NCBI GenBank assembly: GCA_964445765.1
Contig: CAYULD010000001.1
Location: forward strand, 516,537 to 580,536
Length of the DNA: 64,000 nt
Reading direction: 5' to 3'
Source: an uncultured Rickettsiales bacterium
GTDB taxonomy: Bacteria > Pseudomonadota > Alphaproteobacteria > Rickettsiales > UBA8987
Shown here: positions 1 to 64,000 of the stretch, one piece after another
How positions within the stretch are numbered: position 1 is the stretch's first letter
How the letters are laid out: every line of letters starts with the position of its first letter
Program-made: the position numbers and the translations under genes
The notes under the pieces: generated by a model
What the model was told of the DNA's origin: nothing
The model's database searches: none
What the model saw: the letters and a program-made list of their open reading frames with translations, nothing else

Positions 1-1
1 A

Positions 2-643
2 GTTGCCAGATTACTTGGCATACAAAAAATTGCAGATTACGCTAGAAAACTCGGGCTTGGTAACCTTACTGGAATTGAACTTCCATATGAAGAAGCAGGC
101 ATTATACCTGACCCTGCTTGGAAAAGAAAAACATTAAAACAACCTTGGTATGAAGGTGAAACCCTAAATACCGGTATAGGGCAAGGCTATGTTGAAGTTA
201 CGCCGTTACAACTTGCTTTAGCAGCCGCAAGAATAGCAACTGGAAAGAATGTTGAAGCAAGAATTTCCCTACCAGATGGCAAACCAACCAGAAGGGTTTT
301 TAGCAATATACAAGGGCTTTCATCACAAAAATTAGCGATTGTTCAAAGTGGAATGAATATGGTTATTAATGGTAGCGCTGGAACTGCAAGAGCATCAAAA
401 ATTCTTGATAGCATATATAGCTTCGCTGGCAAAACTGGCTCAGCACAATATAAAGCTATTGATAGAAATATTAAAATAAAAAGGGATATTGATACACACT
501 CCTTATTTATGGGCTATGGCCCTGTAAATAGGCCAAGATTTGCGGTTGGTGTAATTGTTGAATTTGGCGGAGGTGGCTCTAAAACTGCCGCACCTATTGC
601 TAGAGATATTCTAAATTTTGCCTTCCAAAAATATCTTGGCTGA
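2..643 (+). CDS. mrdA: Penicillin-binding protein 2 (class B transpeptidase), C-terminal part; 5' end outside window
   Basis: Frame 2 is open from the window edge. The translation (...NTGIGQGYVEVTPLQLA...GKTGSAQ...HSLFMGYGPVNRPRFAVGVIVEFGGGGS) has the KTG(T/S) box and tail typical of PBP2 transpeptidases. Confidence 0.8.
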   Translation, partial: VARLLGIQKIADYARKLGLGNLTGIELPYEEAGIIPDPAWKRKTLKQPWYEGETLNTGIGQGYVEVTPLQLALAAARIATGKNVEARISLPDGKPTRRVFSNIQGLSSQKLAIVQSGMNMVINGSAGTARASKILDSIYSFAGKTGSAQYKAIDRNIKIKRDIDTHSLFMGYGPVNRPRFAVGVIVEFGGGGSKTAAPIARDILNFAFQKYLG

Positions 644-659
644 AATAATCTGTAAAAAA

Positions 660-1250
660 ATGACTTCACCCCTAGAAAATTTAATTAATCTTATCTCTAA
701 ATTGCCAAGTTTAGGCAAGAGATCCGCCACTAGAATAACTCTGCACTTACTTAAGAATGGAGAAAAATTAATGCAACCCTTAGCAAATGCAATTCTAGAA
801 GCTGAAAAATCTATAAAAACTTGCGAAATTTGCGGAAATTTTGATATAATCTCCCCCTGCTCTATTTGCATTGATGAAAAGCGGGATAAATCAATCATAA
901 TGGTTTTAGAAGATGTTTCAGATTTATGGGCAATAAATCGTGGCAGAATTTATAATGGGGTTTTTCATATTTTAGGTGGGGCACTTTCTGCTATGGATGG
1001 CGTGGGGCCAGACAAACTAAATATCGCAAGCCTTCTTTCAAAAGTTAGCACTGGTGAGGTTAAAGAAATTATTCTTGCTACAAACGCAACTATGGAAGGG
1101 CAAACAACCGCCCATTATTTAAGCCAAAGGCTTCAAGAATATAATATTAAGATTACTAGGCTTGCACAAGGCGTTCCGCTCGGTGGTGAAATTGAATATC
1201 TTGACGAAGGGACATTAATAACCGCCCTAAATTCAAGAAGAGATTTTTAA
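660..1250 (+). CDS. recR: Recombination protein RecR
   Basis: ORF 618..1250; the first ATG is at 660 (MTSPLENLINLISKLPSLGKRSATR, HhH region). It has a C4 zinc finger (CEICGNFDIISPCSIC) and a Toprim segment (IMVLEDVSDLWAI...ILATNATMEG). The 618 start would overlap mrdA. Confidence 0.9.
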   Translation: MTSPLENLINLISKLPSLGKRSATRITLHLLKNGEKLMQPLANAILEAEKSIKTCEICGNFDIISPCSICIDEKRDKSIIMVLEDVSDLWAINRGRIYNGVFHILGGALSAMDGVGPDKLNIASLLSKVSTGEVKEIILATNATMEGQTTAHYLSQRLQEYNIKITRLAQGVPLGGEIEYLDEGTLITALNSRRDF

Positions 1251-1270
1251 TTAAGCTCCAATTTTTATAG

Positions 1271-2764
1271 CTATAAACCCTGTAAAACCGAAGGTATAGC
1301 ATTTATTAAATCCTCTGCAATCATACCAAGCCCTAACAAATTTGCACATTCTGAGTGAATCCAAACTCCTGCACAAGCGGCTTCAAAAGCTGGCATATTT
1401 TGAGCAAGCAAACCGCCGATAATTCCCGCTAAAACATCACCACTTCCGGCTGTAGCAAGCCAAGTTGGGGCGTTATAATTTACTGCAATTCTGCCATCTG
1501 GGCTTGCAATAATTGTATCATTACCTTTAAGAACTATAATATTTTCGCATAATTTTGCGGCTTTTGAAGCTCTTTCCAACTTACTGCCATCAACCTCAAA
1601 AACCCTCTTAAACTCGCCTTCGTGAGGGGTTAATACTGATTTTTTATTCTTTTTAAGTGCCTTAATAAATTCCTTTGGCTTATTTTGAAATAAGCTAAAA
1701 ATATCAGCATCTATAACGCAAGATAAACCCTCTTCCAAACATTGATAAACCCTTAAAGGTGCAGATATATCAAACCCAGAGCCACAGCCAAGAATTGCGG
1801 CATTAATTTTTTTGAGCTTGATATATTTTTCTAAATCTTCTGCTTCTTTTAATTTCTTTACCATCACTGAAAGCAGTGATGAGGCATAAATTGGCAGAGA
1901 ATTCTCATCAGCACATATAGTTGCAAGCCCTGCCCCTACCCTCATTGATGCGGTTGCAGCCATTCTTGAAGCACCTGTAAAATCTTCTGCACCGCCATCA
2001 ATTACAATATGGCCTTTATTATATTTATGAATATTTAGGCTATGAATTGGCATTTTATTAATCCATAAATCTTTTGTGTTTAAGAAATATGGATTATAAA
2101 TTTCTTTATTAACTTCATCTGGAATCCCAATATCAACAACCTTTATTTTGCCGACATAAGATTTTGCTGGCAAAATAAAACAGCCAATCTTAGCTTGCTG
2201 ATAACAAATTGTGTAATCTGCTTTTATAGCAATATTTTTAATTTCACCATTATCAGCAGAAACCCCACTTGGAACATCAAGGCTTAAAATCTTAAATTTA
2301 TTTTGATGAGAATTTTTTGCTAAATTAATTTTTTCAAATATTTCAGCGATATCGCCTGTTATATCCCTTTTTAAGCCAGTTCCAAAAACTGCATCAATAA
2401 TTAAATCTGCTTGTTCAAGATAATCTTCATCAAATTCTTCAATATCTATACCATATGAAATTGCAAATTCCATAGCTTGAATATTAAGCTGAGAAACCTT
2501 TCTTAAATTACCTATTGTTGAAATTCTAATATCATAACCCCTTTCACTTAAAAGCCTTGCAGTTATATAGCCATCACCGCCATTATTTCCAGTGCCACAT
2601 AGAATATATATCGCATCACCATTCTTTTTATTATCAAGAATTTCATCAACATAATTAGCAGTTTTTTCTGCCGCATTACACATCAAGGTAAATGATGAAA
2701 TGCCAAATCTTTCTGATTCTTCATCAGCTTGCCTAGAAGTTGCGGAGTTATAAATTTTTATCAT
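1271..2764 (-). CDS. nnr: Bifunctional NAD(P)H-hydrate repair enzyme (epimerase/ADP-dependent dehydratase)
   Basis: 497-aa ORF. The N-terminal YjeF motif is YILCGTGNNGGDGY and the C-terminal carbohydrate-kinase motif is AGSGDVLAGIIGGLLAQ. Confidence 0.85.
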   Translation of the reverse strand: MIKIYNSATSRQADEESERFGISSFTLMCNAAEKTANYVDEILDNKKNGDAIYILCGTGNNGGDGYITARLLSERGYDIRISTIGNLRKVSQLNIQAMEFAISYGIDIEEFDEDYLEQADLIIDAVFGTGLKRDITGDIAEIFEKINLAKNSHQNKFKILSLDVPSGVSADNGEIKNIAIKADYTICYQQAKIGCFILPAKSYVGKIKVVDIGIPDEVNKEIYNPYFLNTKDLWINKMPIHSLNIHKYNKGHIVIDGGAEDFTGASRMAATASMRVGAGLATICADENSLPIYASSLLSVMVKKLKEAEDLEKYIKLKKINAAILGCGSGFDISAPLRVYQCLEEGLSCVIDADIFSLFQNKPKEFIKALKKNKKSVLTPHEGEFKRVFEVDGSKLERASKAAKLCENIIVLKGNDTIIASPDGRIAVNYNAPTWLATAGSGDVLAGIIGGLLAQNMPAFEAACAGVWIHSECANLLGLGMIAEDLINAIPSVLQGL

Positions 2765-2936
2765 TCTATGGTAAAATTAATTCAATTTCTAAAAATAGCT
2801 AAACAAGAAAAATATAATTTTTCAATATATAAAGTTAAATTCTAGATATAAAACTTGAGATGAAATAATTTGTGAGGCAAAAAAAGAAAGTAAGGGTAAA
2901 ATTGTAAAAAACAGCATTATTATAAACCTTTTTTTA

Positions 2937-3053
2937 GTCTGGCAGCGACTTACTTTCCCATGACTTAAGACATAGTATCATCAGCGTGTGAGGTCTTAAC
3001 TTCTGAGTTCGGGATGGGATCAGGTGTGTCCCCTCAGCTATAACCACCAGACA
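2937..3053 (-). rRNA. rrf: 5S ribosomal RNA
   Basis: The reverse complement reads TGTCTGGTGGTTATAGCTGAGGGGACACACCTGATCCCATCCCGAACTCAGAAGTTAAG...CGCTGCCAGACT. This is collinear with bacterial 5S (CCGAACTCAGAAGTGAAAC core) and the terminal helix pairs. Confidence 0.9.
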
Positions 3054-3186
3054 AAGAAAAGGTTTATATTGTAAAAAGGTAAAGAATAATAACTCAAAAA
3101 AATATAGTAAGCAATATTAAAACAATGTTCTAAACGAAAGCTTAGCACTGCTTTAGTGTCATCGCAACTCTTATAAAATCGTTAAG

Positions 3187-5989
<2,803 letters not shown>

Positions 5990-6223
5990 ATGAAGAATTA
6001 TTCTAAATTTTTGCCGATTCTATTTGAGATTACGATGACCTAATGCAGAACTAAACTTTTTAGCTCAAAACAATTCGCACTTTTAAGTGCGCTGTCTTAA
6101 CATCGCTCATCTATAATTTATATTGATATTATTATCTTTACCAGACAACAATCTAATGCTGTTATTTACAATTTTAAAAAACATCCAAGCAGATAAATTA
6201 ACTTCATTGCGTTGGGAGTGAGG

Positions 6224-6252
6224 TGTATAATATCAAGTTTTAGATATGTCAA
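6224..6252 (-). promoter_or_regulatory. Candidate sigma70 promoter for the rrl-rrf unit
   Basis: On the minus strand: TTGACA (6252-6247), 17-nt spacer, TATACA (6229-6224). An A/T-rich UP-like tract (AAAAAATAATAAAATTGTAATTTT) lies just upstream and a C-rich discriminator (CCTCACTCCC) downstream, about 230 nt before the 23S 5' end. The -10 hexamer is imperfect. Confidence 0.35.
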
Positions 6253-6422
6253 CAGCTAAAATTACAATTTTATTATTTTTTACAAAAAACCCTTGAAAGC
6301 CAATTACAAAGCCAAAGAAAAAATAATATTTTTTACATTTTATTTACAAAAAACCTCGTTAATTGTTTTTTAACTTTTTATGATTAATATGTATTAATAT
6401 TAGTATTTTTTGGATTGAATTA

Positions 6423-8015
6423 ATGAGTAAACATAGCCTACAAATTGGCAAGCAAGCCTATCTTGCAATATATGCACCGGTTGTTGATATATATTTTCCT
6501 GATAATAAAAAACTTAAAATTTACGAAAATTTCTTTGAGAATGCAAATAATGAAGGGGTTAGTGAAGCGTTAAATAAGATAAAAGAAATTATTTCAGAAA
6601 GTAGAGAATTTATTGTAGATAAAGAGAAATCCGGCTTAGATATTTCAGGAATGGCAAAAGATAAAGCTGATGCTAATGCAAATACTCACGCTTTTTTAAT
6701 AGAAAAAACAAAAGAGCTAAGCAAGCATTTTGATGTTATAAACAGAGCGTTACAAAGCTCAAATTCTCAGAATAAACCTGCAAAATATGAAATTTATAAA
6801 ATTGGTGGCACTGGCCCTAATAAATTGTGGAATTTATTAAGCATCAGAAAAGAGAAAAATATTAACGCCGTTATAATTGGCCCGATAGGTAACCCTGATA
6901 TTGAAGAGAACCAAGGCTTGCCTAAATTTAGTGAAATCTGTAAAAATTATTATAAAAAAAATGGAATAAATTTTATAGAATTATCTGAGGATACTAATAA
7001 CACCGTAACTGCTCATAATTTTGTTTTTGGCAAAGATTTTTTTGAAAAAGAAGATAATTATTCAAAAGATAAATTTATTCTCAAAAGTGGCGAATTTTCC
7101 AATCCAAATGTTAAAATAGCTGCCGTAGATAAAAAATGGTTTGAAAAATTTAAGCAACCCTTATTGAAAGCAGTTTCTGAATGCAGATATTTCTTTTTAG
7201 AAGGGAATTTTGGCTTAAAAATTGGCAAAGAAAATTACAAAGAAGTTCACAATTCAATAGGAAAAAAGACAAATGAAAATTCAGATACTTCTCACAATGT
7301 TTATTCTCCGCCCACTGATGTAAATGCTTTATTAACCGAAGAAAATTTTAGAAAAACTGAGCTTGAGGCCTTATCTAAAACAAATTGTGAATTTATTGCA
7401 ATGAATGAAAGCGAAGCATTAGCTTTATTCAGCGATAAAATAGATGAAGGCATTACCTCAGATGAAATAAAAAAGATTTCTAAGGAAGGTTTTGATAACC
7501 CTAAATTTCAAAAAATGCTTGGTGAGGTTTCAAAAATTATGGCAGAAAAAGAGCAGAAAATGATAGAGGAGAATAATAATAGCAATGCACTTTTTGTAGA
7601 GCCAATTTGCATTATAACCTTCGGAGATAAAGGCTCTTTCTTAGTTGATTCAAAAGATCATATATTTTGCGAGCCTCAAAAAGTTGAAAATATTGTTGAT
7701 GTTACAGGAGCTGGGGATTCCTTCGCTGCAACTGCATTTGCATTACGAAATTATTTTTGGGTTAACAGAAGAGAGAATGAACATAAAGGAAAATTAATTA
7801 ATTATGAGAATGGAATTTTTAGGCTAAAAAATGAAGAAAAAATAGCTATATTAAAGGGGGCAACAAATGTTGCATCTGAGGTTATACAACATTTTGGAGC
7901 ACAAATAGAGGATACAAAAGTTTTTGATGCGGCGATGAGCGTTATTGAAGTGCCTGCAAAGGGGGAATCCGCCTCAGCCCCAGAAATTCCTGCCCCCAAC
8001 AAACGAAGGGAGTAA
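6423..8015 (+). CDS. Divergent PfkB/ribokinase-superfamily kinase-like protein with large insertions
   Basis: 530-aa ORF. Ribokinase-family landmarks appear in the right order (IGGTGPN, NESEA, IITFGDKGSFLV, DVTGAGDSFAATAFAL) but are separated by long K/E/N-rich segments absent from ordinary family members. Confidence 0.5.
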   Translation: MSKHSLQIGKQAYLAIYAPVVDIYFPDNKKLKIYENFFENANNEGVSEALNKIKEIISESREFIVDKEKSGLDISGMAKDKADANANTHAFLIEKTKELSKHFDVINRALQSSNSQNKPAKYEIYKIGGTGPNKLWNLLSIRKEKNINAVIIGPIGNPDIEENQGLPKFSEICKNYYKKNGINFIELSEDTNNTVTAHNFVFGKDFFEKEDNYSKDKFILKSGEFSNPNVKIAAVDKKWFEKFKQPLLKAVSECRYFFLEGNFGLKIGKENYKEVHNSIGKKTNENSDTSHNVYSPPTDVNALLTEENFRKTELEALSKTNCEFIAMNESEALALFSDKIDEGITSDEIKKISKEGFDNPKFQKMLGEVSKIMAEKEQKMIEENNNSNALFVEPICIITFGDKGSFLVDSKDHIFCEPQKVENIVDVTGAGDSFAATAFALRNYFWVNRRENEHKGKLINYENGIFRLKNEEKIAILKGATNVASEVIQHFGAQIEDTKVFDAAMSVIEVPAKGESASAPEIPAPNKRRE

Positions 8016-8019
8016 AATA

Positions 8020-8244
8020 ATGAATATTACAAAATCTGAAAATATTATAAAATTTGAACTAGAAGTTAATAACCTGCCCTGTTGGCATTGGGTAGAGGTT
8101 AAAGAAACAATGCTACCACTTGCAAAAAAAGTTCAAAAAGGTGATAATATTGATATTGCAAAATTTGGTAGAATTATAATCTCTGGCTGGGGAAACAACG
8201 CCCCCTGCAGACAGGAAGTTTTAGAAAAACTAAGAAATAATTAA
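8020..8244 (+). CDS. Hypothetical small protein (75 aa)
   Basis: ATG at 8020 is preceded by GGGAG 8 nt upstream. The longer 7945 start overlaps the upstream gene. No recognisable motif. Confidence 0.4.
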   Translation: MNITKSENIIKFELEVNNLPCWHWVEVKETMLPLAKKVQKGDNIDIAKFGRIIISGWGNNAPCRQEVLEKLRNN

Positions 8245-8264
8245 CCATCCATCACCACTCAAAA

Positions 8265-8972
8265 CTAAGCAACATCTGGCCTTGCACCTTTGATAATTTT
8301 AACGGTAATTACTTTAATAACATATATTCCATCTGGGCGAGGTAATGGAATAATTTTAATATTTCTCATTGTTTGAGAATTATTTGTAGAAGTAACTATA
8401 GAGAAAGAATTATCCCTTTTATTATCAATTGAATCTTTTATCTTTTCTAAATATTTTTCATTAAAAAATTCTTTGTTAAGAATTTCTTCATAAGTTTTAG
8501 TTTCAACTGCATCATCAGACATATATTCTTTAGCAAAATTTTCATTAAAGAATATTATTTTGCCTTTTTTATTAACCAGTGCAAAACAACTTGAGTAAGA
8601 TTCCAAAGATTTAGATAAGAATAAACTCATAAACTCAGTTGCAGTGAGTGATAATTTGAGCTTCTTAACTATATAAAGCGAATATGCCGTAACTATAACG
8701 AAAACCACTAGCATATATTGAATAACATTTAGCACCTCAGATTTTTCTTGCATACTCAAGATAACCATAGTGCTGAAATATATCATCAGGGTGATAAACA
8801 AAATTTGAGTGATGAAAAATATCGTAATCATCCAATTAGGAACAAGCTCATGCCCCCTTTTATAAAAGCTACCAGAGGTTTTTATAATTTCCTGCCAATC
8901 TTTTCTATCAATAAATCTCTTAGGCAATATTTGCTTTTCCTTTTTGTTTGTAACATTTTCATTAACTGACAT
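8265..8972 (-). CDS. Hypothetical membrane protein with C-terminal PAS-like fold, no output domain
   Basis: 235-aa ORF with two hydrophobic helices (WMITIFFITQILFITLMIYFSTMVIL; VIQYMLVVFVIVTAYSLYIV). These are followed by a PAS-like segment (FALVNKKGKIIFFNENFAKEYM...). Confidence 0.45.
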   Translation of the reverse strand: MSVNENVTNKKEKQILPKRFIDRKDWQEIIKTSGSFYKRGHELVPNWMITIFFITQILFITLMIYFSTMVILSMQEKSEVLNVIQYMLVVFVIVTAYSLYIVKKLKLSLTATEFMSLFLSKSLESYSSCFALVNKKGKIIFFNENFAKEYMSDDAVETKTYEEILNKEFFNEKYLEKIKDSIDNKRDNSFSIVTSTNNSQTMRNIKIIPLPRPDGIYVIKVITVKIIKGARPDVA

Positions 8973-9012
8973 AAAAACCTTTAATTTAATTTTTCTTGTT
9001 CAAGATAAACCA

Positions 9013-9873
9013 CTAAGATTTGCTTTCCAAATGATTTTTTATTTTTAGCAGGTCAAACCATACATTTTTTTTCTGACTAGGTTGTCTTAGCAAATATGAA
9101 GGGTGAAAAATTGCAAAACAATCTATAATTTTATTATTATAGTTGTCATTATACTCTAAAATTTGCTTTCTTAAAATAGAAATTGATTCTTTACTATTTA
9201 TTACTGAGCTTGTTGCAGTTGCACCAACTAGCACTATTATTTTTGGCTGAATTAGAGCAATATGTTTTTCAACAAATGGCCTGCAAATTGATATTTCTTC
9301 AGGGGTTGGCTTGCGATTGCCGGGTGGTCGCCAAAAAATTGAATTTGTGATATAAAAGCTATTATGCTCACTATCCCCTGCCCTAGTAAAACCAATATGT
9401 TTAATCATCTCATCTAAAAGCCTGCCTGAAACACCACAAAATGGGCGAGCTTGAATATCTTCATTTTCGCCTGGGGCTTCACCAATAAACATAATTTTTG
9501 CTTTTGGGTTGCCTTCTGCAAAAACACAATTTGTAGCTGATTTTTTAATTGATAGCCCATCAAAATCAGATACAATTTGTTTTAATTCTTCTAAATTTTT
9601 AGCTTTATTCGCAAGCTCTTTTGCTTTATTTATCCATTCTAATGTTGATTTATTTAATGCATCGCTTGCTGTAGGAGCTAGTTTTTGAATTTGATTTGTA
9701 ACAATTTTTTTATCTTCTGAATTTTTCTTTGCAGATTTTGGCATTTCTGAAATTTTGTTATTAGCTTTTAATTCTTCAGCAAAATCTGAAATAATATTTT
9801 TTGTACTTGAAAAAACCCAACCAGCACCAAATTCTTTTTGAATTTCAAGGGCTTTTATTGAATTTTCAAACAT
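9013..9873 (-). CDS. Uracil-DNA glycosylase, family 4, with N-terminal extension
   Basis: Motif A is GEAPGENED, followed by PFCGVSGRLL; motif B is HPSYLLR. The start lies 5 nt after the atpC stop, so it is probably co-transcribed. Confidence 0.8.
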   Translation of the reverse strand: MFENSIKALEIQKEFGAGWVFSSTKNIISDFAEELKANNKISEMPKSAKKNSEDKKIVTNQIQKLAPTASDALNKSTLEWINKAKELANKAKNLEELKQIVSDFDGLSIKKSATNCVFAEGNPKAKIMFIGEAPGENEDIQARPFCGVSGRLLDEMIKHIGFTRAGDSEHNSFYITNSIFWRPPGNRKPTPEEISICRPFVEKHIALIQPKIIVLVGATATSSVINSKESISILRKQILEYNDNYNNKIIDCFAIFHPSYLLRQPSQKKNVWFDLLKIKNHLESKS

Positions 9874-9878
9874 ATTTA

Positions 9879-10265
9879 TTATATGGCTTCTGCAAGAGAA
9901 GAATAGAGTTCAATTTCTTCTTCAGCAAGTAATTTCTCTAAATCATTTTGAGAGTGTTTTAAGCGTATTTTTGCGTGCTCTAACTTATCAACTGCAAATT
10001 CTTTTGTTGTATTAGAAAGATCAAAAGCCTCACTAGCAAGAACTGAGCATTCTGCTTGATTAACTTCTGCAAAGCCACCGGCTACAAAAAATTTTTTTAC
10101 TGAATTATTACCCTCAATAATACCAACAACGCCGTTTTTTAAGGTTGAAATAAGCGGTGCGTGATCAGCTAAAACGCCAAATTCGCCAGCTTCACCCGGC
10201 AAAGTTGCCTGTGCAACCTCACCTGTATATATTAACTTTCCGGGGGTAGTAATTTCTAGTTTCAT
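9879..10265 (-). CDS. atpC: F1 ATP synthase subunit epsilon
   Basis: 128-aa ORF downstream of atpD. The N-terminal beta-sandwich pattern (LEITTPGKLIYTGEVAQATLPGEAGEFGVLADHAPLIS) is typical of epsilon. Confidence 0.9.
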   Translation of the reverse strand: MKLEITTPGKLIYTGEVAQATLPGEAGEFGVLADHAPLISTLKNGVVGIIEGNNSVKKFFVAGGFAEVNQAECSVLASEAFDLSNTTKEFAVDKLEHAKIRLKHSQNDLEKLLAEEEIELYSSLAEAI

Positions 10266-10267
10266 AA

Positions 10268-10360
10268 TAGGTTCTAGGGTTTAGGTTTCTGGGGGGGTAG
10301 GATAAGAGATTTTAGTCAGAGATACTCCCCTAACACCTAATCCCTAGACCCTAACCCCTT
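10268..10360. repeat. Heptad-array palindromic element (atpD|atpC spacer)
   Basis: The left arm is TAGGTTC TAGGGTT TAGGTTT... and the right arm is CCCCTAA CACCTAA TCCCTAG ACCCTAA CCCCTTA. The arms are inverted and imperfect, and the element fills the whole spacer. Confidence 0.7.
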
Positions 10361-10363
10361 AAA

Positions 10364-11797
<1,434 letters not shown>

Positions 11798-11798
11798 T

Positions 11799-11890
11799 TA
11801 GGTTCTAGGTGCTAGGTTCTAGGTGTTAGGGGTTTGCTTTTATAAAAATAAAAACACCCTAAATCCTAGAACCTAGCACCTAGCACCTAA
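11799..11890. repeat. Heptad-array palindromic element (atpG|atpD spacer)
   Basis: Five TAGGKKY heptads (11799-11833), a 21-nt AT loop, then five inverse heptads (11855-11890). The arms are complementary at 30 of 35 positions, and the last unit contains the atpG TAG stop. Confidence 0.8.
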
Positions 11891-12792
11891 AGTGCTTCCG
11901 CCCCTGAAATAATTTCAATCAGCTCTTTAGTAATATTCGCTTGGCGGGTGCGGTTATATTGCAAACTTAATTTATTAATCATCTCACCAGCGTTTTTAGT
12001 GGCGTTGTCCATAGCAGTCATTCTTGCACCTTGCTCAGAAGCCGAATTTTCAAGAAGAGAAGTAAATATTTGAACTGAAATATTTTTAGGTAAAAGCGTT
12101 TTCAAGATAGATTCTTCATCAGGCTCATATTCATAAACTGATTTAGAATTATCTTTATTATTATCATTGGCTTCTACTTCAGAAAGTTGCGACGGTATAA
12201 GTGACTTTGGCGTTACAATTTGCACCAAAGGATTAACAAATTTTGAATAAATAATTTCCGCTGAGTCAATTTCACCCTTTTCAAATAAATCTATAACAAT
12301 TTTGCCAATTTCATCTGCTTCAGAAAATTCAGTTTGCTTGCCTTTCATTGCATTAACAGAAAAAATTATATCCCTGCTGTAAAGAGATTTAAGAACATCC
12401 CTAGCCTTTTTGCCAATAGTAATAATTTTAACTTGCTTACCTTGTGATTTTAATTTCTCAATTTTTGCTTTACTTGCCTTAATTAAGGAGCCGTTAAAAT
12501 TGCCACATAAGCCCCTATCTGAGCTTGTAACTATAAGCAAGATTTTCTCATTTATAACATTACCTTCTTTATCAATTATTCCTTTTAGAATTTCTGGCAA
12601 TTCATTTTCTTGCATTGAGCCTGCAAGGTTAGATATTATTTGTTGAATTTTTCTTGCATAAGGCCTTGTATCTTCCGCACGCTCTTGCATTCTGCGGAGT
12701 TTTGAAGCCGCAACCATTTTCATCGCTTTAGTAATCTTGCGAGTATTTTTAACTGAACCGATACGATTTTTTAAGGCTTTTAAACTAGGCAT
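11887..12792 (-). CDS. atpG: F1 ATP synthase subunit gamma
   Basis: N-terminus is MPSLKALKNRIGSVKNTRKITKAMKMVAASKLRR and C-terminus is NRTRQANITKELIEIISGAEAL. Confidence 0.95.
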   Translation of the reverse strand: MPSLKALKNRIGSVKNTRKITKAMKMVAASKLRRMQERAEDTRPYARKIQQIISNLAGSMQENELPEILKGIIDKEGNVINEKILLIVTSSDRGLCGNFNGSLIKASKAKIEKLKSQGKQVKIITIGKKARDVLKSLYSRDIIFSVNAMKGKQTEFSEADEIGKIVIDLFEKGEIDSAEIIYSKFVNPLVQIVTPKSLIPSQLSEVEANDNNKDNSKSVYEYEPDEESILKTLLPKNISVQIFTSLLENSASEQGARMTAMDNATKNAGEMINKLSLQYNRTRQANITKELIEIISGAEAL

Positions 12793-12811
12793 AAAAATTA
12801 TATTAAGATAA

Positions 12812-12839
12812 CTAGATTACTTGATAACTGGATTACTAG
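12812..12839. repeat. Left 28-bp inverted repeat of the four-helix-bundle cassette
   Basis: CTAGATTACTTGATAACTGGATTACTAG matches the reverse complement of 13215-13242 at 23 of 28 positions (core GATAACTGGAT). Confidence 0.65.
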
Positions 12840-13218
12840 AATTTAAGTTTTCAATTAGCCTACTCATCATTTTTGATATTTTTAAATAATCATTTTTAAA
12901 TTTAACATGTTCACCTTGATTTAAATAACCAAGATCAAAACAGAAATCTAACCAAAGTTCCGTTTCCTTTGCAGAAGCTATAGATATTGTAAAATATCTT
13001 CTAAATTCAGCTTTGGAAAATCTTTGCTTTGCAAAACCCTCCACAATATTAGCACAAATACCCTTTGAAGACCTTCTTAACTGAGAAGCAATCTCATACT
13101 GCTCAGCTTTAGGGAATTTTTGAGTTATTTTGTGTAATTCTAAAGCAGAGGAATAAGAAAGTTTGTAAATTTCTAAGTCCTGTGCCTCTTTTACAAATAC
13201 CCCATAACTAAATTCCAG
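12817..13218 (-). CDS. Four-helix-bundle protein (23S rRNA intervening-sequence protein / Avd-like family); no canonical start codon
   Basis: The track ORF (GTG at 13044) starts mid-domain. The frame stays open upstream to 13218, giving LEFSYGVFVKEAQDLEIYKLSYSSALELHKITQKFPKAEQYEIASQLRRSSKGICANIVEGFAKQRFSKAEFRRYFTISIASAKETELWLDFCFDLGYL... This matches the family over its full length, but there is no in-frame ATG/GTG/TTG before 13044 (only CTG at 13216-13218 and ATT codons). Confidence 0.6.
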   Translation of the reverse strand: MEFSYGVFVKEAQDLEIYKLSYSSALELHKITQKFPKAEQYEIASQLRRSSKGICANIVEGFAKQRFSKAEFRRYFTISIASAKETELWLDFCFDLGYLNQGEHVKFKNDYLKISKMMSRLIENLNSSNPVIK

Positions 13219-13242
13219 TCATCCAGTTATCCAATCATCTAG
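13215..13242. repeat. Right 28-bp inverted repeat of the four-helix-bundle cassette
   Basis: CCAGTCATCCAGTTATCCAATCATCTAG is the inverted partner of 12812-12839. Confidence 0.65.
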
Positions 13243-13259
13243 TAATCTGCTATCACTGA

Positions 13260-14792
13260 TTACCCAACAAAAACCTTAACAAAATCACCAATTATTTGAT
13301 GTAATTTTTTATCAGTTTCATCAGAGATTTTTTCTTCTGTTCTAATTGCCCTAAGAACATCAGCGTGTTTTGTGTGGAAGTGGCTTAATAGCTCTCTCTC
13401 AAATCTAGTAACATCTTTAATCGCAACTTTATCCAAATAACCCTTAACACCTGAGAATATAGAGATAATCTGCTCTTCAACTTGAAGTGGGGAATATTGA
13501 GGTTGCTTTAACAATTCTGTTAATCTTTGACCTCTAGCAATTAATTTTTGTGTAGTTGCATCTAAATCTGAACCAAACTGAGCAAAAGCCTCCATCTCAC
13601 GGAATTGCGCCAACTCTAATTTTGCAGTTCCTGCAACTTGTTTCATCGCCTTAATTTGTGCCGCAGAACCAACACGAGATACAGATAAACCAACATTCAC
13701 CGCAGGGCGAACACCCTTGAAGAACAAGCCGGTTTCTAAGAATATTTGACCATCAGTAATTGAAATCACATTGGTAGGAATATAAGCTGATACATCACCC
13801 GCCTGTGTTTCAATAATAGGAAGAGCTGTAAGAGAGCCAGCACCCATCTCATCACTCATTTTTGCGGCACGCTCTAGTAAGCGAGAGTGAATATAAAACA
13901 CATCACCCGGATAAGCCTCACGCCCCGGTGGACGACGAAGTAATAATGACATCTGCCTATAAGCAACCGCTTGCTTAGATAAATCATCATAAACAATAAG
14001 TGCGTGCATTCCATTATCACGGAAATATTCACCCATTGCACAACCAGTATATGCCGCCAAGAATTGCAGTGGCGCTGGATCAGAGGCTGTTGCCGCCACA
14101 ATTATTGAATATTCCAATGCACCTTCTTCTTGAAGTTTTTTTACAATTTGAGCAACTGTTGAACGCTTTTGACCAATACAAACATAAATGCAGTATAATT
14201 TCTTCTTCTCATCACTACCAGCATTAATTGGCTTTTGGTTTAAGATTGTATCAATCGCAATAGCTGTTTTACCTGTTTGTCTATCGCCAATTATAAGCTC
14301 CCTCTGCCCTCTACCGATTGGGATTAAGCCATCAATAGATTTAATACCAGTTTGAACTGGCTCATGAACTGATTTACGAGCAATAATACCGGGTGCCTTT
14401 CTTTCAACTCTATATCTTTCTGAAGTGTTAATTGGCCCTTTGCCATCAATTGGGTTACCTAAAGCATCAACTACCCTGCCAAGCAATTCTTTACCCACTG
14501 GAACATCAACAATTTTGCCAGTTCTTTTAACCGAATCACCTTCTTTAATATCTCTATCATCACCAAAAATAACGATACCTACTGAGTTTTCCTCAAGGTT
14601 TAGAGCCATTCCTAAAATGCCGTTTGAAAACTCTACAAGCTCACCCGCTTTAACTTGATCAAGCCCGTGAACGATAGCTACACCATCACCAATTTTAATA
14701 ACTTGCCCAACTTCTTTAACTTCAGCTTCCTTAGAAAAATTAACAATATTCTGCTTTATTATAGAAGAAATTTCCGCTGCTTTTATAGCCAT
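13260..14792 (-). CDS. atpA: F1 ATP synthase subunit alpha
   Basis: Walker A is GDRQTGKT; other landmarks are [37 protein letters not shown]. Confidence 0.97.
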
Positions 14793-14815
14793 AACACCTC
14801 TTAATTATAAAAAAA

Positions 14816-15370
14816 TTAATTACTTAAAACTTTTTTTAGCCCATTTAGCTTTTCGCTGATTGAATCATCAATTAAAGTTGAGCCAATTTGAATTTTTAGA
14901 CCACCTAAAATATTTTTATCACAAATATTTTCCGCTATAATAGTTTTATTTAATTTTTGCGAGAGAATATTTGTAATATTATTTAATAATTTTTCATCAA
15001 GCCTTTTTGCACTTGTAATAATCGCCTTAGATTTACCAGAAGATTTGTTGATTAAATCTTCAAAACTTTTAGTAATTTCACTCAACAAATTACCCCTTCT
15101 ACTTGCAATAACTAAAGATAAAAAATCCGCAAGATTTTTAGAAATATTAAGGCTAACACAAATTTCAGCTATTGTCTTAGCAATAGTTTTTTTAGATATA
15201 GCTTGATTAGTGATAAAATCAGATAATTCACAAGAAGATGCAACTGCATCATTAAATTTTTTCAATTCATTAAAAGCATTTTCAGAACTGCCATTTGCTA
15301 GGCAAATTTCAAAAAAAGCCTGAGCGTATCTTTTCGCAAGAGTTGAATTTTCTGTGATATTAGAAGCCAT
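14816..15370 (-). CDS. atpH: F1 ATP synthase subunit delta (OSCP)
   Basis: 184-aa ORF directly upstream of atpA. It starts ...AKRYAQAFFE and has a C-terminal pattern (GGLKIQIGSTLIDDSI) typical of OSCP/delta. Confidence 0.85.
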   Translation of the reverse strand: MASNITENSTLAKRYAQAFFEICLANGSSENAFNELKKFNDAVASSCELSDFITNQAISKKTIAKTIAEICVSLNISKNLADFLSLVIASRRGNLLSEITKSFEDLINKSSGKSKAIITSAKRLDEKLLNNITNILSQKLNKTIIAENICDKNILGGLKIQIGSTLIDDSISEKLNGLKKVLSN

Positions 15371-15552
15371 TTTCTAAAATTAATTTTTGGCTTCATTATC
15401 ACAATCATTTTTATGATGCAATAGAGAGTTTTAATTTTATTTTGTATTATCAAGTAAAATGAGATTATATTTTAGATTTTATTGAAAATAGAAATTTTTT
15501 TAATATAAAATTTGAACCATGAATAATATAATGCAAAAATCACTATGAGTAA

Positions 15553-15822
15553 TTAACTTGCTTGGTTTTTCTTTTTTTCTTCATTGGCGGCTTCTAGAGC
15601 ATAAACGCATAAATCTTCAAAAGAAACGCCATTTTTTTCTGAAAGAGCAAGAAGTTTTGCAAAACTTTCCATTACTTCCGCAGGAATAGTGCCACCCCTT
15701 TCAGAGGCAAGCCAATGTGCTTGATTTTGCAGTGGATGATTGCCAGCTTTGGGCATTCCGATATAAACATCAAAAGGTGCTTTCTTTCCGCCAAAGTCGC
15801 AAGGTATGGTAAATTTTTTCAT
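15553..15822 (-). CDS. Small conserved hypothetical protein (possibly DUF2610-like)
   Basis: 89-aa ORF (MKKFTIPCDFGGKKAPFDVYIGMPKAGNHPLQNQAHWLASERGGTIPAEVMESF...). The family assignment is from memory only. Confidence 0.45.
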   Translation of the reverse strand: MKKFTIPCDFGGKKAPFDVYIGMPKAGNHPLQNQAHWLASERGGTIPAEVMESFAKLLALSEKNGVSFEDLCVYALEAANEEKKKNQAS

Positions 15823-15920
15823 AAAAATAACTCCCCCTAAGTTATATAATTAAATTTTAACACTTAAAGGTTAATAATTGGTTAAATATTAATTGTATTA
15901 TTGCAACAGCACTACTAAAA

Positions 15921-16616
15921 TTATAGATTTATCAATTTAGGAATATCAATTTTTGCCTTTTGATAATCTTCAATAACTCCAATATCTACAAAATAGCCTT
16001 TTTCTGAATAATAATTAATTTCTATTTTATTACAAAATTTCATTAAAAAATCTGCTTCAAAAGAAAATTTTTCTGGCAAATCTAGCCCTAAAAACCACTC
16101 TCTTGCAATATAATAGCAACCAGAATTAATATAGCCCCTGCCCTGCTTACCCTTTTCTATAAAATTAGTAATTTTATTTTCATTAAATTCTAAACTGCCA
16201 TATCTCGCAGAGTTTTCAACCTCTCTAATTACTAGAGAAATATTTGATTTTTGTGATTTTTTTATGAATTTTTCAAAGTTAATTTCTTGAAATGAATCAC
16301 CATTCAAAACTATAAATTTTTCAGAATTAAAATTCTTAAATGCATTTTTAATTGCACCGCCAGTGCCGAGCATTTCTGATTCTTCTGCATAAGAGATTTT
16401 TACACCATTAAAATTATTGCCAAAATAGTTTATGATTTGCTCTTTTAAGAAACCAACTGAGAGGATAATTTCAGAAAATTTTTGCCCTACTAAATATTTA
16501 ATTAAATATTCAAGAAATGGCTTGCCGTTTATTTCCGCCATTGGTTTTGGCGTATTTTGGGGAAGGTAATTTGCAAGCCTTGAACCCCTGCCACCCACCA
16601 GTAAAACTGCCTTCAT
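15921..16616 (-). CDS. Sugar-phosphate nucleotidyltransferase
   Basis: Contains MKAVLLVGGRGSRL (GxGxRL signature), PKPMAEINGKPFL and GTGGAI. It abuts the fdx stop with no gap. Confidence 0.75.
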   Translation of the reverse strand: MKAVLLVGGRGSRLANYLPQNTPKPMAEINGKPFLEYLIKYLVGQKFSEIILSVGFLKEQIINYFGNNFNGVKISYAEESEMLGTGGAIKNAFKNFNSEKFIVLNGDSFQEINFEKFIKKSQKSNISLVIREVENSARYGSLEFNENKITNFIEKGKQGRGYINSGCYYIAREWFLGLDLPEKFSFEADFLMKFCNKIEINYYSEKGYFVDIGVIEDYQKAKIDIPKLINL

Positions 16617-16955
16617 TTAGTGCTTACCACTAACCATATTTCTAGTAGCTTCTGGAAGCCTAACAACTAAACCATCAAGAGAATCATTAACCATAATCTG
16701 GCAACCCAAGCGAGAAGTGTGAGTTAAGCCAAAGGCTAAATCTAGCATATCTTCTTCTTCTTCCTTAGCTTCTGGCAGGGCTTCATATCTGGATTGATCT
16801 TCAATAATAATATGGCAAGTGGAACAAGCCAAAGAGCCTTCACAAGCCCCTTCTAAAGGGATATCATTTTTATGAGCAACCTCAAGAATTGAAATTCCAT
16901 TAGGTGCATCAACCGTTTTTTCACCGCCTTGAAACTTAAAAGTAATTTTTGCCAT
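16617..16955 (-). CDS. fdx: 2Fe-2S ferredoxin of the ISC system
   Basis: Adrenodoxin-type cysteine pattern ([12 protein letters not shown]...LGCQI), located downstream of hscA. Confidence 0.9.
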
Positions 16956-16975
16956 AATTTTGTTTTTAATAGTTA

Positions 16976-17140
16976 TAGTATTTCAAAAATATAATGTCTC
17001 CAAAATCACCACTCCAGTTTTATAAGGGGAGAGGCTGAAAGATAAATTCTTTCAGGGTGAGGGGATCGGGTTTATTAAGCCCTCACCCCAGCCCTCTCCC
17101 AGAGGGAGAGGGGGAATATCAATAAATTTTTGAAATACTA
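16976..17140. mobile_element. MITE-like structured repeat with perfect 15-bp terminal inverted repeats
   Basis: TIRs are TAGTATTTCAAAAAT (16976-16990) and ATTTTTGAAATACTA (17126-17140). The interior holds three GC-rich hairpins (CTGAAAG/CTTTCAG, GGGTGAGGG/CCCTCACCC, CCCTCTCCC-AGA-GGGAGAGGG) with no coding capacity. Confidence 0.6.
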
Positions 17141-17202
17141 AAGCAGCTAATTGTAAGAAGTTAGAATAAATAAAAACTACCATACTAACTACTAACTACC
17201 TT

Positions 17203-19032
17203 CTAACCCACTTCACCAACTTTTTTACCACCTAGATAACCTTGTAAAGCCTTACTAACCCTAGCATCAGCAAAATCAGTTGCGGTTTTATCTAGCTTAG
17301 CAATTAAGGAGTGAATTAATTCTCTATCTTCACCATCACAAGCAAGTTGCAATTCCTTAATACAATTTTCAATAGTGATTTTGTAATTTTTTTCAATTAA
17401 ATTTTCATCTTCACTTAACGCAGATTTAATTGTTTTTATAACTATATCCGCTTCAATCTTTGCTTCTAGAAGCAGCCTTTCAAATATATCCCTCTCAGCA
17501 TCCATAATACTTGCGAGGAGCATCTTTTCCATTTCCTCATAATTTAAGCCGTAAGATGGGCGAACTTCAATTTCAGCTTTGGTGCCGGTTTTTTCTTCAA
17601 TCGCTGAAACGCTAAGAATACCATCTGCATCTAATGCAAAAGTTACCTCAATAACGGCAGTGCCAGCTGGTTGTGGTGGAATATTTTTAAGATCAAAACA
17701 AGCAAGGCTTCTGCAATTTTTAGCAAGCTCCCTTTCACCTTGCAGAATATGAATTTTCATTGCGGTTTGACCATCTTCATAAGTGGTAAATTTCTGCTTT
17801 ACCCTTGCTGGAATTGGCGTATTTCTTGAAATTAAAACCTCCATTAAACCGCCATAAGTTTCAAGCCCTAGTGAAAGTGGCGTTACATCAAGCAATAAAG
17901 AATTTGAACCTTTAGTTAATGCTTCAGCTTGAATTGCCGCCCCAAGTGCCACTACTTGATCAGGGTTAATATCAGTTAATGGTTTTTTACCAGAGAGCTT
18001 TTCAACCTCTTTCTGGACAAGTGGAATTCTTGTAGAGCCACCAACCATAATAACGCCATCTAACTCAGCAGGTTTAATTCTAGCATCTTTAAGCACTGAT
18101 GAAAAAATAGAGATGGTTTTATCAATAATTGGCTTAATTATTTCTTCAAATTTAGTGCGAGTTATTTCAATTTTATTATTATCAATTTCTAAAATTGTTT
18201 TATCGCTTAGTGATAAATCTTCCTTAGCTTTTTTGAGAATATTTTTTAATTGTTGATTATTAATTGTAATATTTTTAGAATTATTCTTAACCATTTCAAC
18301 TAAAGCTAAATCAATATCATCACCACCTAAATGAGTATCACCACCAGTTGCGATAACTCTAAAAACACCCATTTGCATTTGCAAAATTGAGACATCAAAA
18401 GTGCCACCACCAAAATCATAAACCGCATAAAGCCCCTCAGATTGTTTATCTAAACCGTAAGCAAGAGCGGCGGCGGTTGGCTCATTAATAAGCCTCAAAA
18501 CTTCAAGCCCTGCGAGCTTTGCAGCATCTTTAGTTGCCTGCCTTTGTGCATCATTAAAATATGCGGGAACTGTTATAACTGCTTTATGAATATGCCTGCC
18601 AAGCACTTCATCAGCGTGATTTTTAACCGCTTTTAGAATTTCAGACGAAGCAGAAATTGGGTTAAATATTTTATCACCAAGCCTAAAATTTATAATTTTA
18701 TCTGAGGTTTCTTGAACAATTTCAATTCCATAAGCACTAAGATTTTCATCTGCCACATCTTGAATAGATTTTCCAATCAGCCTTTTAATAGAAGAAACAG
18801 ATTTTATGGTTGAAGAAGTTTTTTCACCAATATTTATAATATTTCTTTCATTTATATTTATAACCGAAGGTATAATAAAACTGCCATATTTATCGCATAT
18901 AACACTTGGCTTTTCATCAGATGAAATGGCAGCTAGAGAATTTGTAGTTCCCAGATCAATCCCGATTGCAATCCCCATTTCATTTTCGTGAGGTAACGGC
19001 GTTTGACCCGGTTCATGTATTTGTATTAACAT
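17203..19032 (-). CDS. hscA: Fe-S cluster assembly chaperone HscA (Hsp70 family)
   Basis: Contains IHEPG...[21 protein letters not shown] and VGGSTRIP. Confidence 0.95.
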
Positions 19033-19048
19033 TTTTTTGTAATAATTT

Positions 19049-19102
19049 TGTCATCTTGAGCAAAGCGAAAGATCTAGATTCTTCGCTTTGCTCAGAATGA
19101 CA
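19049..19102. repeat. TGTCAT...ATGACA palindromic element (hscB|hscA spacer)
   Basis: TGTCATCTTGAGCAAAGCGAAAGATCTAGATTCTTCGCTTTGCTCAGAATGACA is a near-perfect hairpin centred on AGATCTAGAT. Confidence 0.8.
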
Positions 19103-19129
19103 ACAAAGCAAATTGCAAATGGCTAACTA

Positions 19130-19612
19130 CTAACCACTAAATACTACCTTGGTTAAATACCTCAATCTAGTAACTTGCATTGAAGCGTTCTCATAGTCTG
19201 ATTTTTCAAAAAACTCTACAAAAGATTTCTTACTTTCTTCAATTTTATTTTCAACCTCTTGAAAGATTTTCTCTTTCTCTTTTTCATCCGCATCAAAAAG
19301 TTTTTCCCTAATTTCTATTTGTTCTAAAAGCAAATTTTGAGAGGGCTTAAAGCTATTATTAACCTCTTTATTAACTCTAAAACCTTTTAATTCAAGCAGA
19401 TGTTCTGCCCTTAATAAATCATCATTAAGCACTTTATAAGCCTCATTAATATCAGCACTAATTTTTACAGATTTAATTTTTTCATCTTCAGAAGAATTTA
19501 TAAATTTATCTGGGTGAAATTTTGCCTGAAGCTCCAAATATTTTTTATAAAGAGATTTTTTATCAAGGTTATAATTTTCATTCAGAGAAAATATTTGAAA
19601 GTAGTTGAGCAT
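19130..19612 (-). CDS. hscB: Fe-S cluster co-chaperone HscB (J-domain)
   Basis: J-domain with HPD (YLELQAKFHPDKF), positioned between iscA and hscA. Confidence 0.85.
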   Translation of the reverse strand: MLNYFQIFSLNENYNLDKKSLYKKYLELQAKFHPDKFINSSEDEKIKSVKISADINEAYKVLNDDLLRAEHLLELKGFRVNKEVNNSFKPSQNLLLEQIEIREKLFDADEKEKEKIFQEVENKIEESKKSFVEFFEKSDYENASMQVTRLRYLTKVVFSG

Positions 19613-19636
19613 ACTTAAATTTTAAATAACACTTAT

Positions 19637-19738
19637 TGTCATTACCCGAATTTTTGAAGTTCTAGACTTCAAAAATTATAGGGTAATCTAGAAATTTGGA
19701 TCGCCCTATAGTTTCCCTTGGAAACTCGGGCGATGACA
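19637..19738. repeat. Composite double-hairpin element bounded by TGTCAT/ATGACA
   Basis: Hairpin 1 is ATTACCCGAATTTTTGAAGT-TCTAGA-CTTCAAAAATTATAGGGTAAT. Hairpin 2 is CGCCCTATAGTTTCC-CTTG-GGAAACTCGGGCG. Termini are TGTCAT (19637) and ATGACA (19738). Confidence 0.7.
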
Positions 19739-19750
19739 GACATATTTACA

Positions 19751-20329
19751 CTAGCCGCAGCTAATTGATTTTACATTTTCCTTTTCATCAAGGTGAAAAT
19801 TTATTCTAGCTGGAGAAAAATCCATAGTATAAGGGCAATCATTACAGATAATTCTAAATGGCTCTTCAATTTTATTTAATTGAATTTCTTTTTGATTTTT
19901 GCCAATTAAATCTGCATATTTTTCTTTACCGCAAATTGTGCCATCTGGCGTTGATTCTTCTATTTTTTGATTATTTTCTTCGGTAATAACTTTTTGAGTA
20001 ATTTTTTCTTGCGGATTATTTTTTTGCTTTTTGATAATTCTTCTAGCGTTTCTATCACAATTATTAACCAGATAAATCTCAAAAATTCGCATACACATTA
20101 AATTTTGTGCTTCGCTAGAGTTTATATAAATAAAAGGCCTATCTAAAAAACTTTGACAGCCATAATTATTGAGTTTTTCAAACAAAATATTGCAGTTATT
20201 TTCATTTCTGATTTCTGCATCATTGAAGTTAAAATTATTACCCTTAAAATTTTCATTCGCTACAATGCCCTGTGCATTCGCAAACCCCGCAAAGAAAATT
20301 AATGTAAAAAATAATGATAAAATTTTCAT
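19751..20329 (-). CDS. Secreted hypothetical protein with C-terminal peptidase-inhibitor I78-like domain
   Basis: Signal peptide MKILSLFFTLIFFAGFANA. The C-terminus (CGKEKYADLIGKNQ...PFRIICNDCPYTMDFSPARINFHLDEKENVKSISCG) fits the I78 pattern (C..LvG...vRvi.P...vTmDyrpdRln...d....I..v.CG) as I recall it. Confidence 0.5.
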   Translation of the reverse strand: MKILSLFFTLIFFAGFANAQGIVANENFKGNNFNFNDAEIRNENNCNILFEKLNNYGCQSFLDRPFIYINSSEAQNLMCMRIFEIYLVNNCDRNARRIIKKQKNNPQEKITQKVITEENNQKIEESTPDGTICGKEKYADLIGKNQKEIQLNKIEEPFRIICNDCPYTMDFSPARINFHLDEKENVKSISCG

Positions 20330-20430
20330 ATGGTTTGATTAAGAATATTAATTATAATTTTTCAGAGCCTATTATAATGATATCTGTAAGATAAAACCAT
20401 TATTTTATTTGAGGATTATGAAAGTGATTG

Positions 20431-20763
20431 CTAAACATGGAAACTTTCACCGCAACCGCATTTGCCCTTTTCGTTAGGGTTGATGAATACAAACCCTGAT
20501 TTCATTTTTTCTTCAACATAATCCATTTGCGTGCCGATTAAATATAAAACCGCTTTTGGATCAATAATAACTTTAACGCCTTTATCTTCAACAACATCTT
20601 CAAATTTCTTAACATCATCAGCATATTCAACAACATATGCAAGCCCTGAGCAACCACCTTTACGAACACCAACACGAATACCTTCAGATTGCTTGCCCCT
20701 AGCCTCAAGCAAGTTCTTGATTCTATTTGCAGCATTTTCTGTAATTGTAATAGGTGCTTTCAT
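20431..20763 (-). CDS. iscA: Fe-S cluster insertion protein IscA (HesB family)
   Basis: Contains GGCSGLAY and the C-terminal CGCGESF. Confidence 0.9.
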   Translation of the reverse strand: MKAPITITENAANRIKNLLEARGKQSEGIRVGVRKGGCSGLAYVVEYADDVKKFEDVVEDKGVKVIIDPKAVLYLIGTQMDYVEEKMKSGFVFINPNEKGKCGCGESFHV

Positions 20764-20764
20764 A

Positions 20765-20872
20765 TTAGGTTTTAGGGGTTAGGTGTTAGGTGTTAGGTGC
20801 TAAGAATTAAAGAAAAATAGAAAAAAATTACTAAACCTTCCTAGAACCTAGCTCCTAGAACCTAGAACCTTA
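20765..20872. repeat. Heptad-array palindromic element (iscU|iscA spacer)
   Basis: The left arm is TAGGTTT TAGGGGT TAGGTGT TAGGTGT TAGGTGC. An A-rich loop follows, then the right arm CTAGAAC CTAGCTC CTAGAAC CTAGAAC. Confidence 0.75.
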
Positions 20873-20873
20873 A

Positions 20874-21257
20874 TTAATTCTCCTGTTTCTTTTTATAATC
20901 CTCAATGGCACTTTTTATTGCATCTTCAGCAAGCATTGAGCAGTGAATTTTAACTGGTGGCAAAGATAATTCTTGAGCAATTTGTGTATTTTTGATGGTG
21001 TAAGCATCATCAAGGCTTTTACCTTTTATCCATTCAGTTGCAAGTGATGAAGAAGCTATCGCAGAGCCACATCCAAAGGTTTTGAATTTAGCATCTCTAA
21101 TTACGCCGCTATCATCAACTTCAATTTGAAGTTTCATCACATCACCACAAGCTGGTGCACCAACTAAGCCAGTGCCAACATTTTTGCTATTTTCATCCAT
21201 ACGCCCAACATTTCTTGGGTTTTCGTAGTGATCAATTACTTTTTCGCCGTAAGCCAT
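20874..21257 (-). CDS. iscU: Fe-S cluster assembly scaffold IscU
   Basis: Contains GAPACGDVMKLQI, FKTFGCGSAIASSS and HCSMLAEDAI. Confidence 0.93.
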   Translation of the reverse strand: MAYGEKVIDHYENPRNVGRMDENSKNVGTGLVGAPACGDVMKLQIEVDDSGVIRDAKFKTFGCGSAIASSSLATEWIKGKSLDDAYTIKNTQIAQELSLPPVKIHCSMLAEDAIKSAIEDYKKKQEN

Positions 21258-21288
21258 ATATTTTTACTTGTTAATTGTATATTATTCT

Positions 21289-21414
21289 TGCCATTTCGCA
21301 CGAAGTGAGAAATCTGGTTGAAATATATTCTTTCTAGATTTCTCGCTTCGCTCAAAATGACACTAGTGGATACTCCTATAATTTTTTCTTACTGAAAAAA
21401 TTCGGGGTATGACA
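21289..21414. repeat. Two abutting palindromic elements upstream of iscU
   Basis: 21289-21362 (TGCCATTTCGCACGAAGTGAGAAATCT...AGATTTCTCGCTTCGCTCAAAATGACA) is a diverged member of the 19049 family. 21365-21414 (...CCTATAATTTTTTCTTACTGAAAAAATTCGGGGTATGACA) is an inverted homologue of hairpin 1 of the 19637 element. Confidence 0.65.
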
Positions 21415-21486
21415 CTATTTCTAATCACTATCACTAATACTTGCCACTTGCACTTGCCACTAATTATGTTAAAAGCCTTTTGCATT

Positions 21487-21563
21487 GGGGCCGTAGCTCA
21501 GCAGGATAGAGCATCAGATTCCTAATCTGAGGGTCGGACGTTCGAATCGTCTCGGTCCCACCA
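21487..21563 (+). tRNA. tRNA-Arg (anticodon CCU)
   Basis: GGGGCCG-TA-GCTC...GAGC-A-TCAGA-TTCCTAA-TCTGA-GGGTC-GGACG-TTCGAAT-CGTCT-CGGTCCC-ACCA folds as a cloverleaf with one G-U pair in the acceptor stem and an encoded CCA. Confidence 0.9.
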
Positions 21564-21665
21564 TAATTAGTTTCATTATATAACTATAATAATTATTAAA
21601 TCAATAATAACCTACTAAAAAGATAAGGTATTTTTGTGAATTTTTTGTAATGTTATCTTAGGTAA

Positions 21666-23495
21666 CTAAGCAACTGCATCTTTAGAAGCTCTTTCCGCCC
21701 TTTTTCTATCATTGGCATCAAGTAATTTTTTACGCAAACGAAGTGATTTTGGCGTTACCTCAACAAGCTCATCATCATCAATGTAAGAAATCATCATCTC
21801 AAGTGTCATCTTGCGAGGTGGGGTTAAGCGAATCATCTCATCAGCACCAGAAGCCCTAACATTTGTAAGCTGTTTGCCACGAAGAACATTTACTTCTAAA
21901 TCATTATCACGGCTATTTTCACCAACAATCATACCTTTATAAACTTTATCTTGATGGCCAATAAACATTGTGCCACGCTCTTGTAGGTTAAATATTGCAT
22001 ATGCAACTGCTTCACCAGTATCAGTTGAAATCAATGCACCATTTCTTTTAGCTGGAATTTCACCTTTATGCGGTGCGTATGAGTGGAAAACCCTATTCAG
22101 AACACCTGTTCCACGAGTATCAGTTAAGAATTGGCTTTGATAACCAATTAAACCACGAGACGGTGCGTGAAATAAAATACGAGTTTTTCCGCCACCAGTT
22201 GAACGCATATCTTTCATTTCTGCCTTACGAAGGCTTAATTTTTCAATTACAACGCCAGAAAATTCATCATCAACATCTGCAATAACTTCTTCAATAGGCT
22301 CAAGTAATTGGCCATTTTCATCTTTTTTCATAAGAACTTTTGGTCTTGCAACTGAAAGCTCAAAACCCTCACGACGCATATTTTCAATAAGAACGCCAAG
22401 CTGTAATTCACCCCTTCCGCCTACTTCAAAGGCATCTTTATTATCAGATTCTTTAACAGTGATTGCGATATTTTGCTCCGCCTCAGAATATAATCTTTCA
22501 CGAATCATATTTGATGTAACTTTTGTGCCTTCCTGCCCACAATATGGGGAATCATTAACAGAAAGTGTGATTGCAATAGTTGGCGGGTCAATCGGAGTTG
22601 ATGGCACTGCTTCTGTAACTTGAGCATCACAAATTGTATCAGCAACTGAAGTTTTAACTAAGCCCGCAACGCAAACTATATCACCTGCTTCACCTTCTTC
22701 AATGGGCACCATATCAATGCCACGGAAGCCAAAAAGTTTGGTTATACGAGCATTTTCAACTAACTCACCTTTAAGATTTATAGATTTTATATTTGTATTA
22801 GCTTTAATTTTTCCAGAATAAATTTTACCAATTAAGATTCTACCCATAAATGAATCATGCTTAAGGAGTGTAGCAAGCATCTTAAATGGCTCATCTTTTG
22901 GCAGAGTTTGTGCTGGAACATGTTGCATTATTAAATCAAGCAAAGGATTCAAATTCTCACGCGGATCAGTTAATTCTTTAGCACACCAACCTTCCCTGCC
23001 AGAAGCGTAAAGTATTGGGAAATCAAGCTGTTCAGGGCTTGCATCTAAAGAAACGAATAAATCAAAAACTTCATCAATAACTTCGTTACATCTTGCATCT
23101 GGCCTATCAGCTTTATTTATTACAACTATTGGCCTTAAGCCTTGTTTTAATGCTTTTGAAAGAACGAATTTTGTTTGCGGCATTGGCCCTTCTGCAGAAT
23201 CTACAAGCAAAATAACTGAATTTACCATTGAAAGCACCCTTTCAACTTCACCTCCAAAATCAGCGTGGCCGGGTGTATCAACTATATTTATACGAGTATC
23301 TTTCCAAGCAATTGAAGTGCATTTTGCAAGAATTGTAATGCCCCTTTCCTTCTCAAGTGCATTAGAATCCATCACCCTTTCATCAACCTGCTGATTCTCC
23401 CTAAAGGTGCCTGATTGTTTAAGAATATTATCAATCATTGTTGTTTTGCCGTGATCAACGTGTGCGATGATTGCGATATTGCGAAGTTCCGTCAT
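21666..23495 (-). CDS. typA: Translational GTPase TypA/BipA
   Basis: G1 motif AIIAHVDHGKTT, then DTPGHADFGGEV and NKADR, at the typical 609-aa length. Confidence 0.95.
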   Translation of the reverse strand: MTELRNIAIIAHVDHGKTTMIDNILKQSGTFRENQQVDERVMDSNALEKERGITILAKCTSIAWKDTRINIVDTPGHADFGGEVERVLSMVNSVILLVDSAEGPMPQTKFVLSKALKQGLRPIVVINKADRPDARCNEVIDEVFDLFVSLDASPEQLDFPILYASGREGWCAKELTDPRENLNPLLDLIMQHVPAQTLPKDEPFKMLATLLKHDSFMGRILIGKIYSGKIKANTNIKSINLKGELVENARITKLFGFRGIDMVPIEEGEAGDIVCVAGLVKTSVADTICDAQVTEAVPSTPIDPPTIAITLSVNDSPYCGQEGTKVTSNMIRERLYSEAEQNIAITVKESDNKDAFEVGGRGELQLGVLIENMRREGFELSVARPKVLMKKDENGQLLEPIEEVIADVDDEFSGVVIEKLSLRKAEMKDMRSTGGGKTRILFHAPSRGLIGYQSQFLTDTRGTGVLNRVFHSYAPHKGEIPAKRNGALISTDTGEAVAYAIFNLQERGTMFIGHQDKVYKGMIVGENSRDNDLEVNVLRGKQLTNVRASGADEMIRLTPPRKMTLEMMISYIDDDELVEVTPKSLRLRKKLLDANDRKRAERASKDAVA

Positions 23496-23580
23496 TTTGT
23501 AATAATATGTTGAGTTTCGCTGGCTTGTAGCAAGATATGAGTTAAAGTCAAATAATTTAGTAATTGAAAAAGTAATTTCT

Positions 23581-23609
23581 AAAACAAAAAACCCCCTAAA
23601 AAGGGGGTT
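23581..23609 (-). terminator. Rho-independent terminator after the 119-aa gene
   Basis: The minus strand reads AACCCCC-TTTTTA-GGGGGTT followed by TTTTTGTTTT. Confidence 0.7.
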
Positions 23610-23645
23610 ATGCTATAAATACAAAATATTTATATGAGATAAGAA

Positions 23646-24005
23646 TTAGTTAGCTTTTGGGGCTTCTTCTTTCTTAACTGCATCAGTTACTGCTTTTTTA
23701 GTTTCTTCAGCAGCTTCTTTCGAAGCTTCAGCAGCTTTTTCAACAGTTTTATCAGCTTCAGCTTTTACATCTTCAGCAGCTTTTTTAACTTCATCACCAG
23801 CTTTTTCAGCAGTTTTCTTAACTTCTTCAGTTGCAGATTTAACAGCATCAGTTAATGATTTTGTTTCTGCTTCTTTTGAAACTTCAGTTTTTTTAGCTTC
23901 TGCCTTTTCAGCATTGCCAGCTTTTTCACCGCCTTTGAAGCCATTTGTAGCAACAGCAGCAATTATTGCAACCGCAGCAATAACATAAATTAGTTTGTTT
24001 TTCAT
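23646..24005 (-). CDS. Hypothetical exported/anchored protein, Ala/Glu/Lys-rich amphipathic repeats
   Basis: N-terminal hydrophobic segment (LIYVIAAVAIIAAVA), then repetitive KKTAEKAGDEVKKAAEDVKAEADKTVEKAAEASKEAAEETKK. It has its own terminator. Confidence 0.5.
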   Translation of the reverse strand: MKNKLIYVIAAVAIIAAVATNGFKGGEKAGNAEKAEAKKTEVSKEAETKSLTDAVKSATEEVKKTAEKAGDEVKKAAEDVKAEADKTVEKAAEASKEAAEETKKAVTDAVKKEEAPKAN

Positions 24006-24109
24006 AATAGTAATTATTTGAATTGTTGATAAATTTATGTGTAAGTAATATTATTAAAAAATATTAACACAAGTTTTTTATTAGATTTCAACTTTAGCAA
24101 ATAAAAATT

Positions 24110-24895
24110 ATGTCAAAGCGTGATAAAAACACCTTAAGATTAGCAAAAATTTTTCCGAGCCTTGTTACTTTACTTGGTATTTGTGCAGGGGTTTCAGCCA
24201 TTAGGTTTGCCCTTGATGAAAAATGGCAAATGGCGGTTTCTTGCGTTGTTGTTGCAACATTGCTTGATGCAGTTGATGGTAAATTCGCCCGAGCCTTAAA
24301 AGCAACCAGTAAATTTGGTAGCAATTTAGATTCCCTCTCTGATTTTATAAATTTTGGCTTTGTTCCGCCACTTGTGATTTTTTTATGGAGTTCTTTTCAA
24401 GTGCCAAAATTTGGCTGGGCATCTGTGTTATTTTTTGTGGTATGTTGTGCAATTAGGCTCGCAAGATTTAACAGCGATATTGATTCAGTTGATGAAAAAC
24501 CAGCAGAATGGAAAATCCGGTTTTTCAAAGGCGTTCCCTCACCTGCAGGTGCTTTGGCGGCTTTAGCACCTATGATGGTAATTTTTGCAGTAGAAGATAA
24601 ATTCATTCAAAAATATGATAGTTTTGAGTTTTTAGAAAACCCATATTTCTTGATATTTTATTTAGTATTTATCGCAGTTTTAATGGCAAGCAGGGTGCCA
24701 AGCTATTCACTCAAAAAAATCTTAATTAAGAAAAAATTTCTTTCACTATTTTTTATTTTTATTGCTGGCTTTATAACCTCTGCATTAATTCAGCCTTGGC
24801 TAATGATAGTTTTTACAGGTCTTGTTTATTATGCACTTTTGCCTGTTAGTGCCATACATTATTACCGCTTAGAAAAAGCCGATGAAAGAAAATAA
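24110..24895 (+). CDS. pssA: CDP-diacylglycerol--serine O-phosphatidyltransferase
   Basis: CDP-alcohol phosphatidyltransferase motif DGKFARALKATSKFGSNLDSLSD, in a multi-pass membrane protein. Confidence 0.85.
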   Translation: MSKRDKNTLRLAKIFPSLVTLLGICAGVSAIRFALDEKWQMAVSCVVVATLLDAVDGKFARALKATSKFGSNLDSLSDFINFGFVPPLVIFLWSSFQVPKFGWASVLFFVVCCAIRLARFNSDIDSVDEKPAEWKIRFFKGVPSPAGALAALAPMMVIFAVEDKFIQKYDSFEFLENPYFLIFYLVFIAVLMASRVPSYSLKKILIKKKFLSLFFIFIAGFITSALIQPWLMIVFTGLVYYALLPVSAIHYYRLEKADERK

Positions 24896-26060
24896 TAAAA
24901 AGAAAATTTTTATTATAGCCGGTGAAAAATCTGGTGATAATTTAGGTGCAAAATTAATAAAAGCACTTAAAGAAAATTCAAATAATGCACCTCTAGAAAT
25001 TTTGGGCATAGGTGGTGAAGAGATGGAAAAGCAAGGCTTTCAGAGTTTATTTCCAATGAAAGAAATTAATTTAATGGGCTTTGCGGAAATTCTTCCGCAT
25101 ATTCCAAAATTGCTAAAAAAAATTGAATTTACTGCAAATAAAATTCTTCAAGAACAGCCCGAAATTGTTATTACTATTGATTCACCCGGTTTTAATAATC
25201 GTGTCGTTAAAAGGCTAAGAAAAGCAAATTTTAAGGGGAAGATTATTCATTATGTAGCCCCTTCCGTATGGGCTTATAAAGAAAAACGCGCCGAAAAAAC
25301 TGCAAAACTTTTTGATGCATTGCTATGTATTTTACCTTGGGAGCCTCCCTATTTTGAAAAATATAATCTTAAAACTTTTTTTGTGGGTCATAGTTTGTTT
25401 GAAGATTTACAAATTATGAGCGAAGAAGAAAAAATTAATTTTAAGAGTTTATTTTTTAATGAAAATAATTTTGAGAAAAATAAAAAGTTAATCTCAATTT
25501 TTTTAGGCAGTAGGCTTGGTGAAGTTAAAAAACATTTACCAATTATTAAGCAAGCAATATCAGAAATTTCAGGCAAGCAAGACTGTAATTTTGCAATTTT
25601 AACCGTTCCACATTTGCAAAATTTTATAGAAAATAATTTGGAAAAAAGAGATAATATTTTAGTTCTTTCAGATAATTCAATAAAGCAGAAAATTATTCAA
25701 ATAAGTGATTTTGCAATAGTTAAATCTGGCACAGTTAGCCTTGAGGTTGCGGCGTTAAATTGCCCACAAATTATTTATTATAAAATAAATAATTTATCGC
25801 ATTTTTTAATTATGCGAATGATAAAAATTAAATTTGCAAATCTGATTAATATTTCAGCTAATAGAGAAATTATTCCAGAGTTAATTCAGAAAAAATGCAC
25901 CGCAAAAAATATATCTGATGTAGTTATAGATTTTTTATCTGATAAAGAAAAGATTTTACACCAGCTAGAAAACACAAGGCAAGAGCTAAAAAAACTAGGC
26001 TCAGAAAATAAAATTAATGCGAGTAAAAAAGCCGCAGAAATTATATTAAGCTATTTATAA
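24882..26060 (+). CDS. lpxB: Lipid-A-disaccharide synthase
   Basis: 392 aa. The N-terminus (IFIIAGEKSGDNLGAKLIKAL...GIGGEEM) and IDSPGFN are typical of LpxB. It overlaps the pssA end by 14 nt. Confidence 0.9.
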   Translation: MKENNKKKIFIIAGEKSGDNLGAKLIKALKENSNNAPLEILGIGGEEMEKQGFQSLFPMKEINLMGFAEILPHIPKLLKKIEFTANKILQEQPEIVITIDSPGFNNRVVKRLRKANFKGKIIHYVAPSVWAYKEKRAEKTAKLFDALLCILPWEPPYFEKYNLKTFFVGHSLFEDLQIMSEEEKINFKSLFFNENNFEKNKKLISIFLGSRLGEVKKHLPIIKQAISEISGKQDCNFAILTVPHLQNFIENNLEKRDNILVLSDNSIKQKIIQISDFAIVKSGTVSLEVAALNCPQIIYYKINNLSHFLIMRMIKIKFANLINISANREIIPELIQKKCTAKNISDVVIDFLSDKEKILHQLENTRQELKKLGSENKINASKKAAEIILSYL

Positions 26061-26068
26061 TCGCGAAG

Positions 26069-27514
26069 TTATTTTTCAATTTCTTCAAAACCACCGCCTA
26101 AGGCACGAATTAACTGCACTGATGCATTTAATCTGCCTCGCTTGGCTTGATTTTCAATGATTTTAACATTGTTATAGGCAATTTTTGCGTCATTAAATTC
26201 AAACTTACTAATATCGCCAAGTGTTAATTTATTTTTCATAATATTAAGAGATTCAAAGGCAATTTTAAGAGAATTTTGGCTTGATTGCATTTGTTTTTCT
26301 GAAGTTGAAACAAGCGATAAACTATCTTCAACATCTCTAAAAGCAATTAAAACTTGCTTGCGATAATTTGCGTTTGCTTCCTCAAAAATTGCTTTATTAA
26401 CTTCAAGATTTGCAAGGGTTCTGCCCCCCTCAAAAATTGGAAAATTTACCATTGGTGCAAAGCTCCAAACCCTATTAGACCATTGAGCTACATCATTAAG
26501 TGAAGTTGATTGTGCCCCACCCCTTGTGGTTAGGCTAATACTTGGGAAAAACGCTGCTCTTGCAAAGCCAATCATCTCATTTGCGGAATATAATTTTCTC
26601 TCTGCACTTGCAACATCAGGCCTTCTTTCAAGCAGTTTTGAAGGCAAAAATGAGGGAATCTGAGGAATATTAATTTCACTATTAGGCTTTTCAATTTGAT
26701 AATTAGAGGGGTTTTTACCAAGCATTACTAGCAGTGCGTTTTCAACTTCATTTCTAGCTTGTTTAAGCTGTGAAAGCCTTGCAATTTCATTGTTTAAGCT
26801 CATTACATCTCTAGCTAAATCTAATTTATTGATTGAGCCAAGCTCAAGTTTTTTGTTAGAAATATTGAGATTTTCCTCTCGCAATTTTACATTTTCAGTT
26901 ATTAATTTTAATTCTTCATCTAGAGATTTTAATGTGATGTAATATTGCGTAACATCAGCCTGCAAAGCTAGTTTTATTGATTCTTTATTATTTTCAAGCG
27001 CTTTATATTCCGCTTCAATAGAACGCATTTTGGTAAAAACCTTACCGAATAAATCAATTTCATAATCAAGCCCAAAGCCAGCAGAATAAACAGAAAATGG
27101 CTTTATCGCAGGTGCTGGAAAACCAAAAGTTTGGCTATTTAATTTTTGCCTTATCACGCCTGCATCAACTGAAAAATCTGGAAAAAACTCAGAGCTAACA
27201 ACCCTTATAGAGCTTCTTGCTTGCTTTAATTTCGCATCTATAATTTTTAGATCTAAATTATTTGATAAAAAATCTTTATGAATCTTATTAAGATTTTCAT
27301 CTTCAAAAATTTTCCACCATTGCCCTCTTGGGTGTTTATCACTTGGTTCAGCTTGCTTCCAAGAGCTTTTTTGTGCTTCTGTAAAAGGTGCAACTTCCTC
27401 CTCAGACTTAAATTTATTAGGTATTTCCGTTTCTGGAATTTTATATTCTGGCGATAAATCACAGCCAGCTAAAATTAGCGAAAATAAAAATATTATTTTA
27501 GATTTCTTCAACAT
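26069..27514 (-). CDS. RND efflux outer-membrane factor lipoprotein (NodT family)
   Basis: Lipobox LILAGC and a 481-aa TolC-like coiled repeat architecture. It is the last gene of the RND operon. Confidence 0.85.
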   Translation of the reverse strand: MLKKSKIIFLFSLILAGCDLSPEYKIPETEIPNKFKSEEEVAPFTEAQKSSWKQAEPSDKHPRGQWWKIFEDENLNKIHKDFLSNNLDLKIIDAKLKQARSSIRVVSSEFFPDFSVDAGVIRQKLNSQTFGFPAPAIKPFSVYSAGFGLDYEIDLFGKVFTKMRSIEAEYKALENNKESIKLALQADVTQYYITLKSLDEELKLITENVKLREENLNISNKKLELGSINKLDLARDVMSLNNEIARLSQLKQARNEVENALLVMLGKNPSNYQIEKPNSEINIPQIPSFLPSKLLERRPDVASAERKLYSANEMIGFARAAFFPSISLTTRGGAQSTSLNDVAQWSNRVWSFAPMVNFPIFEGGRTLANLEVNKAIFEEANANYRKQVLIAFRDVEDSLSLVSTSEKQMQSSQNSLKIAFESLNIMKNKLTLGDISKFEFNDAKIAYNNVKIIENQAKRGRLNASVQLIRALGGGFEEIEK

Positions 27515-27517
27515 TTT

Positions 27518-30500
27518 TCAATTATTAAATTTTTTGCCAATTTGTCTTAAAACTACATAAAAAATTGGGGTTAAAAATAACCCAAAAAATGTAACGCCTA
27601 ACATTCCCGAAAATACTGCAACGCCCATAGCTTGCCTCATTTCCGCACCAGCACCACTTGATAAAACTAAAGGCAACACACCCATAATAAATGCAAATGA
27701 TGTCATTAAAATTGGTCTTAAACGAAGTTTGCAAGCCTCTAAAATTGCCTCAACGGTGCTTCTGCCTTGATGTTCTAATTCATTAGCAAATTCAACGATA
27801 AGAATGGCGTTTTTGCAAGCAAGGCCGACTAATACAAATAGGCTAATTTGTGTAAAAATATTATTATCACCGCCCCAAATCCAAATGCCAAGAATAGCTG
27901 AAAGCAAGCACATTGGCACAATTAAAATGATTGCAAACGGAAGTTTTAGGCTTTCATATTGTGCTGCCAACACCATAAATACAAATAATACGCAAAGCGG
28001 AAAAACTAAAATTGCTGTATTGCCTGCCAATATCTGTTGATAGGTTAGCTCTGTCCACTCAAATTCCATTCCTTTTGGCAGGGTATCATTTAGAATTTTT
28101 GTGATGGCTTCCTCCGCCTGCCCAGATGAGAAGCCAAAATTTGGCCCACCATTTATATCAGCCGCTCTATAACCATTATATTTTGAGGAGCTCTCTGGCC
28201 CGTAACTCTCTGAAATTTTAACCACTGAACTCAAAGGCACCATCTCCCCCTTGTTACTCTTAACTTTAAGGTGCATAATATCTTCCTTACGAGAACGATA
28301 TTCAGAATCCGCTTGAGCAATCACTTGATAGGTGCGACCAAATTTATTGAAATCATTCACATAAATTGAGCCTAAATAAAATTGCATTGTATTATAAATA
28401 TCTGCGATAGAAAGCCCAAGTTGCTTGGCTTTATCTCTATCAACATCAACTTTTAACTGCGGAACATTAATTTTATAACTTGAAAATACGCCAGCTAATT
28501 CAGGCGTTTGATAGGCTTTACCGATAACTTCTTTTACAATTTTATCAAGCTCTTCATAGCCTTTATCAGCTTTATCTTCAATTTGTAACTTAAAGCCACC
28601 AATGGTGCCAAGCCCCATAACTGGCGGCGGCGGGAATATTGCGATAAAGGCTTCTGGAATTCCAAAGAATTTTTGTTGCAATTTTTGCGAGATTGCAAAG
28701 CCTGATAAATCTGCTCTTTTCCTCTCATTGAAAGGTTTAAGAGAAACGAAAACTATCCCCGCACTTGAGCTAACTGTAAAACCATTGATTGATAAACCCG
28801 GAAATGCAATAGCACTTTCAACACCTTCTTCCTTCAAGGCTATATCAGACATTTTTTTGATTATTGCTTCAGTTTTGTCTAGGGTTGAACCATCAGGAAG
28901 TTGAGCAAACCCAACTAAATATTGCTTATCTTGTGCCGGCACAAACCCAGCTGGAACAATCTTAAAGCCAATATAAGTTACGAAAATCAATACTAAGTAT
29001 ATGCCTAAGAATACTGATTTTCTGCCTATAACATAAGTTACAGAATTTGAATAACTATCAGATGCATTTTTGAAAAAACCATTAAACCAATTAAAAAATC
29101 TACCAAAATATTTTTCCATAAATTTGGTTAATCCATCTTTTGAATCATTATGTCCTTTTAGCAAAATTGCACATAAAGCAGGGCTTAAAGTTAGTGAATT
29201 AATAGCAGAAATTATGGTTGAAATTGCGATAGTTAAGGCAAATTGTTTATAAAACTGCCCAGTTAAACCTGTTATGAAAGCAATTGGAATAAAGACCGCA
29301 CAAAGCGTTAATGAAATTGCGATTATAGGCTCACTAACTTCTTGCATTGCCTTATATGTAGCCTCTTTTGGTGAGAGGCCATTTTCAATATTTCTTTCAA
29401 CATTTTCAACCACAACGATTGCATCATCAACCACTATTCCTATTGCCAAAACTAAACCAAATAGAGATAATGCGTTGATTGAAAAGCCAAAAAAGTGAAG
29501 TAATGCAAATGTTCCAATAATTGAAACTGGAACTGCAAGCAATGGAATTACTGAGGCTCGCCAAGTTTGTAAGAAAACTATAACAACTATTACTACTAAA
29601 ATTACAGCTTCTAACAGCGTTGAAATTACTGCTTTTATTGAATCTCTTACAAAAGTAGTGGGGTCATAAACTATATCATAAGAAACCCCTTCTGGCATAG
29701 ATTTTTGGAGTTTTTTCATCTCCGCACGAACATTATCAGAAATTTCAATAGAGTTAGAGCCGGGCATTTGAAAAATACCAATACCGATTGCAGGCTTATT
29801 ATTTAAGAGCGAACGAAGCGAATAATCAGAAGCCCCAAGCTCAATTCTAGCAACATCTTTTAGTTTTGTAAGCGTTCCATTTTCATCAGATTTGATAATA
29901 ATTTCCTCAAAATCTTCAACATTTTGAAGCCTGCCTTGTGCATTTATAGTAAGCTGTAACTCAAGATTTTCAGAGGGGGCAGCCCCAATTATACCAGCTG
30001 CTGCCTGAATATTTTGTTCTTGAATAGCTTGCACAACTTCTTGCACAGATAAATTTCTAGCGGAAATTTTCTTTGGATTAAGCCAAATTCTCATTGCATA
30101 ATCACCACCGCCAAAAATCTCAACTTGCCCAATTCCAGAAATTTTTTTGAGCCTATCTTTTACATTCAAAATGGCGTAATTTCTTAAATATAAGGTGTCA
30201 TACCTATCATTAGGGGAAAACAAATGCACCACCATTGTTAAATCAGGTGAAGATTTAACCGTTGTTATACCAAGCCTTTTCACATCTTCTGGCAGTCTAG
30301 GCATTGCTTGCGTAACACGATTTTGCACTAATTGTTGTGCAAGATCAGCATCAGTGCCGAGTTTGAAAGTAACTGTAACCGTAAGCCTGCCATCACTGGT
30401 TGCTTGTGAGTTCATATAAAGCATATTTTCAACGCCGTTTATCTGCTCTTCAAGAGGGGTTGCAACAGTTTCAGAAATAACTTTAGGGCTTGCCCCCGGA

Positions 30501-30652
30501 TAAAACGCATTCACAACTATAGAAGGCGGAACAACTTCAGGATATTCAGAAACCGGTAATTGCGGAATTGAAATAGCACCTAATATAAATATCAGAAGCG
30601 AGATTACGCTTGCAAAAATTGGCCTATCTATAAAAAATTTTGAAATATTCAT
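27518..30652 (-). CDS. RND multidrug efflux permease (AcrB/HAE1 family)
   Basis: 1044 aa. N-terminus is FFIDRPIFASVISLLIFILG, with GIVVDDAIVVVENVERN and 12-TM topology. Confidence 0.95.
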   Translation of the reverse strand: MNISKFFIDRPIFASVISLLIFILGAISIPQLPVSEYPEVVPPSIVVNAFYPGASPKVISETVATPLEEQINGVENMLYMNSQATSDGRLTVTVTFKLGTDADLAQQLVQNRVTQAMPRLPEDVKRLGITTVKSSPDLTMVVHLFSPNDRYDTLYLRNYAILNVKDRLKKISGIGQVEIFGGGDYAMRIWLNPKKISARNLSVQEVVQAIQEQNIQAAAGIIGAAPSENLELQLTINAQGRLQNVEDFEEIIIKSDENGTLTKLKDVARIELGASDYSLRSLLNNKPAIGIGIFQMPGSNSIEISDNVRAEMKKLQKSMPEGVSYDIVYDPTTFVRDSIKAVISTLLEAVILVVIVVIVFLQTWRASVIPLLAVPVSIIGTFALLHFFGFSINALSLFGLVLAIGIVVDDAIVVVENVERNIENGLSPKEATYKAMQEVSEPIIAISLTLCAVFIPIAFITGLTGQFYKQFALTIAISTIISAINSLTLSPALCAILLKGHNDSKDGLTKFMEKYFGRFFNWFNGFFKNASDSYSNSVTYVIGRKSVFLGIYLVLIFVTYIGFKIVPAGFVPAQDKQYLVGFAQLPDGSTLDKTEAIIKKMSDIALKEEGVESAIAFPGLSINGFTVSSSAGIVFVSLKPFNERKRADLSGFAISQKLQQKFFGIPEAFIAIFPPPPVMGLGTIGGFKLQIEDKADKGYEELDKIVKEVIGKAYQTPELAGVFSSYKINVPQLKVDVDRDKAKQLGLSIADIYNTMQFYLGSIYVNDFNKFGRTYQVIAQADSEYRSRKEDIMHLKVKSNKGEMVPLSSVVKISESYGPESSSKYNGYRAADINGGPNFGFSSGQAEEAITKILNDTLPKGMEFEWTELTYQQILAGNTAILVFPLCVLFVFMVLAAQYESLKLPFAIILIVPMCLLSAILGIWIWGGDNNIFTQISLFVLVGLACKNAILIVEFANELEHQGRSTVEAILEACKLRLRPILMTSFAFIMGVLPLVLSSGAGAEMRQAMGVAVFSGMLGVTFFGLFLTPIFYVVLRQIGKKFNN

Positions 30653-30660
30653 TTTGAAGT

Positions 30661-31752
30661 TTAATTTTTGCTATTATTTTTGCCGTTAACAATGCTAACT
30701 TCAGCACCGGGGCGAAGCATAAGCGTTGAAGATGTGATAATTTTTTCACCTTTCTTTAAGCCTGAAATTATAATTTTTAAGCCGTTTTCAAGGGCTTGCC
30801 CAACTTCAATAGGCCTATATTCAACTTTGTTTTCTTTATTAACAATATAAACAAATTTCTTATTTTGGTCAGTGCCAACTGCCCCTTCTGGAATAACAAT
30901 TACCTTTTCTTTCTTTGGGCTTAAAAGCCTAACTTTTACATATTGCCCAGATAGTAAAACGCCGTTATTTTTAATAATTGCCCTTGCCCTAATTGTGCCA
31001 GATAAATCATTAACTTGATTATCAAAAGAGGTGATAAAACCTTTATAAATTTTAGGCGAGCCTTCAGAAAAAACTCTAACTTTAACTTTTTTATTTCTTT
31101 TATTTTTAGCTATGAATTCAAGATAATTTTTCTCATCAATATCAAATTCCGCATAAAGTTTTTTAGCTGAAATAATTGTTGTTAAAACTTGGTTTGCTGA
31201 TGGATCAACTAAATTACCAATCACTATTTCTGCTCTTCCAATTTTGCCTGAAATTGGTGCTAAAACATCTGAATATTCCTTATTTAATTTTGCATTAGTT
31301 AAATTTGCAAATGCAAGATTTTTTGCTGAGAGTTTTTCTTCATATTCCCTTTTAGAAACACCACCAATTTTGAGTAACTTTTCCGCCCTTAAAAATTCAT
31401 TATAGGCTTGATTATAGGCTGATTGTGCTTGCCCTAATTGTGAAGAATAAAAACGAGAATTTATTACAAATAATTTTTCTCCCTTTTTTACAAAATCACC
31501 TTCTTTGAAAAGGATTTTTTCAACTTTTCCAGAAATTTGCGGGCGAATTTCCGCCTTTCTAACGGCTTCTAGCTTGCCAGAAAAATCTTTATAATTACGA
31601 ATTTTAATTTGCTTTGCCTGATAAACCTGCACTGGCATTGGTGGCATTTTAGGCGGTGTAAAATTCATCATCTGATACATTACAAAAACTTTGTAACAGA
31701 TAACACCAAGCAATAAGAACCCTAAAATTAAGAAAAAATTACTAAACTTCAT
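30661..31752 (-). CDS. RND efflux periplasmic adaptor (membrane fusion protein)
   Basis: 363 aa with an N-terminal anchor, lipoyl/hairpin pattern (RPQISGKVEKILFKEGDFVKKGEKLF...APISGKIGR), upstream of the permease. Confidence 0.85.
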   Translation of the reverse strand: MKFSNFFLILGFLLLGVICYKVFVMYQMMNFTPPKMPPMPVQVYQAKQIKIRNYKDFSGKLEAVRKAEIRPQISGKVEKILFKEGDFVKKGEKLFVINSRFYSSQLGQAQSAYNQAYNEFLRAEKLLKIGGVSKREYEEKLSAKNLAFANLTNAKLNKEYSDVLAPISGKIGRAEIVIGNLVDPSANQVLTTIISAKKLYAEFDIDEKNYLEFIAKNKRNKKVKVRVFSEGSPKIYKGFITSFDNQVNDLSGTIRARAIIKNNGVLLSGQYVKVRLLSPKKEKVIVIPEGAVGTDQNKKFVYIVNKENKVEYRPIEVGQALENGLKIIISGLKKGEKIITSSTLMLRPGAEVSIVNGKNNSKN

Positions 31753-31816
31753 AAATAATTATTTTATATTTTTTTATCACTAAATAATTTTACTTCTTTA
31801 GCATATTAAATAAAAT

Positions 31817-33667
31817 TTAGCGAAAGAAATTATAAATTTTTTCCGCTAGGCTATGGCTTATTCCTTCAACTTTTTTTAATTCTTCTATATCTGCATTTTC
31901 AATAGATTTTACTGAGCCAAAATATTGTAATAAAGCTTTTTTGCGTTTTGAGCCAATATCTTCAATTTCATCAAGTTTTGAGGAAACCAGAGATTTTTTT
32001 CGTTTATTGCGATGTGAAGTTATTGCAAATCTATGAGCTTCATCACGAAGATTTTGTAAAAAATATAATTCAGCAGAATTTTTTTCAAGGCGAAAACTTT
32101 CACGATTTTGCATAAAAAATTCTTCATTTCCAGCGTTTCTATCTTCACCTTTTGCAATTCCAACGATGGTTGTTTTATCAAGCAAATTAAGCTCTTTCAT
32201 TGCATCAATTACAACTGAAAGCTGCCCAGCACCGCCATCAATTAAAATTAAATCAGGCATTTCTGAAATTGCATCTTCTGAGTTAATTTCAACCTTGCTA
32301 TATCTTTTATAAATGGCTTGTTTCATCATATAAAAATCATCACCACCGCTTTTTTTTTCACCCGCATCAACATTATATCTGCGATAGAATTTTTTAAGAA
32401 AGCCCCACTTGTTTTCTTCATCAAAACCCGCTGAAATTATTGCACCAACTGGGCTTTTACCAAATAGGTGCGAATTATCAAAAACATCAATTCTGCGAAT
32501 ATTATTTTTAATTCCGAAAATATTTTGAATTTTTTGTAGAACTGAAATTGCGTTTTCTTCCTCTGCGAGCTTTTTATCAAGTGCAATTTCTGCATTTTTA
32601 AGAGCCATATCTAATAGGGCTTTTTTCTCGCCTTTTTGCGGAGAGATTATTTCAGTTTTAACATTACCTAATTCCTCTAATGCGGTTTCTAAAACCTCCT
32701 TATTTTCAAGGTTTTCAGATATTATAATTTGCTTTGGAACTGGCTTTGCATCATAAAAATTTGTAATAAAAAACTCTAAAATTTCTGCTGGCGATAAATC
32801 CTCAACATTCTTAGGAAAATATTCCGTATTGCCAAGAATATAGCTATTTCTAATAAAGAAAACTTGAATAACAGCATAATTTCCTTTCGCAAAAATTGCG
32901 ATAATATCTGCCTCATCAATAGTTTTGCAATTTATTGGTTGCCTAGATTGTATTGAAGATAGTGCGTTAATTCTATTGCGGTAAAATATTGCTTTTTCAA
33001 ACTCTAGATTATCACTAGCTTCCATCATTTTTGTTTGAATTTCAGCTTTAACCTCATCAGATTTTCCCGATAAAAAATCTTTCACTTGCTTAATAGAAAG
33101 CTGATATTCTGGCTCAGAAATCTTGCCAACGCAGGGTGCGGAGCATCTTTTAATTTCATATTCAATGCAAGGCCTTTTACGATTCTTAAAATAATTATCA
33201 TCACAAGGGCGAACTAAAAAAACTTTTTGCAATGCTTTAATTGCCTGATTAACCGCCCAAACTGTCGGGTAAGGGCCAAAATAATTAACACCCTTATTTT
33301 TCTGCCCACGATATTTATAAATTCGTGGAAATTTATTATAATTATCTATTGCGATATAAGGAAAACTCTTATCATCACGCAATAAAATATTAAAAGGTGG
33401 CTTGTTATGCTTTATTAAATGTGCTTCTAAAATTAGCGCCTGAGATTCCGTTGTGGTAATTGTAAACTCAACCCTTTGCACTTGAAAAACCATTCTTGCG
33501 ATACGAGTTGTAAGCTGGTTTATATTGGTATAATTAGTAACTCTATTTTTTAGATTTTTAGCTTTGCCAATGTATAAAATTTTATCATTTTCGCCAATCA
33601 TTCTATAAACGCCACTAACCTCTGGCATAGTTTTTAAGGCTTCTTTGATATTTTCCACCCCTTTCAT
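31817..33667 (-). CDS. uvrC: Excinuclease ABC subunit C
   Basis: GIY-YIG motif (GVYRMIGENDKILYIGKAKNLKNRV), a UVR domain, and a C-terminal (HhH)2. Confidence 0.95.
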   Translation of the reverse strand: MKGVENIKEALKTMPEVSGVYRMIGENDKILYIGKAKNLKNRVTNYTNINQLTTRIARMVFQVQRVEFTITTTESQALILEAHLIKHNKPPFNILLRDDKSFPYIAIDNYNKFPRIYKYRGQKNKGVNYFGPYPTVWAVNQAIKALQKVFLVRPCDDNYFKNRKRPCIEYEIKRCSAPCVGKISEPEYQLSIKQVKDFLSGKSDEVKAEIQTKMMEASDNLEFEKAIFYRNRINALSSIQSRQPINCKTIDEADIIAIFAKGNYAVIQVFFIRNSYILGNTEYFPKNVEDLSPAEILEFFITNFYDAKPVPKQIIISENLENKEVLETALEELGNVKTEIISPQKGEKKALLDMALKNAEIALDKKLAEEENAISVLQKIQNIFGIKNNIRRIDVFDNSHLFGKSPVGAIISAGFDEENKWGFLKKFYRRYNVDAGEKKSGGDDFYMMKQAIYKRYSKVEINSEDAISEMPDLILIDGGAGQLSVVIDAMKELNLLDKTTIVGIAKGEDRNAGNEEFFMQNRESFRLEKNSAELYFLQNLRDEAHRFAITSHRNKRKKSLVSSKLDEIEDIGSKRKKALLQYFGSVKSIENADIEELKKVEGISHSLAEKIYNFFR

Positions 33668-33676
33668 TTATGCTGA

Positions 33677-35593
33677 TTATATAGGGTTTAGCTTGGTTAG
33701 TTTGCCCTCATCGCTTGGCTGTTTATTAATAATTTTCTCTTCAATTTCTGTGAAAATTTTAACAAATTCTTCTTTTAATATGGGCAAATCATTTTCATCC
33801 TTTAAGTAAATGGCACTATCTAATTTACTTGCTAACCTTGAAAAGAGGGATTTATCTAGGTTAAATTCTCTCGCCAATTTTTGAGCAATTAAAGTTGCAG
33901 TGGCTTTATCTGTAACATCAGAAATTGCGGTGCTTATTTCAATAATTTTTTGCCTTAATTCTTTTACATTACTTGCGGATAAAATTAAATCTTTGAATGA
34001 TGCTTTCAAAATTGATTGCCTATGAGCAGGTTTGTATGATTGAAATTCTTCATCAATAATTTTCCTACTGGCGAGGGTTGCTTCTGCAATTTTTGATTCT
34101 AGATTTTCTGAAATTTTAACCTGCGAACCCCTGCTATTTAGCTTACTACTTAACTTTGAAACCTTGTTATATAAAATAATTATCACAATAATTAATATCA
34201 AAATTATGATTGAAGTGTGATTTGGTGAGCTAAATATTTTTGCAATCTCTGATTTTTTAGAATTTTTATCAGATTGTAAATCTTCATTTTCTTTCACTAA
34301 GTTATTTCCTGCTAGAATTGTTGAGGAGCTTGCTTCTTCAACTTCAATGTTTCTTGCTGGAATAATAGTATAATTTAATTTATTATTTTTAATATCCCAA
34401 TAATTAACTCGCACTTCTGGAATTTGAATATTGCCAGCCTTTTGAGGAATAAGCGTTATAAGCTGGGTTTTTATGCCCTTAATGCTTTCAGCATAACTTT
34501 CTGCATCTGTAATTGCTTCGGTTTTAATTTCTGGTTTATCAGAATATACTTTGAAAGAATCAGTTGGAATATATTTTTCAATATTAGGCAATAAATCTCC
34601 CGGTTTGCCTTGTGCAACCATACTTATTTTTAGGTTTATAGGCTCACCCATTTTTACTTTTAATTGCTGATTATTTTGTGCGTTTTTATCATCAATAATT
34701 TCACTGCTTAATTTAAGATCATATAAAGCAAGCCAAGGCTCAACCCCAGAAATTGGAGGCTTTACATCTAATATAATTTTATCACTTGCAATACTGAACG
34801 GAATTTTTTTCTCAATTATTGAAATGCCTGAATCCAGCATTGAGAAGGGGTCAAAGAAATTATCAAAAGCTGTTCTTGGCCTTTCTTGTTTAGATTCTTT
34901 TACCGCAGAACCATTTAATACTGCTGGCTCTATGATAACATTTCCAGCGGTGATTGGGTTTATTACATAATCAATAGTTAAAACATCATAAGTAATATTT
35001 TCTATTGTTTCTTTAGTTTGTTGAGGCTGTGAAAGCTGCTCTATGGTTGCATTTTCCGAGGTAGGCTTAACAATATCAGCTTGTTCAACTGGGGTGTTAT
35101 ACATTATTTTTAGGCGATATAATATCGGCTGTTCTTGAAAAGGTGATTTATTATCAACCGTTGCGGAAACTGAAATATCATTGCTTTCTATTTTGTCTGG
35201 AAGCTCAGTAGATGGCTTAATTAGTATCTTAAAAGGCTTGGAAGAGATTGTGCCTTTATCCGTTTTGATTGAAATAGCTGGAATTATAAAGCCACCTTCC
35301 TTAACAGCACTTAAATCATAAACCCAAGAGGTAACTTTTGTTGATACATTATTAACAATTTCCATTAGGCTTTCTTGAGATTTTCCTTTGATTGCAATTT
35401 CCGCAGGAATAACAGAAATATCAGGTTGAGAGAATGCTTCAGCGTTTATAAGCTCTAATTTCATTTGAAAATTTTGCCCTGCTGAAATATCGCTTCTATC
35501 AAGATAGGCAGAAAATATAGCTTGTGAGGCATTTGCATTTACAAATGAAAATAAAATTAAAATCGCAATAAAAATTTTACTAAGATATTTCAT
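33677..35593 (-). CDS. BatD-like protein (oxygen-tolerance family)
   Basis: 638 aa with a signal peptide, a long beta-rich ectodomain and a single late TM (TSIIILILIIVIIILY). It is the last gene of the Bat-type cluster. Confidence 0.6.
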   Translation of the reverse strand: MKYLSKIFIAILILFSFVNANASQAIFSAYLDRSDISAGQNFQMKLELINAEAFSQPDISVIPAEIAIKGKSQESLMEIVNNVSTKVTSWVYDLSAVKEGGFIIPAISIKTDKGTISSKPFKILIKPSTELPDKIESNDISVSATVDNKSPFQEQPILYRLKIMYNTPVEQADIVKPTSENATIEQLSQPQQTKETIENITYDVLTIDYVINPITAGNVIIEPAVLNGSAVKESKQERPRTAFDNFFDPFSMLDSGISIIEKKIPFSIASDKIILDVKPPISGVEPWLALYDLKLSSEIIDDKNAQNNQQLKVKMGEPINLKISMVAQGKPGDLLPNIEKYIPTDSFKVYSDKPEIKTEAITDAESYAESIKGIKTQLITLIPQKAGNIQIPEVRVNYWDIKNNKLNYTIIPARNIEVEEASSSTILAGNNLVKENEDLQSDKNSKKSEIAKIFSSPNHTSIIILILIIVIIILYNKVSKLSSKLNSRGSQVKISENLESKIAEATLASRKIIDEEFQSYKPAHRQSILKASFKDLILSASNVKELRQKIIEISTAISDVTDKATATLIAQKLAREFNLDKSLFSRLASKLDSAIYLKDENDLPILKEEFVKIFTEIEEKIINKQPSDEGKLTKLNPI

Positions 35594-35599
35594 ATTCTA

Positions 35600-37366
35600 T
35601 TACCAAGGCTTTGGTGGTTTTGTTTTATTATTTTTATGCTCCATATAAATTCTATTTTTTAGAATTTGAGATGGATCACCCGATATTTTTTGAAATAATT
35701 TCTCTGCCTCCATCTTTAATGCATTACTAACTTTTTGAGAAGTATTTTGTTGCTCTAAATTTTTATCTTTACCACCAAAAATTTTTTCTAACTCTTGATC
35801 AATAATTGAATTATTTTTTTCACTTTCTTGCTCTGTTTCTGTTTGCTCTTCATTTTTTTCTACACTTGTATTGCCAGATAGTTGATTTTCTAAATCTTGT
35901 GCTTTTTTAATTCTGGATTGATTAATTTCTTGTTGTTGCAAAATTTTTTCTGCAATTTCTAAGTTTTCTTTAGCATTTTTATGGTTTGGATTTACCTGCA
36001 AAAATTTTTTATAATTTTCTATCGCTTCACTTGCTTTAAGTTGTTTTAACTGAGCATTTGCAAGATTATAATAAGCATTATTATTAAAATCTTTTGCTTT
36101 ATTAAAATAATTTTCTGCTTCAAAAAAACTTCTTTGTTTATAAGCGGCAACGCCCTTGTTATAATCATCAGAAAACAATTCCTTAGCCTCAGCATATTTG
36201 CCTGTTTTGAAACGATTATAAGCAATTTGATCACGATTTTTGAAGAAATCCCAACTGAAAATATTTTCAAATTTTAACTCATCATAAATTGGTTCATCAG
36301 ATTTTTTATCTTCCGCAACTGCAAAATTTGGCAGCAAAATAAATAAAATTATTACTGGAAAACTCGCCCCTTTTCTAAAATAAAAACTTAAGATAATTAA
36401 TGCAATTACAAGCGGAATATAAAATCTATCATTCCAAACCCTTAAAGATTTGTACTTTGCTTCTTGTTTTATAACTTCATTATCAATAAAAGATTTGAGT
36501 TTTTTGACATCATCTTCAAGATAATTTGCCTTGATAAAATTTTCTTCACCTGAGATTTCAAATAAATTTTCTGGATTAATTTTACTTATAATAAGTTTGC
36601 CGTTTTCTCTAATTAAATTGCCCTTTTCATCATTAATCGGGGAGCCTTCAATAGTGCCAAAACCATAAGAAACTATATTTGTGTTTTGCTTAATTTCTTC
36701 AAGTTTTTTGCTATCAATTTTTTCAGAAAATTCACCATCAGACATTAAAATAATATAATTAACGCCATTTTTATATTTTGCTAAAATATTATTTGCAACA
36801 TCAAGCCCAGCTTTAATATTACTGCCTTGAATAGGCATAATTTGCGTATTAAGAACGCCCGCATAATAATTTATAATTTTTGCATCATCAGTAAGTGGTG
36901 CAATAACTGAGGCATTATGAGCAAACGCAACAATTGCATAATTTACAGAATTTATATTTTCAGTAATGTCATTAATTTCCTGCTTCACTCTGTTTAACCT
37001 TGAAGGCCTTTCATCATTTGCATTCATTGAGCTAGAAACATCAACCAAAAAAACAATATTCACATCAGGGCGAAAGGCTTCAATATCAATATAATCCCAC
37101 CTTGGGTTTGCGATAGCAATTACCAAAAAAAGCCAAGCAAGCGATATAAAAAAAGTGTTTAGAACCAGCTTAAATTTTGCATCACCCTTTGAAAGTAAAT
37201 GCTTAATTAGTTTTGTATCAATAAATTTTTTGAGTTTTATTAATGAAAAAGAAAGCCTTCTACCCGGAAAGAACTCAAATAATATAAATAGAAAACATAG
37301 TGCTATAAGCCACAGAAAATCTGGCTTTTCAAAGTGAAAATTAATATGAAAAATTTTTTCTAACAT
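35600..37366 (-). CDS. VWA-domain protein fused to TPR repeats (BatB/BatC-like)
   Basis: N-terminal TMs, MIDAS motif VFLVDVSSSMNANDERPSRL, and later TPR units (YYNLANAQLKQLKASEAIENYKKFLQVNPNHKNA). Confidence 0.7.
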   Translation of the reverse strand: MLEKIFHINFHFEKPDFLWLIALCFLFILFEFFPGRRLSFSLIKLKKFIDTKLIKHLLSKGDAKFKLVLNTFFISLAWLFLVIAIANPRWDYIDIEAFRPDVNIVFLVDVSSSMNANDERPSRLNRVKQEINDITENINSVNYAIVAFAHNASVIAPLTDDAKIINYYAGVLNTQIMPIQGSNIKAGLDVANNILAKYKNGVNYIILMSDGEFSEKIDSKKLEEIKQNTNIVSYGFGTIEGSPINDEKGNLIRENGKLIISKINPENLFEISGEENFIKANYLEDDVKKLKSFIDNEVIKQEAKYKSLRVWNDRFYIPLVIALIILSFYFRKGASFPVIILFILLPNFAVAEDKKSDEPIYDELKFENIFSWDFFKNRDQIAYNRFKTGKYAEAKELFSDDYNKGVAAYKQRSFFEAENYFNKAKDFNNNAYYNLANAQLKQLKASEAIENYKKFLQVNPNHKNAKENLEIAEKILQQQEINQSRIKKAQDLENQLSGNTSVEKNEEQTETEQESEKNNSIIDQELEKIFGGKDKNLEQQNTSQKVSNALKMEAEKLFQKISGDPSQILKNRIYMEHKNNKTKPPKPW

Positions 37367-37379
37367 TGTTTAACTAAGC

Positions 37380-38384
37380 CTAATCACTAAAAAACTTACG
37401 CCATTTATAATTATATAAAATTCTAATTAACATAATTAACATAGCGAGAGTTAATGGATAAATATATAGCTGATCACGAATAATTATTTCACGATTTTCA
37501 GATTTTGATTTTTCCATATCATTAATTTTCTTATAAATTTTTTCAAGCCCAACCCTATCAGATGCCTTGCTTGCAGTGCCATTTGTAAGCCTAGAAATTT
37601 CATTTAGTAAATCTTCATCAACTTCCATTTTAGCATAAATTATATCACCATCTGGGGTTTTCATTGGCACGACACCTGATTTTCCAACTGCAATAGTATG
37701 AATTTTGATATTAAAATTTTTTGCTAAATTGCTTGCTTCTATTGGGTCTATGATGCCTGCTGTGTTTGCACCATCAGTTATTAAAATCAAAACCCTTGAT
37801 TTACTTGGCCTTGTGGAAAGAGTTTTAACCGCTAGGGCTATTGTATCCCCAATAGCGGTTGCATCACCTGCAATACCGATATTAACTAAATCTATCATCT
37901 CTGAAACGGCGTCATAATCAAAAGTTAAAGGTGCTTGCAGATAGGCATTTTGCCCAAATATTATAAGACCAATTCTATCACCCGCACGATTTTTTATAAA
38001 TTCTTTGGCAACTTTTTTAACAATATCTAGGCGGTTTTGTCCAAATTTTTCAGCCATATCATTCGCTGACATTGATTTGGAAATATCAATTGCAAGCAGA
38101 ATATCATAACCTTCTGTTTTTGTTTTAGTGATTTTTGTTGAAAATTGCGGGTGCATTAAAGCAATTACAGCCAAGCACCAAATTATATATAATACTATAT
38201 TAAATTTACCTGCATTAGCTGAAAAACTGCCTTTTTTACCAAAAGATTTTATAAACCATTTTATATTGGGGTTATTGATTGTTGGCAAATTACCGCCATT
38301 TTTCTCATCAGATGAAAATAAAAAATAAATCACCGCTGGTAATATCAGCAATATTGCCACAAATGGATGCTCAAATTGAAACAT
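37380..38384 (-). CDS. VWA-domain membrane protein (BatA-like)
   Basis: N-terminal TMs, MIDAS motif ILLAIDISKSMSANDM, ILITDGANTAG, and a C-terminal TM. Confidence 0.75.
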   Translation of the reverse strand: MFQFEHPFVAILLILPAVIYFLFSSDEKNGGNLPTINNPNIKWFIKSFGKKGSFSANAGKFNIVLYIIWCLAVIALMHPQFSTKITKTKTEGYDILLAIDISKSMSANDMAEKFGQNRLDIVKKVAKEFIKNRAGDRIGLIIFGQNAYLQAPLTFDYDAVSEMIDLVNIGIAGDATAIGDTIALAVKTLSTRPSKSRVLILITDGANTAGIIDPIEASNLAKNFNIKIHTIAVGKSGVVPMKTPDGDIIYAKMEVDEDLLNEISRLTNGTASKASDRVGLEKIYKKINDMEKSKSENREIIIRDQLYIYPLTLAMLIMLIRILYNYKWRKFFSD

Positions 38385-38689
38385 ATAAAATTAAAAATAT
38401 TACTGACGGATTTTTTATAGCACTTCAAAAAGCTATAAATATTTTTTAGACTATATTAGTAAAACTTTAGAACTATCAAGAATATTTTTGAAAAGAGATA
38501 CATTTATAAAAGCATAAATATGAGCTTCAAATATTGCGACAAGGCACTTGATGAATTGTATTGGATTGCGTTAAAATATTTTAATCACTCTAATATTTTT
38601 TGCGTTTTTGCTGGCTCAAAATTAGAAATATAACCTTTGATGGTCTTGCGGTAAAATTTTATTATCAATCAATTTTAAGGTTATTTTCT

Positions 38690-38773
38690 TGGTTGCGGGG
38701 GCTGGATTCAAACCACTGAAGCCAAACAAAATAATAAAATTATTTTGTAGCTAAAGCCTTCAGGTTATGAGCC
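38690..38773 (-). pseudogene. tRNA-fMet 3'-half remnant (duplicate of 40656-40702)
   Basis: 38690-38715 matches 40656-40681 at 25 of 26 positions (acceptor 3' strand plus T arm). 38757-38773 is identical to 40686-40702 (anticodon arm with CAT). A 41-nt hairpin filler replaces 4 nt, and no matching 5' half is present. Confidence 0.65.
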
Positions 38774-39004
38774 TTGAAAAGCTAAAAGCCAGCAACTTAC
38801 CACAACAGATAATAAGGCTATAATTCAATTGGTTATATGATTTTTATTGTTTTTACTTATTCTCAATTATTGTCATTTTTTAACCTCAATTGTCCCAAAA
38901 GTGTCCCAAGAAAATTTTAATTTCTTAATCTTTTATTAACCATATGTGTATATATTAACTTTCAATATGAGGTAAAATTTACTAAACCTAATAGTGTGCT
39001 AAAA

Positions 39005-40327
39005 ATGAAAGAAAATGATTATTTGCCAGAATATAATCTTGTTGTAAGAGCTTACAGAGAAATAAAAGAGCATTTTGGCGAAGCAAAGGACAATTATTTT
39101 AGTTATTTACTGCCAGTAAGCTATGCTTCTGATTCTGGCGAACAAGTTCCTATTGGAGTGAATGAATTCCAAGGTATTAGTCAGATAGGAAGCTATAAAT
39201 TATTTGGAGCTTTCGTAAAAATTTGTGAAGCAAACCGAAACAAAAAGAATGGAGAGCAAAAAATTAACGTTGCTGCTAGTGCTGGAAACCACGCCCAAGG
39301 TGTTGCTCTTGCTTGTAATAAACTTGGGCTTCAAGGTGTTATATTTATGCCAGAAGCAACACCAATTATCAAAATAATAGGAACTTTAAGACACGGCGGC
39401 GAAAATGTAACAGAGCTTGAAAAGCTAGAAGACCAAGGTGCAACGGCAGAAAAAATAAAACAATATTGTAATGATAATTTTGATAAATTTAAAAATGTTA
39501 AAGTTAGAATTACAGGTAAAAACTTTGACGAAGCTTCAGCAGCAGCTAAAGAATTTGCATCTTCACCAGATAAAGAATTTATTCCGCCATTTGATAGCAA
39601 ATATGTAATAGCCGCAGCTGGCACATGGGGTCTAAATATAATAGAGAAACTTTTGCAGTATAACTATAATTCACCAAATTATGAGAAGCAAGAAGATTTT
39701 ACTACTCTTGATGACCTTATGAAAAAACACCCACTTGATTGGGACGATGTAGTAAAAAATAAGATAAGCCAATTATATGGCGAAGGCGGAAAGGATTTAT
39801 CTCTAAGCTTGCCAGTAGGTGGTGGCGGTCTTGCTGCTGGTGTTTCATTAGTAATAAGAAAATTAGCCCCTAAGGCGGAGCTTATTGCTGTTTCACTAGA
39901 AGGAACACCAAGCTTACCAGAATCAATTATCAAAGATGAAGTTGTTAAAACACCTCCTGTGCCATTATTATATAAAGATGGTTCAATTATTCCAGGCGGA
40001 ACAAAAGTGGCAAGAATAGGTGATACAACTTTTGAAGTTATAAAAAGAAATTTTGATAAAGTAGTTACTGTAGGACATGATGCTTTTTTTGCAGCTACAG
40101 CAAATAATCTTGTTAATCGTGAATCAATGAGTGAACCTCAAGCAGGAGCAACCCAAGTTGCCTCAGCTAATATAGGCTCAAGACCAGTTAGAATATCTTT
40201 CAAGAGTGGTGAAAATTTATCAGATAGGGAGATAGAAATAATTACAAAAAATTATCCCGCCCCCAGAGTTCAAGATGTTGTAAGGCAAGGAGCCATCATT
40301 GAAACTGTAATCTTAAAACAATTTTGA
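39005..40327 (+). CDS. Divergent PLP-dependent threonine/serine dehydratase-like enzyme (tryptophan synthase beta superfamily)
   Basis: Contains GSYKLFGA (compare SFKxRGA with the PLP lysine), ASAGNHAQGVALACNKLGLQGVIFMPEATP, and the glycine loop LPVGGGGLAAGVS. It carries long insertions and shows no obvious ACT domain. ATG at 39005 is preferred over GTG at 38996. Confidence 0.6.
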   Translation: MKENDYLPEYNLVVRAYREIKEHFGEAKDNYFSYLLPVSYASDSGEQVPIGVNEFQGISQIGSYKLFGAFVKICEANRNKKNGEQKINVAASAGNHAQGVALACNKLGLQGVIFMPEATPIIKIIGTLRHGGENVTELEKLEDQGATAEKIKQYCNDNFDKFKNVKVRITGKNFDEASAAAKEFASSPDKEFIPPFDSKYVIAAAGTWGLNIIEKLLQYNYNSPNYEKQEDFTTLDDLMKKHPLDWDDVVKNKISQLYGEGGKDLSLSLPVGGGGLAAGVSLVIRKLAPKAELIAVSLEGTPSLPESIIKDEVVKTPPVPLLYKDGSIIPGGTKVARIGDTTFEVIKRNFDKVVTVGHDAFFAATANNLVNRESMSEPQAGATQVASANIGSRPVRISFKSGENLSDREIEIITKNYPAPRVQDVVRQGAIIETVILKQF

Positions 40328-40655
40328 TAGGTTTTGATATATTAGTTAAACTTTAGACTATACTTGTAATAGCTTTTTTAACCCATAAAATAAAGAATTA
40401 TCAGTCTTATTAAGTCTCTTATTTGATTTCTAAACCTACTTTATACCCTAAGCCCAAACCTACTAAATAGCTCATTATCAAACTTTTCATCATATTCATC
40501 TATTTTTCAATTAACTTATTGTATTTACTCCAACGCATATATTTTGGTTTTCTGAAGTATTTATCTTCACCACCCAGCCTAACTAAGAATGTCCCAAAAT
40601 TGTCCCTTTTTGTAGGTTCGAGTTTATGCAAAATTGGTAAAAGCGGCTGTTTAGT

Positions 40656-40732
<77 letters not shown>

Positions 40733-40978
40733 ATAAGGTAATTTAAGAATATTTTTAAGAATTAAAAATATGTTTTTATATATCGTAAGGCTTATTACAC
40801 CAAATATTTGCTTAATCAAGAATAAAATAATTGCAATTGTTGGCTAAGATTAAAAGAAAATTCAATTCTAACCAAAGTGAATTACAAAAAAGTAGCAAAA
40901 AACAAATATTACCATGTCAGTTCAGCTTAAGCAATAATATAAAAACATAAACTAATAACTAAAAGCTAATATTATCAA

Positions 40979-41464
40979 TCATTTAAGCCAGTCAATAAAG
41001 GCATTGGCAATAATTTCTAAATCTTTCTTTTGTAAAGAAATTTTATCATCAGGCATATAAGGATATAAAATTAAAATTTTGCCCTTTTTTGCCCAGTTAA
41101 AATTTTTGGGATCCCTCGCACTTAGCCATTTTAGCCAATTTTCACCCTCAAGAGAGGCAACTTCATTTCTGCCATAAATTTGAATACCAACCCTTTTTAT
41201 CAACTCATTGAGTTCACCAATAATTTTTTTAGCATTATTTTCTTGAAAATTATTAAGCAGATTTTCAACCTCTTGCTTAATAGAAAATCGCCAACTTTTG
41301 CGATATTGAGCTTTCTTATATTCAGATAAAAAAACTATTGCTAAAATTAGAATAATAAAAAAGCCTAAAAACCACCAACCTATTGCTAGTGGAAAAGTAG
41401 AAACTTCTGTAATGCTCTCCACATCTTTCATTCTATTAAGTAAAATTTGCTGTAAATCTTCCAT
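40979..41464 (-). CDS. DUF4381-like membrane protein
   Basis: 161 aa with PLAIGWWFLGFFIILILAIVFL followed by a basic stretch, and later GENWLKWLS. It sits at the usual DUF4381 position after DUF58. Confidence 0.55.
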   Translation of the reverse strand: MEDLQQILLNRMKDVESITEVSTFPLAIGWWFLGFFIILILAIVFLSEYKKAQYRKSWRFSIKQEVENLLNNFQENNAKKIIGELNELIKRVGIQIYGRNEVASLEGENWLKWLSARDPKNFNWAKKGKILILYPYMPDDKISLQKKDLEIIANAFIDWLK

Positions 41465-41472
41465 CGTAAAAA

Positions 41473-42354
41473 TTATTTTTTTAACCCTGAAAGTAAGTTC
41501 TTAAATTCATCTTCTTTCGTATTGATATTTATCAGTTTTGTTGAAAATTTATAAGAAATTTTTTTAAGCAATTCTTGCTTGTGATTGAAATTTTTGAGGT
41601 AATTTTTCATACCCTTTTTATCGCTTGTGTTGAGAATATAACTTCTAAAACCGTATTTTAGAACAATTTTACCTACATCAGGAATGTAAAAATCACTATC
41701 ATCTATTATATTAATGAAAACTTTTTGAGTTTTAGCACCAAGTAAAAATATATTTTTTTCAAATACTTCACTGATATTTCTAAAGTCAGATATTAAAAAT
41801 AAAATATCTGGTTTTATGCCCATTCTTCTAAGGTTAAAAACTGCACCTTCAATGGAGTAACTTTGATCAAAATTATCTTTACTACATAAAATTTTTAACG
41901 CGCGATAAATATTAAATTTATGAGAAGATGGCTTAAGATAAGTAAATCTATTTTGCTGATTGCCAAAAATATAAAAACCAACTTTATCTTTTTTATTATT
42001 AGCAACAAAACTTAAAATAGCTGCAACTCTAGCGGCAACAATATTCTTAAAAGTTCCCCTAGTGCCGAAATTCATATAATCATTTTTATCAATCGCAATA
42101 ACTACATTTCTTTGCTTTTCTTCAGTGAATAACTTTAGATATAAATCATCAAGTTTAGCAGAAACCCGCCAATCTATTTTGCGAATATCATCACCAATAT
42201 TATAATTTCTTACCTCTTCAAATTCCATCCCCTGCCCTTTGAAACTTGAATTATAAGCCCCTGAAAAATTATATGGCTTATTTTTTGAGCCAAATTTTAT
42301 AAATTTTGCAAGCCCTTCAAGTTTTATAAGCTGTTTGAAATTTGGATATAACAC
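41473..42354 (-). CDS. DUF58 protein (MoxR-associated)
   Basis: Contains EFEEVRNYNIGDDIRKIDWRVSAKLDDLYLKLFTEEK, directly downstream of moxR. Confidence 0.75.
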   Translation of the reverse strand: MLYPNFKQLIKLEGLAKFIKFGSKNKPYNFSGAYNSSFKGQGMEFEEVRNYNIGDDIRKIDWRVSAKLDDLYLKLFTEEKQRNVVIAIDKNDYMNFGTRGTFKNIVAARVAAILSFVANNKKDKVGFYIFGNQQNRFTYLKPSSHKFNIYRALKILCSKDNFDQSYSIEGAVFNLRRMGIKPDILFLISDFRNISEVFEKNIFLLGAKTQKVFINIIDDSDFYIPDVGKIVLKYGFRSYILNTSDKKGMKNYLKNFNHKQELLKKISYKFSTKLININTKEDEFKNLLSGLKK

Positions 42355-42371
42355 ATCTTAAAAATTTAGGT

Positions 42372-43325
42372 TTAAGCAACTGCAACCACTTGTAAAACTC
42401 TATCAATTATATCATCATTAGAGATATTATCGGCCTCAGCCTCAAAACTTGGAAGAATTCTATGTCTCAAAACTTCATATGCAACCGCTTGCACATGATG
42501 GGGGGCAACAAATTCACTACCTTCAATATAGGCAAACGCTTTAGCACATTTCATTAACGCTATAGATGCACGAGGTGAAGCCCCAAACCTAATGAGATTT
42601 GCTAAATCTGCTGAAAAATCCGCAGGGTTTCTAGTGCAAGAAACTAATGCAACGATATATTTTTCAATTTTAGCATCAACGAAAATTTCATTTGCTAAGG
42701 CTCTAGCTTCAAGAATTTCAGGGATTGTAGTAACTGCATTTGCTTTGCTAAATTTTACTTCCGCATTTTTGCTGTTGGTTGCAAGGCGGAGGATTTCTAA
42801 CTCTTCAGAAGCTGTTGGATAGGTAATAACTGCCTTCATTAAAAATCTATCAAGCTGGGCTTCTGGCAGGCTGTATGTTCCTTCTTGATCAATCGGGTTT
42901 TGTGTGGCAACGACCATAAATAAATCAGGCAGTTTTCTAGTTTCTAAACCAACTGTAATTTGCCCTTCCCCCATTGCCTCAAGTAATGCAGATTGGACTT
43001 TTGCAGGTGCACGATTGATTTCATCAGCTAAGATAATATTGTTAAAAATTGGCCCTGCACAAAACTCAAAAGAATTTCTTTCTTTGATATAAATATCAGA
43101 GCCAGTAATGTCAGAAGGTAATAAATCAGGGGTGAATTGTATCCTCTTAAAATTAGAAGTTATCGCCTCCGCAAGATATTTTGAAGCGGTTGTTTTAGCA
43201 AGCCCCGGCATACCTTCTATCAATAAATGTCCGCCCGCAAGCAAGCAAACCAACATATTATCAATAAGGCTTTTTTGCCCTATTATTCTAGTTTCTAGGT
43301 ATTTTCTAACTTTATCTAGCTTCAT
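42372..43325 (-). CDS. MoxR-family AAA+ ATPase
   Basis: Walker A is GHLLIEGMPGLAKT; also ILADEINRAPAKVQSALLEAM and ATQNPIDQEGTYSLPEAQLDRF. Confidence 0.9.
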   Translation of the reverse strand: MKLDKVRKYLETRIIGQKSLIDNMLVCLLAGGHLLIEGMPGLAKTTASKYLAEAITSNFKRIQFTPDLLPSDITGSDIYIKERNSFEFCAGPIFNNIILADEINRAPAKVQSALLEAMGEGQITVGLETRKLPDLFMVVATQNPIDQEGTYSLPEAQLDRFLMKAVITYPTASEELEILRLATNSKNAEVKFSKANAVTTIPEILEARALANEIFVDAKIEKYIVALVSCTRNPADFSADLANLIRFGASPRASIALMKCAKAFAYIEGSEFVAPHHVQAVAYEVLRHRILPSFEAEADNISNDDIIDRVLQVVAVA

Positions 43326-43403
43326 TTGCTTTTAATTTATTTTATTTTCAATAGATTTATACCAATAGATAAAAATTTTGCAAAAAAATTAATTATTGTT
43401 TTT

Positions 43404-46400
43404 ATGCACCCACAAATTCTTGAAATTTCAAAATTTGCCTTCGCAGATGAAGATGAAATAATTTCAAATTACTTAAATCACGCCAAATTTTATAAAATAA
43501 ATCAGTCTAATATTTTTGAAAGGGCGAAAATATTTGTTGAAAATATTAGGGAAAATCTATATGGCTTCTCAATTGAAAACTTCCTTAAAGAATTTTCACT
43601 TGATACTTATGAAGGGGTTGCAATCCTCTGCTTGGCAGAGGCTCTGCTTAGAATTCCAGATAGTAAAAATGCTGATGAATTAATCAAAGATAAAATTCTA
43701 AAAGGTAATTGGAAGAAGCATCTTAAAAAAGATTCTGACTTAATGTTAAATATTTCCTCTTTCGCATTTTTACTAAGTGAGGAAGTTCTTTCACCAAGTA
43801 AAGTTGAAAATAAATTAGTCAGAAAACTAAATAATTTTTTAGAAAAAACCAGTGAGCCAATCATTCGTGAGGCTCTTAAAAAAGCCGTTGAGCTATTAGG
43901 CGGCAAATTTGTTATTGGCAATAATATTGATAAAGCCCTCAAAAAAGCTGAAGATTTATCAAAAGAAAATTATAATTTTTCATTTGATATGCTGGGGGAA
44001 GGTGCAAGAACAAAAAGCCAAGCCGAAATATATTTTAATAATTACCTAAATGGCACTAAAAATTTGATAGCAAAATGGCAGGGCAAATTATCAGAAAACA
44101 TCTTCAAAAACCCTAATATTTCTATAAAAATTTCTGCATTACACCCAAAATATGAATTACTAAAATTTGAAAAAATAAAAGAAGATTTACTTCAAAAAAT
44201 TTTACAAATTGCGGTTTTATGTAAAGAAAATAATCTCTGGCTTTCCATTGATGCTGAGGAATCTTGGCGTTTAGAAGTCTCACTTTTACTATATCTTGAG
44301 CTGATAAACCACCCTGCCCTTGCAAATTATAACGGGCTTGGTTTTGTGGTGCAGGCTTATGGAAAACGCGCCTTAAAAACTATAAAATTCTTAAATAATA
44401 TTGCAGAAAAGAAAAATATAATAATCCCCATAAGGCTTGTAAAAGGTGCTTATTGGGATAGTGAAATTAAATATTCCCAAGTTAATGGCTTAGAAAATTA
44501 CCCCGTATTTACAAGAAAATCTCATACAGATTTATCCTATTTAGTTTGTGCGGAAGAATTAATTAAATCAAAAAATATTTATCCGCAATTTGCAACTCAT
44601 AGTGCTTATTCAGTTTCAGCGATTATTGAGCTTGTTAAACATCACAAAACCGAAAGGTTTGAATTTCAAAAATTATTTGGAATGGGTGATGAATTATATA
44701 ATCAAATTATTTCAAGCTACCAATGCAGAATTTACGCTCCGGTTGGATCGTATGAAGATTTATTACCATATTTAATCAGAAGAATTTTAGAAAATGGGGC
44801 AAATAATAGTTTCATTTCTCTAGTTGCAAATAATGAAAAATCACTTGATGAAATTCTTAAATCTCCGATTGAGAAAATTGAAACAAAAAAATATACAGGA
44901 AAATTTATTCCATTGCCACAAACACTTTATAACCCTAGAAAAAACTCATCTGGCTATTGCTTTGGTAATATTATTCACACTGAAAAATTAAAATCATTTC
45001 TTGAAGCAAAAGCCGTAAATATTTTGCAGGCAAAATCTTTAATTGCTAATGAAGAAATTTCTGAAAAAACATTAAATAATGTTGATAAAGCCATTAATTT
45101 TGCAGTTCAAAATAAAAATATTTGGCAAAATTTCAGCGTTGATGAAAGATGCGATTTAATTGAAAGGCTTGCAAATCTTATTGAAGAAAATATTTCTGAA
45201 ATATTTAATATTTTAGTTTTTGAAGCGAAAAAAACTGCAAAAGATAGTATAAATGAAATTCGCGAAGCAGTTGATTTTCTTAGGTTTTACGCTAGTGAAG
45301 CCCGCAACAATTTTATTGAAACTAAAACTAGATCATATACTGGGGAGGTTACCATTACAAATTATCGTGCTAAAGGAATTTTTGTTTGTATCAGCCCTTG
45401 GAATTTCCCTTTGGCAATATTTTTAGGGCAGATTTCCGCTTGTTTAGTAGCTGGAAATCAAGTTATTGCAAAACCTGCGGAGCAAACTGAAAAAATTGCT
45501 TACTATATCTGCAAACTAGCTTTGCAAGCTGGCATTCCAAATTTTGCATTACAATTAATTTTGGGTAAAGGCAGGGAAATTGGCTCAAAACTTACCTCCT
45601 TAACTGAAATTTCTGGTGTGGTATTTACAGGCTCAACTGAAACTGCAAGAATTATTAATCAAAATCTTTCCGCTAGAAATTCATCAATTGCAACTTTTGT
45701 GGCAGAAACAGGCGGGCAAAATGCAATGATAGTTGATAGCACAATCTTACTTGAAAAAACCCTTGATGATATTATTGAAAGTGCCTTCCATTCTGCTGGG
45801 CAAAGATGTTCCGCACTTCGTGTTTGTTACCTTCAGGAAGAAATATATGATAAAATGAAAGGGCTTTTATCTGAAACAATTATTGAGCTTGAAGTTAATA
45901 ATCCGCAAGAATTTTCCACAGAAATTCCGCCGATTATTGATGAAAAAGCCAAAGAAAATTTAGTGCAACACATCAAAAATCATAAGAAAAATTATATTGA
46001 TAATTATCCAAATGAATGTTTTTTAAGGCCTGAAATTATTGAAATAAATTCTATTAACGAGCTTCAAAAAGAGAATTTTGGGGCAATATTACATATTATA
46101 AAATTCAAAAAAGAAGATACTGATAAAATTATTTCTGAGATAAACAATACTGGATACGGCCTTACATTCGGCATTCAAAGCCGTATTCAAGATTATATAA
46201 AATATGTTTGTTCAAAAATTAAAGCGGGAAATATTTATATTAATAGAAGTATGATTGGTGCAGTGGTTGAAACCCACCCTTTTGGCGGTTCTGGGCTTTC
46301 TGGCACAGGGCCAAAGGCTGGCGGCGTTAATTACATAAAACGCTTTGCGGAAGAATATACCATCACCGAAAACAATGCTGCCATTGGCGGAAATTTAGAA

Positions 46401-46412
46401 TTATTGAAATAG
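43404..46412 (+). CDS. putA: Bifunctional proline dehydrogenase / 1-pyrroline-5-carboxylate dehydrogenase
   Basis: About 1000 aa. PRODH barrel region (VRLVKGAYWDSEIK), then ALDH motifs (FTGSTETARII, ETGGQNAMIVD, AGQRCSALRV). ATG at 43404 is preferred over the TTG at 43326, which overlaps the moxR start. Confidence 0.9.
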   Translation: MHPQILEISKFAFADEDEIISNYLNHAKFYKINQSNIFERAKIFVENIRENLYGFSIENFLKEFSLDTYEGVAILCLAEALLRIPDSKNADELIKDKILKGNWKKHLKKDSDLMLNISSFAFLLSEEVLSPSKVENKLVRKLNNFLEKTSEPIIREALKKAVELLGGKFVIGNNIDKALKKAEDLSKENYNFSFDMLGEGARTKSQAEIYFNNYLNGTKNLIAKWQGKLSENIFKNPNISIKISALHPKYELLKFEKIKEDLLQKILQIAVLCKENNLWLSIDAEESWRLEVSLLLYLELINHPALANYNGLGFVVQAYGKRALKTIKFLNNIAEKKNIIIPIRLVKGAYWDSEIKYSQVNGLENYPVFTRKSHTDLSYLVCAEELIKSKNIYPQFATHSAYSVSAIIELVKHHKTERFEFQKLFGMGDELYNQIISSYQCRIYAPVGSYEDLLPYLIRRILENGANNSFISLVANNEKSLDEILKSPIEKIETKKYTGKFIPLPQTLYNPRKNSSGYCFGNIIHTEKLKSFLEAKAVNILQAKSLIANEEISEKTLNNVDKAINFAVQNKNIWQNFSVDERCDLIERLANLIEENISEIFNILVFEAKKTAKDSINEIREAVDFLRFYASEARNNFIETKTRSYTGEVTITNYRAKGIFVCISPWNFPLAIFLGQISACLVAGNQVIAKPAEQTEKIAYYICKLALQAGIPNFALQLILGKGREIGSKLTSLTEISGVVFTGSTETARIINQNLSARNSSIATFVAETGGQNAMIVDSTILLEKTLDDIIESAFHSAGQRCSALRVCYLQEEIYDKMKGLLSETIIELEVNNPQEFSTEIPPIIDEKAKENLVQHIKNHKKNYIDNYPNECFLRPEIIEINSINELQKENFGAILHIIKFKKEDTDKIISEINNTGYGLTFGIQSRIQDYIKYVCSKIKAGNIYINRSMIGAVVETHPFGGSGLSGTGPKAGGVNYIKRFAEEYTITENNAAIGGNLELLK

Positions 46413-46424
46413 ACTTTTATATAA

Positions 46425-46976
46425 TTATAAAACATCAAGCCTTAGGCTTGATTTTGTGTTAGGTAAAATTTCTTGCTCACGCAGATAAACTTTTTTTAGC
46501 TCTGTAATATTTATTCCTATTTTATCTCTAATTTCAGATAATTTTGCTTTGTTATATTTTTCAAAAGGAAATTCATAAATCTTTTCAACTTTTGATTTTT
46601 TGCCATATTCCAAACCTAAATCATAAGCCTTCATATGCCTACGAGAAAAACGATATTTTTTTGGATATAAATACATTGAAGCGGTTTTGAAAATAAACTC
46701 CTCATATTTTTTAATATCTTTGGAAGTTCCCATTGTGAAGCCAATTACAAAGGCTTCATCTTGTGGTAATAAACCTCTGCCTAAAACTATGTGAATACAA
46801 TCATGTCGCTCAAGATTTACAGCACCTTTTAACGCCAGTGGTGATTTTGGATTTTCAAATAATTTAACAATTTTACTTATATCCTCTGGGCTATTTGCAG
46901 GCAGAGTTTTTCTAACTTCTTCAAGTGTTTTATCACCATTATCTAGCTTTGGGTTCCAATCTCTATAGCTTATCAT
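46425..46976 (-). CDS. Coq4-like protein (HDxxH-x11-E motif)
   Basis: RHDCIHIVLGRGLLPQDEAFVIGF fits the Coq4-family metal motif HDxxH(x11)E. Otherwise unassigned. Confidence 0.45.
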   Translation of the reverse strand: MISYRDWNPKLDNGDKTLEEVRKTLPANSPEDISKIVKLFENPKSPLALKGAVNLERHDCIHIVLGRGLLPQDEAFVIGFTMGTSKDIKKYEEFIFKTASMYLYPKKYRFSRRHMKAYDLGLEYGKKSKVEKIYEFPFEKYNKAKLSEIRDKIGINITELKKVYLREQEILPNTKSSLRLDVL

Positions 46977-46983
46977 ATATGTC

Positions 46984-47053
46984 AGGGGTTAGTTATTAGG
47001 GGTTGGGGGTTTGGATTAAATGACGCAAGTGGTTAGTGGCACTAACCCCTAAC
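46984..47053. repeat. Degenerate heptad/hairpin element overlapping the 3' end of the ABC ATPase gene
   Basis: GGGGTTAGTTATTAGGGGTTGGGGGTTTGG...GTTAGTGGCACTAACCCCTAACC. The right part forms GTTAGTG-GC-CACTAAC and provides the last codons and TAG stop (47042-47044) of the ABC gene. Confidence 0.55.
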
Positions 47054-47965
47054 CAATGTTCTAAAAATATCTTCTAAGTTAGATTCCTCAGTTTTTATAT
47101 CTTTTATTTCTAAACCTAATTGATGAATTTGATTAATTATTTTTTCTAATTCCAACTCACTTTTTTGATAAGTAATAGAAATTGCATTACCATTATTTGT
47201 AATCTCAAAACCTTCTGGAAGTGAAGAATTTTCAACTTTATTAGCTAAATAAAAAATTATTTTTTTTACACCCAATTTTTCTTTTAGATTTTTGGTTGTG
47301 TCATTTGCAATAATTTCACCTTTATTAATCACCGCAATTTTATCGCAGAGTTGCTCTGCCTCTTCAAGATAATGCGTGGTTAATAAAATTGTTGTGCCTT
47401 CTTTGTTTAGTTTGCGAACATATTCCCAAAGCTGGCTTCTAAGTTCAACATCAACGCCGGCGGTTGGCTCATCTAAAATAATTATTGGTGGGTTATGAAC
47501 TAACGCTTTTGCAATTAAAAGCCTTCTTTTCATACCGCCTGAAAGCCTGCGAGGGTTGAAATCTTTTTTATCTTCAAGTGATAATGCTTTTAGAATTTCA
47601 TCAGTTCTTCTATTTCCTTTGCGAATTCCATAATATCCAGCGTAATATTCTAGCGTATCATAAACATTAAAAAAAGGGTCAATAACCACTTCTTGTGGCA
47701 CTATACCTAAATTAGCACGAAGTTTTTCAGGCTCTTTATCAAGGTCAATATTATTAACAAAAACCTTGCCAGAGGTTTTATTAACAAGACCCGCAATAAT
47801 ATTTATTAGCGTTGATTTGCCAGCACCATTAGGGCCAAGCAGACCAAAAATCTGCCCCTTTTCAATGTTTAATGAAATATTTTTTAAGGCTTCCTTTCTC
47901 TCCTTAGAGAATTTAGAAGTATAAGTTTTTCTTAAATCTGAAATTGATATTGCAAAATTATTCAT
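47042..47965 (-). CDS. ABC transporter ATP-binding protein (ABC-2/drug-exporter type), no adjacent permease
   Basis: Walker A is GLLGPNGAGKST, signature is LSGGMKRRL, Walker B is IIILDEPTAGVD. Confidence 0.9.
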   Translation of the reverse strand: MNNFAISISDLRKTYTSKFSKERKEALKNISLNIEKGQIFGLLGPNGAGKSTLINIIAGLVNKTSGKVFVNNIDLDKEPEKLRANLGIVPQEVVIDPFFNVYDTLEYYAGYYGIRKGNRRTDEILKALSLEDKKDFNPRRLSGGMKRRLLIAKALVHNPPIIILDEPTAGVDVELRSQLWEYVRKLNKEGTTILLTTHYLEEAEQLCDKIAVINKGEIIANDTTKNLKEKLGVKKIIFYLANKVENSSLPEGFEITNNGNAISITYQKSELELEKIINQIHQLGLEIKDIKTEESNLEDIFRTLVRG

Positions 47966-48195
47966 ACTTCATTTTTTCTAACAAAAGATTGCAATAAATT
48001 TCTAATCATAGCTTGATATGAAACATTATATTTTTGGGCTTGCTCCTTAAAAAACTCTAAAGTTTTTTTATCAAGATTAAGGGTTACCTTTTCTTTCTTT
48101 TCTATAAGTGCAAGCTCTTCAGGGCTTGGTAAAAAATCTTTAACCCTTTTGCCAAGAAATAATTTTTCATTAGTATATTTTATTTTCTTTTTCAT
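47962..48195 (-). CDS. brnA: BrnA-like antitoxin (CopG/RHH-type)
   Basis: From ATG at 48195: MKKKIKYTNEKLFLGKRVKDFLPSPEELALIEKKEKVTLNLDKKTLEFFKEQAQKYNVSYQAMIRNLLQSFV. This fits the BrnA pattern (DFLPSPEEL...VTLrLd...FK...YQt.In..L). Its stop overlaps the ABC start (ATGA). Confidence 0.65.
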   Translation of the reverse strand: MKKKIKYTNEKLFLGKRVKDFLPSPEELALIEKKEKVTLNLDKKTLEFFKEQAQKYNVSYQAMIRNLLQSFVRKNEV

Positions 48196-48316
48196 AAATT
48201 TTCTTTCCCTCTCTCCAAAAACCAGCACCAAAAATTCTAATTTTTTTGCCCCTATAAGTAAAACGAACAGTTATAATATCGTTATTTATATTTTTAGATT
48301 TATCCCACTCAAACAT
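48170..48316 (-). pseudogene. brnT: Internally deleted BrnT (DUF497) toxin remnant
   Basis: 48-codon ORF MFEWDKSKNINNDIITVRFTYRGKKIRIFGAGFWREGKKIYEKENKIY. It keeps the family N-terminus (FEWDxxKNxxN) and C-terminus (RGxxIRIxxAxxxxxxexxxY) but lacks roughly 40 central residues. It overlaps the brnA start. Confidence 0.5.
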
Positions 48317-48369
48317 AAATGCTATATTATATAAAATTACATACTTTTTGCAATATAATTATACATACT

Positions 48370-49707
48370 TTATTCTAAAAGATAATTATAAGTTCTAAAA
48401 TATTCATCTATGGCAGAAACTATTGAAGAAACAACTTTTTGTTTATGTTGAGCGGTTGCAAGCAACCTTTCTTCGTAAATATTGCTCATATAACCAAGTT
48501 CCAGTAATACTGATGGTATATCCGCACCTGTAAGCACCGCAAGGCTTGCCTCCCTATTAGATTTTGGCAGAGGTTTTGCTTTTTTACCCAAATTTTTTGC
48601 TAGAATTTTTGAAAGCTCATCTGAAATATCTTTCGTTTCGTTTTGTGAAATAAATATTAACGCCTCTTTCACATCCCTTGATTTTCCTTTCAGTGGAACA
48701 CCCCTTATAATTTCTTCATATTCAGATTTTTCTAGAAGTTTTCTTGCTTCTCTTTCAGCCCTATCTTTTGAGATTGTATAAATTGAAAAGCCCCTTACTT
48801 CTTTATTAGGGTTAGAATCTGCGTGAATAGAGATAAGAATATCCCCACCACTTCTGCGAGCAATTTTTACCCTGTCAGGAAGTGGCACAAAATTATCATT
48901 ATCTCTAGTCATTTTTACAATAAACTTTCCGGTTTTATTAAGCTCATCTCTTAATGCACGGCTATAGGCTAATACGATATTCTTTTCTTTATTTCCGAGC
49001 TTTCCAATGGCGCCGGGGTCTTTACCACCATGACCGGGATCAATCACAACCACTGCCTTCCTAGTTTTTTTAATTACTGGCTTAGTTGGAAGTGCTGAAA
49101 GGGTTATTCTATCTGCAATTTGAGGGGTAATAATTTTTTGTGGTGTAATTTTCGCAGGCGGAGTTGCAGTAATATTTTGCTGAATAATATCTGGCTTTGC
49201 TTGCTTAATATTTGAAAAACTTTCAAGCGGAACATTATGTTTGTTAATAATATCAAATACGGTTTTTCCTTCTGGATTTGAATTATTACTTATGCTTTCT
49301 TGCTGAATTTGAATATTAGTTTTTGGCTTTACTCTATCAATAATTTCCTCAGTTTTTTTGACATAATTTTGAACTCTAATTTGAGCTTTTTCTTCAACTT
49401 GTCTGTAAATTGGAAGCAAACTTGTAGGAGCAGGCAAGGATAATTTTTTTAACGCATCACTATTTATAGTTGGAGCCTTATAAACTTCCTGCTTTTTTGG
49501 CAAAACCTCTTTCACCAGAGATTTTGGAGGGTTTTTCTGAGGTTTAATTTTCTTTATAATTTTTGTTTCAACCCCTGTTTTACCAACCTCAAAAGGTGCT
49601 TTATCTTTATAGCTTTGAGTTTGTGATTGAGGCTTATTTTCTGAGGCAGAAATATAGCCAAAATTAAAAATTATAAATAAACAAAATATTTTTAATAATA
49701 ATTTCAT
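48370..49707 (-). CDS. N-acetylmuramoyl-L-alanine amidase (Amidase_3) with long Pro/Lys/Gln-rich N-terminal region
   Basis: Signal peptide; catalytic region VVVIDPGHGGKDPGA...SIHADS...ELGYMSN. Confidence 0.85.
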   Translation of the reverse strand: MKLLLKIFCLFIIFNFGYISASENKPQSQTQSYKDKAPFEVGKTGVETKIIKKIKPQKNPPKSLVKEVLPKKQEVYKAPTINSDALKKLSLPAPTSLLPIYRQVEEKAQIRVQNYVKKTEEIIDRVKPKTNIQIQQESISNNSNPEGKTVFDIINKHNVPLESFSNIKQAKPDIIQQNITATPPAKITPQKIITPQIADRITLSALPTKPVIKKTRKAVVVIDPGHGGKDPGAIGKLGNKEKNIVLAYSRALRDELNKTGKFIVKMTRDNDNFVPLPDRVKIARRSGGDILISIHADSNPNKEVRGFSIYTISKDRAEREARKLLEKSEYEEIIRGVPLKGKSRDVKEALIFISQNETKDISDELSKILAKNLGKKAKPLPKSNREASLAVLTGADIPSVLLELGYMSNIYEERLLATAQHKQKVVSSIVSAIDEYFRTYNYLLE

Positions 49708-49709
49708 AA

Positions 49710-51656
49710 CTAAATAACCCCGCTCACCAACTCTTCAATATTCTGTGCATTCAATTTTGCCGTGTTATACATATTGTAAGGCTCATCGTGATCTAAAAAT
49801 TTATCAGGCAGTACCATTGTGCGGAATTTTGTTTTATCATTTATCAAATCATTATCAGTTAGGAATTTTGCAACGAATGAGCCAAAACCGCCAATAGAGC
49901 CTTCCTCAATAGTAACAATCAATTTTGATTTTTTTGCGAATTCTGCGATTAATTTTTCATCAAGTGGTTTGGCAAATCTTGCATCAATAATTGCGGTTTT
50001 GAGATTTTTCTTTTCTAAATTTTCTGAAGCTATCTTAACTTCTTGAAGTCTTGCTCCGTAAGAAATTATTGTTACATCAAGCACTTTGTCATTCTGAGCC
50101 AAAGGCGAAGAATATGGCGAAGAATCTAGATACTTCGCTTCGCTCAGTATGACAGAAGAGTCCTTAATTATCCTGCCCTTGCCGATTTCAAGTGGCTCAA
50201 TATTTTCTGGAATTTCTATGCCCAACCCCTCACCTCTTGGAAAGCGAAACGCAATAGGTGATGAATTATGATTATTTGCAGTTACAATCATTCTTGCAAG
50301 CTCCACTTCATCAGAAGAAGCCATTAAAACAAAATTAGGCAAGCAACCAAGATAAGCAACATCAAAACTGCCGGCGTGAGTTGCACCATCAGCCCCCACA
50401 AGCCCTGCCCTATCTATCGCAAATCTCACTGGCAAATTTTGAATTGCAACATCGTGAATTACTTGATCATAAGCCCTTTGTAAAAATGTTGAATAGATTG
50501 CACAATATGGCTTAAACCCCTCAAAAGCCAAGCCCGCTGCGAATGTTACAGCGTGTTGCTCCGCAATTCCAACATCAAAAGTTCTTTCAGGAAATTCCTT
50601 ACCAAATTTATTTAAGCCTGTGCCACTTGGCATTGCTGCGGTTATTGCTAAAATTTTATCATCATTTTTTGCGAGTTTTATAAGTGTATCAGCAAAAATT
50701 TCGGTATAAGTTTTAACCGCAACGCTTGCTTTAGATTGCACTTTAGTTTCAACATCAAATTTATGAACTGCGTGAAATTTCTCTGATGAAGCCTCTGGCG
50801 ATTCAAACCCATAGCCCTTTTCTGTAACTACATGAATTAAATATGGCCTTTTATCTTTTGATTTTTTAATATTACGAAATACTGGCAATAAATGATCCAA
50901 ATTATGACCATCAAGCGGGCCTATATAATCAAAGCCCATCTCTTCAAAAAAATTGCCACCAACTACAACATCTTTGGCAATTTGCTCAGTTTTTTTAACG
51001 GCTCTTTCAAAATAATTTGGCAGATGTTTTACTGCCTTCAAAGCAAAATTTCTAAAAGCATTATAAGCACGCCCTGAAATTAATTTTGCTAAATAAGCAC
51101 GCATTGCCCCTGTTGGCGGTGCGATAGACATATCATTATCATTCAAAATTACGATTAATTTTGAATTACTATCACCTGCGTTATTAAGGGCTTCATAAGC
51201 CATTCCGGCACTCATTGCACCATCACCGATAACGGCAATTACTTCATTATCTTTATTATTTTTATCTCTAGCAACTGCCATACCAAGTGCTGCAGAAATT
51301 GAAGTGGAGCTATGCCCTGCACCGAATGGGTCATATTCACTTTCGCTAGATTTTGTAAAGCCAGAAAGCCCACCAGCCTTACGGAGTGTGTGCATTCTAT
51401 CTTTTCTGCCTGTAAGAATTTTATGCGGATAAGCCTGATGCCCAACATCCCAAATCAGTCTATCTTCAGGGGTATTAAAAACATTATGAATAGCCACCGT
51501 AAGCTCAACCACGCCAAGCCCTGCCCCCAAATGCCCACCAGTTTTAGAAACTGCCTCAATAGTTGCTTGGCGAAGCTCACCAGCTAATTGCTTCAATTCA
51601 TCATCAGAGAAATTTTTTATATCAGATGGAAAATTTACTTTGCTTAAAAGGCTCAT
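49710..51656 (-). CDS. dxs: 1-deoxy-D-xylulose-5-phosphate synthase, carrying an in-frame repeat-derived insertion
   Basis: Contains [18 protein letters not shown], the TPP motif [18 protein letters not shown], and [14 protein letters not shown]. The extra segment [27 protein letters not shown] is encoded by 50087-50154. Confidence 0.95.
50087..50154. repeat. TGTCAT...ATGACA palindromic element inside the dxs CDS
   Basis: TGTCATTCTGAGCCAAAGGCGAAGAATATGGCGAAGAATCTAGATACTTCGCTTCGCTCAGTATGACA has the same termini and GAGCGAAGCGAAGAATCTAG-type core as the intergenic copies. Confidence 0.8.
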
Positions 51657-51790
51657 TAAAAAACTAATATTTTTTCAGCCTAAAAATATATCTTAATAAG
51701 AATTTATCAACTGAGTAATTTATTAATAAATATTATTATTTAATTAAAATTATATAGGTCTAATTTTTGTTTATTGCTTGTATTAAGAAA

Positions 51791-51858
51791 TGTCATCCTG
51801 ATCCCAGAGCGAAGCGAAGGGAAAGGATCTTAGATTCTTCGCTATGCTCAGAATGACA
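51791..51858. repeat. TGTCAT...ATGACA palindromic element (upstream of dxs)
   Basis: TGTCATCCTGATCCCAGAGCGAAGCGAAGGGAAAGGATCTTAGATTCTTCGCTATGCTCAGAATGACA. Confidence 0.8.
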
Positions 51859-51870
51859 AAAAAGCAATAT

Positions 51871-52146
51871 TTATCTCATTCTGCCTCTAGAGATTGGCCT
51901 TCTTTCATAAACGCCAGTTTTTGCGTTATATTTATAGTCAATATCTGGATATTTTCTAGTTTTGTTAAAAATATAGCCTACATTATTTTTGCGATAAATT
52001 TCACATCTTCTTTTTTCTACAGAACTTCTAGCTTGAAAGCATAAAGCATTTTTATGCCTTATATTATTGCGGTGAAATTCGCACGCAAAGCCAGCATTAG
52101 CGATAAAAATTAAAGTTAAAAAAGAAATTATAAAAATTTTTTTCAT
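51871..52146 (-). CDS. Hypothetical small basic secreted protein (91 aa)
   Basis: Signal peptide MKKIFIISFLTLIFIANAGFA. The mature part is Arg/Lys/Asn-rich with 3 Cys; no known motif. Confidence 0.4.
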   Translation of the reverse strand: MKKIFIISFLTLIFIANAGFACEFHRNNIRHKNALCFQARSSVEKRRCEIYRKNNVGYIFNKTRKYPDIDYKYNAKTGVYERRPISRGRMR

Positions 52147-52176
52147 AGTATTTTATTTTGGTTTAATAAAAAATAT

Positions 52177-53412
52177 TTATGCAACTTTTTGCTTTTTTGC
52201 ATTTTGTGATAAGGCAATTATACCGGGCAAACCTTTACCTTCAAGCCATTCTAAAAATGCACCACCAGCCGTTGAAACATAAGTAAAGCTATTTACAACC
52301 CCTGCCACTGAGAGAAGTGCCACCGTATCACCTCCACCAGCGATAGATTTTAAACCATTTTCCCTTGTATTTATAGCAACTAATTTTGCAAGTGTAACAC
52401 TAGAATTTTCAAATGGTGAGGTTTCAAATGCACCAAGTGGGCCATTCCAAATTAATGTTTTACTATTAGAAATAATATTTTGCCAATTAATTATTGATTT
52501 TACACCTGCATCTAAAATCATATCATCATCAGCAATATCTTTAGATTTTACTTCACATTCAGCAAATTGCTTAAATTCTTTTGCGGTAGTAAAATCAATC
52601 GGCAAGTGGATTTTACAATTTTTCTTTTCTGCAAAATTTAATATTTCAAGAGCTTTATTTTTGAGATTTTTTTCACATAAAGATTTACCAATTTTCATAT
52701 TCTTAGCATATAAGAATGTATTAGCCATTCCGCCACCAATAATAAGGTTATCTGCTTTTTCTATTAGTGAAGTTAAAATATCAATTTTAGTAGAAATTTT
52801 AGAACCGCCAACAATTGCTGTTAATGGTTTTTCTGGGTTTTCTAGGGCTTGTGAAATATAAGTTACTTCTTTTTCTAAACATAAACCTGCGTAAGATGGC
52901 AAAAACTCAGTAACACCAGTGATAGAAGAATGAGAACGATGCGAGCAAGAAAACGCATCATTAACATAAAAATCAGCAAGGCTTGCAAGCTCTTTACTGA
53001 AGTTTTTATCATTACTTTCTTCCTCTGCGTGAAATCTTAAATTTTCAAGCAATAAAATATCACCATTTTGTAAATTTTTTGAGGCGTGCTCAGCAATAAT
53101 CCCCCTACAATCGCCTGCGAATTTTATTTCAATCTTTTCACCTGAAATTTCGGATAAACGCCTAGAAATTTCATCAACGATAGGGCTTAAAGAAAAAGAG
53201 GAATCAAATTTGCCCTCTGGCCTGCCAAAATGAGATATTAAAAGAATTTTTGCACCCGCCTTTTTTAATTTTAATATAGTTGGAATTACCGCGTTAATTC
53301 TAGTGCAATCTGAAACTTTGCCTTGCTTCATTGGCACATTGAGATCAGCCCTTAATAGAATTTTTTTGCCAATAATATTTTGTGATAATAAATCTTTAAT
53401 AGTCTTAAACAC
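52177..53412 (-). CDS. pgk: Phosphoglycerate kinase
   Basis: Contains LLRADLNVP, ISHFGRP and IAGGGDTVA. Confidence 0.95.
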   Translation of the reverse strand: MFKTIKDLLSQNIIGKKILLRADLNVPMKQGKVSDCTRINAVIPTILKLKKAGAKILLISHFGRPEGKFDSSFSLSPIVDEISRRLSEISGEKIEIKFAGDCRGIIAEHASKNLQNGDILLLENLRFHAEEESNDKNFSKELASLADFYVNDAFSCSHRSHSSITGVTEFLPSYAGLCLEKEVTYISQALENPEKPLTAIVGGSKISTKIDILTSLIEKADNLIIGGGMANTFLYAKNMKIGKSLCEKNLKNKALEILNFAEKKNCKIHLPIDFTTAKEFKQFAECEVKSKDIADDDMILDAGVKSIINWQNIISNSKTLIWNGPLGAFETSPFENSSVTLAKLVAINTRENGLKSIAGGGDTVALLSVAGVVNSFTYVSTAGGAFLEWLEGKGLPGIIALSQNAKKQKVA

Positions 53413-53509
53413 AGATTAATAATTTATTAGAATTTTAATTTTAGGGCTTTTTATATTAGTTTTTTAAAGTTTTCCAGCATTAAAAAGTAATTATAAATAA
53501 TTGCATATT

Positions 53510-54019
53510 TTATAATCTTAGATATTTCAGATTAAAATAATGCAAGAAAAATATTGCTGAGAAGAAGCTATAAAAAATATTCCAACCTGCCATTGAAAGC
53601 CCGAATAATTCAAATTGAACTTCATCACATCTAACATTTGGTGCATTAAAAATTGAAGCCCTTAACGCTTCAATAGAGCTTGCATCAAGGTTTGCGGTGC
53701 AATCTCCGAAATCCCACCAATCTTGCTCAACGCCGAAATGATAAAAGGAAATTCCAGTATTTATCAGAAAAGCTAAAATTGAGATAAAAACAACAGAAAG
53801 CCTTAATTTTCTATTTTTTATAAATAATGCCAAAACACTAAAAAATATTACCACAATGAATGGGTATCTTTGATAAATGCATAATGGGCAAGGTTGCATT
53901 CCAAAAAAATGCTGAGAAATAAGAGCTAGAGAAAGTGGAATAAAACCAGCTAAAAATAAAAAATATGGTGCATAATTTACATTGTAAATTACCTGTTTTA
54001 GCTGGTTATTTTTTTCCAT
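53510..54019 (-). CDS. dsbB: Disulfide bond formation protein B-like
   Basis: 4-TM protein with CPLCIYQRYPF in the first loop and a second Cys pair (C...C) in the large loop. Its start overlaps the rne 3' end by 22 nt. Confidence 0.7.
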   Translation of the reverse strand: MEKNNQLKQVIYNVNYAPYFLFLAGFIPLSLALISQHFFGMQPCPLCIYQRYPFIVVIFFSVLALFIKNRKLRLSVVFISILAFLINTGISFYHFGVEQDWWDFGDCTANLDASSIEALRASIFNAPNVRCDEVQFELFGLSMAGWNIFYSFFSAIFFLHYFNLKYLRL

Positions 54020-56691
54020 AAGCCCAATAATTTTGATGATTTTGGTTTATCGCTGTTAGAATTTTGATTTTCTTTTATTTCCTGAGCATTTGAAAAATTT
54101 TCAACATTATTATTTCTGTTATTTCTTTGATTGCTAGAAGAATTTTCAGAATTATTATTAGGCAAATATTCTATATTTTGATAATTGTTATTATTATTTT
54201 GCCTATTATCAAACCTACCATTTCTGCGGTTTCTATTACGCCTGCGGTTTCTATTTTTGTTAAAATTATTTCTTGGCTGTTGGTTTGAATAATCTTTTTC
54301 ATCATCAAATTGTTTTCTTTCAACTTCGCTAAATTCACTTGCCTGAGGAGCTTGATTTTCATTAGATGAATCTGCTGAAAAATTATCAGGATTATTAGCC
54401 TCAAACTCTTCCAAAGTAAGCCCAGAAGGCTTGTTAGGCTTATTGTTTTCCTGATAATTATTATTTTTATAATTTTGCTGATGAGGTTTTCTATGCCCTG
54501 ATTTTTGAGGCGAAACATCAAATTGGTTAGGCAATAAAAGATAATCTTCTTCTAAGAAAATTTTAACATTATCCGTTTGTTCAATTTTTTTAATATCTGC
54601 AATTCTATTTGCTTTAATGAAACTGCAAAGGTGAGAAGAGAGCCTAACATAAATTTCTCTGATAGATTTTCTGCCAGATTCGCCCTCAATTTTTCTAATT
54701 AGTTTTAATGCCAAACTTTCAGTTGATCGAACCGCCCCAAGCCCATTACACATTGGGCAACATTCTGAAGAATTTTCAATTAAGCTAGAGCTTATTCTTT
54801 GGCGAGACATCTCAAGCAAGCCAAAAGTGCTGATTCTACCAATTTGAATTTTTGCCCTATCAGAGCGAAGTGCGTCTTTAAGCTCCCTTTCAATGGCTTT
54901 GCGATTTCTAACTTCACGCATATCAATAAAATCAATCACCACTAAACCGGCTAAATCTCTAAGCCTTAACTGGCGAGCTATTTCCCTTGCGGCTTCTAAG
55001 TTGGTTTTATATGCGGTATCTTCAACGCTTCTTTCTTTGGTTGCCCTGCCGGAGTTCACATCAATAGAAACAAGGGCTTCTGTAGGCGTAATTACAATTG
55101 AGCCACCCGATTCAAGTTTTATTTCTCTTTCAAATAATTCATCAAGCCTTTCTTCAATTCTAAATTTTTGGAAGAGGGGAATTTGACCTTTATAATTCTT
55201 CACCTGATCTTTTTGATGTGGCGAAGTTAATTCTATAAAATTAATTGCTGAATTATATGAGGCATCACCCTCTATTAAAACCTCCTCAACATCACCCTTA
55301 AATAAATCTCTAATTGAGCGTTTTACAATATCACTCTCTTCATAAATTAAAGCAGGGGCGGTTGATTCAAGCGTTTGCTTTTTGATATTTTCCCATAGAT
55401 TTTTGAGGTAAAAATAATCTCTTTTAATATCATCTTCTTCTTTATCCATTCCAGCCGTTCTAACTATAAGGCTTGAGCCTTTATCAACCTCAAGAGATTT
55501 TACAATAGTTCTAATTCTTCTTCTTTCAGAAAAACTTGCAATTCTTCTAGAAACACCACCGCCATTTTCAGTGTTTGGCATAAACACGCAATATCTGCCA
55601 GCTAGTGCTAGATATGTTGTTAAAGATGCACCTTTATTGCCCCTTTCCTCTTTTACAACTTGCACTAAAACAACTTGATTTCTTCTAATAACTTCTTGAA
55701 TTTTATATTGCCTATAAAAACTATGGCGAGATTGGCTTTCCCTGCCCTCCTCTTCATCAACGGCGATATTTGGCAATTCTGCATCATCAAGATTTGGAAT
55801 TTCTTCAATATTAGAAATTATTTGAGTCTCAATTTCAGCTATTTCATTTTGAGGAACAACTTCAGAAATAATCTGCGGCTTAAATTCTTTTTCTGCTTCT
55901 GATTTTTCAACTTCTGCATTTATAATTTCATAATTTTTTTCAATAATTTCTGCTTGCACTTCACCTACGGATTCTGAAAATTTATTTTCACCATAAATTT
56001 CTTTTTCAAAAATTTGGGCAAGCTCTTCTGCACGAATTAAATCTGGAATATCTTTTTCAGTAAATGGGAATGGCGGAACATAATTTGCCCATTTGGATTC
56101 ATCAAATTGTCTATCTCTTCTAAATTTGCCACCTCTGTTATTTCTATCTCTATCCCTGCCGCCTCTATCTCTATCACGCTTAAATCTGCCACCCTTCTTA
56201 AAATTATTTTCTGAGCGTTCAGGTTTTGCGTTTTCTTGAGGTTCAATTTTAGGCTCTTCAATAATAGGTTGCACATCTACAATAATTTCAGCTGCAACAT
56301 TTTGAGGTGGAACATCTGAATTATTTTGTGGCTCAGAATTTATTATATTTTCAACATTATTTGGAATAAAATCATCTTCATCATCTAAATCAGCTTTATT
56401 GCTTTCTGCTTCAATAATTTTTGCGATTTTAATTTTATCTTCCGTTGGGATTTGGAAGTAATCATAATGAATTTCTGAGAAAGGTAAAAAACCCTGCTTA
56501 TTGCCACCATATTCAACAAAAGCCGCTTGTAGAGAAGGCTCAACCCTTGTTATTTTACCAAGATAAATATTGCTTTTAATTTGTTTTTTGTGATCTGATT
56601 CAAATTCAAATTCAATAAGTTTAGATTCATCCGCTAGAACAACGCGAATTTCCTCTGGATGCACAGCATCTATTAATAATCTTTTTGTCAT
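53998..56691 (-). CDS. rne: Ribonuclease E
   Basis: Contains the S1 motif KSNIYLGKITRVEPSLQAAFVEYGGNKQGFLPFSEI, then KEERGNKGASLTT, VSIDVNSG, VVIDFIDM and the Zn-link CPMCNGLG. About 245 aa are inserted within S1 and the C-terminal tail is Asn/Arg-rich. Confidence 0.9.
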   Translation of the reverse strand: MTKRLLIDAVHPEEIRVVLADESKLIEFEFESDHKKQIKSNIYLGKITRVEPSLQAAFVEYGGNKQGFLPFSEIHYDYFQIPTEDKIKIAKIIEAESNKADLDDEDDFIPNNVENIINSEPQNNSDVPPQNVAAEIIVDVQPIIEEPKIEPQENAKPERSENNFKKGGRFKRDRDRGGRDRDRNNRGGKFRRDRQFDESKWANYVPPFPFTEKDIPDLIRAEELAQIFEKEIYGENKFSESVGEVQAEIIEKNYEIINAEVEKSEAEKEFKPQIISEVVPQNEIAEIETQIISNIEEIPNLDDAELPNIAVDEEEGRESQSRHSFYRQYKIQEVIRRNQVVLVQVVKEERGNKGASLTTYLALAGRYCVFMPNTENGGGVSRRIASFSERRRIRTIVKSLEVDKGSSLIVRTAGMDKEEDDIKRDYFYLKNLWENIKKQTLESTAPALIYEESDIVKRSIRDLFKGDVEEVLIEGDASYNSAINFIELTSPHQKDQVKNYKGQIPLFQKFRIEERLDELFEREIKLESGGSIVITPTEALVSIDVNSGRATKERSVEDTAYKTNLEAAREIARQLRLRDLAGLVVIDFIDMREVRNRKAIERELKDALRSDRAKIQIGRISTFGLLEMSRQRISSSLIENSSECCPMCNGLGAVRSTESLALKLIRKIEGESGRKSIREIYVRLSSHLCSFIKANRIADIKKIEQTDNVKIFLEEDYLLLPNQFDVSPQKSGHRKPHQQNYKNNNYQENNKPNKPSGLTLEEFEANNPDNFSADSSNENQAPQASEFSEVERKQFDDEKDYSNQQPRNNFNKNRNRRRNRNRRNGRFDNRQNNNNNYQNIEYLPNNNSENSSSNQRNNRNNNVENFSNAQEIKENQNSNSDKPKSSKLLGLWKKITS

Positions 56692-57021
56692 TTTTGAAAT
56701 TCCTTTTCATTATATAGACTTAATAGTCAGTAATAAGTTTTTAATATTTTATTTTAGTCTGAGGGTAATTTAATGGGCTTATTAATTTATAAGCAGTCTA
56801 AAACCCTAAGATGAAAATTATTCCTATATTTTACAGGCTAGCAATGTGCCAAATAACCAAACCGATATGCATTATACATTATTTTATAAGGCTTTTACGC
56901 AATTAACTTTGTATGTATTTTTCCTTTCGGTAACAATCGGATTACAAATTATCAATTACATTAAAATGTTAATTTATGCAATAAGGAAGTATAATTTTTT
57001 GCAAAAAAGAAAATTTATAAA

Positions 57022-57057
57022 TTAAAAAAGGGCTTGAGAATTTAATCGCAAGCCCTT
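57022..57057 (-). terminator. Rho-independent terminator of the giant adhesin gene
   Basis: The minus strand reads AAGGGCTTG-CGATTAAATTCT-CAAGCCCTT followed by a T-run, 22 nt after the stop. Confidence 0.7.
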
Positions 57058-57079
57058 GTAAATAAAGGTGAATTTTTGA

Positions 57080-60000
57080 TTAGCTAAAAATTAGTATATC
57101 GTTTCCAAGTTTAGCAATCAACTCTGCTTCACTTACACCTTGGAAGGTCATTGATGAGTGATCGTCAACAACACCATTTCCATTTAAGTCTATTGCAAGA
57201 ACTGCATTACCATTTGCGTCTTGTGATATAATTGAGTTAGATTGCAATTTAGCAAGAGTATCAATAGCTTGACCATTAATGTTCAAGTTTTGAATCTCAA
57301 TTTTATCATCACCTTGTCCAAAATCTGTGATTATATCATCACCAGTTGCACCATTAGCAAAGTTAAATCTGAAAGTATCATTACCAAAATTTACCATATT
57401 GCCAACGCCTTGCGAATCAAGTGCATCTTGAAGAGCAGTAACGCTATTTATATCACCAGTAATGAAATATTCTTGACCATTAACAGTGAACTTATAAACA
57501 TCACCAGTTAGCATATCATTCTCTTTGCCACCTTCAATAATGTCATTGCCAAAGTTAAACTCATTATTATTGAGCCACATATCGTCATCATTAACAGATG
57601 CACCATCTCCTTGAGTAACATTTGTACCGTTACTATACTCAATAGCAATTTCTTTAGCATCACCGATAACGTGGTCATCACCTTTACCACCTTGGAGTAA
57701 ATCATTACCAAAGTTTAGAATGTTATTTTCAAACTTAACATTCGCACTTGCAGTTGCAATACCAGCTGAACATCCATCATCAACGATTGCAGTTGCATCA
57801 CCCTGCTGACCTTTAATAAGAAGCTTATTAACGTCACCAAGTGTTAAGTCATCACCATTACCTGCATTAACTTCGTCATTACCAAAAATAATTTCACCAT
57901 TAGACATTATAGCATCTGTATTTGCTTCCGCAAATTCATCGCCACCAAAAGTTACAGGGTTTGCTTTAGCATAAGCATTGCCAGATTTCACTGATAATGT
58001 TAGATCTTTAACATCACCAGAAACGATATTATCATCTTCATTTCCATTAACAATATCATCTTCATAATCTTTATTTGGCGTAACAGTTTCTGATGTACTA
58101 GAAACTTCCTCAGGATCATTTTCTGTTTCATCTTCAGTAACAAGCGTAATGCTATCATCATTAGGGTTGTTAGGGTTACCTGATGGATCACCAACTGTTG
58201 TAGTGTTATCATCTGGGTTATCTGAAACAACTAGCGTTACAGTTGCTGAATCTTCCTCACCACCCATACCACCATTTGGTGAATCTGTCGCTATATAATC
58301 AAATTCAACATTTGCTGTTTGGTTTGGCTCTAGTTTGAAGAATTCAGAATCAAATGAGATAGTTTTATTATCTGCAGCTACAACCAAGAATAATGGTAAT
58401 AAATTTCCAGCTATCATCACATCACCATTTTGCTGAACAGTCAAGCCTGTAGCATTATGAATACTTGGTGAAAGCCTGTTAATAGCATTTGGCCCCTTAA
58501 TTGTAATGCTTGTAATCGAGCCATTTTTAATAAATAACTCACCACCATCTGGGTCATTATCATTAGCAAGAACTTGAATAGTAGTAATTTTATTTTCAAA
58601 AATTGGAATATTATCATCAACCGCATTAATATCTCGGCCGACTATAATATTATTAGCAAGTGCAATATTACTTACATCTTTACCATCTGAAGCTTTATAT
58701 CTTAGCTGAATATTTATAGCTTGATCTGCTTGTAAATATTGGAATTGAGACTTATCAAAACTATATTCACCTGTATTCTGATTCAATGTAACATCAAACA
58801 CTTTACCAGCGTGAATACCAGCATTTGCACCAAATGTAACTTTATATAATGCAACCACCGCATTAACAGGCTGACCGTTTGTAGAATTTGTTCCACCACC
58901 TCCACCAACTAATTCAACAGTTACATCAACACCATCATAGCTGTGTATTCCAGTTTCAATAGAGTAAGTTAGCGGATCATTATCAGCATCGGTAGCTTGT
59001 AACTTGAATGTTAAGCTATTTGCTTGTGCCGTATCATTCTCATCAGTAAACGAATTACCATTCCAAGTTCCCACAATTGAACTGGTAATTGCATCTTCAT
59101 CTTCTACATTTGTAGTATCTTGAGCAACTGGTTTATTATTATTGTTAGTATCTTCTTTAATATTAATGGTTACCATACCAGAATCTTGCTCACCAAGATT
59201 ATTTGGATTATCACCATCAATTTTATAGTCAAAAGTGATAGTTGTTACTGGTAAGTTAGGTTGTAATTCAACATCACCATTTGTTTTTACAACTGCAACT
59301 AAACTTGCTCCATTATATAATTCAAAACCGTTATTTGTATTAACAACTGTTAGATCTACCGCCCCAAGCTTAGGGTTACTAACTTCAATTATCTCTAATG
59401 GGTGATCATTATCATCATTAACATCATTAGAAACTATATTCCCAATATTGCCTGAATTTCCAACAATCACATCAATGTTGTCATCATTAGCCATAGGGTT
59501 ATCACCTAATATTCTAACCTTCATATTTGTTGAAATAGAAGATGAGCCATCAGATACTAATACTGGTATTGTTAAATCTGCAAATTCATCTTTTAGTAAA
59601 TATTGAACATCCGCTTTATCCACTGTGATATGCGGTTTTCCATTAATGAAACTGAATGTTAAATCAATTGGATGACCAGCAATTCCATTATAAGTTAATG
59701 TTTGTGGTATATTATTATTTGCAATGTTAACACCATTAATAGTATATTTTAATGCTGTTAATGCAGTATCAGGATCAGTAACTTTAATTTCAAATGCTAA
59801 AGTTTGGTTTAATCCGTCATCTTTATCTCCAACTAAACCACTATTATCTTTTGCATTTTCATCATCTACATAATCCATTGCACTGAAAACTGGAGGTTTT
59901 TTACCACCTGTGCAAAGACCACAAGGCTCAACAATAATAGTAACATTGGCACTATCTTGCTCACCAACTAAATCCCCATTATCTTTTCCATCAACGGTGT

Positions 60001-63000
60001 ATGAGAATGTGATTGTTCCTTGAGCACTACCATTATATGAAACCGTACCATCTTTAGCAACATTTGCTATAACAACACCATTCATTAATAAATTGAATGA
60101 GCCATTAGGAATTTTGACAGAAACAAGATCAATATTTCCATTAAACTTAGCATTTTCAACTTTAATTACCTCTAGAGCATCTCCGTCTGGATCAATATCA
60201 ACTCCATTTCCATTATCTCCAGTAATAATATTGCCAATTACACCAAAGCTTGTAGTTTTGATATTTAAAAGGTCATCAGTAGCATTTGGAATACCACCAT
60301 GAATTGAAATTAAGACTGTTCCGTTAGCTGAAACACCATTTACATCTGTAACAGTGTAGTCAATACTTATTGCTTCAATTTGACCTTGTGATAGCCACTG
60401 CAACTCTTCAGTTACTAAATTAATTGTTCCATCATTATTGTTAATTATGGAGTAAACCATACCATTAACTGTAACTGTAGCAGGAACAGTATAAGTAAGA
60501 GGGCCATTATTGCTAGATGCTGGAAGAACAAACTTTAATTCACCATTAACACCTATTGAATCATTTGGATTAACAGCTTTTAAGCCATCTTCATCATCAG
60601 CATATTTTGTAACACCAAATGGGGTTTCAGGACCAGAATAGAACTTAACAATTACCTCTGCAGTATCTTCTTCGCCTGAGCTATTCGGCTGATTTGGAAT
60701 TAAATTATTTGGCAACCCATCAACTTTATAAGTTAATTTAAGATCACCGCCCGGGCCACCATTCCTAGTTATCGTGCCATCTGCATTAACTGTAGCAACT
60801 AAATCATTGCCAAGTTTTAATTGATAAGCACCATTTACCAATTCAACTGCAAGTGCCTGACCAGCAATTGATGCGTTTGTAACTGAGATAATTTCTAAAG
60901 AATCACCATCTGGGTCATTGTCATTAGCTAGAATACTTGTGGTAGATTGACCAATTAAATATTCATTATTTGTGAAATTATCATCATTAGCAACAACACC
61001 CACACCATCAATTGTTATTGTGATATCACTCTCCGCACTTGCTCCACTCGGATCCTCAACCTGATAATCAAACTTGAATGTTACACTCTCATTCTCCTTC
61101 AAGTCTTGGAACTCAGCAGGGTCAAATACCGCATAACCTAAACCATTTATAACCTCTACACTTATTCCTATCGTCCTTGTTGTTCCATCAGGAAACACCA
61201 CTAACACTGATGCTGGCGCACTATATATCAACGGATCTCCATTAGGATCACTCGCAGGCAACAAGAATGCTAACTTACCTGCCCCCTGATTATCTCCATC
61301 ATCATTCGATACTCCTATTATTCCATCCTCATCATCCCTCACCTTCGTCACTCCCTTCTCTGGCACCTCAGGTGGATTGTTACCTCCATGTAAACATACA
61401 ACTACATTCGCACTCGCCTGCTCACCTAAACTCGTCGCAACACCAGGCAATGAATCAGCTGTATATGCAAATGTAAATTCATTAGCATTAAACACACCTA
61501 AATTCTTCAACTTACCATCCGCTTGCAATATCGCAAACTCCTTATTATCAAAGAAGAATGAAAATGTCCCATCAGGATTAGCAACAACTTGTGCTGCATT
61601 TCCATCTAAAAATGCATTTGTAACCGTGATCAACTGGTCAACCGCATCTCCATCTGCATCACTATCATTATCAAACACACTCTTAATTGATGTCTGACCC
61701 GCACCTATTATGTCGTTTGTCCAATTATCAAACAATGCCACAGGCGATACACCATCAATTGTTATTGTGATATCACTCTCCGCACTTGCTCCACTCGGAT
61801 CCTCAACCTGATAATCAAACTTGAATGTTACACTCTCATTCTCCTTCAAGTCTTGGAACTCAGCAGGGTCAAATACCGCATAACCTAAACCATTTATAAC
61901 CTCTACACTTATTCCTATCGTCCTTGTTGTTCCATCAGGAAACACCACTAACACTGATGCTGGCGCACTATATATCAACGGATCTCCATTAGGATCACTC
62001 GCAGGCAACAAGAATGCTAACTTACCTGCCCCCTGATTATCTCCATCATCATTCGATACTCCTATTATTCCATCCTCATCATCCCTCACCTTCGTCACTC
62101 CCTTCTCTGGCACCTCAGGTGGGTCATTAGGGTTATCATTGCTATTACCAACTATTCCTATTGTTGCTTTCGCATCCGCACTAGTTAAACCATTAGAATC
62201 TGTCACATTATACTTCAATACAAATTCTATCGCTTCTTTGTCATTTAAAAACTGCATATCTGCCGTTCTAAACGCAAACTCCTGACCTCCATTATGCACT
62301 AACTCAAACACCCTACCAGCATACGCTCCAGAAGTTATCTCATAAGAATAAACTCCAGCTACCGCTGTCGGCGACACCGTAACATCCATTCCATCAACAA
62401 TATAAGAACCAGTAACTATCTTATATACCACAGGAATATTATTCGTTACTACATCACTAAACTTAAACCTTAAATCTGTAAGATCATTATTTATATCCTC
62501 ATTCTTATCTGCATATTGCGTGCCTCCAGGCGTTACACCAACTATCCCTCCTGTATCTATATCATCCTCATCATCCGCCACCACTATATTATCATTCAAT
62601 ATTACCGGCGGATTACCCTTATCATTGCTATTACCAACTATTCCTATTGTTGCTTTCGCATCCGCACTAGTTAAACCATTAGAATCTGTCACATTATACT
62701 TCAATACAAATTCTATCGCTTCTTTGTCATTTAAAAACTGCATATCTGCCGTTCTAAACGCAAACTCCTGACCTCCATTATGCACTAACTCAAACACCCT
62801 ACCAGCATACGCTCCAGAAGTTATCTCATAAGAATAAACTCCAGCTACCGCTGTCGGCGACACCGTAACATCCATTCCATCAACAATATAAGAACCAGTA
62901 ACTATCTTATATACCACAGGAATATTATTCGTTACTACATCACTAAACTTAAACCTTAAATCTGTAAGATCATTATTTATATCCTCATTCTTATCTGCAT

Positions 63001-64000
63001 ATTGCGTGCCTCCAGGCGTTACACCAACTATCCCTCCTGTATCTATATCATCCTCATCATCCGCCACCACTATATTATCATTCAATATTACCGGCGGATT
63101 ACCAAATCCACAATTAATTGTAACTTCTGCAATATCTTGCTCACCATTATCAGCCAAACCATTCAAGAATTGATTAGGATTATTATTAATATCTTTTGAA
63201 CCATCACTTATATAGCTAAATTTAACTTGCCCCGGTATTGCTCCATTATAAGTAACTACGCCAGTTTCACCATTAATTTCTATTGTCATACCATTTCCTG
63301 TTAGTGTAAAAATATTTACACCATTAACAATAGTAGTATTAACTGTCAAATTAATTGGGGCACCACTTACTACGGTTCCATTATTGTTAACTTGAGGAAT
63401 GAATACAGCGTTAATAACTTCCCTAACATCTACATCATCACCGTCTGTATCAGTGTCATTTATAAGAATATTGCCAACTATTTGTGCTTGACCATTTGCA
63501 ATAGCATTAAGGTTATCATCAAGAGCAGTAACTGAAGTTCCAACAATATACATATTTGCGTCAACAGATTTACTCAATTTACCACCTTGTAAAATCGCTG
63601 CATATTTTAAGCCAAACTTAAATACTTCATCTGCTTTTAATGCTTGTAGCTCAGATTCAACAAGGGTAATTGTTGCATTTTGTGCATCAAAAATAATTGT
63701 GAATTCTTTTCCTTCAAGAGGCTTGAACTGATTTCCTTGAGGAACAGATTCAAGCTTATACTTAAATTGATTAGCTGGTGAGCCCACAGGCTGATATAAT
63801 CTTACTTCAATTCCATCAACAAAGTAAGTTGGATTTCCAGCAACTAATGTGTAACCCTGAACCGGAATGGAAGCATTACCCTTATCAAGTTGGAACATTA
63901 GAGTATTTGGGTTAACCTGAGAAGCATCTTGATCAACATAAGTTAAACCATTTCCATAATATACACCAGATGGTGGGTTTGCATTTCCAGCGTTTAATAT
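57080..64000 (-). CDS. Giant repetitive Ca-binding adhesin-like protein (VCBS/cadherin-like modules plus C-terminal RTX-like repeats); N-terminus outside window
   Basis: The frame stays open upstream of the M at 63898 to the window edge (...ILNAGNANPPSGVYYGNGLTYVDQDASQVNPNTL-MFQLDKG). Repeated ~100-aa modules carry NDxDxDGD motifs (LINDTDTDGDDV, FDNDSDADGDAV, LANDNDPDGDSL, LANDNDPDGGEL). The C-terminus has GNDxxxGGxGxD-type repeats (GNDEVNAGNGDDLTLGD, GNDLLQGGKGDDHVIGD, GNDIIEGGKENDMLTGD). Confidence 0.85.
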   Translation of the reverse strand: MLNAGNANPPSGVYYGNGLTYVDQDASQVNPNTLMFQLDKGNASIPVQGYTLVAGNPTYFVDGIEVRLYQPVGSPANQFKYKLESVPQGNQFKPLEGKEFTIIFDAQNATITLVESELQALKADEVFKFGLKYAAILQGGKLSKSVDANMYIVGTSVTALDDNLNAIANGQAQIVGNILINDTDTDGDDVDVREVINAVFIPQVNNNGTVVSGAPINLTVNTTIVNGVNIFTLTGNGMTIEINGETGVVTYNGAIPGQVKFSYISDGSKDINNNPNQFLNGLADNGEQDIAEVTINCGFGNPPVILNDNIVVADDEDDIDTGGIVGVTPGGTQYADKNEDINNDLTDLRFKFSDVVTNNIPVVYKIVTGSYIVDGMDVTVSPTAVAGVYSYEITSGAYAGRVFELVHNGGQEFAFRTADMQFLNDKEAIEFVLKYNVTDSNGLTSADAKATIGIVGNSNDKGNPPVILNDNIVVADDEDDIDTGGIVGVTPGGTQYADKNEDINNDLTDLRFKFSDVVTNNIPVVYKIVTGSYIVDGMDVTVSPTAVAGVYSYEITSGAYAGRVFELVHNGGQEFAFRTADMQFLNDKEAIEFVLKYNVTDSNGLTSADAKATIGIVGNSNDNPNDPPEVPEKGVTKVRDDEDGIIGVSNDDGDNQGAGKLAFLLPASDPNGDPLIYSAPASVLVVFPDGTTRTIGISVEVINGLGYAVFDPAEFQDLKENESVTFKFDYQVEDPSGASAESDITITIDGVSPVALFDNWTNDIIGAGQTSIKSVFDNDSDADGDAVDQLITVTNAFLDGNAAQVVANPDGTFSFFFDNKEFAILQADGKLKNLGVFNANEFTFAYTADSLPGVATSLGEQASANVVVCLHGGNNPPEVPEKGVTKVRDDEDGIIGVSNDDGDNQGAGKLAFLLPASDPNGDPLIYSAPASVLVVFPDGTTRTIGISVEVINGLGYAVFDPAEFQDLKENESVTFKFDYQVEDPSGASAESDITITIDGVGVVANDDNFTNNEYLIGQSTTSILANDNDPDGDSLEIISVTNASIAGQALAVELVNGAYQLKLGNDLVATVNADGTITRNGGPGGDLKLTYKVDGLPNNLIPNQPNSSGEEDTAEVIVKFYSGPETPFGVTKYADDEDGLKAVNPNDSIGVNGELKFVLPASSNNGPLTYTVPATVTVNGMVYSIINNNDGTINLVTEELQWLSQGQIEAISIDYTVTDVNGVSANGTVLISIHGGIPNATDDLLNIKTTSFGVIGNIITGDNGNGVDIDPDGDALEVIKVENAKFNGNIDLVSVKIPNGSFNLLMNGVVIANVAKDGTVSYNGSAQGTITFSYTVDGKDNGDLVGEQDSANVTIIVEPCGLCTGGKKPPVFSAMDYVDDENAKDNSGLVGDKDDGLNQTLAFEIKVTDPDTALTALKYTINGVNIANNNIPQTLTYNGIAGHPIDLTFSFINGKPHITVDKADVQYLLKDEFADLTIPVLVSDGSSSISTNMKVRILGDNPMANDDNIDVIVGNSGNIGNIVSNDVNDDNDHPLEIIEVSNPKLGAVDLTVVNTNNGFELYNGASLVAVVKTNGDVELQPNLPVTTITFDYKIDGDNPNNLGEQDSGMVTINIKEDTNNNNKPVAQDTTNVEDEDAITSSIVGTWNGNSFTDENDTAQANSLTFKLQATDADNDPLTYSIETGIHSYDGVDVTVELVGGGGGTNSTNGQPVNAVVALYKVTFGANAGIHAGKVFDVTLNQNTGEYSFDKSQFQYLQADQAINIQLRYKASDGKDVSNIALANNIIVGRDINAVDDNIPIFENKITTIQVLANDNDPDGGELFIKNGSITSITIKGPNAINRLSPSIHNATGLTVQQNGDVMIAGNLLPLFLVVAADNKTISFDSEFFKLEPNQTANVEFDYIATDSPNGGMGGEEDSATVTLVVSDNPDDNTTTVGDPSGNPNNPNDDSITLVTEDETENDPEEVSSTSETVTPNKDYEDDIVNGNEDDNIVSGDVKDLTLSVKSGNAYAKANPVTFGGDEFAEANTDAIMSNGEIIFGNDEVNAGNGDDLTLGDVNKLLIKGQQGDATAIVDDGCSAGIATASANVKFENNILNFGNDLLQGGKGDDHVIGDAKEIAIEYSNGTNVTQGDGASVNDDDMWLNNNEFNFGNDIIEGGKENDMLTGDVYKFTVNGQEYFITGDINSVTALQDALDSQGVGNMVNFGNDTFRFNFANGATGDDIITDFGQGDDKIEIQNLNINGQAIDTLAKLQSNSIISQDANGNAVLAIDLNGNGVVDDHSSMTFQGVSEAELIAKLGNDILIFS
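61002..61375. repeat. 374-bp perfect direct repeat, copy 1 (adhesin gene)
   Basis: Identical by eye to 61749-62122. It encodes PPEVPEKGVTKVRDDEDG...ESDITITIDGV. The copies are 747 bp (249 codons) apart. Confidence 0.85.
61749..62122. repeat. 374-bp perfect direct repeat, copy 2 (adhesin gene)
   Basis: Identical by eye to 61002-61375. Confidence 0.85.
62133..63103. repeat. Perfect tandem duplication, 2 x 485 bp at a 486-bp period (162 aa), inside the adhesin gene
   Basis: 62133-62617 and 62619-63103 read identically base for base by eye. The unit encodes GNPPVILNDNIVVADDEDDIDTGG...ATIGIVGNSNDK. Confidence 0.85.

Follow-up and report, generated by a model that had tools for sequence, protein, structure and literature searches.

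A hairpin of inverted TAG-containing heptads between atpG and atpD in a Rickettsiales-like alphaproteobacterium: a member of the convergent heptamer-array class

What kind of element is the inverted array of TAG-containing heptads that fills the spacer between two genes of an ATP synthase operon, and what might it do to the message that would contain it? The array lies in a stretch of 64,000 nucleotides, hereafter the window, that has a G+C content of 31-38% and carries a 23S-5S rRNA pair without an adjacent 16S gene; the 23S gene (3187-5988) matches its model end to end. The encoded AtpD is 81-83% identical to homologs from Rickettsiales and other alphaproteobacterial MAGs, and on these sequence features the host is treated here as an uncultured, AT-rich, Rickettsiales-like alphaproteobacterium. 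The atp genes follow the order atpH-atpA-insert-atpG-atpD-atpC on the minus strand. An earlier interpretation of the same DNA made without database searches, the sequence-only reading, had named the two genes next to the hairpin correctly and left their strand unstated. The upstream gene is atpG (F1 gamma, PF00231; 11887-12792, minus strand) and the downstream gene is atpD (F1 beta; 10364-11785, minus strand). The F1 complex needs beta in threefold excess over gamma (3:1).

On the plus strand, positions 11799-11833 read TAGGTTC TAGGTGC TAGGTTC TAGGTGT TAGGGGT and, after a 21-nt A/T loop, positions 11855-11890 read CACCCTAA ATCCTAG AACCTAG CACCTAG CACCTAA. Sequence and coordinates agree with the heptad hairpin that had been described as filling the atpG|atpD spacer. 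The element consists of 5+5 heptads of the forms TAGGNNN and NNNCCTA and spans positions 11797-11891. In an inverted-repeat search its arms were placed at 11797-11831 and 11857-11891, each 35 nt long and 25 nt apart, with 32 of 35 positions (91%) complementary; the near-complete pairing reported before was upheld and its count of 30 of 35 was revised. No longer inverted repeat occurs in the window. Tandem Repeats Finder assigned a period of 7 to both arms, with 3.6-4.6 copies per arm. The minus strand, which is the transcribed one, folds as RNA with -61.2 kcal/mol, compared with -24.7 ± 3.2 kcal/mol for dinucleotide shuffles (z = -11.6), in line with the strong stem that had been anticipated; the plus strand of the element gave z = -10.2.

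Along the transcript, the 5' arm (11857-11891, minus strand) reads UUUAGGUGC UAGGUGC UAGGUUC UAGGAUU UAGGG. Its outermost heptad, the first unit on the transcript, supplies the atpG stop codon through its TAG (11887-11889). An A/U-rich loop region (11832-11856, minus strand), which holds a small extra A-U helix in the MFE structure, separates it from the 3' arm (11797-11831, minus strand; CCCUAA CACCUAG AACCUAG CACCUAG AACCUAAA). From the end of the 3' arm to the atpD ATG (11783-11785) there are about 14 nt of A-rich leader (AAGUAAAAACU; together with the ATG 11783-11796, minus strand), which are unpaired in the predicted fold and contain no Shine-Dalgarno motif. Stop codons occur at least three times per frame in all three frames of both strands of the element, as the sequence-only reading had stated.

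That reading had also set the element apart from REP/BIME, ERIC and RPE sequences, and this distinction was confirmed. RPEs are palindromes of 100-150 bp with a conserved family consensus that are found in Rickettsiales, often as in-frame insertions into genes. Both RPEs and the focal element are palindromic repeats of Rickettsiales genomes, but RPEs are not heptad arrays. REP/BIME sequences are comparable with the focal class in that they are distributed over gene 3' ends and the spacers of co-transcribed genes and form mRNA hairpins, and REPs act as 3'-exonuclease barriers (PMC5082802). However, REPs are imperfect palindromes of approximately 35 nt that conform to a family consensus, bear a GTAG head and are mobilised by RAYT transposases, whereas the focal class has tandem heptads with only a 4-nt core in common. 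The Bradyrhizobium palindromes Br-REP1 and Br-REP2 are of another kind (PMC5082802). A known RNA family was rejected as well: the atpG|atpD element had no family match in Rfam at the gathering score, and searches with E-value thresholds returned only sub-threshold microRNA-precursor models, which represent generic long hairpins.

The further claim that the element fits no named family had to be abandoned. By its architecture it does belong to a described kind, the convergent tandem heptamer arrays exemplified by the GGGAATC repeats of Xanthomonas and the STRR of cyanobacteria, to which the TAACTGA repeats are related. In Xanthomonas, 70-75 convergent pairs of GGGAATC heptamers per genome form potential stem-loops (Rehm et al. 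2015; PMC4692102). About 90% of these pairs are intergenic, mostly between co-directional genes and near the upstream ORF, and the arrays vary in length and sequence among close relatives, their function being unknown (PMC4692102). The focal element is likewise a convergent, intergenic pair of tandem heptamer arrays beside the end of the upstream ORF. The Xanthomonas unit contains a G3 run and is capable of forming G-quadruplexes, whereas the focal TAGGNNN units belong to an alphaproteobacterial host and no G3 runs were found in them (TAGGTTC, TAGGTGC; GG only). G-quadruplex formation therefore does not apply to the focal element, and it was rejected as a general principle.

The STRR of heterocystous cyanobacteria are heptamers reportedly described by Mazel et al. 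in 1990. They are tandem heptamers of intergenic and intra-operon spacers, often present in many copies, and the focal element resembles them as an array of tandem heptamers. STRR units (CCCCAGT, TTGGTCA, CAACAGT) come from another phylum, do not include TAGGNNN and need not hold stop codons, whereas the focal TAGG units do. The role of Nostoc heptamer repeats was considered unresolved in a 2022 preprint (bioRxiv 10.1101/2022.06.06.494920). Heptamer arrays in general are over-represented in many bacterial genomes, with their origin and function open (PMC4692102; bioRxiv 10.1101/2022.06.06.494920). A third comparison is offered by the TAACTGA direct heptamers of Beggiatoaceae, Cyanobacteria and Bacteroidetes, which lie just upstream of start codons and whose stop codons in forward orientation were argued to limit the tolerated sites (MacGregor 2015; PMC4679880). 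Like the focal array, they are placed a few nucleotides before start codons in spacers lacking a Shine-Dalgarno motif; in contrast, they are direct repeats (one inverted of 170) with no predicted secondary structure, whereas the focal arrays are inverted and form a strong predicted stem.

The design recurs within the window. The pattern TAGGN3TAGGN3TAGG, scanned with up to one mismatch, matched 17 times in the 64 kb against 0.16 expected, and none of 100 shuffles reached 17; a check for enrichment of such arrays had been proposed in the sequence-only reading. All 17 matches are located in three operon spacers, in each of which a TAGG array precedes a CCTA array to give an inverted pair, and the density of CTAG is approximately 14 times higher within the elements than outside. 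One sister element fills the atpD|atpC spacer (10266-10363, minus strand) with TTAGGGN-type arrays, forms an imperfect stem of -33 kcal/mol (z = -0.7) and, unlike the focal element, has GGG/GGGG runs; its 3' array stops 2 nt short of the atpC ATG. Another fills the iscU|iscA spacer (20764-20873, minus strand). In this element only the TAGG and CCTA cores are complementary (z = -2.0), complementarity at the variable positions of the arms being 0.33. A degenerate sister is located at the junction between an ABC-ATPase gene and orf183 (46970-47064, minus strand; z = -2.0), with 5' units within the last ABC-ATPase codons and C-rich heptads ahead of the next ATG. These folds were computed on 10260-10370, 20758-20880 and 46965-47070. 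The related arrays that had been noted at 10268-10360, 20765-20872 and 46984-47053 hence do exist, but they pair much worse than the focal arms. Each sister element spans from the upstream stop codon to no more than 2-3 nt from the next ATG, and in all three TAGG elements the stop marks the 5' base of the stem, whose 3' base is 2-14 nt from the start codon.

The arms of the sisters differ at the variable heptad positions, leaving the TAGG/CCTA core as the only common feature, and their loops are unrelated; the sisters are therefore not copies of one master element. Their weak pairing indicates that a perfect stem is not generally maintained. This weakens a structure-based function and is the main argument against a structure-dependent one. 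Single heptad arrays were also present, one of the TTAGTAG type (17183-17205, minus strand) that begins at the hscA stop codon and one of the TAGTNNT type (19123-19146, minus strand) that overlaps the last codons and the stop of hscB. The spacers of the isc operon carry two further palindrome families.

The history of the focal junction was examined in relatives whose contigs were obtained through AtpG homologs of 90%, 83%, 78% and approximately 65% identity. The hairpin was absent from atpG|atpD in all relatives examined (loci L048, L083, L084 and L087-L090), a result of the comparison of orthologous junctions that the sequence-only reading had advised. L084 and L089 have a spacer of 29-30 nt with AAGGAG, L083, L087 and L088 a small lipoprotein-like ORF, and L090 and L048 a PF05635 gene. 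This absence shows the focal element to be a gain of the present lineage. The stop TAG followed by G, in the context TTTAGG, is already present in L083 (GCACTTTAGGAT); it is ancestral and the first heptad re-uses it. As regards a possible descent of the loop from the ancestral spacer, the focal loop and the L083 spacer have a 9-nt match in common (AAAAGCAAA), but 49 of 1000 shuffles score equally well.

Elements of the same architecture occupy other atp spacers of these relatives. The atpA|atpG spacer of L083 contains (ATCGTTN)6-loop-(NAACGAT)5 (z = -7.4) and its atpD|atpC spacer inverted octads (z = -5.8), and the atpD|atpC spacer of L084 has (GAAGTTN)4 and its complement (z = -5.6); the units of such elements are ATCGTTN, GATGNTTN and GAAGTTN. 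When 80 alphaproteobacterial atp loci were scanned for period 7 without regard to the unit, two Mesorhizobium species, four Bradyrhizobium species and several MAGs proved to have inverted heptad hairpins at atpD|atpC (z between -2.8 and -8.9), with units including GCGAATA/TATTCGC. The rhizobial hairpins were judged by per-sequence z-scores, the register of the tandem units making alignment ambiguous. Altogether, at least 12 alphaproteobacterial loci, drawn from distant families, have the architecture at atpD|atpC, most other taxa of the 80 having short or overlapping atpD|atpC junctions. The unit sequences are unrelated between orthologous atp junctions.

Beyond these loci, the TAGG design was found in at least 120 metagenome contigs with a GC content of 0.34-0.70 by an exact-pattern scan in which three TAGG units had to be followed, after 12-42 nt, by three CCTA units, a set thus selected for TAGG cores. 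Among the matches listed, many use focal-type units (TAGGTTC, TAGGTGC, TAGGGGC), and of the flanking gene pairs, based on crudely called ORFs, 48 are co-directional, 18 converge and 3 diverge. Approximately one third of the upstream ORFs in the matches listed end within the array at -3, -10 or -17 nt, in steps of 7, with the first in-frame unit providing the TAG. At unconstrained positions, again among the matches listed, arm complementarity is 0.57 for arms of the same locus versus 0.37 for arms of different loci. Arm complementarity is real and far from perfect. In this distribution, the class resembles an RNA hairpin of gene 3' ends or intercistronic spacers and not a promoter element. A scan of viral contigs for TAGG arrays yielded single arrays for the most part and also some telomere repeats of the plant type; the plain array pattern thus lacks specificity.

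A 'loaded' version of the element is situated one spacer upstream, between atpA and atpG (12793-13259, minus strand). Both this cassette and the connection to rRNA IVS had escaped the sequence-only reading. The ORF at 12820-13218 (stop 12817-12819) affiliates over the full profile with PF05635, the '23S rRNA IVS protein' (E = 5.9e-30), and also with TIGR02436, and corresponds to a four-helix-bundle protein; no ATG, GTG or TTG start was found for it. Inverted octad arrays at 12806-12840 and 13214-13250 bracket the ORF, with a pairing energy of -43.8 kcal/mol. The parts of the 23S IVS of Coxiella burnetii recur in the cassette, with the PF05635 ORF among them. [quoted passage not shown] 2016; PMC4990558). 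Its PF05635 (S23p) ORF is preceded by tandem heptamers whose number varies among strains, and production of the S23p protein in vivo was reported to be unlikely (PMC4990558). The Coxiella IVS and the focal element both combine heptamers with a long stem, formed from terminal inverted repeats in the former and from inverted heptad arms in the latter, and the RNA that contains the one and would contain the other is transcribed and essential. Intervening sequences of the PF05635 type are insertions into helix 9, 25 or 45 of 23S rRNA. The Coxiella IVS accordingly resides in an rRNA helix and contains an ORF, whereas the focal element is located in an mRNA spacer and is ORF-less, no PF05635 ORF being present in its loop of only 21-25 nt. 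For PF05635 IVS, RNase III cleavage has been shown for the rRNA elements only.

A local search of all fetched loci detected PF05635 genes in the window and in L020, L048, L090/L091, L163 and L218. In the window, L020, L048, L090 and L163, inverted arrays of heptads or octads enclose the gene, with duplexes of -28 to -45 kcal/mol. L163 has arms of the TAGG type and a gene oriented antisense to those on either side; in L218 a complete TAGG hairpin adjoins the gene. An independent sample was obtained by tblastn against the PLSDB plasmids (29 matches, mostly from Nostocales and Azospirillum), of which 12 regions were examined. Heptamer-like arrays were located directly upstream of the PF05635 start codon in all 12, and the downstream partner was the inverted complement in nine regions, a partial inverted array in one and a direct array in two. 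Inverted arrays thus surround PF05635 genes in 14 of 17 loci, namely the 5 fetched loci and 9 of the 12 plasmid genes. Several of the plasmid genes are situated between co-directional genes, including cas6|cas4 and cas10|cmr3 in cyanobacteria. On pNPUN01 of Nostoc punctiforme, an ORF-less pair (960-1089) and a PF05635-loaded pair (1555-2003) with the common unit CAGGAGT occupy neighbouring spacers. No published statement of a general association between PF05635 and heptamer arrays was found in the literature searched: heptamers beside S23p are mentioned in the Coxiella IVS paper alone (PMC4990558), and the paper on the Xanthomonas GGGAATC and Nostoc GGGGA(C/T)T repeats reports no PF05635 link (PMC4692102). 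With arms bracketing PF05635 genes, the arrays are tied to rRNA intervening sequences, in which RNase III cleavage is demonstrated.

The account that we favour, with moderate confidence, is that the focal element is an ORF-less, IVS-like member of the widespread convergent heptamer-array class, which was gained at atpG|atpD in this lineage, is co-transcribed, probably provides an RNase III or exonuclease-barrier stem and is possibly near neutral. Its 7-nt unit would have multiplied through replication slippage, an origin of heptamer repeats that Mrazek (2007) proposed according to its citation in the Xanthomonas paper (PMC4692102). The arms may have been kept partly complementary via inter-arm copying, for example by intrastrand template switching, and the native atpG stop TAG would have become the first unit of the array. 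With a TAG in every unit, any frame that enters the array would close within three units, and as a consequence the array could abut the end of a gene or even extend into it. The all-frame stops look more like a tolerance filter of this kind than like an insulator.

According to this preferred account, the element would be transcribed within the atpHAGDC message and fold into a dsRNA stem of approximately 40 bp, which in the absence of a U-tail would be a long dsRNA and not a terminator. Cleavage by RNase III, or a barrier to 3' exonucleases, could then split the operon mRNA into atpHAG and atpDC halves, and the A-rich leader of about 14 nt would leave the atpD start codon free. Since the same architecture brackets PF05635 genes and the Coxiella IVS is cut in the middle of its stem, one of these two consequences appears most likely here; by this analogy, RNase III cleavage or a 3'-exonuclease barrier probably operates at the focal stem. 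The net fitness effect of the focal hairpin may be close to neutral, given that a stoichiometric gain at atpG|atpD is not evident and that the presence of the element is patchy. A hairpin at atpD|atpC that shielded the segment upstream or blocked access to the start codon would raise beta relative to epsilon, which is the right direction for F1.

A broader proposal, which we put forward tentatively, is that heptamer-array stems and PF05635 genes are two states of one cross-phylum 'IVS-like cassette' that colonises transcribed spacers, including operon junctions, gene 3' ends and rRNA helices, and is tolerated because the stem is processed from the RNA. ORF-less hairpins such as 11797-11891 would then be solo stems, either landing pads or remnants. 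In the window, the arms of the cassette are octads of another sequence, so the link between 'empty' and 'loaded' forms rests on architecture and not on sequence homology. If the proposal is true, cyanobacterial STRR, Xanthomonas heptamer pairs, rRNA IVS and alphaproteobacterial atp hairpins are one phenomenon, and the PF05635 protein possibly acts on the arrays.

Possible too, though on balance we doubt it, is a purely mutational by-product or selfish repeat, in which slippage-prone heptamers expand wherever they are harmless and have no role at the RNA level. The patchy presence at atpG|atpD among the relatives, the unrelated units at orthologous junctions, the poor pairing of the sister elements and the several other palindrome families in spacers of the same genome are all consistent with such an origin, as is the variation of published heptamer arrays in length and sequence (PMC4692102; PMC4990558). 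It accounts less well for the recurrence of one architecture at atpD|atpC in alphaproteobacteria of distant families (at least 12 loci). The arrays are moreover consistently convergent, with divergent (promoter) spacers depleted (3 of 69 among the matches listed), and their arm complementarity exceeds that of the control, although neutrality of the focal copy is still compatible with these observations.

It is unlikely that a protein uses the arrays as cis sites, the most plausible candidate being the Avd-like PF05635 product, with ORF-less hairpins as non-autonomous partners of a mobile or self-regulating cassette. The bracketing of PF05635 genes in 14 of 17 loci, the conserved TAGG core next to three variable nucleotides and the different junctions occupied by cassettes in related genomes, and by those between cas genes in cyanobacteria, would all suit a recognition site, and PF05635 is related to Avd, a nucleic-acid-binding accessory protein of diversity-generating retroelements (PMC10053308). 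Yet the octads of the cassette differ from the units of the TAGG hairpins in the same window, the PF05635 ORF has no normal start here and, for Coxiella, in vivo production of S23p was reported to be improbable (PMC4990558). Neither a reverse transcriptase nor a transposase or RAYT gene was found within the 64-kb window.

Decidedly doubtful is the all-frame translational insulator raised by the sequence-only reading, with or without coupling, in which the TAGs would stop readthrough or frameshifted ribosomes and the stem would bring the atpG stop near the atpD start for re-initiation. The stop codons in every frame of both strands stand, and the placement of stop and start at the two bases of the stem in all three elements, upstream of genes without a Shine-Dalgarno motif, would suit coupling. 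However, nearly all of the 41 genes in the window lack this motif, so its absence is not specific to the hairpins; for the same reason, the hairpin as a specific substitute for a Shine-Dalgarno sequence or driver of coupling was rejected. The elements built from ATCGTTN, GATGNTTN and CAGGAGT do not have a stop codon in every unit, and a single normal stop codon already terminates translation. The ORF ends at -3, -10 and -17 nt fit a tolerance filter, as argued for the TAACTGA repeats (PMC4679880), and of the insulator only its observational part, the all-frame stops, was retained.

Insertion of a ready-made MITE or REP-type transposable element is very improbable. An intergenic inverted repeat with several copies that is missing from the orthologous site of relatives would be expected of such an element, but the copies have unrelated loops and differ in their arms at the variable positions, and the first unit re-uses the ancestral stop context TTTAGG. 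No direct repeat (target-site duplication) flanks 11797-11891, no GTAG head was found in the atpG|atpD element and, as stated above, the window has no transposase or RAYT gene. Least credible is an intrinsic terminator or attenuator by which read-through from atpG into atpD would be reduced, as the attenuation between gamma and beta considered in the sequence-only reading would require: a long stable stem does follow the stop codon and the class is found mostly at gene 3' ends, but there is no T/U-run after the stem on either strand (the sense strand continues AAAAAGTAAAAACT), 11797-11891 is not among the predicted terminators of a terminator scan, no promoter-like site was found between the stem and atpD, and attenuation, already unlikely from the missing T-run and the threefold excess of beta, would reduce beta with respect to gamma, contrary to the 3:1 need.

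The inverted-pair form is widespread, including Rickettsiales-like and rhizobial alphaproteobacteria, and recurs at ATP-synthase operon junctions. The most interesting leads lie outside the focal coordinates, in the near-constant bracketing of PF05635 genes and in the recurrent occupation of alphaproteobacterial atp junctions. If the elements cut or stabilise operon mRNAs, they would represent a general level of control over operon expression that has been overlooked; otherwise, they would be a clear example of a tolerated selfish sequence shaped by a stop-codon filter. Culturable carriers are available in Mesorhizobium, Bradyrhizobium, Nostoc and Azospirillum, which makes both the processing and the role of PF05635 directly testable. 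In the first 50 kb of the Nostoc punctiforme plasmid pNPUN01, approximately 5 of 43 genes adjoin arrays.

A four-helix-bundle gene of the PF05635/TIGR02436 family (the "23S rRNA IVS protein" family) is inserted in the atpA|atpG spacer of the window (12793-13259, minus strand), with inverted octad arrays on both sides. The ORF gave a full-profile match to PF05635 and has no ATG, GTG or TTG start; its start region contains an in-frame TGA followed by CTG, and an ATG is present in the +1 frame. On cyanobacterial plasmids (L333, L344, L336 and L337), PF05635 genes with heptamer arrays on their flanks are located between co-directional genes of unrelated operons. CRISPR-cas operons are among these sites, namely cas6|cas4 in Pseudanabaena (L333) and cas10|cmr3 in Picosynechococcus (L344).

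Within the atp operons of alphaproteobacteria, inverted heptad-array hairpins occupy the atpD|atpC junction of Mesorhizobium, Bradyrhizobium and several MAGs (loci L047, L053, L055, L057, L067, L070, L077, L003, L058, L083 and L084; about positions 5410-5520 in most). Their units vary between loci and include GCGAATA, CGGCAGT, TTAGTGC and GAAGTTN, among others. In most other alphaproteobacteria this junction is short or overlapping. At atpG|atpD, a small ORF absent from the window separates the two genes in relatives (L083 3019-3435, L087 10992-11348, L088 10734-11174 and L086 2969-3265). It carries a lipoprotein-like signal sequence (MKK...LLSGC) and had no match in Pfam.

Single TTAGTAG-type heptad arrays without an inverted partner were found in the window at hscA (17183-17205) and hscB (19123-19146). 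Both start at or overlap stop codons, and the first in-frame unit TAG of the latter array ends the hscB reading frame. Among the IMG/VR contigs, L116 (62% G+C, a G+C-rich organism) harbors three ATAGGNN-type heptad hairpins within 3 kb, located between co-directional genes (2955-3050, 3235-3345 and 5700-5790; fold-energy z-score versus shuffled sequence about -8). Plant-type telomere repeats (TTTAGGG)n were present in the metagenome contigs L237, L286, L292 and L295, where they form palindromes of the head-to-head type, (TTTAGGG)n/(CCCTAAA)n, and in the IMG/VR contigs L104, L113, L121 and L155. These repeats are probably eukaryotic or assembly-derived and bear no relation to the bacterial elements.

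Palindromes of another, second family, with the pattern TGTCATTCTGAGCAAAGCGAAGAATC...GATTCTTCGCTTTGCTCAGAATGACA, are present in spacers of the window (19048-19103, 21289-21362 and 19613-19750), and related versions occur in other Rickettsiales-like contigs (L086 365-440, L090 about 12915-12940, and L050). Spacers in several related genomes also share a short hairpin rich in G and C, CCCTCTCCC...GGGAGAGGG with GGGGTGAGGG (window about 17040-17110, L086 about 2020-2045, L090 about 9935-9975, and L046). In the hscA|fdx spacer of the window this hairpin is enclosed by another inverted repeat (16976-16996/17120-17140), and the insertions are therefore nested.

Across the 41 ORFs of the whole window, almost all genes are missing a Shine-Dalgarno motif, the exceptions being atpA (AAGAGGTG) and 48370-49707; in relatives whose AtpG is 65-90% identical, AAGGAG motifs are clearly present in the atp operons. 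The 23S and 5S rRNA genes (2937-5988) have no adjoining 16S gene, and a plus-strand ORF begins at 6423. Unlinked rRNA genes, with 23S-5S apart from 16S, are typical of Rickettsiales. Lastly, a perfect 486-bp tandem duplication (62133-63103; 2.0 copies, 100% match) lies within an ORF of 2272 aa (57080-63898) with Ig/cadherin-like domains.

Follow-up and report, generated by a model that had tools for sequence, protein, structure and literature searches.

A probable intervening-sequence-type cassette between atpA and atpG of a Rickettsiales-like alphaproteobacterium, with a four-helix-bundle gene that appears to have lost its start recently

Intervening sequences and other structured elements of transcribed RNA

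For about 35 years intervening sequences (IVSs) have been looked upon as a peculiarity of 23S rRNA. The S23p/PF05635 IVSs of 23S rRNA (Leptospira, Coxiella burnetii, Brucella, Xanthomonas-type) encode the same protein family as the element described here (PMC4990558). In Coxiella the stem of the IVS contains tandem heptamers (GACAGAT repeats) and is cut there by RNase III, and the decay of IVS ORFs has been documented in this organism (PMC4990558). The present element lies in the spacer between atpA and atpG of a Rickettsiales-like alphaproteobacterium (genome GC 34%), within a 64-kb stretch of DNA that was analysed as a whole and is called the window below. Its closest counterparts in 23S rRNA, whose proteins are 40-58% identical to that of the window, have the same layout, namely an arm, an ATG within a few nucleotides, an ORF of about 120 codons, a stop and a second arm, with a loop of 358-444 nt in the homologues and of 363 nt in the cassette. 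Short tandem-unit arms closing the element, an ORF in sense to the host transcript and a proneness of this ORF to decay around its start are likewise common to both. The differences concern the site, the cassette being found between two atp genes and the IVSs in helix 25 or 45 of 23S rRNA; the length of the arm unit, which is 8 nt in the cassette and 7 nt in the IVSs; and the outcome of excision, which would split an mRNA in the first case and fragments the rRNA in the second. The 23S rRNA gene of the window itself (3187-5988) extends over 2802 nt, matches the complete Rfam model and contains no insertion.

A 1997 study by Vioque reportedly deals with the heptamers known as STRRs (short tandemly repeated repetitive sequences) in RNase P RNA. 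In cyanobacteria, STRRs of this kind form 7-bp-repeat hairpins between hupS and hupL (PMC2670836). The likeness to the present locus consists in tandem 7-nt units and in hairpins placed in intercistronic spacers and structured RNAs, and the three ORF-less hairpins of the window look like STRRs; the cassette arms, built of 8-nt units, have the tandem-unit hairpin architecture too. STRRs have been described in heterocystous cyanobacteria without a linked ORF, whereas here the host is an alphaproteobacterium and one of the hairpins carries an ORF.

The REP/BIME, ERIC and Rickettsia palindromic elements are conserved sequences that occur in many copies per genome and contain no ORF. The cassette is like them, and like MITEs, in being a short inverted repeat in a transcribed operon spacer that folds in the mRNA, but it differs in that the unit sequence is specific to the locus, the tandem-unit design is shared and a protein gene is enclosed. 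Intercistronic stems processed by RNase III are known from the early RNA of phage T7 and from rpsO-pnp. They share with the cassette a long (near-)perfect stem between cistrons, the cleavage of which uncouples, or in the cassette would uncouple, the fate of the upstream and downstream messages; however, these stems are short, local and fixed in their operons, whereas that of the cassette is long-range, closes a 363-nt coding loop and varies in its presence between close relatives. The literature searched, which covered few subscription journals, describes no four-helix-bundle or IVS cassette within an mRNA operon; this is weak evidence of novelty.

Anatomy of the cassette

The coordinates of the cassette and of its surroundings are collected in Table 1. 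Every atp gene of the window is on the minus strand, and the ORF of the cassette shares the strand of atpA and atpG, being read in the same sense as the host transcript. The stop codon of atpA is located 11 nt upstream of the cassette and the ATG of atpG 13 nt downstream, and the 3' arm overlaps the end of the ORF, namely its final 9 codons and its stop.

Table 1. Positions of the genes, cassette parts and hairpins in the window
Feature	Positions	Strand	Remarks
atpH	14816-15370	-	
atpA	13260-14792	-	
Whole cassette (5' arm, ORF-bearing loop, 3' arm)	12806..13248	-	443 nt; atpA-atpG spacer
5' arm	13209..13248	-	40 nt; mRNA sense, 5 tandem 8-nt units: AGATTACT AGATGATT GGATAACT GGATGACT GGAATTTA
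Open frame, 133 sense codons + TAA, complete four-helix-bundle protein	12817..13218	-	PF05635 / TIGR02436
Out-of-frame ATG, G run (13203-13200) and 4-codon mini-ORF	13191..13205	-	ATG GGG TAT TTG TAA
GTG, start of annotated 75-aa ORF	13042..13044	-	inside predicted helix 2
3' arm	12806..12845	-	40 nt; mRNA sense, 5 tandem 8-nt units: TAAATTCT AGTAATCC AGTTATCA AGTAATCT AGTTATCT
atpG	11887-12792	-	
ORF-less heptad hairpin, atpG-atpD spacer	11797..11891	-	about 5 units TAGGTNC per arm
atpD	10364-11785	-	
ORF-less heptad hairpin, atpD-atpC spacer	10268..10353	-	TAGGGTT-type units
atpC	9879-10265	-	
ORF-less heptad hairpin, iscU-iscA spacer	20766..20870	-	between iscU 20877-21257 and iscA 20434-20763

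The two arms pair at 36 of 40 positions (34 Watson-Crick and 2 G-U pairs) and constitute the longest inverted repeat within the window. A duplex energy of -40.8 kcal/mol was obtained for the 40-nt arms and of -43.8 for the 60-nt flanks containing them, compared with -15.7 +/- 3.4 for mononucleotide shuffles of these flanks, and the observed energy was attained by none of 1500 genomic segment pairs of equal spacing. When the region of 521 nt was folded, the stem closed the cassette in both the MFE and the centroid structures (z = -4.8). A long-range stem had been anticipated in a preceding sequence-only reading of the locus, and the folding bears this out. The 28-bp inverted repeat described there was recovered as to its 23 of 28 matches, its core GATAACTGGAT, its CTAG tips and, within 1 nt, its coordinates, but the true arms are longer and comprise 40 nt.

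Neither a promoter-like nor a terminator-like site was recognised on the sense strand within the cassette, and the lack of a sense-strand promoter of its own suggests its transcription within the atpHAGDC message. In this RNA the arms would pair to give a stem of about 40 bp closing the 363-nt loop with the sense ORF. By analogy with the homologous cassettes of 23S rRNA, the stem would most likely be cut by RNase III, and this cleavage would free the cassette RNA and leave two messages, atpHA and atpGDC. The region is probably an IVS-type cassette that became established between atpA and atpG, is cut by RNase III and has recently lost the start of its gene; this cleavage, its consequences for atp expression and the mode of movement of the cassette are what we infer. 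No rnc gene is present within the 64-kb window.

The GC3 of the cassette ORF (0.22) is equal to that of the host genes, which points to a long residence. At gathering thresholds and at E <= 1 no Rfam family matched the cassette. An identical sequence was found in a separate Logan assembly, both assemblies possibly being derived from the same reads. The genome is a metagenome-type assembly, and an assembly artefact or a chimeric join has to be considered for this reason; it is extremely improbable in view of the second assembly, of a composition that fits the host and of the same architecture in dozens of independent genomes.

The four-helix-bundle protein and its missing start

The 134-codon open frame reported earlier between atpA and atpG is real. 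It is composed of 133 sense codons (13218-12820) and a TAA stop (12819-12817), and is preceded by an in-frame TGA (13221-13219). The profile searches agreed with the assignment of the whole ORF to the four-helix-bundle family, the residues upstream of the GTG included. PF05635 matched residues 13-119 over positions 1-105 of 106 of the model (E 5.9e-30, 104.1 bits, cut-off 33.8), and TIGR02436 matched over positions 1-108 of 109 (E 1.5e-28, 99.2 bits, cut-off 24) in an alignment beginning at residue 17. The AF2 model of the ORF product (pLDDT 90.5) contained helices at residues 16-32, 43-64, 69-95 and 101-126. The top PDB match in Foldseek was 2GSC (target-normalised TM-score 0.90-0.94, rmsd 1.1-1.3), followed by 2RLD and then by Avd, and phmmer against the PDB gave 2rld (2e-8) and 2gsc (5e-8); by AF2 and Foldseek the product has a four-helix-bundle fold like that of XCC0516 / BT_0352.

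Avd, the accessory protein of the DGR of Bordetella phage BPP-1 (PDB 4DWL, 8UB7), acts in a ribonucleoprotein with a structured RNA. The kinship to Avd that had been suggested holds for the fold (TM about 0.8), but the Avd profile NF033474 matched only weakly (17.7 bits versus a cut-off of 80), and the identity to Avd is 10-14%. A DGR context was rejected, since this profile remained below its cut-off and no reverse transcriptase, template or variable repeat was found beside the cassette, the immediate neighbours of which are atp genes only.

GTG 13044-13042 (codon 59) was confirmed as the sole canonical in-frame start (ATG/GTG/TTG) of the open frame, and to judge from the structural model a product initiated there would miss half the bundle. 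The family-invariant residues are all retained in the 133 codons, which contain no internal stop, and the chance of 58 stop-free codons at the local composition is 0.009. An ATG (13205-13203) was found 3 nt past the 5' arm, off the ORF frame by one base. The addition of one G to the adjoining GGGG run gives MGVFVKEAQDLE, which is in frame with the whole domain and matches the N-termini of the homologues. Where homologues have an in-frame ATG close to the arm, it follows the arm at a median distance of 3.5 nt (16 operon copies) or 5.5 nt (44 rRNA copies). From this geometry we infer that ATG 13205 was the ancestral start, and the evidence favours its very recent loss by a deletion of 1 nt in the G run that follows it. 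Such a loss was one of the three explanations offered before. The two others are less favoured: coupling to atpA was rejected, because the ORF is read in a frame other than that of atpA and TGA 13221-13219 closes the ORF frame, and non-canonical initiation is not needed, the frameshifted ATG fitting the data better.

As it stands, the sequence does not contain an intact translatable gene; the cassette ORF is probably a young pseudogene with a persisting hairpin, and the annotated 75-aa gene would be a truncated artefact of a frameshifted gene of 129 codons. The frameshift in the GGGG run could in principle be an assembly error instead. By exact look-up of the protein sequence no intact (GGGGG) allele was found on record.

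It is unlikely that the gene is still functional, a full-length protein being made either because tRNA-Gly slips by -1 on G_GGG once translation has begun at ATG 13205, or by initiation at CTG 13218 or ATT 13170. Such a function would agree with 133 stop-free codons at 34% GC, of which the 58 upstream codons alone are improbable by chance, with the conservation of all invariant residues, with a GGGG run that permits exact re-pairing after a -1 slip and with the position of ATT 13170, which is codon 17 and lies exactly where the TIGR02436 model begins. However, neither a slippery heptamer nor a downstream stimulator is recognisable, the mini-ORF from ATG 13205 stops after 4 codons and the intact homologues have a plain ATG at the corresponding spot. 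The clean frame is equally explained by a very recent deletion, and decay of the IVS ORF, documented in Coxiella, is also seen in locus L045.

Recurrence in rRNA and operons and the same junction in relatives

The occurrence of related cassettes was assessed from the 80 nearest metagenomic homologues and from 12 non-rRNA loci taken from genomes. It was found that 70 of the 80 lie inside 23S rRNA, all 70 in sense orientation. The nearest homologues are mostly true IVS ORFs of 23S rRNA with the same arm-ORF-arm layout, which supports the proposal, made from the sequence at first sight, of an IVS-like element in an mRNA operon. The other 10 metagenomic homologues and the 12 genomic ones make up 22 non-rRNA spacer loci, at least 19 of which are co-directional with both neighbours. 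The operon sites include atpG-atpD (three times), sucC-sucD (twice), tolB-pal, gatA-gatB, def-fmt, pyrH-frr, rpsI-rpoZ and ffs-dnaX, and one homologue is situated directly downstream of atpD. Among the 69 loci with enough flanking sequence, 65 (60 rRNA and 5 non-rRNA) are bracketed by tandem-unit inverted repeats, compared with 2% of shifted controls. The repeats were present in 60 of the 64 testable rRNA homologues, nearly all of them made of 7-nt units, and the non-rRNA homologues are nearly all bracketed by tandem-unit inverted arms of the same kind.

On the sequence of these loci, IVS-type cassettes are not specific to rRNA, and related ones occur in many housekeeping operons. The presence of arm-ORF-arm cassettes in mRNA operons (atp, sucCD, tolB-pal, gatCAB, def-fmt, pyrH-frr) alters the question posed by IVSs. 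The cassette, arms and ORF together, would live in RNAs that are heavily transcribed, whether rRNA or the messages of housekeeping operons. The element would then be less a feature of rRNA than a parasite, or tenant, of highly transcribed RNA in general. The question is testable in a culturable host, since Mesorhizobium species have the tolB-[4HB]-pal cassette in conserved form. For annotation, such cassettes may account for short 'hypothetical' ORFs and large hairpins that break tight operons.

The arm sequences vary from locus to locus and the tandem-unit design is constant. The comparison of a sucC-sucD copy with the Mesorhizobium tolB-pal copy showed that the proteins are 77% identical, that the arms are common to both and that the homology ends at the outer edges of the arms. 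These alignments indicate that arms and ORF pass together from site to site and that the cassette behaves as one transferable unit. A dN/dS of 0.06 between two tolB-pal copies indicates that the protein of intact copies is under purifying selection. The mismatches in the arms were sorted into G-U and A-C, which numbered 52 and 40 in the rRNA copies and 12 and 13 in the operon copies; there is no excess of G-U, so that selection on the sense RNA has left no wobble signature, and the complementarity of the arms could be maintained at the DNA level. A phage vector was considered and set aside, as a pattern search of the viral contig collection gave no relatives with the patterns chosen.

The joint movement of arms and ORF between unrelated sites, the lack of a G-U over A-C bias and the existence of ORF-less derivatives with the same arms are also what would be expected if the element were a DNA transposon or MITE with the arms as its terminal inverted repeats, mobilised in trans by an unlinked transposase, the RNA stem being incidental. 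This is improbable. No transposase lies near the cassette, and neither multi-copy shared termini nor a target duplication was found: the flanks TAATCAGTGATAGC and TAATATAATTTTT show no visible duplication, no further copy of the ORF or of the arms was found in the window, and the only member of the four-helix-bundle family on the contig is that of the cassette. Arms that differ at each locus and keep a tandem-unit design are unlike ends recognised by a transposase. The sense orientation of 70 of 70 rRNA copies and of at least 19 of 22 non-rRNA copies would be needless for a DNA-only element, and the homologous stem of Coxiella is a proven substrate of RNase III.

The orthologous junction was inspected in relatives, as had been advised. 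In L015 (AtpG 78% identical) it is tight, reading TAA-TAA-ATG with 3 nt between the genes. In the closest relative, L014 (AtpG 90%), an ORF-less heptad hairpin is found at the same place, and L017 (AtpG 83%) has neither of these. The presence of the cassette is lineage-specific. Homology of the cassette arms to the hairpin of L014 was rejected (alignment score 58 versus 60 +/- 5.5 for shuffles), and the two have only position and architecture in common.

It is rather unlikely that the host has selected the hairpin as an intercistronic element of its atp operon, setting the ratio of alpha to gamma by processing, stabilisation or translational coupling, with the ORF as a passenger. A strong hairpin is present in all atp spacers except atpH-atpA, here and in relatives, and for the cyanobacterial 7-bp-repeat hairpins of hupS-hupL a role in transcript stabilisation or translational coupling has been proposed (PMC2670836). 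Moreover, the predicted fold additionally pairs the 3' end of atpA with the start region of atpG. However, the hairpins are not conserved, the same spacer being empty or containing another unit or an unrelated ORF at 78-90% AtpG identity; a junction of 3 nt suffices for L015; and the same cassette in rRNA would be left unexplained.

The heptad hairpins of the window have the architecture of the cassette arms and no sequence similarity to them. Their link to the cassette, regarded as weak in the sequence-only reading, gains support from architecture, as seen at the junction of L014 and in an rRNA operon of Inquilinaceae, and not from sequence. In the hairpin of the atpG-atpD spacer the 35-nt arms are 91% complementary, and the folded spacer of 110 nt has an energy of -58.6 kcal/mol; in Rfam the heptad hairpin gave only sub-threshold matches to generic miRNA hairpins. 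In this Inquilinaceae operon the ORF-bearing IVS and ORF-less hairpins have common arms.

It is tempting to speculate, as a tentative possibility against which the balance still lies, that one class of cassette riding on heavily transcribed RNAs comprises the rRNA IVSs, both those with an ORF and the short ones without, together with the STRR hairpins of cyanobacteria and the heptad or octad hairpins found in operon spacers of this genome and its relatives. The autonomous form would carry the four-helix-bundle gene, its pentameric Avd-like product would recognise the 4-6 tandem units of an arm, the ORF-less hairpins would be non-autonomous derivatives, and the class would spread, in several phyla, among the hairpin loops and spacers of rRNA, of further structured RNAs and of housekeeping operons. 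If this were true, the name 'rRNA intervening sequence' would cover merely the commonest landing site, and a possible origin would be offered for the tandem-heptamer hairpins (STRRs). The literature searched does not connect STRRs with four-helix-bundle genes; such a link is suggested here by cyanobacterial plasmids, on which six of the eight four-helix-bundle genes inspected have inverted heptamer arrays (e.g. GCAGGGA) on their flanks.

Anatomy and reading frame of the cassette

The cassette of 443 nt (12806-13248, minus strand) takes up most of the 467-nt atpA-atpG spacer, and its two arms are each built of five tandem 8-nt units. The sequence-only reading had found here a 28-nt inverted repeat (23/28 matching, core GATAACTGGAT, CTAG tips); the repeat was confirmed, its length having been understated. 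The complete arms form 34 Watson-Crick and 2 G-U pairs over 40 nt, with a duplex energy of -40.8 kcal/mol, or -43.8 kcal/mol for the 60-nt flanks containing them, against -15.7 +/- 3.4 for mononucleotide shuffles of the flanks; none of 1500 genomic segment pairs of equal spacing reached the observed energy. No longer inverted repeat occurs in the window. The stem closes the cassette in both the minimum-energy and the centroid fold of 12770-13290 (z = -4.8), a long-range stem in the transcript having been suggested as a possibility. No Rfam family matched the cassette, and a wobble test of the arm mismatches did not indicate selection on the sense RNA.

In both folds the stem is prolonged through the atpA and atpG flanks outside the arms, where the atpA 3' end can pair with the atpG start region (12765-12781 with 13270-13286; 17 nt, 76% complementary). 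Because of this extension the atpG start may, in the predicted structures, be inaccessible until cleavage or melting of the stem.

Coordinates of features in the window and of two small ORFs in related genomes
Feature	Position	Strand	Remarks
5S rRNA gene	2937-3051		
23S rRNA gene	3187-5988		IVS-free, despite the IVS-type cassette of the atp operon at a distance of 7 kb
atpC	9879-10265	-	
ORF-less hairpin	10268-10353		
atpD	10364-11785	-	
ORF-less hairpin	11797-11891		
atpG	11887-12792	-	
3' arm	12845-12806	-	40 nt; mRNA sense TAAATTCT AGTAATCC AGTTATCA AGTAATCT AGTTATCT
Cassette open frame	13218-12820 (stop 12819-12817)	-	133 sense codons
5' arm	13248-13209	-	40 nt; mRNA sense AGATTACT AGATGATT GGATAACT GGATGACT GGAATTTA
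atpA	13260-14792	-	
atpH	14816-15370	-	
ORF-less hairpin	20766-20870		between iscU and iscA
L014 (relative), small ORF in atpG-atpD spacer	3019-3435		138 aa, lipoprotein-like, no Pfam match
L017 (relative), small ORF in atpG-atpD spacer	2969-3265		98 aa, membrane-like, no Pfam match

The open frame, closed upstream by TGA 13221-13219, was matched by PF05635 (23S_rRNA_IVP; E 5.9e-30, residues 13-119, model positions 1-105 of 106) and by TIGR02436 (E 1.5e-28). The match includes the part upstream of the GTG discussed below, and the assignment of the whole frame to the four-helix-bundle (23S-IVS-protein) family therefore holds; the DGR Avd equivalog profile gave only 17.7 bits, its cut-off being 80. 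The AlphaFold model, built on 14 aligned sequences, has a mean pLDDT of 90.5 and helices at residues 16-32, 43-64, 69-95 and 101-126. The best solved structures were XCC0516 (2GSC, target-normalised TM-score 0.90-0.94) and BT_0352 (2RLD), the same two entries that a PDB sequence search returned, followed by Avd (4DWL, 8UB7; TM about 0.8). In GC3 (0.22) the ORF equals the host genes, so the cassette has not been imported recently.

The sole canonical in-frame start, GTG 13044-13042, had been recognised as lying mid-domain. It is codon 59 and falls within helix 2 of the model, so that the annotated 75-aa product called from it (P0001) would be half a bundle. An ATG at 13205-13203, 3 nt past the 5' arm, is off frame by one base (ATG GGG TAT TTG TAA); if the GGGG run (13203-13200) is lengthened by one G, this ATG comes into frame with the entire domain and opens the sequence MGVFVKEAQDLEIYK.... 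The N-terminus thus restored resembles those of intact homologues in length and character, e.g. MAYVKSIYDLDVF and MFVQDVEDLEVF. In copies that are bracketed by arms and have an in-frame ATG close to the arm, the median distance from 5' arm to ATG is 3.5 nt (16 operon copies) or 5.5 nt (44 rRNA copies). Every family-invariant residue is retained, and at this base composition a run of 58 codons without a stop has a probability of 0.009. Among the explanations proposed earlier, very recent start loss, through a 1-nt deletion, is the simplest reading of the sequence, favoured by the out-of-frame ATG and the geometry of the deletion. The full frame could possibly still be translated, either by a -1 slip on G_GGG or from the ATT at codon 17, the point where TIGR02436 begins. 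The same GGGG is present in the Logan assembly of SRR12997672, and no intact allele of this ORF is on record. Decay around the start has been documented for the Coxiella IVS ORF (PMC4990558), and the pyrH-frr cassette (L045) is a second decayed copy.

Homologues in 23S rRNA and in operon spacers

Outside the window genome no homologue was closer than 54% identity; in a metagenome scan the 80 nearest relatives were 40-58% identical. Seventy of these 80 lie inside 23S rRNA, all 70 in sense orientation, with 68 at about position 1290 and 2 at about 530-680 of the 23S of L004 (an Inquilinaceae rRNA operon), sites which we take to be helix 45 and helix 25, respectively. In a survey weighted toward the nearest relatives of the window's protein, 22 non-rRNA loci were collected (10 from metagenomes, 8 from genomes, 3 through protein look-ups, and the window), at least 19 of them co-directional with both neighbours. 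Inverted repeats (score >= 14) bracket 65 (60 rRNA, 5 non-rRNA) of the 69 loci that have sufficient flanking sequence, compared with 2% of 196 shifted controls. The arms of rRNA copies are nearly always tandem heptads, e.g. GACAGAA or GTCAGGA; non-rRNA copies carry the same arms, about half of them, the window's included, with 8-nt units such as GATGAATC, AGAGATTT and GAATTGAA.

Sites of the non-rRNA cassettes
Site	Loci
atpA-atpG	window
atpG-atpD	L002, L025, L054
downstream of atpD	L021
sucC-sucD	L007, L055
tolB-pal	L022; Mesorhizobium L098, L103-L107
gatA-gatB	L101
def-fmt	L008
pyrH-frr	L045
rpsI-rpoZ	L050
SRP RNA-dnaX	L003
upstream of recR	L080
leuB-ilvA	L011
thiolase-DUF35	L010
other spacers	L012, L013, L067, L069, L100

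The element of the sequence-only reading is thus real, and its interpretation as an IVS-like element residing in an mRNA operon is supported by these homologues and their shared arms. Since it does not lie in rRNA it is not a member of the '23S rRNA IVS' family; it differs from these elements in location and is otherwise of the same kind in every tested respect. The wider pattern is that IVS-type cassettes live in many housekeeping operons. No description of four-helix-bundle/IVS cassettes in mRNA operons was found, a provisional result, as subscription journals were mostly outside the literature searched.

The operon copies do not form one clade, and the nearest relative of L021 (70%), L069 (70%) and L008 (63%) is an rRNA copy. 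L055, from sucC-sucD, shares 77% identity with a Mesorhizobium tolB-pal copy; when it was aligned with the tolB-pal copies L098 and L022, homology covered both arms and the ORF between them and ended at the outer edges of the arms, so that what is transferred comprises the arms as well as the ORF. Of 15 operon copies examined, 13 are intact and have an ATG, and the protein is, on comparison of coding sequences, under purifying selection (dN/dS = 0.06 at dS 1.1 for two tolB-pal copies). Among Mesorhizobium species the arm units differ in order and sequence, yet the duplex energy remains between -39 and -46 kcal/mol. Relatives were not found in viral contigs, nor was a transposase, target duplication or second copy found for the window's cassette within the window; the NCBI contig that carries the ORF, 687,327 bp in length, has one family member.

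Two copies deserve separate mention. In the gatA-gatB copy (L101, 4357-4400) the start of the called gatB falls inside the cassette, and its frame crosses the 3' arm; either gatB has been called too long or GatB bears an N-terminal extension encoded by the arm. L067 (3440-3520) has a cassette followed immediately by a tRNA-like gene, judged by eye, and a phage-type integrase gene, and may lie on an integrative island, one possible route of transfer.

Relatives also occur on 29 plasmids, mostly of Nostocales. Inverted tandem heptamers flank six of the eight cyanobacterial plasmid copies inspected (GCAGGGA-type; GGGAAAA-type in Geminocystis), and arms are absent from one of the eight. An exception to the inverted-arm rule is L111, on a Pseudanabaena galeata plasmid, where the gene lies between cas6 and cas4 with long direct heptamer arrays, AAAGCTA upstream and AAAGCCA downstream (1420-1500 and 1860-1960). 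On a plasmid of Azospirillum lipoferum the copy is a 23S IVS of the ordinary kind.

Proposed processing of the cassette RNA

The cassette is probably transcribed together with atpHAGDC, because no sense-strand promoter-like site (nor a terminator-like one) was found inside it, it lies in sense orientation and its relatives occur only in transcribed spacers. The 40-bp stem would then form and be cut by RNase III, by analogy with the Coxiella IVS, in which this enzyme cuts the stem at its first heptamer repeat (PMC4990558); there is no rnc gene in the window. Such cutting would set the cassette RNA free and leave atpHA and atpGDC on separate RNAs, and in intact copies the protein would be made either from the precursor or from the excised RNA. 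Pentamers of Avd, a fold relative, are described as working in a ribonucleoprotein with structured RNA (10.1101/2023.10.23.563531), which makes binding of the cassette protein to its own arms a reasonable hypothesis.

Spacer occupants in relatives and ORF-less hairpins

The window (GC 33.8%) contains no 16S gene anywhere despite its 23S-5S pair, the rRNA operon being split, and its AtpG shares 90% identity with the AtpG of a 'Rickettsiales bacterium' MAG. Together these three traits point to an uncultured, Rickettsiales-like alphaproteobacterium as the host. The atpA-atpG junction was compared in three relatives. In L015 (AtpG 78% identical) the genes are 3 nt apart (TAA TAA ATG). In L014, the closest relative (90%), the 104-nt spacer consists of an ORF-less hairpin whose arms each have about six heptad units (GTTNATC / GATNRAC; -47 kcal/mol), and in L017 (83%) a small GC hairpin lies in a spacer of 129 nt. 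The cassette is a lineage-specific occupant of this site. The remaining atp spacers vary just as much. The atpG-atpD spacer is occupied by a heptad hairpin in the window, in L014 by an unrelated ORF of lipoprotein-like type and in L017 by a membrane ORF; the hairpin units of the atpD-atpC spacer are TAGGGTT-type in the window, GATGCTTC in L014 and GAAGTTG in L015. The atp spacers of the window lineage seem unusually open to insertions.

The suggestion that heptad hairpins are cargo-less relatives of the cassette fared differently in two settings. No sequence is shared between the cassette arms and the three ORF-less window hairpins, and the similarity of the L014 atpA-atpG hairpin to the arms is not significant; within this lineage the link is one of design and location only. 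The rRNA operons of Inquilinaceae (L004-L006) contain an ORF-bearing IVS and, at a second 23S site, a 112-nt ORF-less IVS, the arms of the two being identical at 29/33 positions. More hairpins built from this unit family occupy the 16S-tRNA, 23S-5S and 5S-tRNA spacers. In these operons, judged by the near-identical arms, the link is direct. Cyanobacterial short tandemly repeated repetitive (STRR) heptamer hairpins also lie between cistrons, e.g. hupS-hupL, their function being described as unknown (PMC2670836), and we infer that they are related to four-helix-bundle cassettes. The operon cassettes may be kin to tandem-heptamer hairpins; their spread across housekeeping operons and this possible kinship are the more interesting result, testable in Mesorhizobium.

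Other repeats were seen in the window. Intergenic tandem heptads without an obvious inverted partner (17183-17207, 19123-19146 and 21413-21464; TACTAAC, CTAACTA, ACTTGCC / CACTAAT) may be half-hairpins or decayed arms. A palindromic element (TGTCATYTTGAGCRAAGCGARAGATCT and its complement) is repeated at two intergenic sites (19048-19103 and 21289-21362), with 3 arm matches against 0 expected by chance, and is unrelated to the heptad hairpins. A GC-rich hairpin, CCCTCTCCC...GGGAGAGGG (17078-17125), is conspicuous in this AT-rich genome, and a similar one fills the atpA-atpG spacer of L017 (2018-2042). A perfect 486-nt tandem duplication (62133-63103; 2.0 copies, 100% identity) lies within a 2272-aa ORF at 57080-63898.

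Follow-up and report, generated by a model that had tools for sequence, protein, structure and literature searches.

The window that we analysed is a stretch of 64,000 nucleotides from an uncultured Rickettsiales bacterium. On its reverse strand, at positions 49710-51656, ORF and profile matches locate an intact dxs gene, which encodes a 1-deoxy-D-xylulose-5-phosphate synthase (Dxs) of 648 aa, the enzyme that opens isoprenoid synthesis. This ORF matched the dxs equivalog model TIGR00204 over its full length (E 4e-237, 788 bits) and contains the Pfam domains DXP_synthase_N, Transket_pyr and Transketolase_C. Inside the gene, at positions 50087-50154, there is an inserted hairpin of 68 nt, running TGTCATTCTGAGCC...GCTCAGTATGACA, in which two stem-loop units, each tagged TGTC, form an inverted dimer. 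The first-pass annotation had described here a palindromic unit read in frame within an intact ORF, and both sequence and translation confirm this: the insert is read from V-I-L-S to A-Q-N-D in a stop-free frame, and it is translated as residues ~501-523, flanked by (S) and (K).

Three further copies were found between genes. The one at 19049-19102, between hscB and hscA, is a compact form of 54 nt; the one at 21289-21362, between iscU and a tRNA gene (at 21487), has 74 nt and a longer loop; and the third, at 51791-51858, has 68 nt and lies upstream of dxs, 135 nt from its start. In order to compare them we used a covariance model, R1, which was made from 67 copies of other phyla and included no sequence of the window. 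R1 recovered exactly four sites in the window, with E-values from about 1e-12 to 3e-6, namely the copy in dxs (46 bits, E 1e-9) and the intergenic ones in the same order (55.7 bits, E 4e-12; 45 bits; and 35 bits, E 1e-6), and beyond these four copies the scan of the window gave nothing under E 0.08. Thus, a covariance model, which the annotation had proposed as a check, found the four sites that it had assigned to a single family. Furthermore, when as many as 3 mismatches were allowed, the right arm of 20 nt occurred at 5 sites in the window versus 0 in 100 shuffles. The tag is TGTC in three of the four window copies and TGCC in the other. Rfam at the gathering threshold assigned no family to the window repeats, and on canonical foreign copies it gave only sub-threshold matches to miRNA-precursor hairpins. 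The CGTC-1-like pattern GTCATYCC...GGRATC did not occur in the window.

Regarding the anatomy of the family, each element consists of two units of ~27 nt arranged as an inverted dimer, and a unit is composed of an unpaired (T/C)GTC tag, a stem starting with AT, a loop of 3-5 nt and a short tail. The layout of the unit is TGTC-AT-stem-loop-stem-AT and its DNA reads TGTC-ATTCTGAGCGAAGCGAAGAAT-CT. The stem, ATTCTGAGC / GCGAAGAAT, has 9 positions with AT at the start and AT at the end, the canonical loop has 3 nt (GAA, GCA, GGA, GTA or AAA), and the tail, CT or CTA, stands ahead of the dyad or spacer. Among 121 foreign copies, 80% have T and 14% have C as the base preceding GTCAT, and every element has GTCAT at its start and the complement, ATGAC, at its end. 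All the copies examined in this respect (4/4 in the window and 124/124 foreign) were inverted dimers, and their spacers measured 0-20 nt. As its tags face outward, a dimer can alternatively close into a single long hairpin, and pairing between its two tags is possible as well. In the long-hairpin model 99% of the cells were paired and the arms covaried, one pair showing all four Watson-Crick types, and none of 500 shuffles reached the observed covariation. The flanks of the copies tend to prolong the palindrome. The stem within the unit is supported as well, by four kinds of compensated variants: CCT/AGG (7 cases), CTT/AAG (8), ACT/AGT (1) and GTT/AAC (1). The copy at 19049-19102 has one unit with the CTT/AAG variant; we considered whether its dinucleotide swaps reflected decay of the long hairpin and rejected this, because the swaps are compensatory inside one unit.

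In the dxs copy, unit 1 (50087-50115, forward strand) is read from the sequence as the tag TGTC, the stem ATTCTGAGC, the loop CAAAG, the stem GCGAAGAAT and the tail AT. It is the only unit with a 5-nt loop, and its 9-position stem comprises 7 Watson-Crick pairs and a tandem G.A, with TCT/AGA complementarity. A 12-nt tandem duplication, GGCGAAGAATAT / GGCGAAGAATCT, at 50104-50115 and 50116-50127 (forward strand), is an in-frame length change with respect to the compact 54-nt form (copies 19049-19102 and L016). Unit 2 (50128-50154, reverse strand), located by a unit pattern scan, reads on the mRNA strand TGTC, ATACTGAGC, GAA, GCGAAGTAT and CT, and carries the compensated variant ACT/AGT replacing TCT/AGA; its variant positions are mismatches in the long-hairpin model, yet they are paired inside the unit. 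In the mRNA sense the dxs copy folds as RNA at -27 kcal/mol (z = -5.0). Neither the insert peptide nor the translations of the consensus matched any NCBIfam or Pfam model at E <= 10; NCBIfam presumably includes domain models of the Rickettsia palindromic elements (RPEs).

An alignment with orthologues, another check that the annotation had suggested, placed a gap where the element is. At the codon level, the two nearest relatives (L001 and L002, GCA_033762595.1) showed one clean gap of 69 nt, although the edges of the insertion cannot be fixed to the nucleotide, given an element of 68 nt versus a gap of 69 nt and a loop that has itself diverged. The net gain is a multiple of three and amounts to 23 residues, so that the repeat-derived insert reported earlier stands while its size, given as about 25 residues, has to be lowered. 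The closest Dxs relatives, 91-93% identical, do not have the segment, and neither do those at 83-85% identity. In alignment A2, all 17 orthologues have 2-5 residues at the insert point, and the segment from PLEIGKG to SYG measured 23-28 aa in 116 of 121 Dxs sequences and 33-50 aa in the other 5. The alignments with E. coli 2o1s and Arabidopsis 7bzx split at query residues 500/528, and the solved DXS structures, plant and bacterial, are without the segment. Judged from these comparisons, the segment in dxs is a derived insertion. The opposite history, an ancestral Dxs segment lost elsewhere with a coincidental similarity to the repeat, could appeal to nothing but a slight length variation of this loop, as a few Dxs sequences have 2-8 extra residues there. 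Its probability is practically nil, and we take the gap in the relatives, at both levels of identity and in the solved structures, together with the match at E 1e-9 to a model made from other phyla, to have refuted it already.

It might also be argued that a repeat copy was mis-joined into dxs during assembly. Repeats do break assemblies in this region: the Logan contig L003 maps to 41608-51859 and ends at the outer edge of the copy 51791-51858. Nevertheless, the NCBI assembly and the Logan assembly of SRR12997673 agree on the gene (an identical 648-aa protein, with 100% identity over 10,252 nt), although the two may have reads in common; the dxs copy bears marks of its own, the 12-nt duplication and the ACT/AGT variant; and both flanks carry on the Dxs alignment exactly and in frame. 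We therefore consider an artefact extremely improbable.

Regarding the host gene, the 648-aa ORF is of full length, without frameshift or stop, every invariant Dxs column is retained, and the TPP and catalytic motifs align with the solved DXS structures. The dN/dS of dxs was 0.065 at a dS of ~0.8 (versus L001/L002), a value that is an average across both lineages and not of the period after the insertion. At the level of sequence, these data demonstrate an intact gene under strong purifying selection, and from the dN/dS, the full match to the dxs model and the aligned catalytic motifs we read the insert-bearing dxs as functional. The genome is probably reduced and host-associated, to judge by its Rickettsiales-like relatives, and genomes of this kind gather repeats and decaying genes, which would suit a dxs that was already inactivated and intact in appearance only. 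However, a pseudogene in the making does not fit with the full-length ORF, the low dN/dS at such a dS, the complete set of invariant columns and the 788 bits to the equivalog model, and we regard it as very unlikely.

The structure prediction that the annotation had proposed, an AF2 model of Dxs (pLDDT 79.6), puts the segment in a predicted loop at the start of domain III. Residues 504-522 are coil with a pLDDT below 50, and this low-confidence coil sits between strands 495-499 and 526-533, with a pLDDT of 93-97; the superposition of the AF2 monomer on solved DXS structures was only moderate (TM 0.5-0.6). In the model, the insert forms a loop where the first beta-strand of domain III turns tightly into the second, and its low pLDDT and the strand topology suggest that the loop is surface-exposed. 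Because the insert lies in a tight beta-turn, the 23 extra residues would loop out of an otherwise intact fold.

The reading that we prefer, with a probability of roughly 0.85, is that a small non-coding hairpin copy of REP type landed in dxs and survived there because it was harmless. The copy would have been inserted with a net 69 nt that kept the frame, its stop-free reading would add 23 residues looping out of the turn of domain III, and the enzyme, its fold otherwise intact, would have stayed under purifying selection, the insert itself being probably neutral or nearly so.

A selected role of the insert has to be weighed against this. The peptide could be adaptive through regulation of Dxs, oligomer contacts or stability, or the mRNA hairpin could tune translation or decay of dxs, with the loop being a selected site. 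In line with such a role, the same loop holds CGTC-type dimers in a second clade, which is alphaproteobacterial (P0060, P0096 and P0080, with a shorter remnant-like insert in P0101), and between P0060 and P0096 the 58-nt insert, which ends ...GCAAT-CCA, is 91% identical whereas the genes are 71% identical. Moreover, both units of the window copy retain their stems, one of them via a compensated change, and in the mRNA sense the hairpin folds stably. Nevertheless, recurrence is also expected if few sites of an essential enzyme tolerate 23 residues, and the conservation of an insert can stem from gene conversion with genomic copies or from repeated insertion. The closest relatives thrive without the insert, the peptide is a low-confidence coil whose sequence is just what the repeat encodes, and the same family sits in unrelated proteins. 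Therefore, we consider adaptation unlikely and keep to the survival of a harmless copy.

GTAG REPs and REPINs with their RAYTs have reportedly been studied by Nunvar in 2010, Bertels and Rainey in 2011 and Ton-Hoang in 2012, and Rickettsia palindromic elements reportedly by Ogata in 2000 and 2002. Compared by sequence with published groups, the element in dxs is built like the members of the CGTC-tagged REP superfamily (Di Nocera, De Gregorio & Rocco 2013, BMC Genomics 14:522; PMC3733652), in which the in-gene phenomenon is already described. That superfamily is defined by a CGTC tag (the variants TGTC and CCTC being accepted), a stem of 8-9 bp, a loop of 4-5 nt and a CCA tail; it is mostly alphaproteobacterial with members in several phyla, and it includes the Rickettsia elements RPE-4 and RPE-6, which in R. 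conorii are CGTC-4 and CGTC-1 respectively (PMC3733652). In-frame genic copies are known, with dimers encoding 20-30 aa, and no transposase is known to be associated (PMC3733652). The window family resembles it in the YGTC tag, matched by the TGTC/CGTC starts, in the complementary A and T of the first two stem positions, in units of ~25-30 nt that are mostly inverted dimers and fold singly or as one stem-loop, and in the in-frame copies, with 23 aa gained in dxs and also in a Y-family polymerase (L026), and three copies of the family in frame in a type III Mod methylase (L123). The peptides are alike too, those listed for CGTC REPs running from VI... to ...ND/...HD/...MT (VIPAKAGI, ...RFRGND) and ours from VILSEAK to ...AQND. 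On the other hand, the canonical loop of the window family has 3 nt (GNA) instead of 4-5, two of the 9 stem positions form a tandem G.A/A.G pair, the tail reads CT or CTA next to a CCA consensus that the P0060/P0096 insert does carry, and the two units complement each other, which makes the dimer a near-perfect palindrome. Besides, its stem sequence was not found in the supplementary files of that paper, dxs is not among the targets reported there, and the 5 phyla reported for CGTC REPs contrast with about 15 for the window family alone.

[quoted passage not shown] Different RPE types have been reported at one locus of orthologous genes, with sizes down to 68 nt (PMC3767692), and different element types likewise occur in the Dxs loop. 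However, the host here is a Rickettsiales-labelled MAG lineage with a MEP pathway gene and not a Rickettsia, and, compared by the listed peptides, R. conorii CGTC-1/4 (VIPAKAGI, SFPRKRES, WIPWSNHGMT) differ from VILSEAK, so that the window family would be at most a sister family. RPE-1/2/3 resemble the dxs element in being in-frame insertions tolerated by the fold, but with 100-150 bp they are two to three times longer than its 68 nt and have a conserved peptide module. The annotation had regarded the family as distinct from RPEs, which holds for these long types but not for the CGTC superfamily including RPE-4/6, with which it shares the (C/T)GTC-AT...AT-GAC(G/A) ends, the hairpin units and the inverted dimers. 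It had also named RPEs as the only precedent, and this has to be abandoned: in-frame intragenic copies have been described in numerous species for REPs of the GTAG and CGTC types (PMC3733652) and for ERIC, BOX, QMITE1 of Coxiella and the Anabaena MITEs (PMC10969869; PMC5896051). As the CGTC superfamily includes RPE-4/6 and has known in-gene copies, RPEs are neither the only precedent nor unrelated.

The GTAG REPs/REPINs are hairpin units with a 4-nt unpaired tag, mobilised by RAYT transposases, their inverted doublets being the likely mobile form (PMC3733652). The window family is similar to them in the unpaired 4-nt tag of its hairpin units, the inverted doublets, the lack of target-site duplication and the occasional in-frame copies, and differs in the tag (YGTC versus GTAG) and in that no RAYT/IS200-like gene lay beside any copy examined; no RAYT-type transposase has been reported for the CGTC group either (PMC3733652). 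MITEs (ERIC, BOX, QMITE1, Anabaena) are also small non-autonomous repeats that sometimes form in-frame ORF fusions, but they derive from an IS, measure 100-400 bp and carry both terminal inverted repeats and target-site duplications, whereas the element of the window family has 54-74 nt, no duplication and no parental IS that we could find.

Concerning the way in which the copies spread, no direct repeats of the target-site type flanked the 121 foreign and 4 window copies. An all-against-all clustering of the ORFs in 120 loci of 8 kb gave no recurrent transposase family near the copies and no RAYT, IS200-like or Y1 transposase among their neighbours; the recurrent neighbours were ABC transporters, kinases and SDRs. 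We found no IS-like element of greater length in which these ends surround an ORF, and the search for an autonomous parent, with arms 100-2500 nt apart around an ORF, returned only coincidental neighbours, such as those in L123, where one gene contains several copies of the repeat. Small GIY-YIG ORFs stood beside CGTC-type copies in two loci (L125 and L126) and were rejected as a general association; a jackhmmer search with them, which covered every ORF of the loci and of the window, gave no further occurrence. Since target-site duplications are missing, the unpaired tag of the hairpin units is conserved, and GTAG REPs, which RAYT transposases cut, offer an analogy, we suggest that copies may be moved in trans by an HUH-type enzyme acting on single-stranded DNA, a mechanism that rests on analogy since no mobilising gene was found near the copies. 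As for mobility itself, in a relative MAG, pgk and a small ORF have a copy between them at a site that is empty in the window, and this MAG is without the window's copies inside and upstream of dxs; we count these differences between sites, together with the assembly break at a copy, as evidence that the family is mobile.

For an essential and drug-targeted enzyme, a first beta-turn of domain III that, as predicted, accommodates 23 unstructured residues would be a natural experiment in tolerance, and as an insert has been tolerated there in at least two lineages independently, the turn may be a permissive place at which to engineer or tag the protein. The range of in-frame "protein-coding palindromes" stretches in this way past Rickettsia and takes in an uncultured Rickettsiales-like lineage as well as genes of CPR bacteria and Gammaproteobacteria, and these palindromes are tied to the CGTC REP superfamily.

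The comparison of hosts indicates that the family is not lineage-specific. It is nearly unchanged in about 15 bacterial phyla, across which the ~26-nt arm TGTCATTCTGAGCG-NA-GCGAAGAATCT is conserved almost letter for letter, and its hosts include complete chromosomes and cultured Bacteroidota. Such near-identity raises the question of how a 54-nt hairpin is kept or moved between phyla with no plasmid, phage or transposase. One possible but rather doubtful answer is that universal host machinery or an unknown horizontal vehicle maintains the family, and that the occupation of the Dxs turn by three different CGTC-type dimers reflects targeted insertion or REP-by-REP replacement and not mere tolerance. 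In BLAST searches the 54-nt consensus matched nothing in collections of plasmids and phages, and a literature search with the repeat strings (GTCATTCTGAGC etc.) and the encoded peptides returned only chance matches to primers. The pattern scan of IMG/VR found 1 contig, and the scan of metagenomes for the CTT/AAG variant led to contigs of 45-53% GC, which belong to organisms other than the lineage of the window.

The palindromic repeat that the first-pass annotation described as read in frame through dxs is indeed there, and we consider it very probable (roughly 85%) that a (C/T)GTC-tagged REP hairpin dimer was inserted in frame and has been kept since then as a surface loop that a functional Dxs tolerates. 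The 68-nt sequence at 50087-50154 is as that annotation gave it and lies inside a 648-aa ORF on the minus strand (49710-51656), and its proposed kinship with three intergenic copies was borne out. A covariance model trained on 67 copies from other phyla, with zero window sequences, recovered exactly the four intervals noted: 19049-19102 (55.7 bits, E 4e-12), the copy in dxs (46 bits, E 1e-9), 21289-21362 (45 bits) and 51791-51858 (35 bits, E 1e-6). The scan of the 64 kb gave no further match below E 0.08; these E-values are rough, whereas the bit scores are not. Furthermore, if up to 3 mismatches are allowed, the 20-nt right arm occurs at 5 sites in the window and at none in 100 shuffles, a resemblance well above chance level.

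The ORF encodes a full-length Dxs (TIGR00204, E 4e-237, plus Pfam DXP_synthase_N, Transket_pyr and Transketolase_C), the nearest Dxs being 91-93% identical ('Rickettsiales bacterium' MAG GCA_033762595.1). A single 69-nt gap is the sole nucleotide-level difference in the insert region from the two nearest dxs relatives. The gap anticipated among orthologues was found, since all 17 in our alignment have just 2-5 residues at the insert point; the segment around the insert measures 23-28 aa in 116 of 121 Dxs sequences. Against the Arabidopsis and E. coli DXS structures the alignment stops at about 500 and restarts at about 528 (query numbering), with 2-7 residues of their own between. The extra repeat-derived segment is therefore inserted as proposed, but the net gain is 23 residues and not 25. 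The element has 68 nt and the gap 69 nt, and the junction is not fixable to the base because the turn itself has diverged between lineages (dS about 0.8).

The identical protein is also present in an NCBI assembly (687-kb contig) and in a Logan assembly of SRR12997673. The contig from the latter matches the window at 100% identity over 10,252 nt and terminates at the edge of copy 51791-51858, where a multi-copy repeat would be the expected cause of an assembly break. The insert-bearing dxs has no stop codons or frameshifts, its dN/dS is 0.065-0.067 against both relatives, and the invariant columns, the TPP motif and the catalytic motifs of Dxs are all retained. Judged from its sequence, the gene is functional ('alive').

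In an AlphaFold2 model of the protein (103 homologues, mean pLDDT 79.6, pTM 0.80) residues 504-522 are coil with pLDDT below 50, while the strands beside the insert (495-499 and 526-533) and the remaining domain III have pLDDT 93-97; a shallower model agreed with this. The top structural matches are DXS entries (E 1e-57), yet their TM is just 0.5-0.6, so that we trust the local topology and not the domain packing. The insert is thus predicted as a low-confidence coil loop in domain III, where the first-pass annotation had considered a surface loop.

Regarding the anatomy of the element, its compact form (e.g. 19049-19102) has 54 nt, TGTCATTCTGAGCG-A-AGCGAAGAATCT / AGATTCTTCGCT-T-CGCTCAGAATGACA, and can be folded as one long hairpin whose two arms covary. 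One arm pair shows all four Watson-Crick types in the 67 foreign copies (CG 37, AU 17, UA 6, GC 4), and the observed covariation was reached by 0 of 500 shuffles. Each arm is also its own small stem-loop, TGTC / ATTCT-GA-GC / GNA / GC-GA-AGAAT / CT, in which TCT/AGA is swapped for CCT/AGG (7 units), CTT/AAG (8), GTT/AAC (1) or ACT/AGT (1). This single-arm stem-loop is supported because the compensatory variants are confined to one arm. The ACT/AGT variant belongs to the dxs copy, in its mRNA-sense unit, where two positions scored as mismatches by the long-hairpin model pair with each other within the unit.

Read from the sequence, the dxs copy comprises unit 1 (50087-50115, with a 5-nt loop) and unit 2 (50128-50154), with a 12-nt tandem duplication (50104-50115 / 50116-50127). 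Translated from VILS, the compact form meets a TGA in the right arm. The 14 additional nt of the dxs copy put this arm into the open frame A-Q-N-D, and therefore the variant is what selection on an essential gene would permit.

No direct repeats flank any copy, and the flanks tend to prolong the palindrome, often lineage-specifically. In three host groups the universal core hairpin is nested in lineage-specific outer inverted repeats: Ktedonobacteraceae (L006, L009, L013, L022, L036), Planctomycetaceae (L007, L025, L027, L042) and Abditibacteriaceae (L017, L037, L038), the outer repeats being ACCAGGATCGG...CCGATCCTGGT, TTTTCTTGGC...GCCAAGAAAA and GCAGTTT...AAACTGC. The CTT/AAG variant is shared by window copy 19049, locus L002 of the related MAG and unrelated metagenome contigs (L129-L153, 45-53% GC), and some of these contigs have another left arm (GGACAGGCTTTGAGC..., CTCGAGGGCAGGCTT...) in place of TGTCAT.

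The element has the architecture by which Di Nocera et al. (2013, PMC3733652) define the CGTC-tagged REP superfamily. [quoted passage not shown] The intragenic peptides of the supplementary list (VIPAKAGI, SFPRKRES, ...RFRGND, VIAGLDPAIH...ARVKPAHD; PMC3733652) start with VI and end with ND/HD/MT, and likewise the dxs insert reads VILSEAK...AQND.

The first-pass annotation had set this unit apart from the Rickettsia palindromic elements (RPEs) as a different family, and had named RPEs as the only precedent. Neither view held. Actually, RPE-6 of R. conorii is CGTC-1 and RPE-4 is CGTC-4 (PMC3733652), and ATGAC is the hallmark of RPE-4/6/7 (Matsutani et al. 2013, PMC3767692), which together with the CGTC architecture makes the element a relative of the short RPEs, at most as a sister family. 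RPEs can be as short as 68 nt, and different types of them occupy one locus in orthologous genes (PMC3767692). In-frame intragenic repeats are documented well beyond Rickettsia, and the insert in dxs is an instance of an already known phenomenon.

Nevertheless, the element differs from CGTC REPs in its usual loop of 3 nt, in the tandem G.A pair of its stem and in its tail, CT where theirs is CCA. Its stem sequence is absent from the supplementary files of PMC3733652, and we assign it to the CGTC superfamily as a new family or variant, not as one of CGTC-1 to CGTC-4. We rejected an RPE-1-type element (the copy has 68 nt and no protein-family model matched), a MITE (no target duplication, no parent IS), a GTAG REP as the identity of the element, and an Rfam family, as it matches none.

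In the related MAG, a 54-nt copy (L002 1244-1297, 57 bits) separates pgk from the small ORF that lies upstream of dxs, a site without a copy in the window, and the window copies between the small ORF and dxs and within dxs are both missing from that MAG. These differing positions are evidence of mobility. The same MAG also bears a CGTC-1-like dimer (L001 4921-4974, TTTCATCCCCGTGAAAACGGGGATC...GATTCCCGCTTTTGCGGGAATGAAT), of which no copy was found in the window. Because the hairpin units have a conserved unpaired tag and no target duplications, we draw an analogy with GTAG REPs cut by RAYT (HUH) transposases, and the element may move by a similar single-stranded-DNA route. GCGAAGC in each arm is presumably the very stable d(GCGAAGC) mini-hairpin, which would fit a single-strand DNA intermediate. 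No mobilising enzyme was found near the copies in this analysis, nor is one known for CGTC REPs.

The family is not lineage-specific. Its exact two-arm pattern occurs in at least 120 stretches of species-representative genomes and, among the matches listed, in about 15 phyla by record labels, to be read with caution for MAGs: Armatimonadota, Chloroflexota, Planctomycetota, Patescibacteria, Bacteroidota, Pseudomonadota (alpha, beta, gamma), 'Deltaproteobacteria', Acidobacteriota, Bacillota, Melainabacteria, Actinomycetota, Nitrospirota, Hydrogenedentota, Deferribacterota and Binatota. Complete chromosomes are among these listed matches, as are cultured Mucilaginibacter and Hymenobacter. The pattern constrained just the outer 12 nt per arm, although the interior GAAGAATC and GATTCTTC are both present in 87 of the 124 copies among the matches listed. 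This near-identity of a non-coding 26-nt arm across phyla is unexplained. The consensus had no match in 72,556 plasmids and 50,697 phage records, the family was found in one IMG/VR contig, and only ubiquitous gene families recur near the copies.

Two other genes also carry in-frame copies of the family. A Saccharimonadales Y-family (UmuC-like) polymerase (L026 1278-2636, minus strand) has one of 69 nt between the IMS and thumb domains (2042-2112, VILSSSEESTQIQTRFFATAQND), which is reminiscent of the excess of REP inserts reported for repair genes. In a Cardiobacteriaceae MAG, the Mod methylase of a type III restriction-modification system (L123 4165-6684, minus strand) has three full ones (4332-4401, 5730-5808, 5964-6046), besides degenerate copies and a fourth copy just downstream of the gene.

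The same beta-turn of Dxs is occupied by other CGTC-type REP dimers in another alphaproteobacterial clade, formed by the proteins P0060, P0080, P0096 and P0101 (73-78% identity), whose next relatives are without any insert. The inserts in dxs of P0096 (L125 11552-11656) and P0060 (L126 11549-11653), CGTC-ATTGCACGG-CTCGT-CCGTGCAAT-CCA...GATGAC, are the textbook CGTC unit, in which the stem has 9 bp, the loop has 5 nt and the tail is CCA; further CGTC-type copies lie near dxs in both loci. That of P0080 (L127 ~11546-11620) is CGTC-ATCCCGGC-GAAA-GCCGGGAT-CC...ATCCCGTTTTACAACGGGATGAC, where the stem has 8 bp and the loop is GAAA, and P0101 has a shorter insert at the same turn. In the alignment, all Dxs inserts start within about one codon of one another. 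Between P0060 and P0096, nucleotide identity is 71% over dxs but 91% over the 58-nt insert; constraint might account for this, as might repeated insertion or gene conversion from other copies. Either Dxs has very few permissive sites, of which this turn is one, or REPs attract REPs, an alternative equally posed by the Rickettsia data (PMC3767692). The most notable points are this repeated use of one Dxs loop and the conservation of the family across phyla.

Small GIY-YIG ORFs (96-105 aa) adjoin or overlap CGTC-type copies in L125 (19615-19641, 19704-19997) and L126 (1970-1996, 1971-2288, 9730-10020), and one of them overlaps the dxs start; the window and the other 120 loci yielded none.

The window also contains a second, unrelated repeat family of TAGG-type heptamers (TTCTAGGTGCTAGG...) at 10253-10367, 11777-11891 and 20758-20873, one copy lying between iscA and iscU; these repeats form palindromes, and at 11797-11891 the 35-nt arms are 91% complementary. 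Perfect 300-nt direct repeats (for example 61002-61301 = 61749-62048; 62126-62425 = 62612-62911) and many shorter in-register repeats occur at 57500-63700, probably within a very large minus-strand gene for a repeat protein. The 23S and 5S rRNA genes are at 2937-5988 (minus strand) without an adjacent 16S gene in the window; Rickettsiales typically have a split rRNA operon. Finally, a 40-nt inverted repeat pair (12806-12845 / 13209-13248) is 85% complementary, with its arms 363 nt apart.
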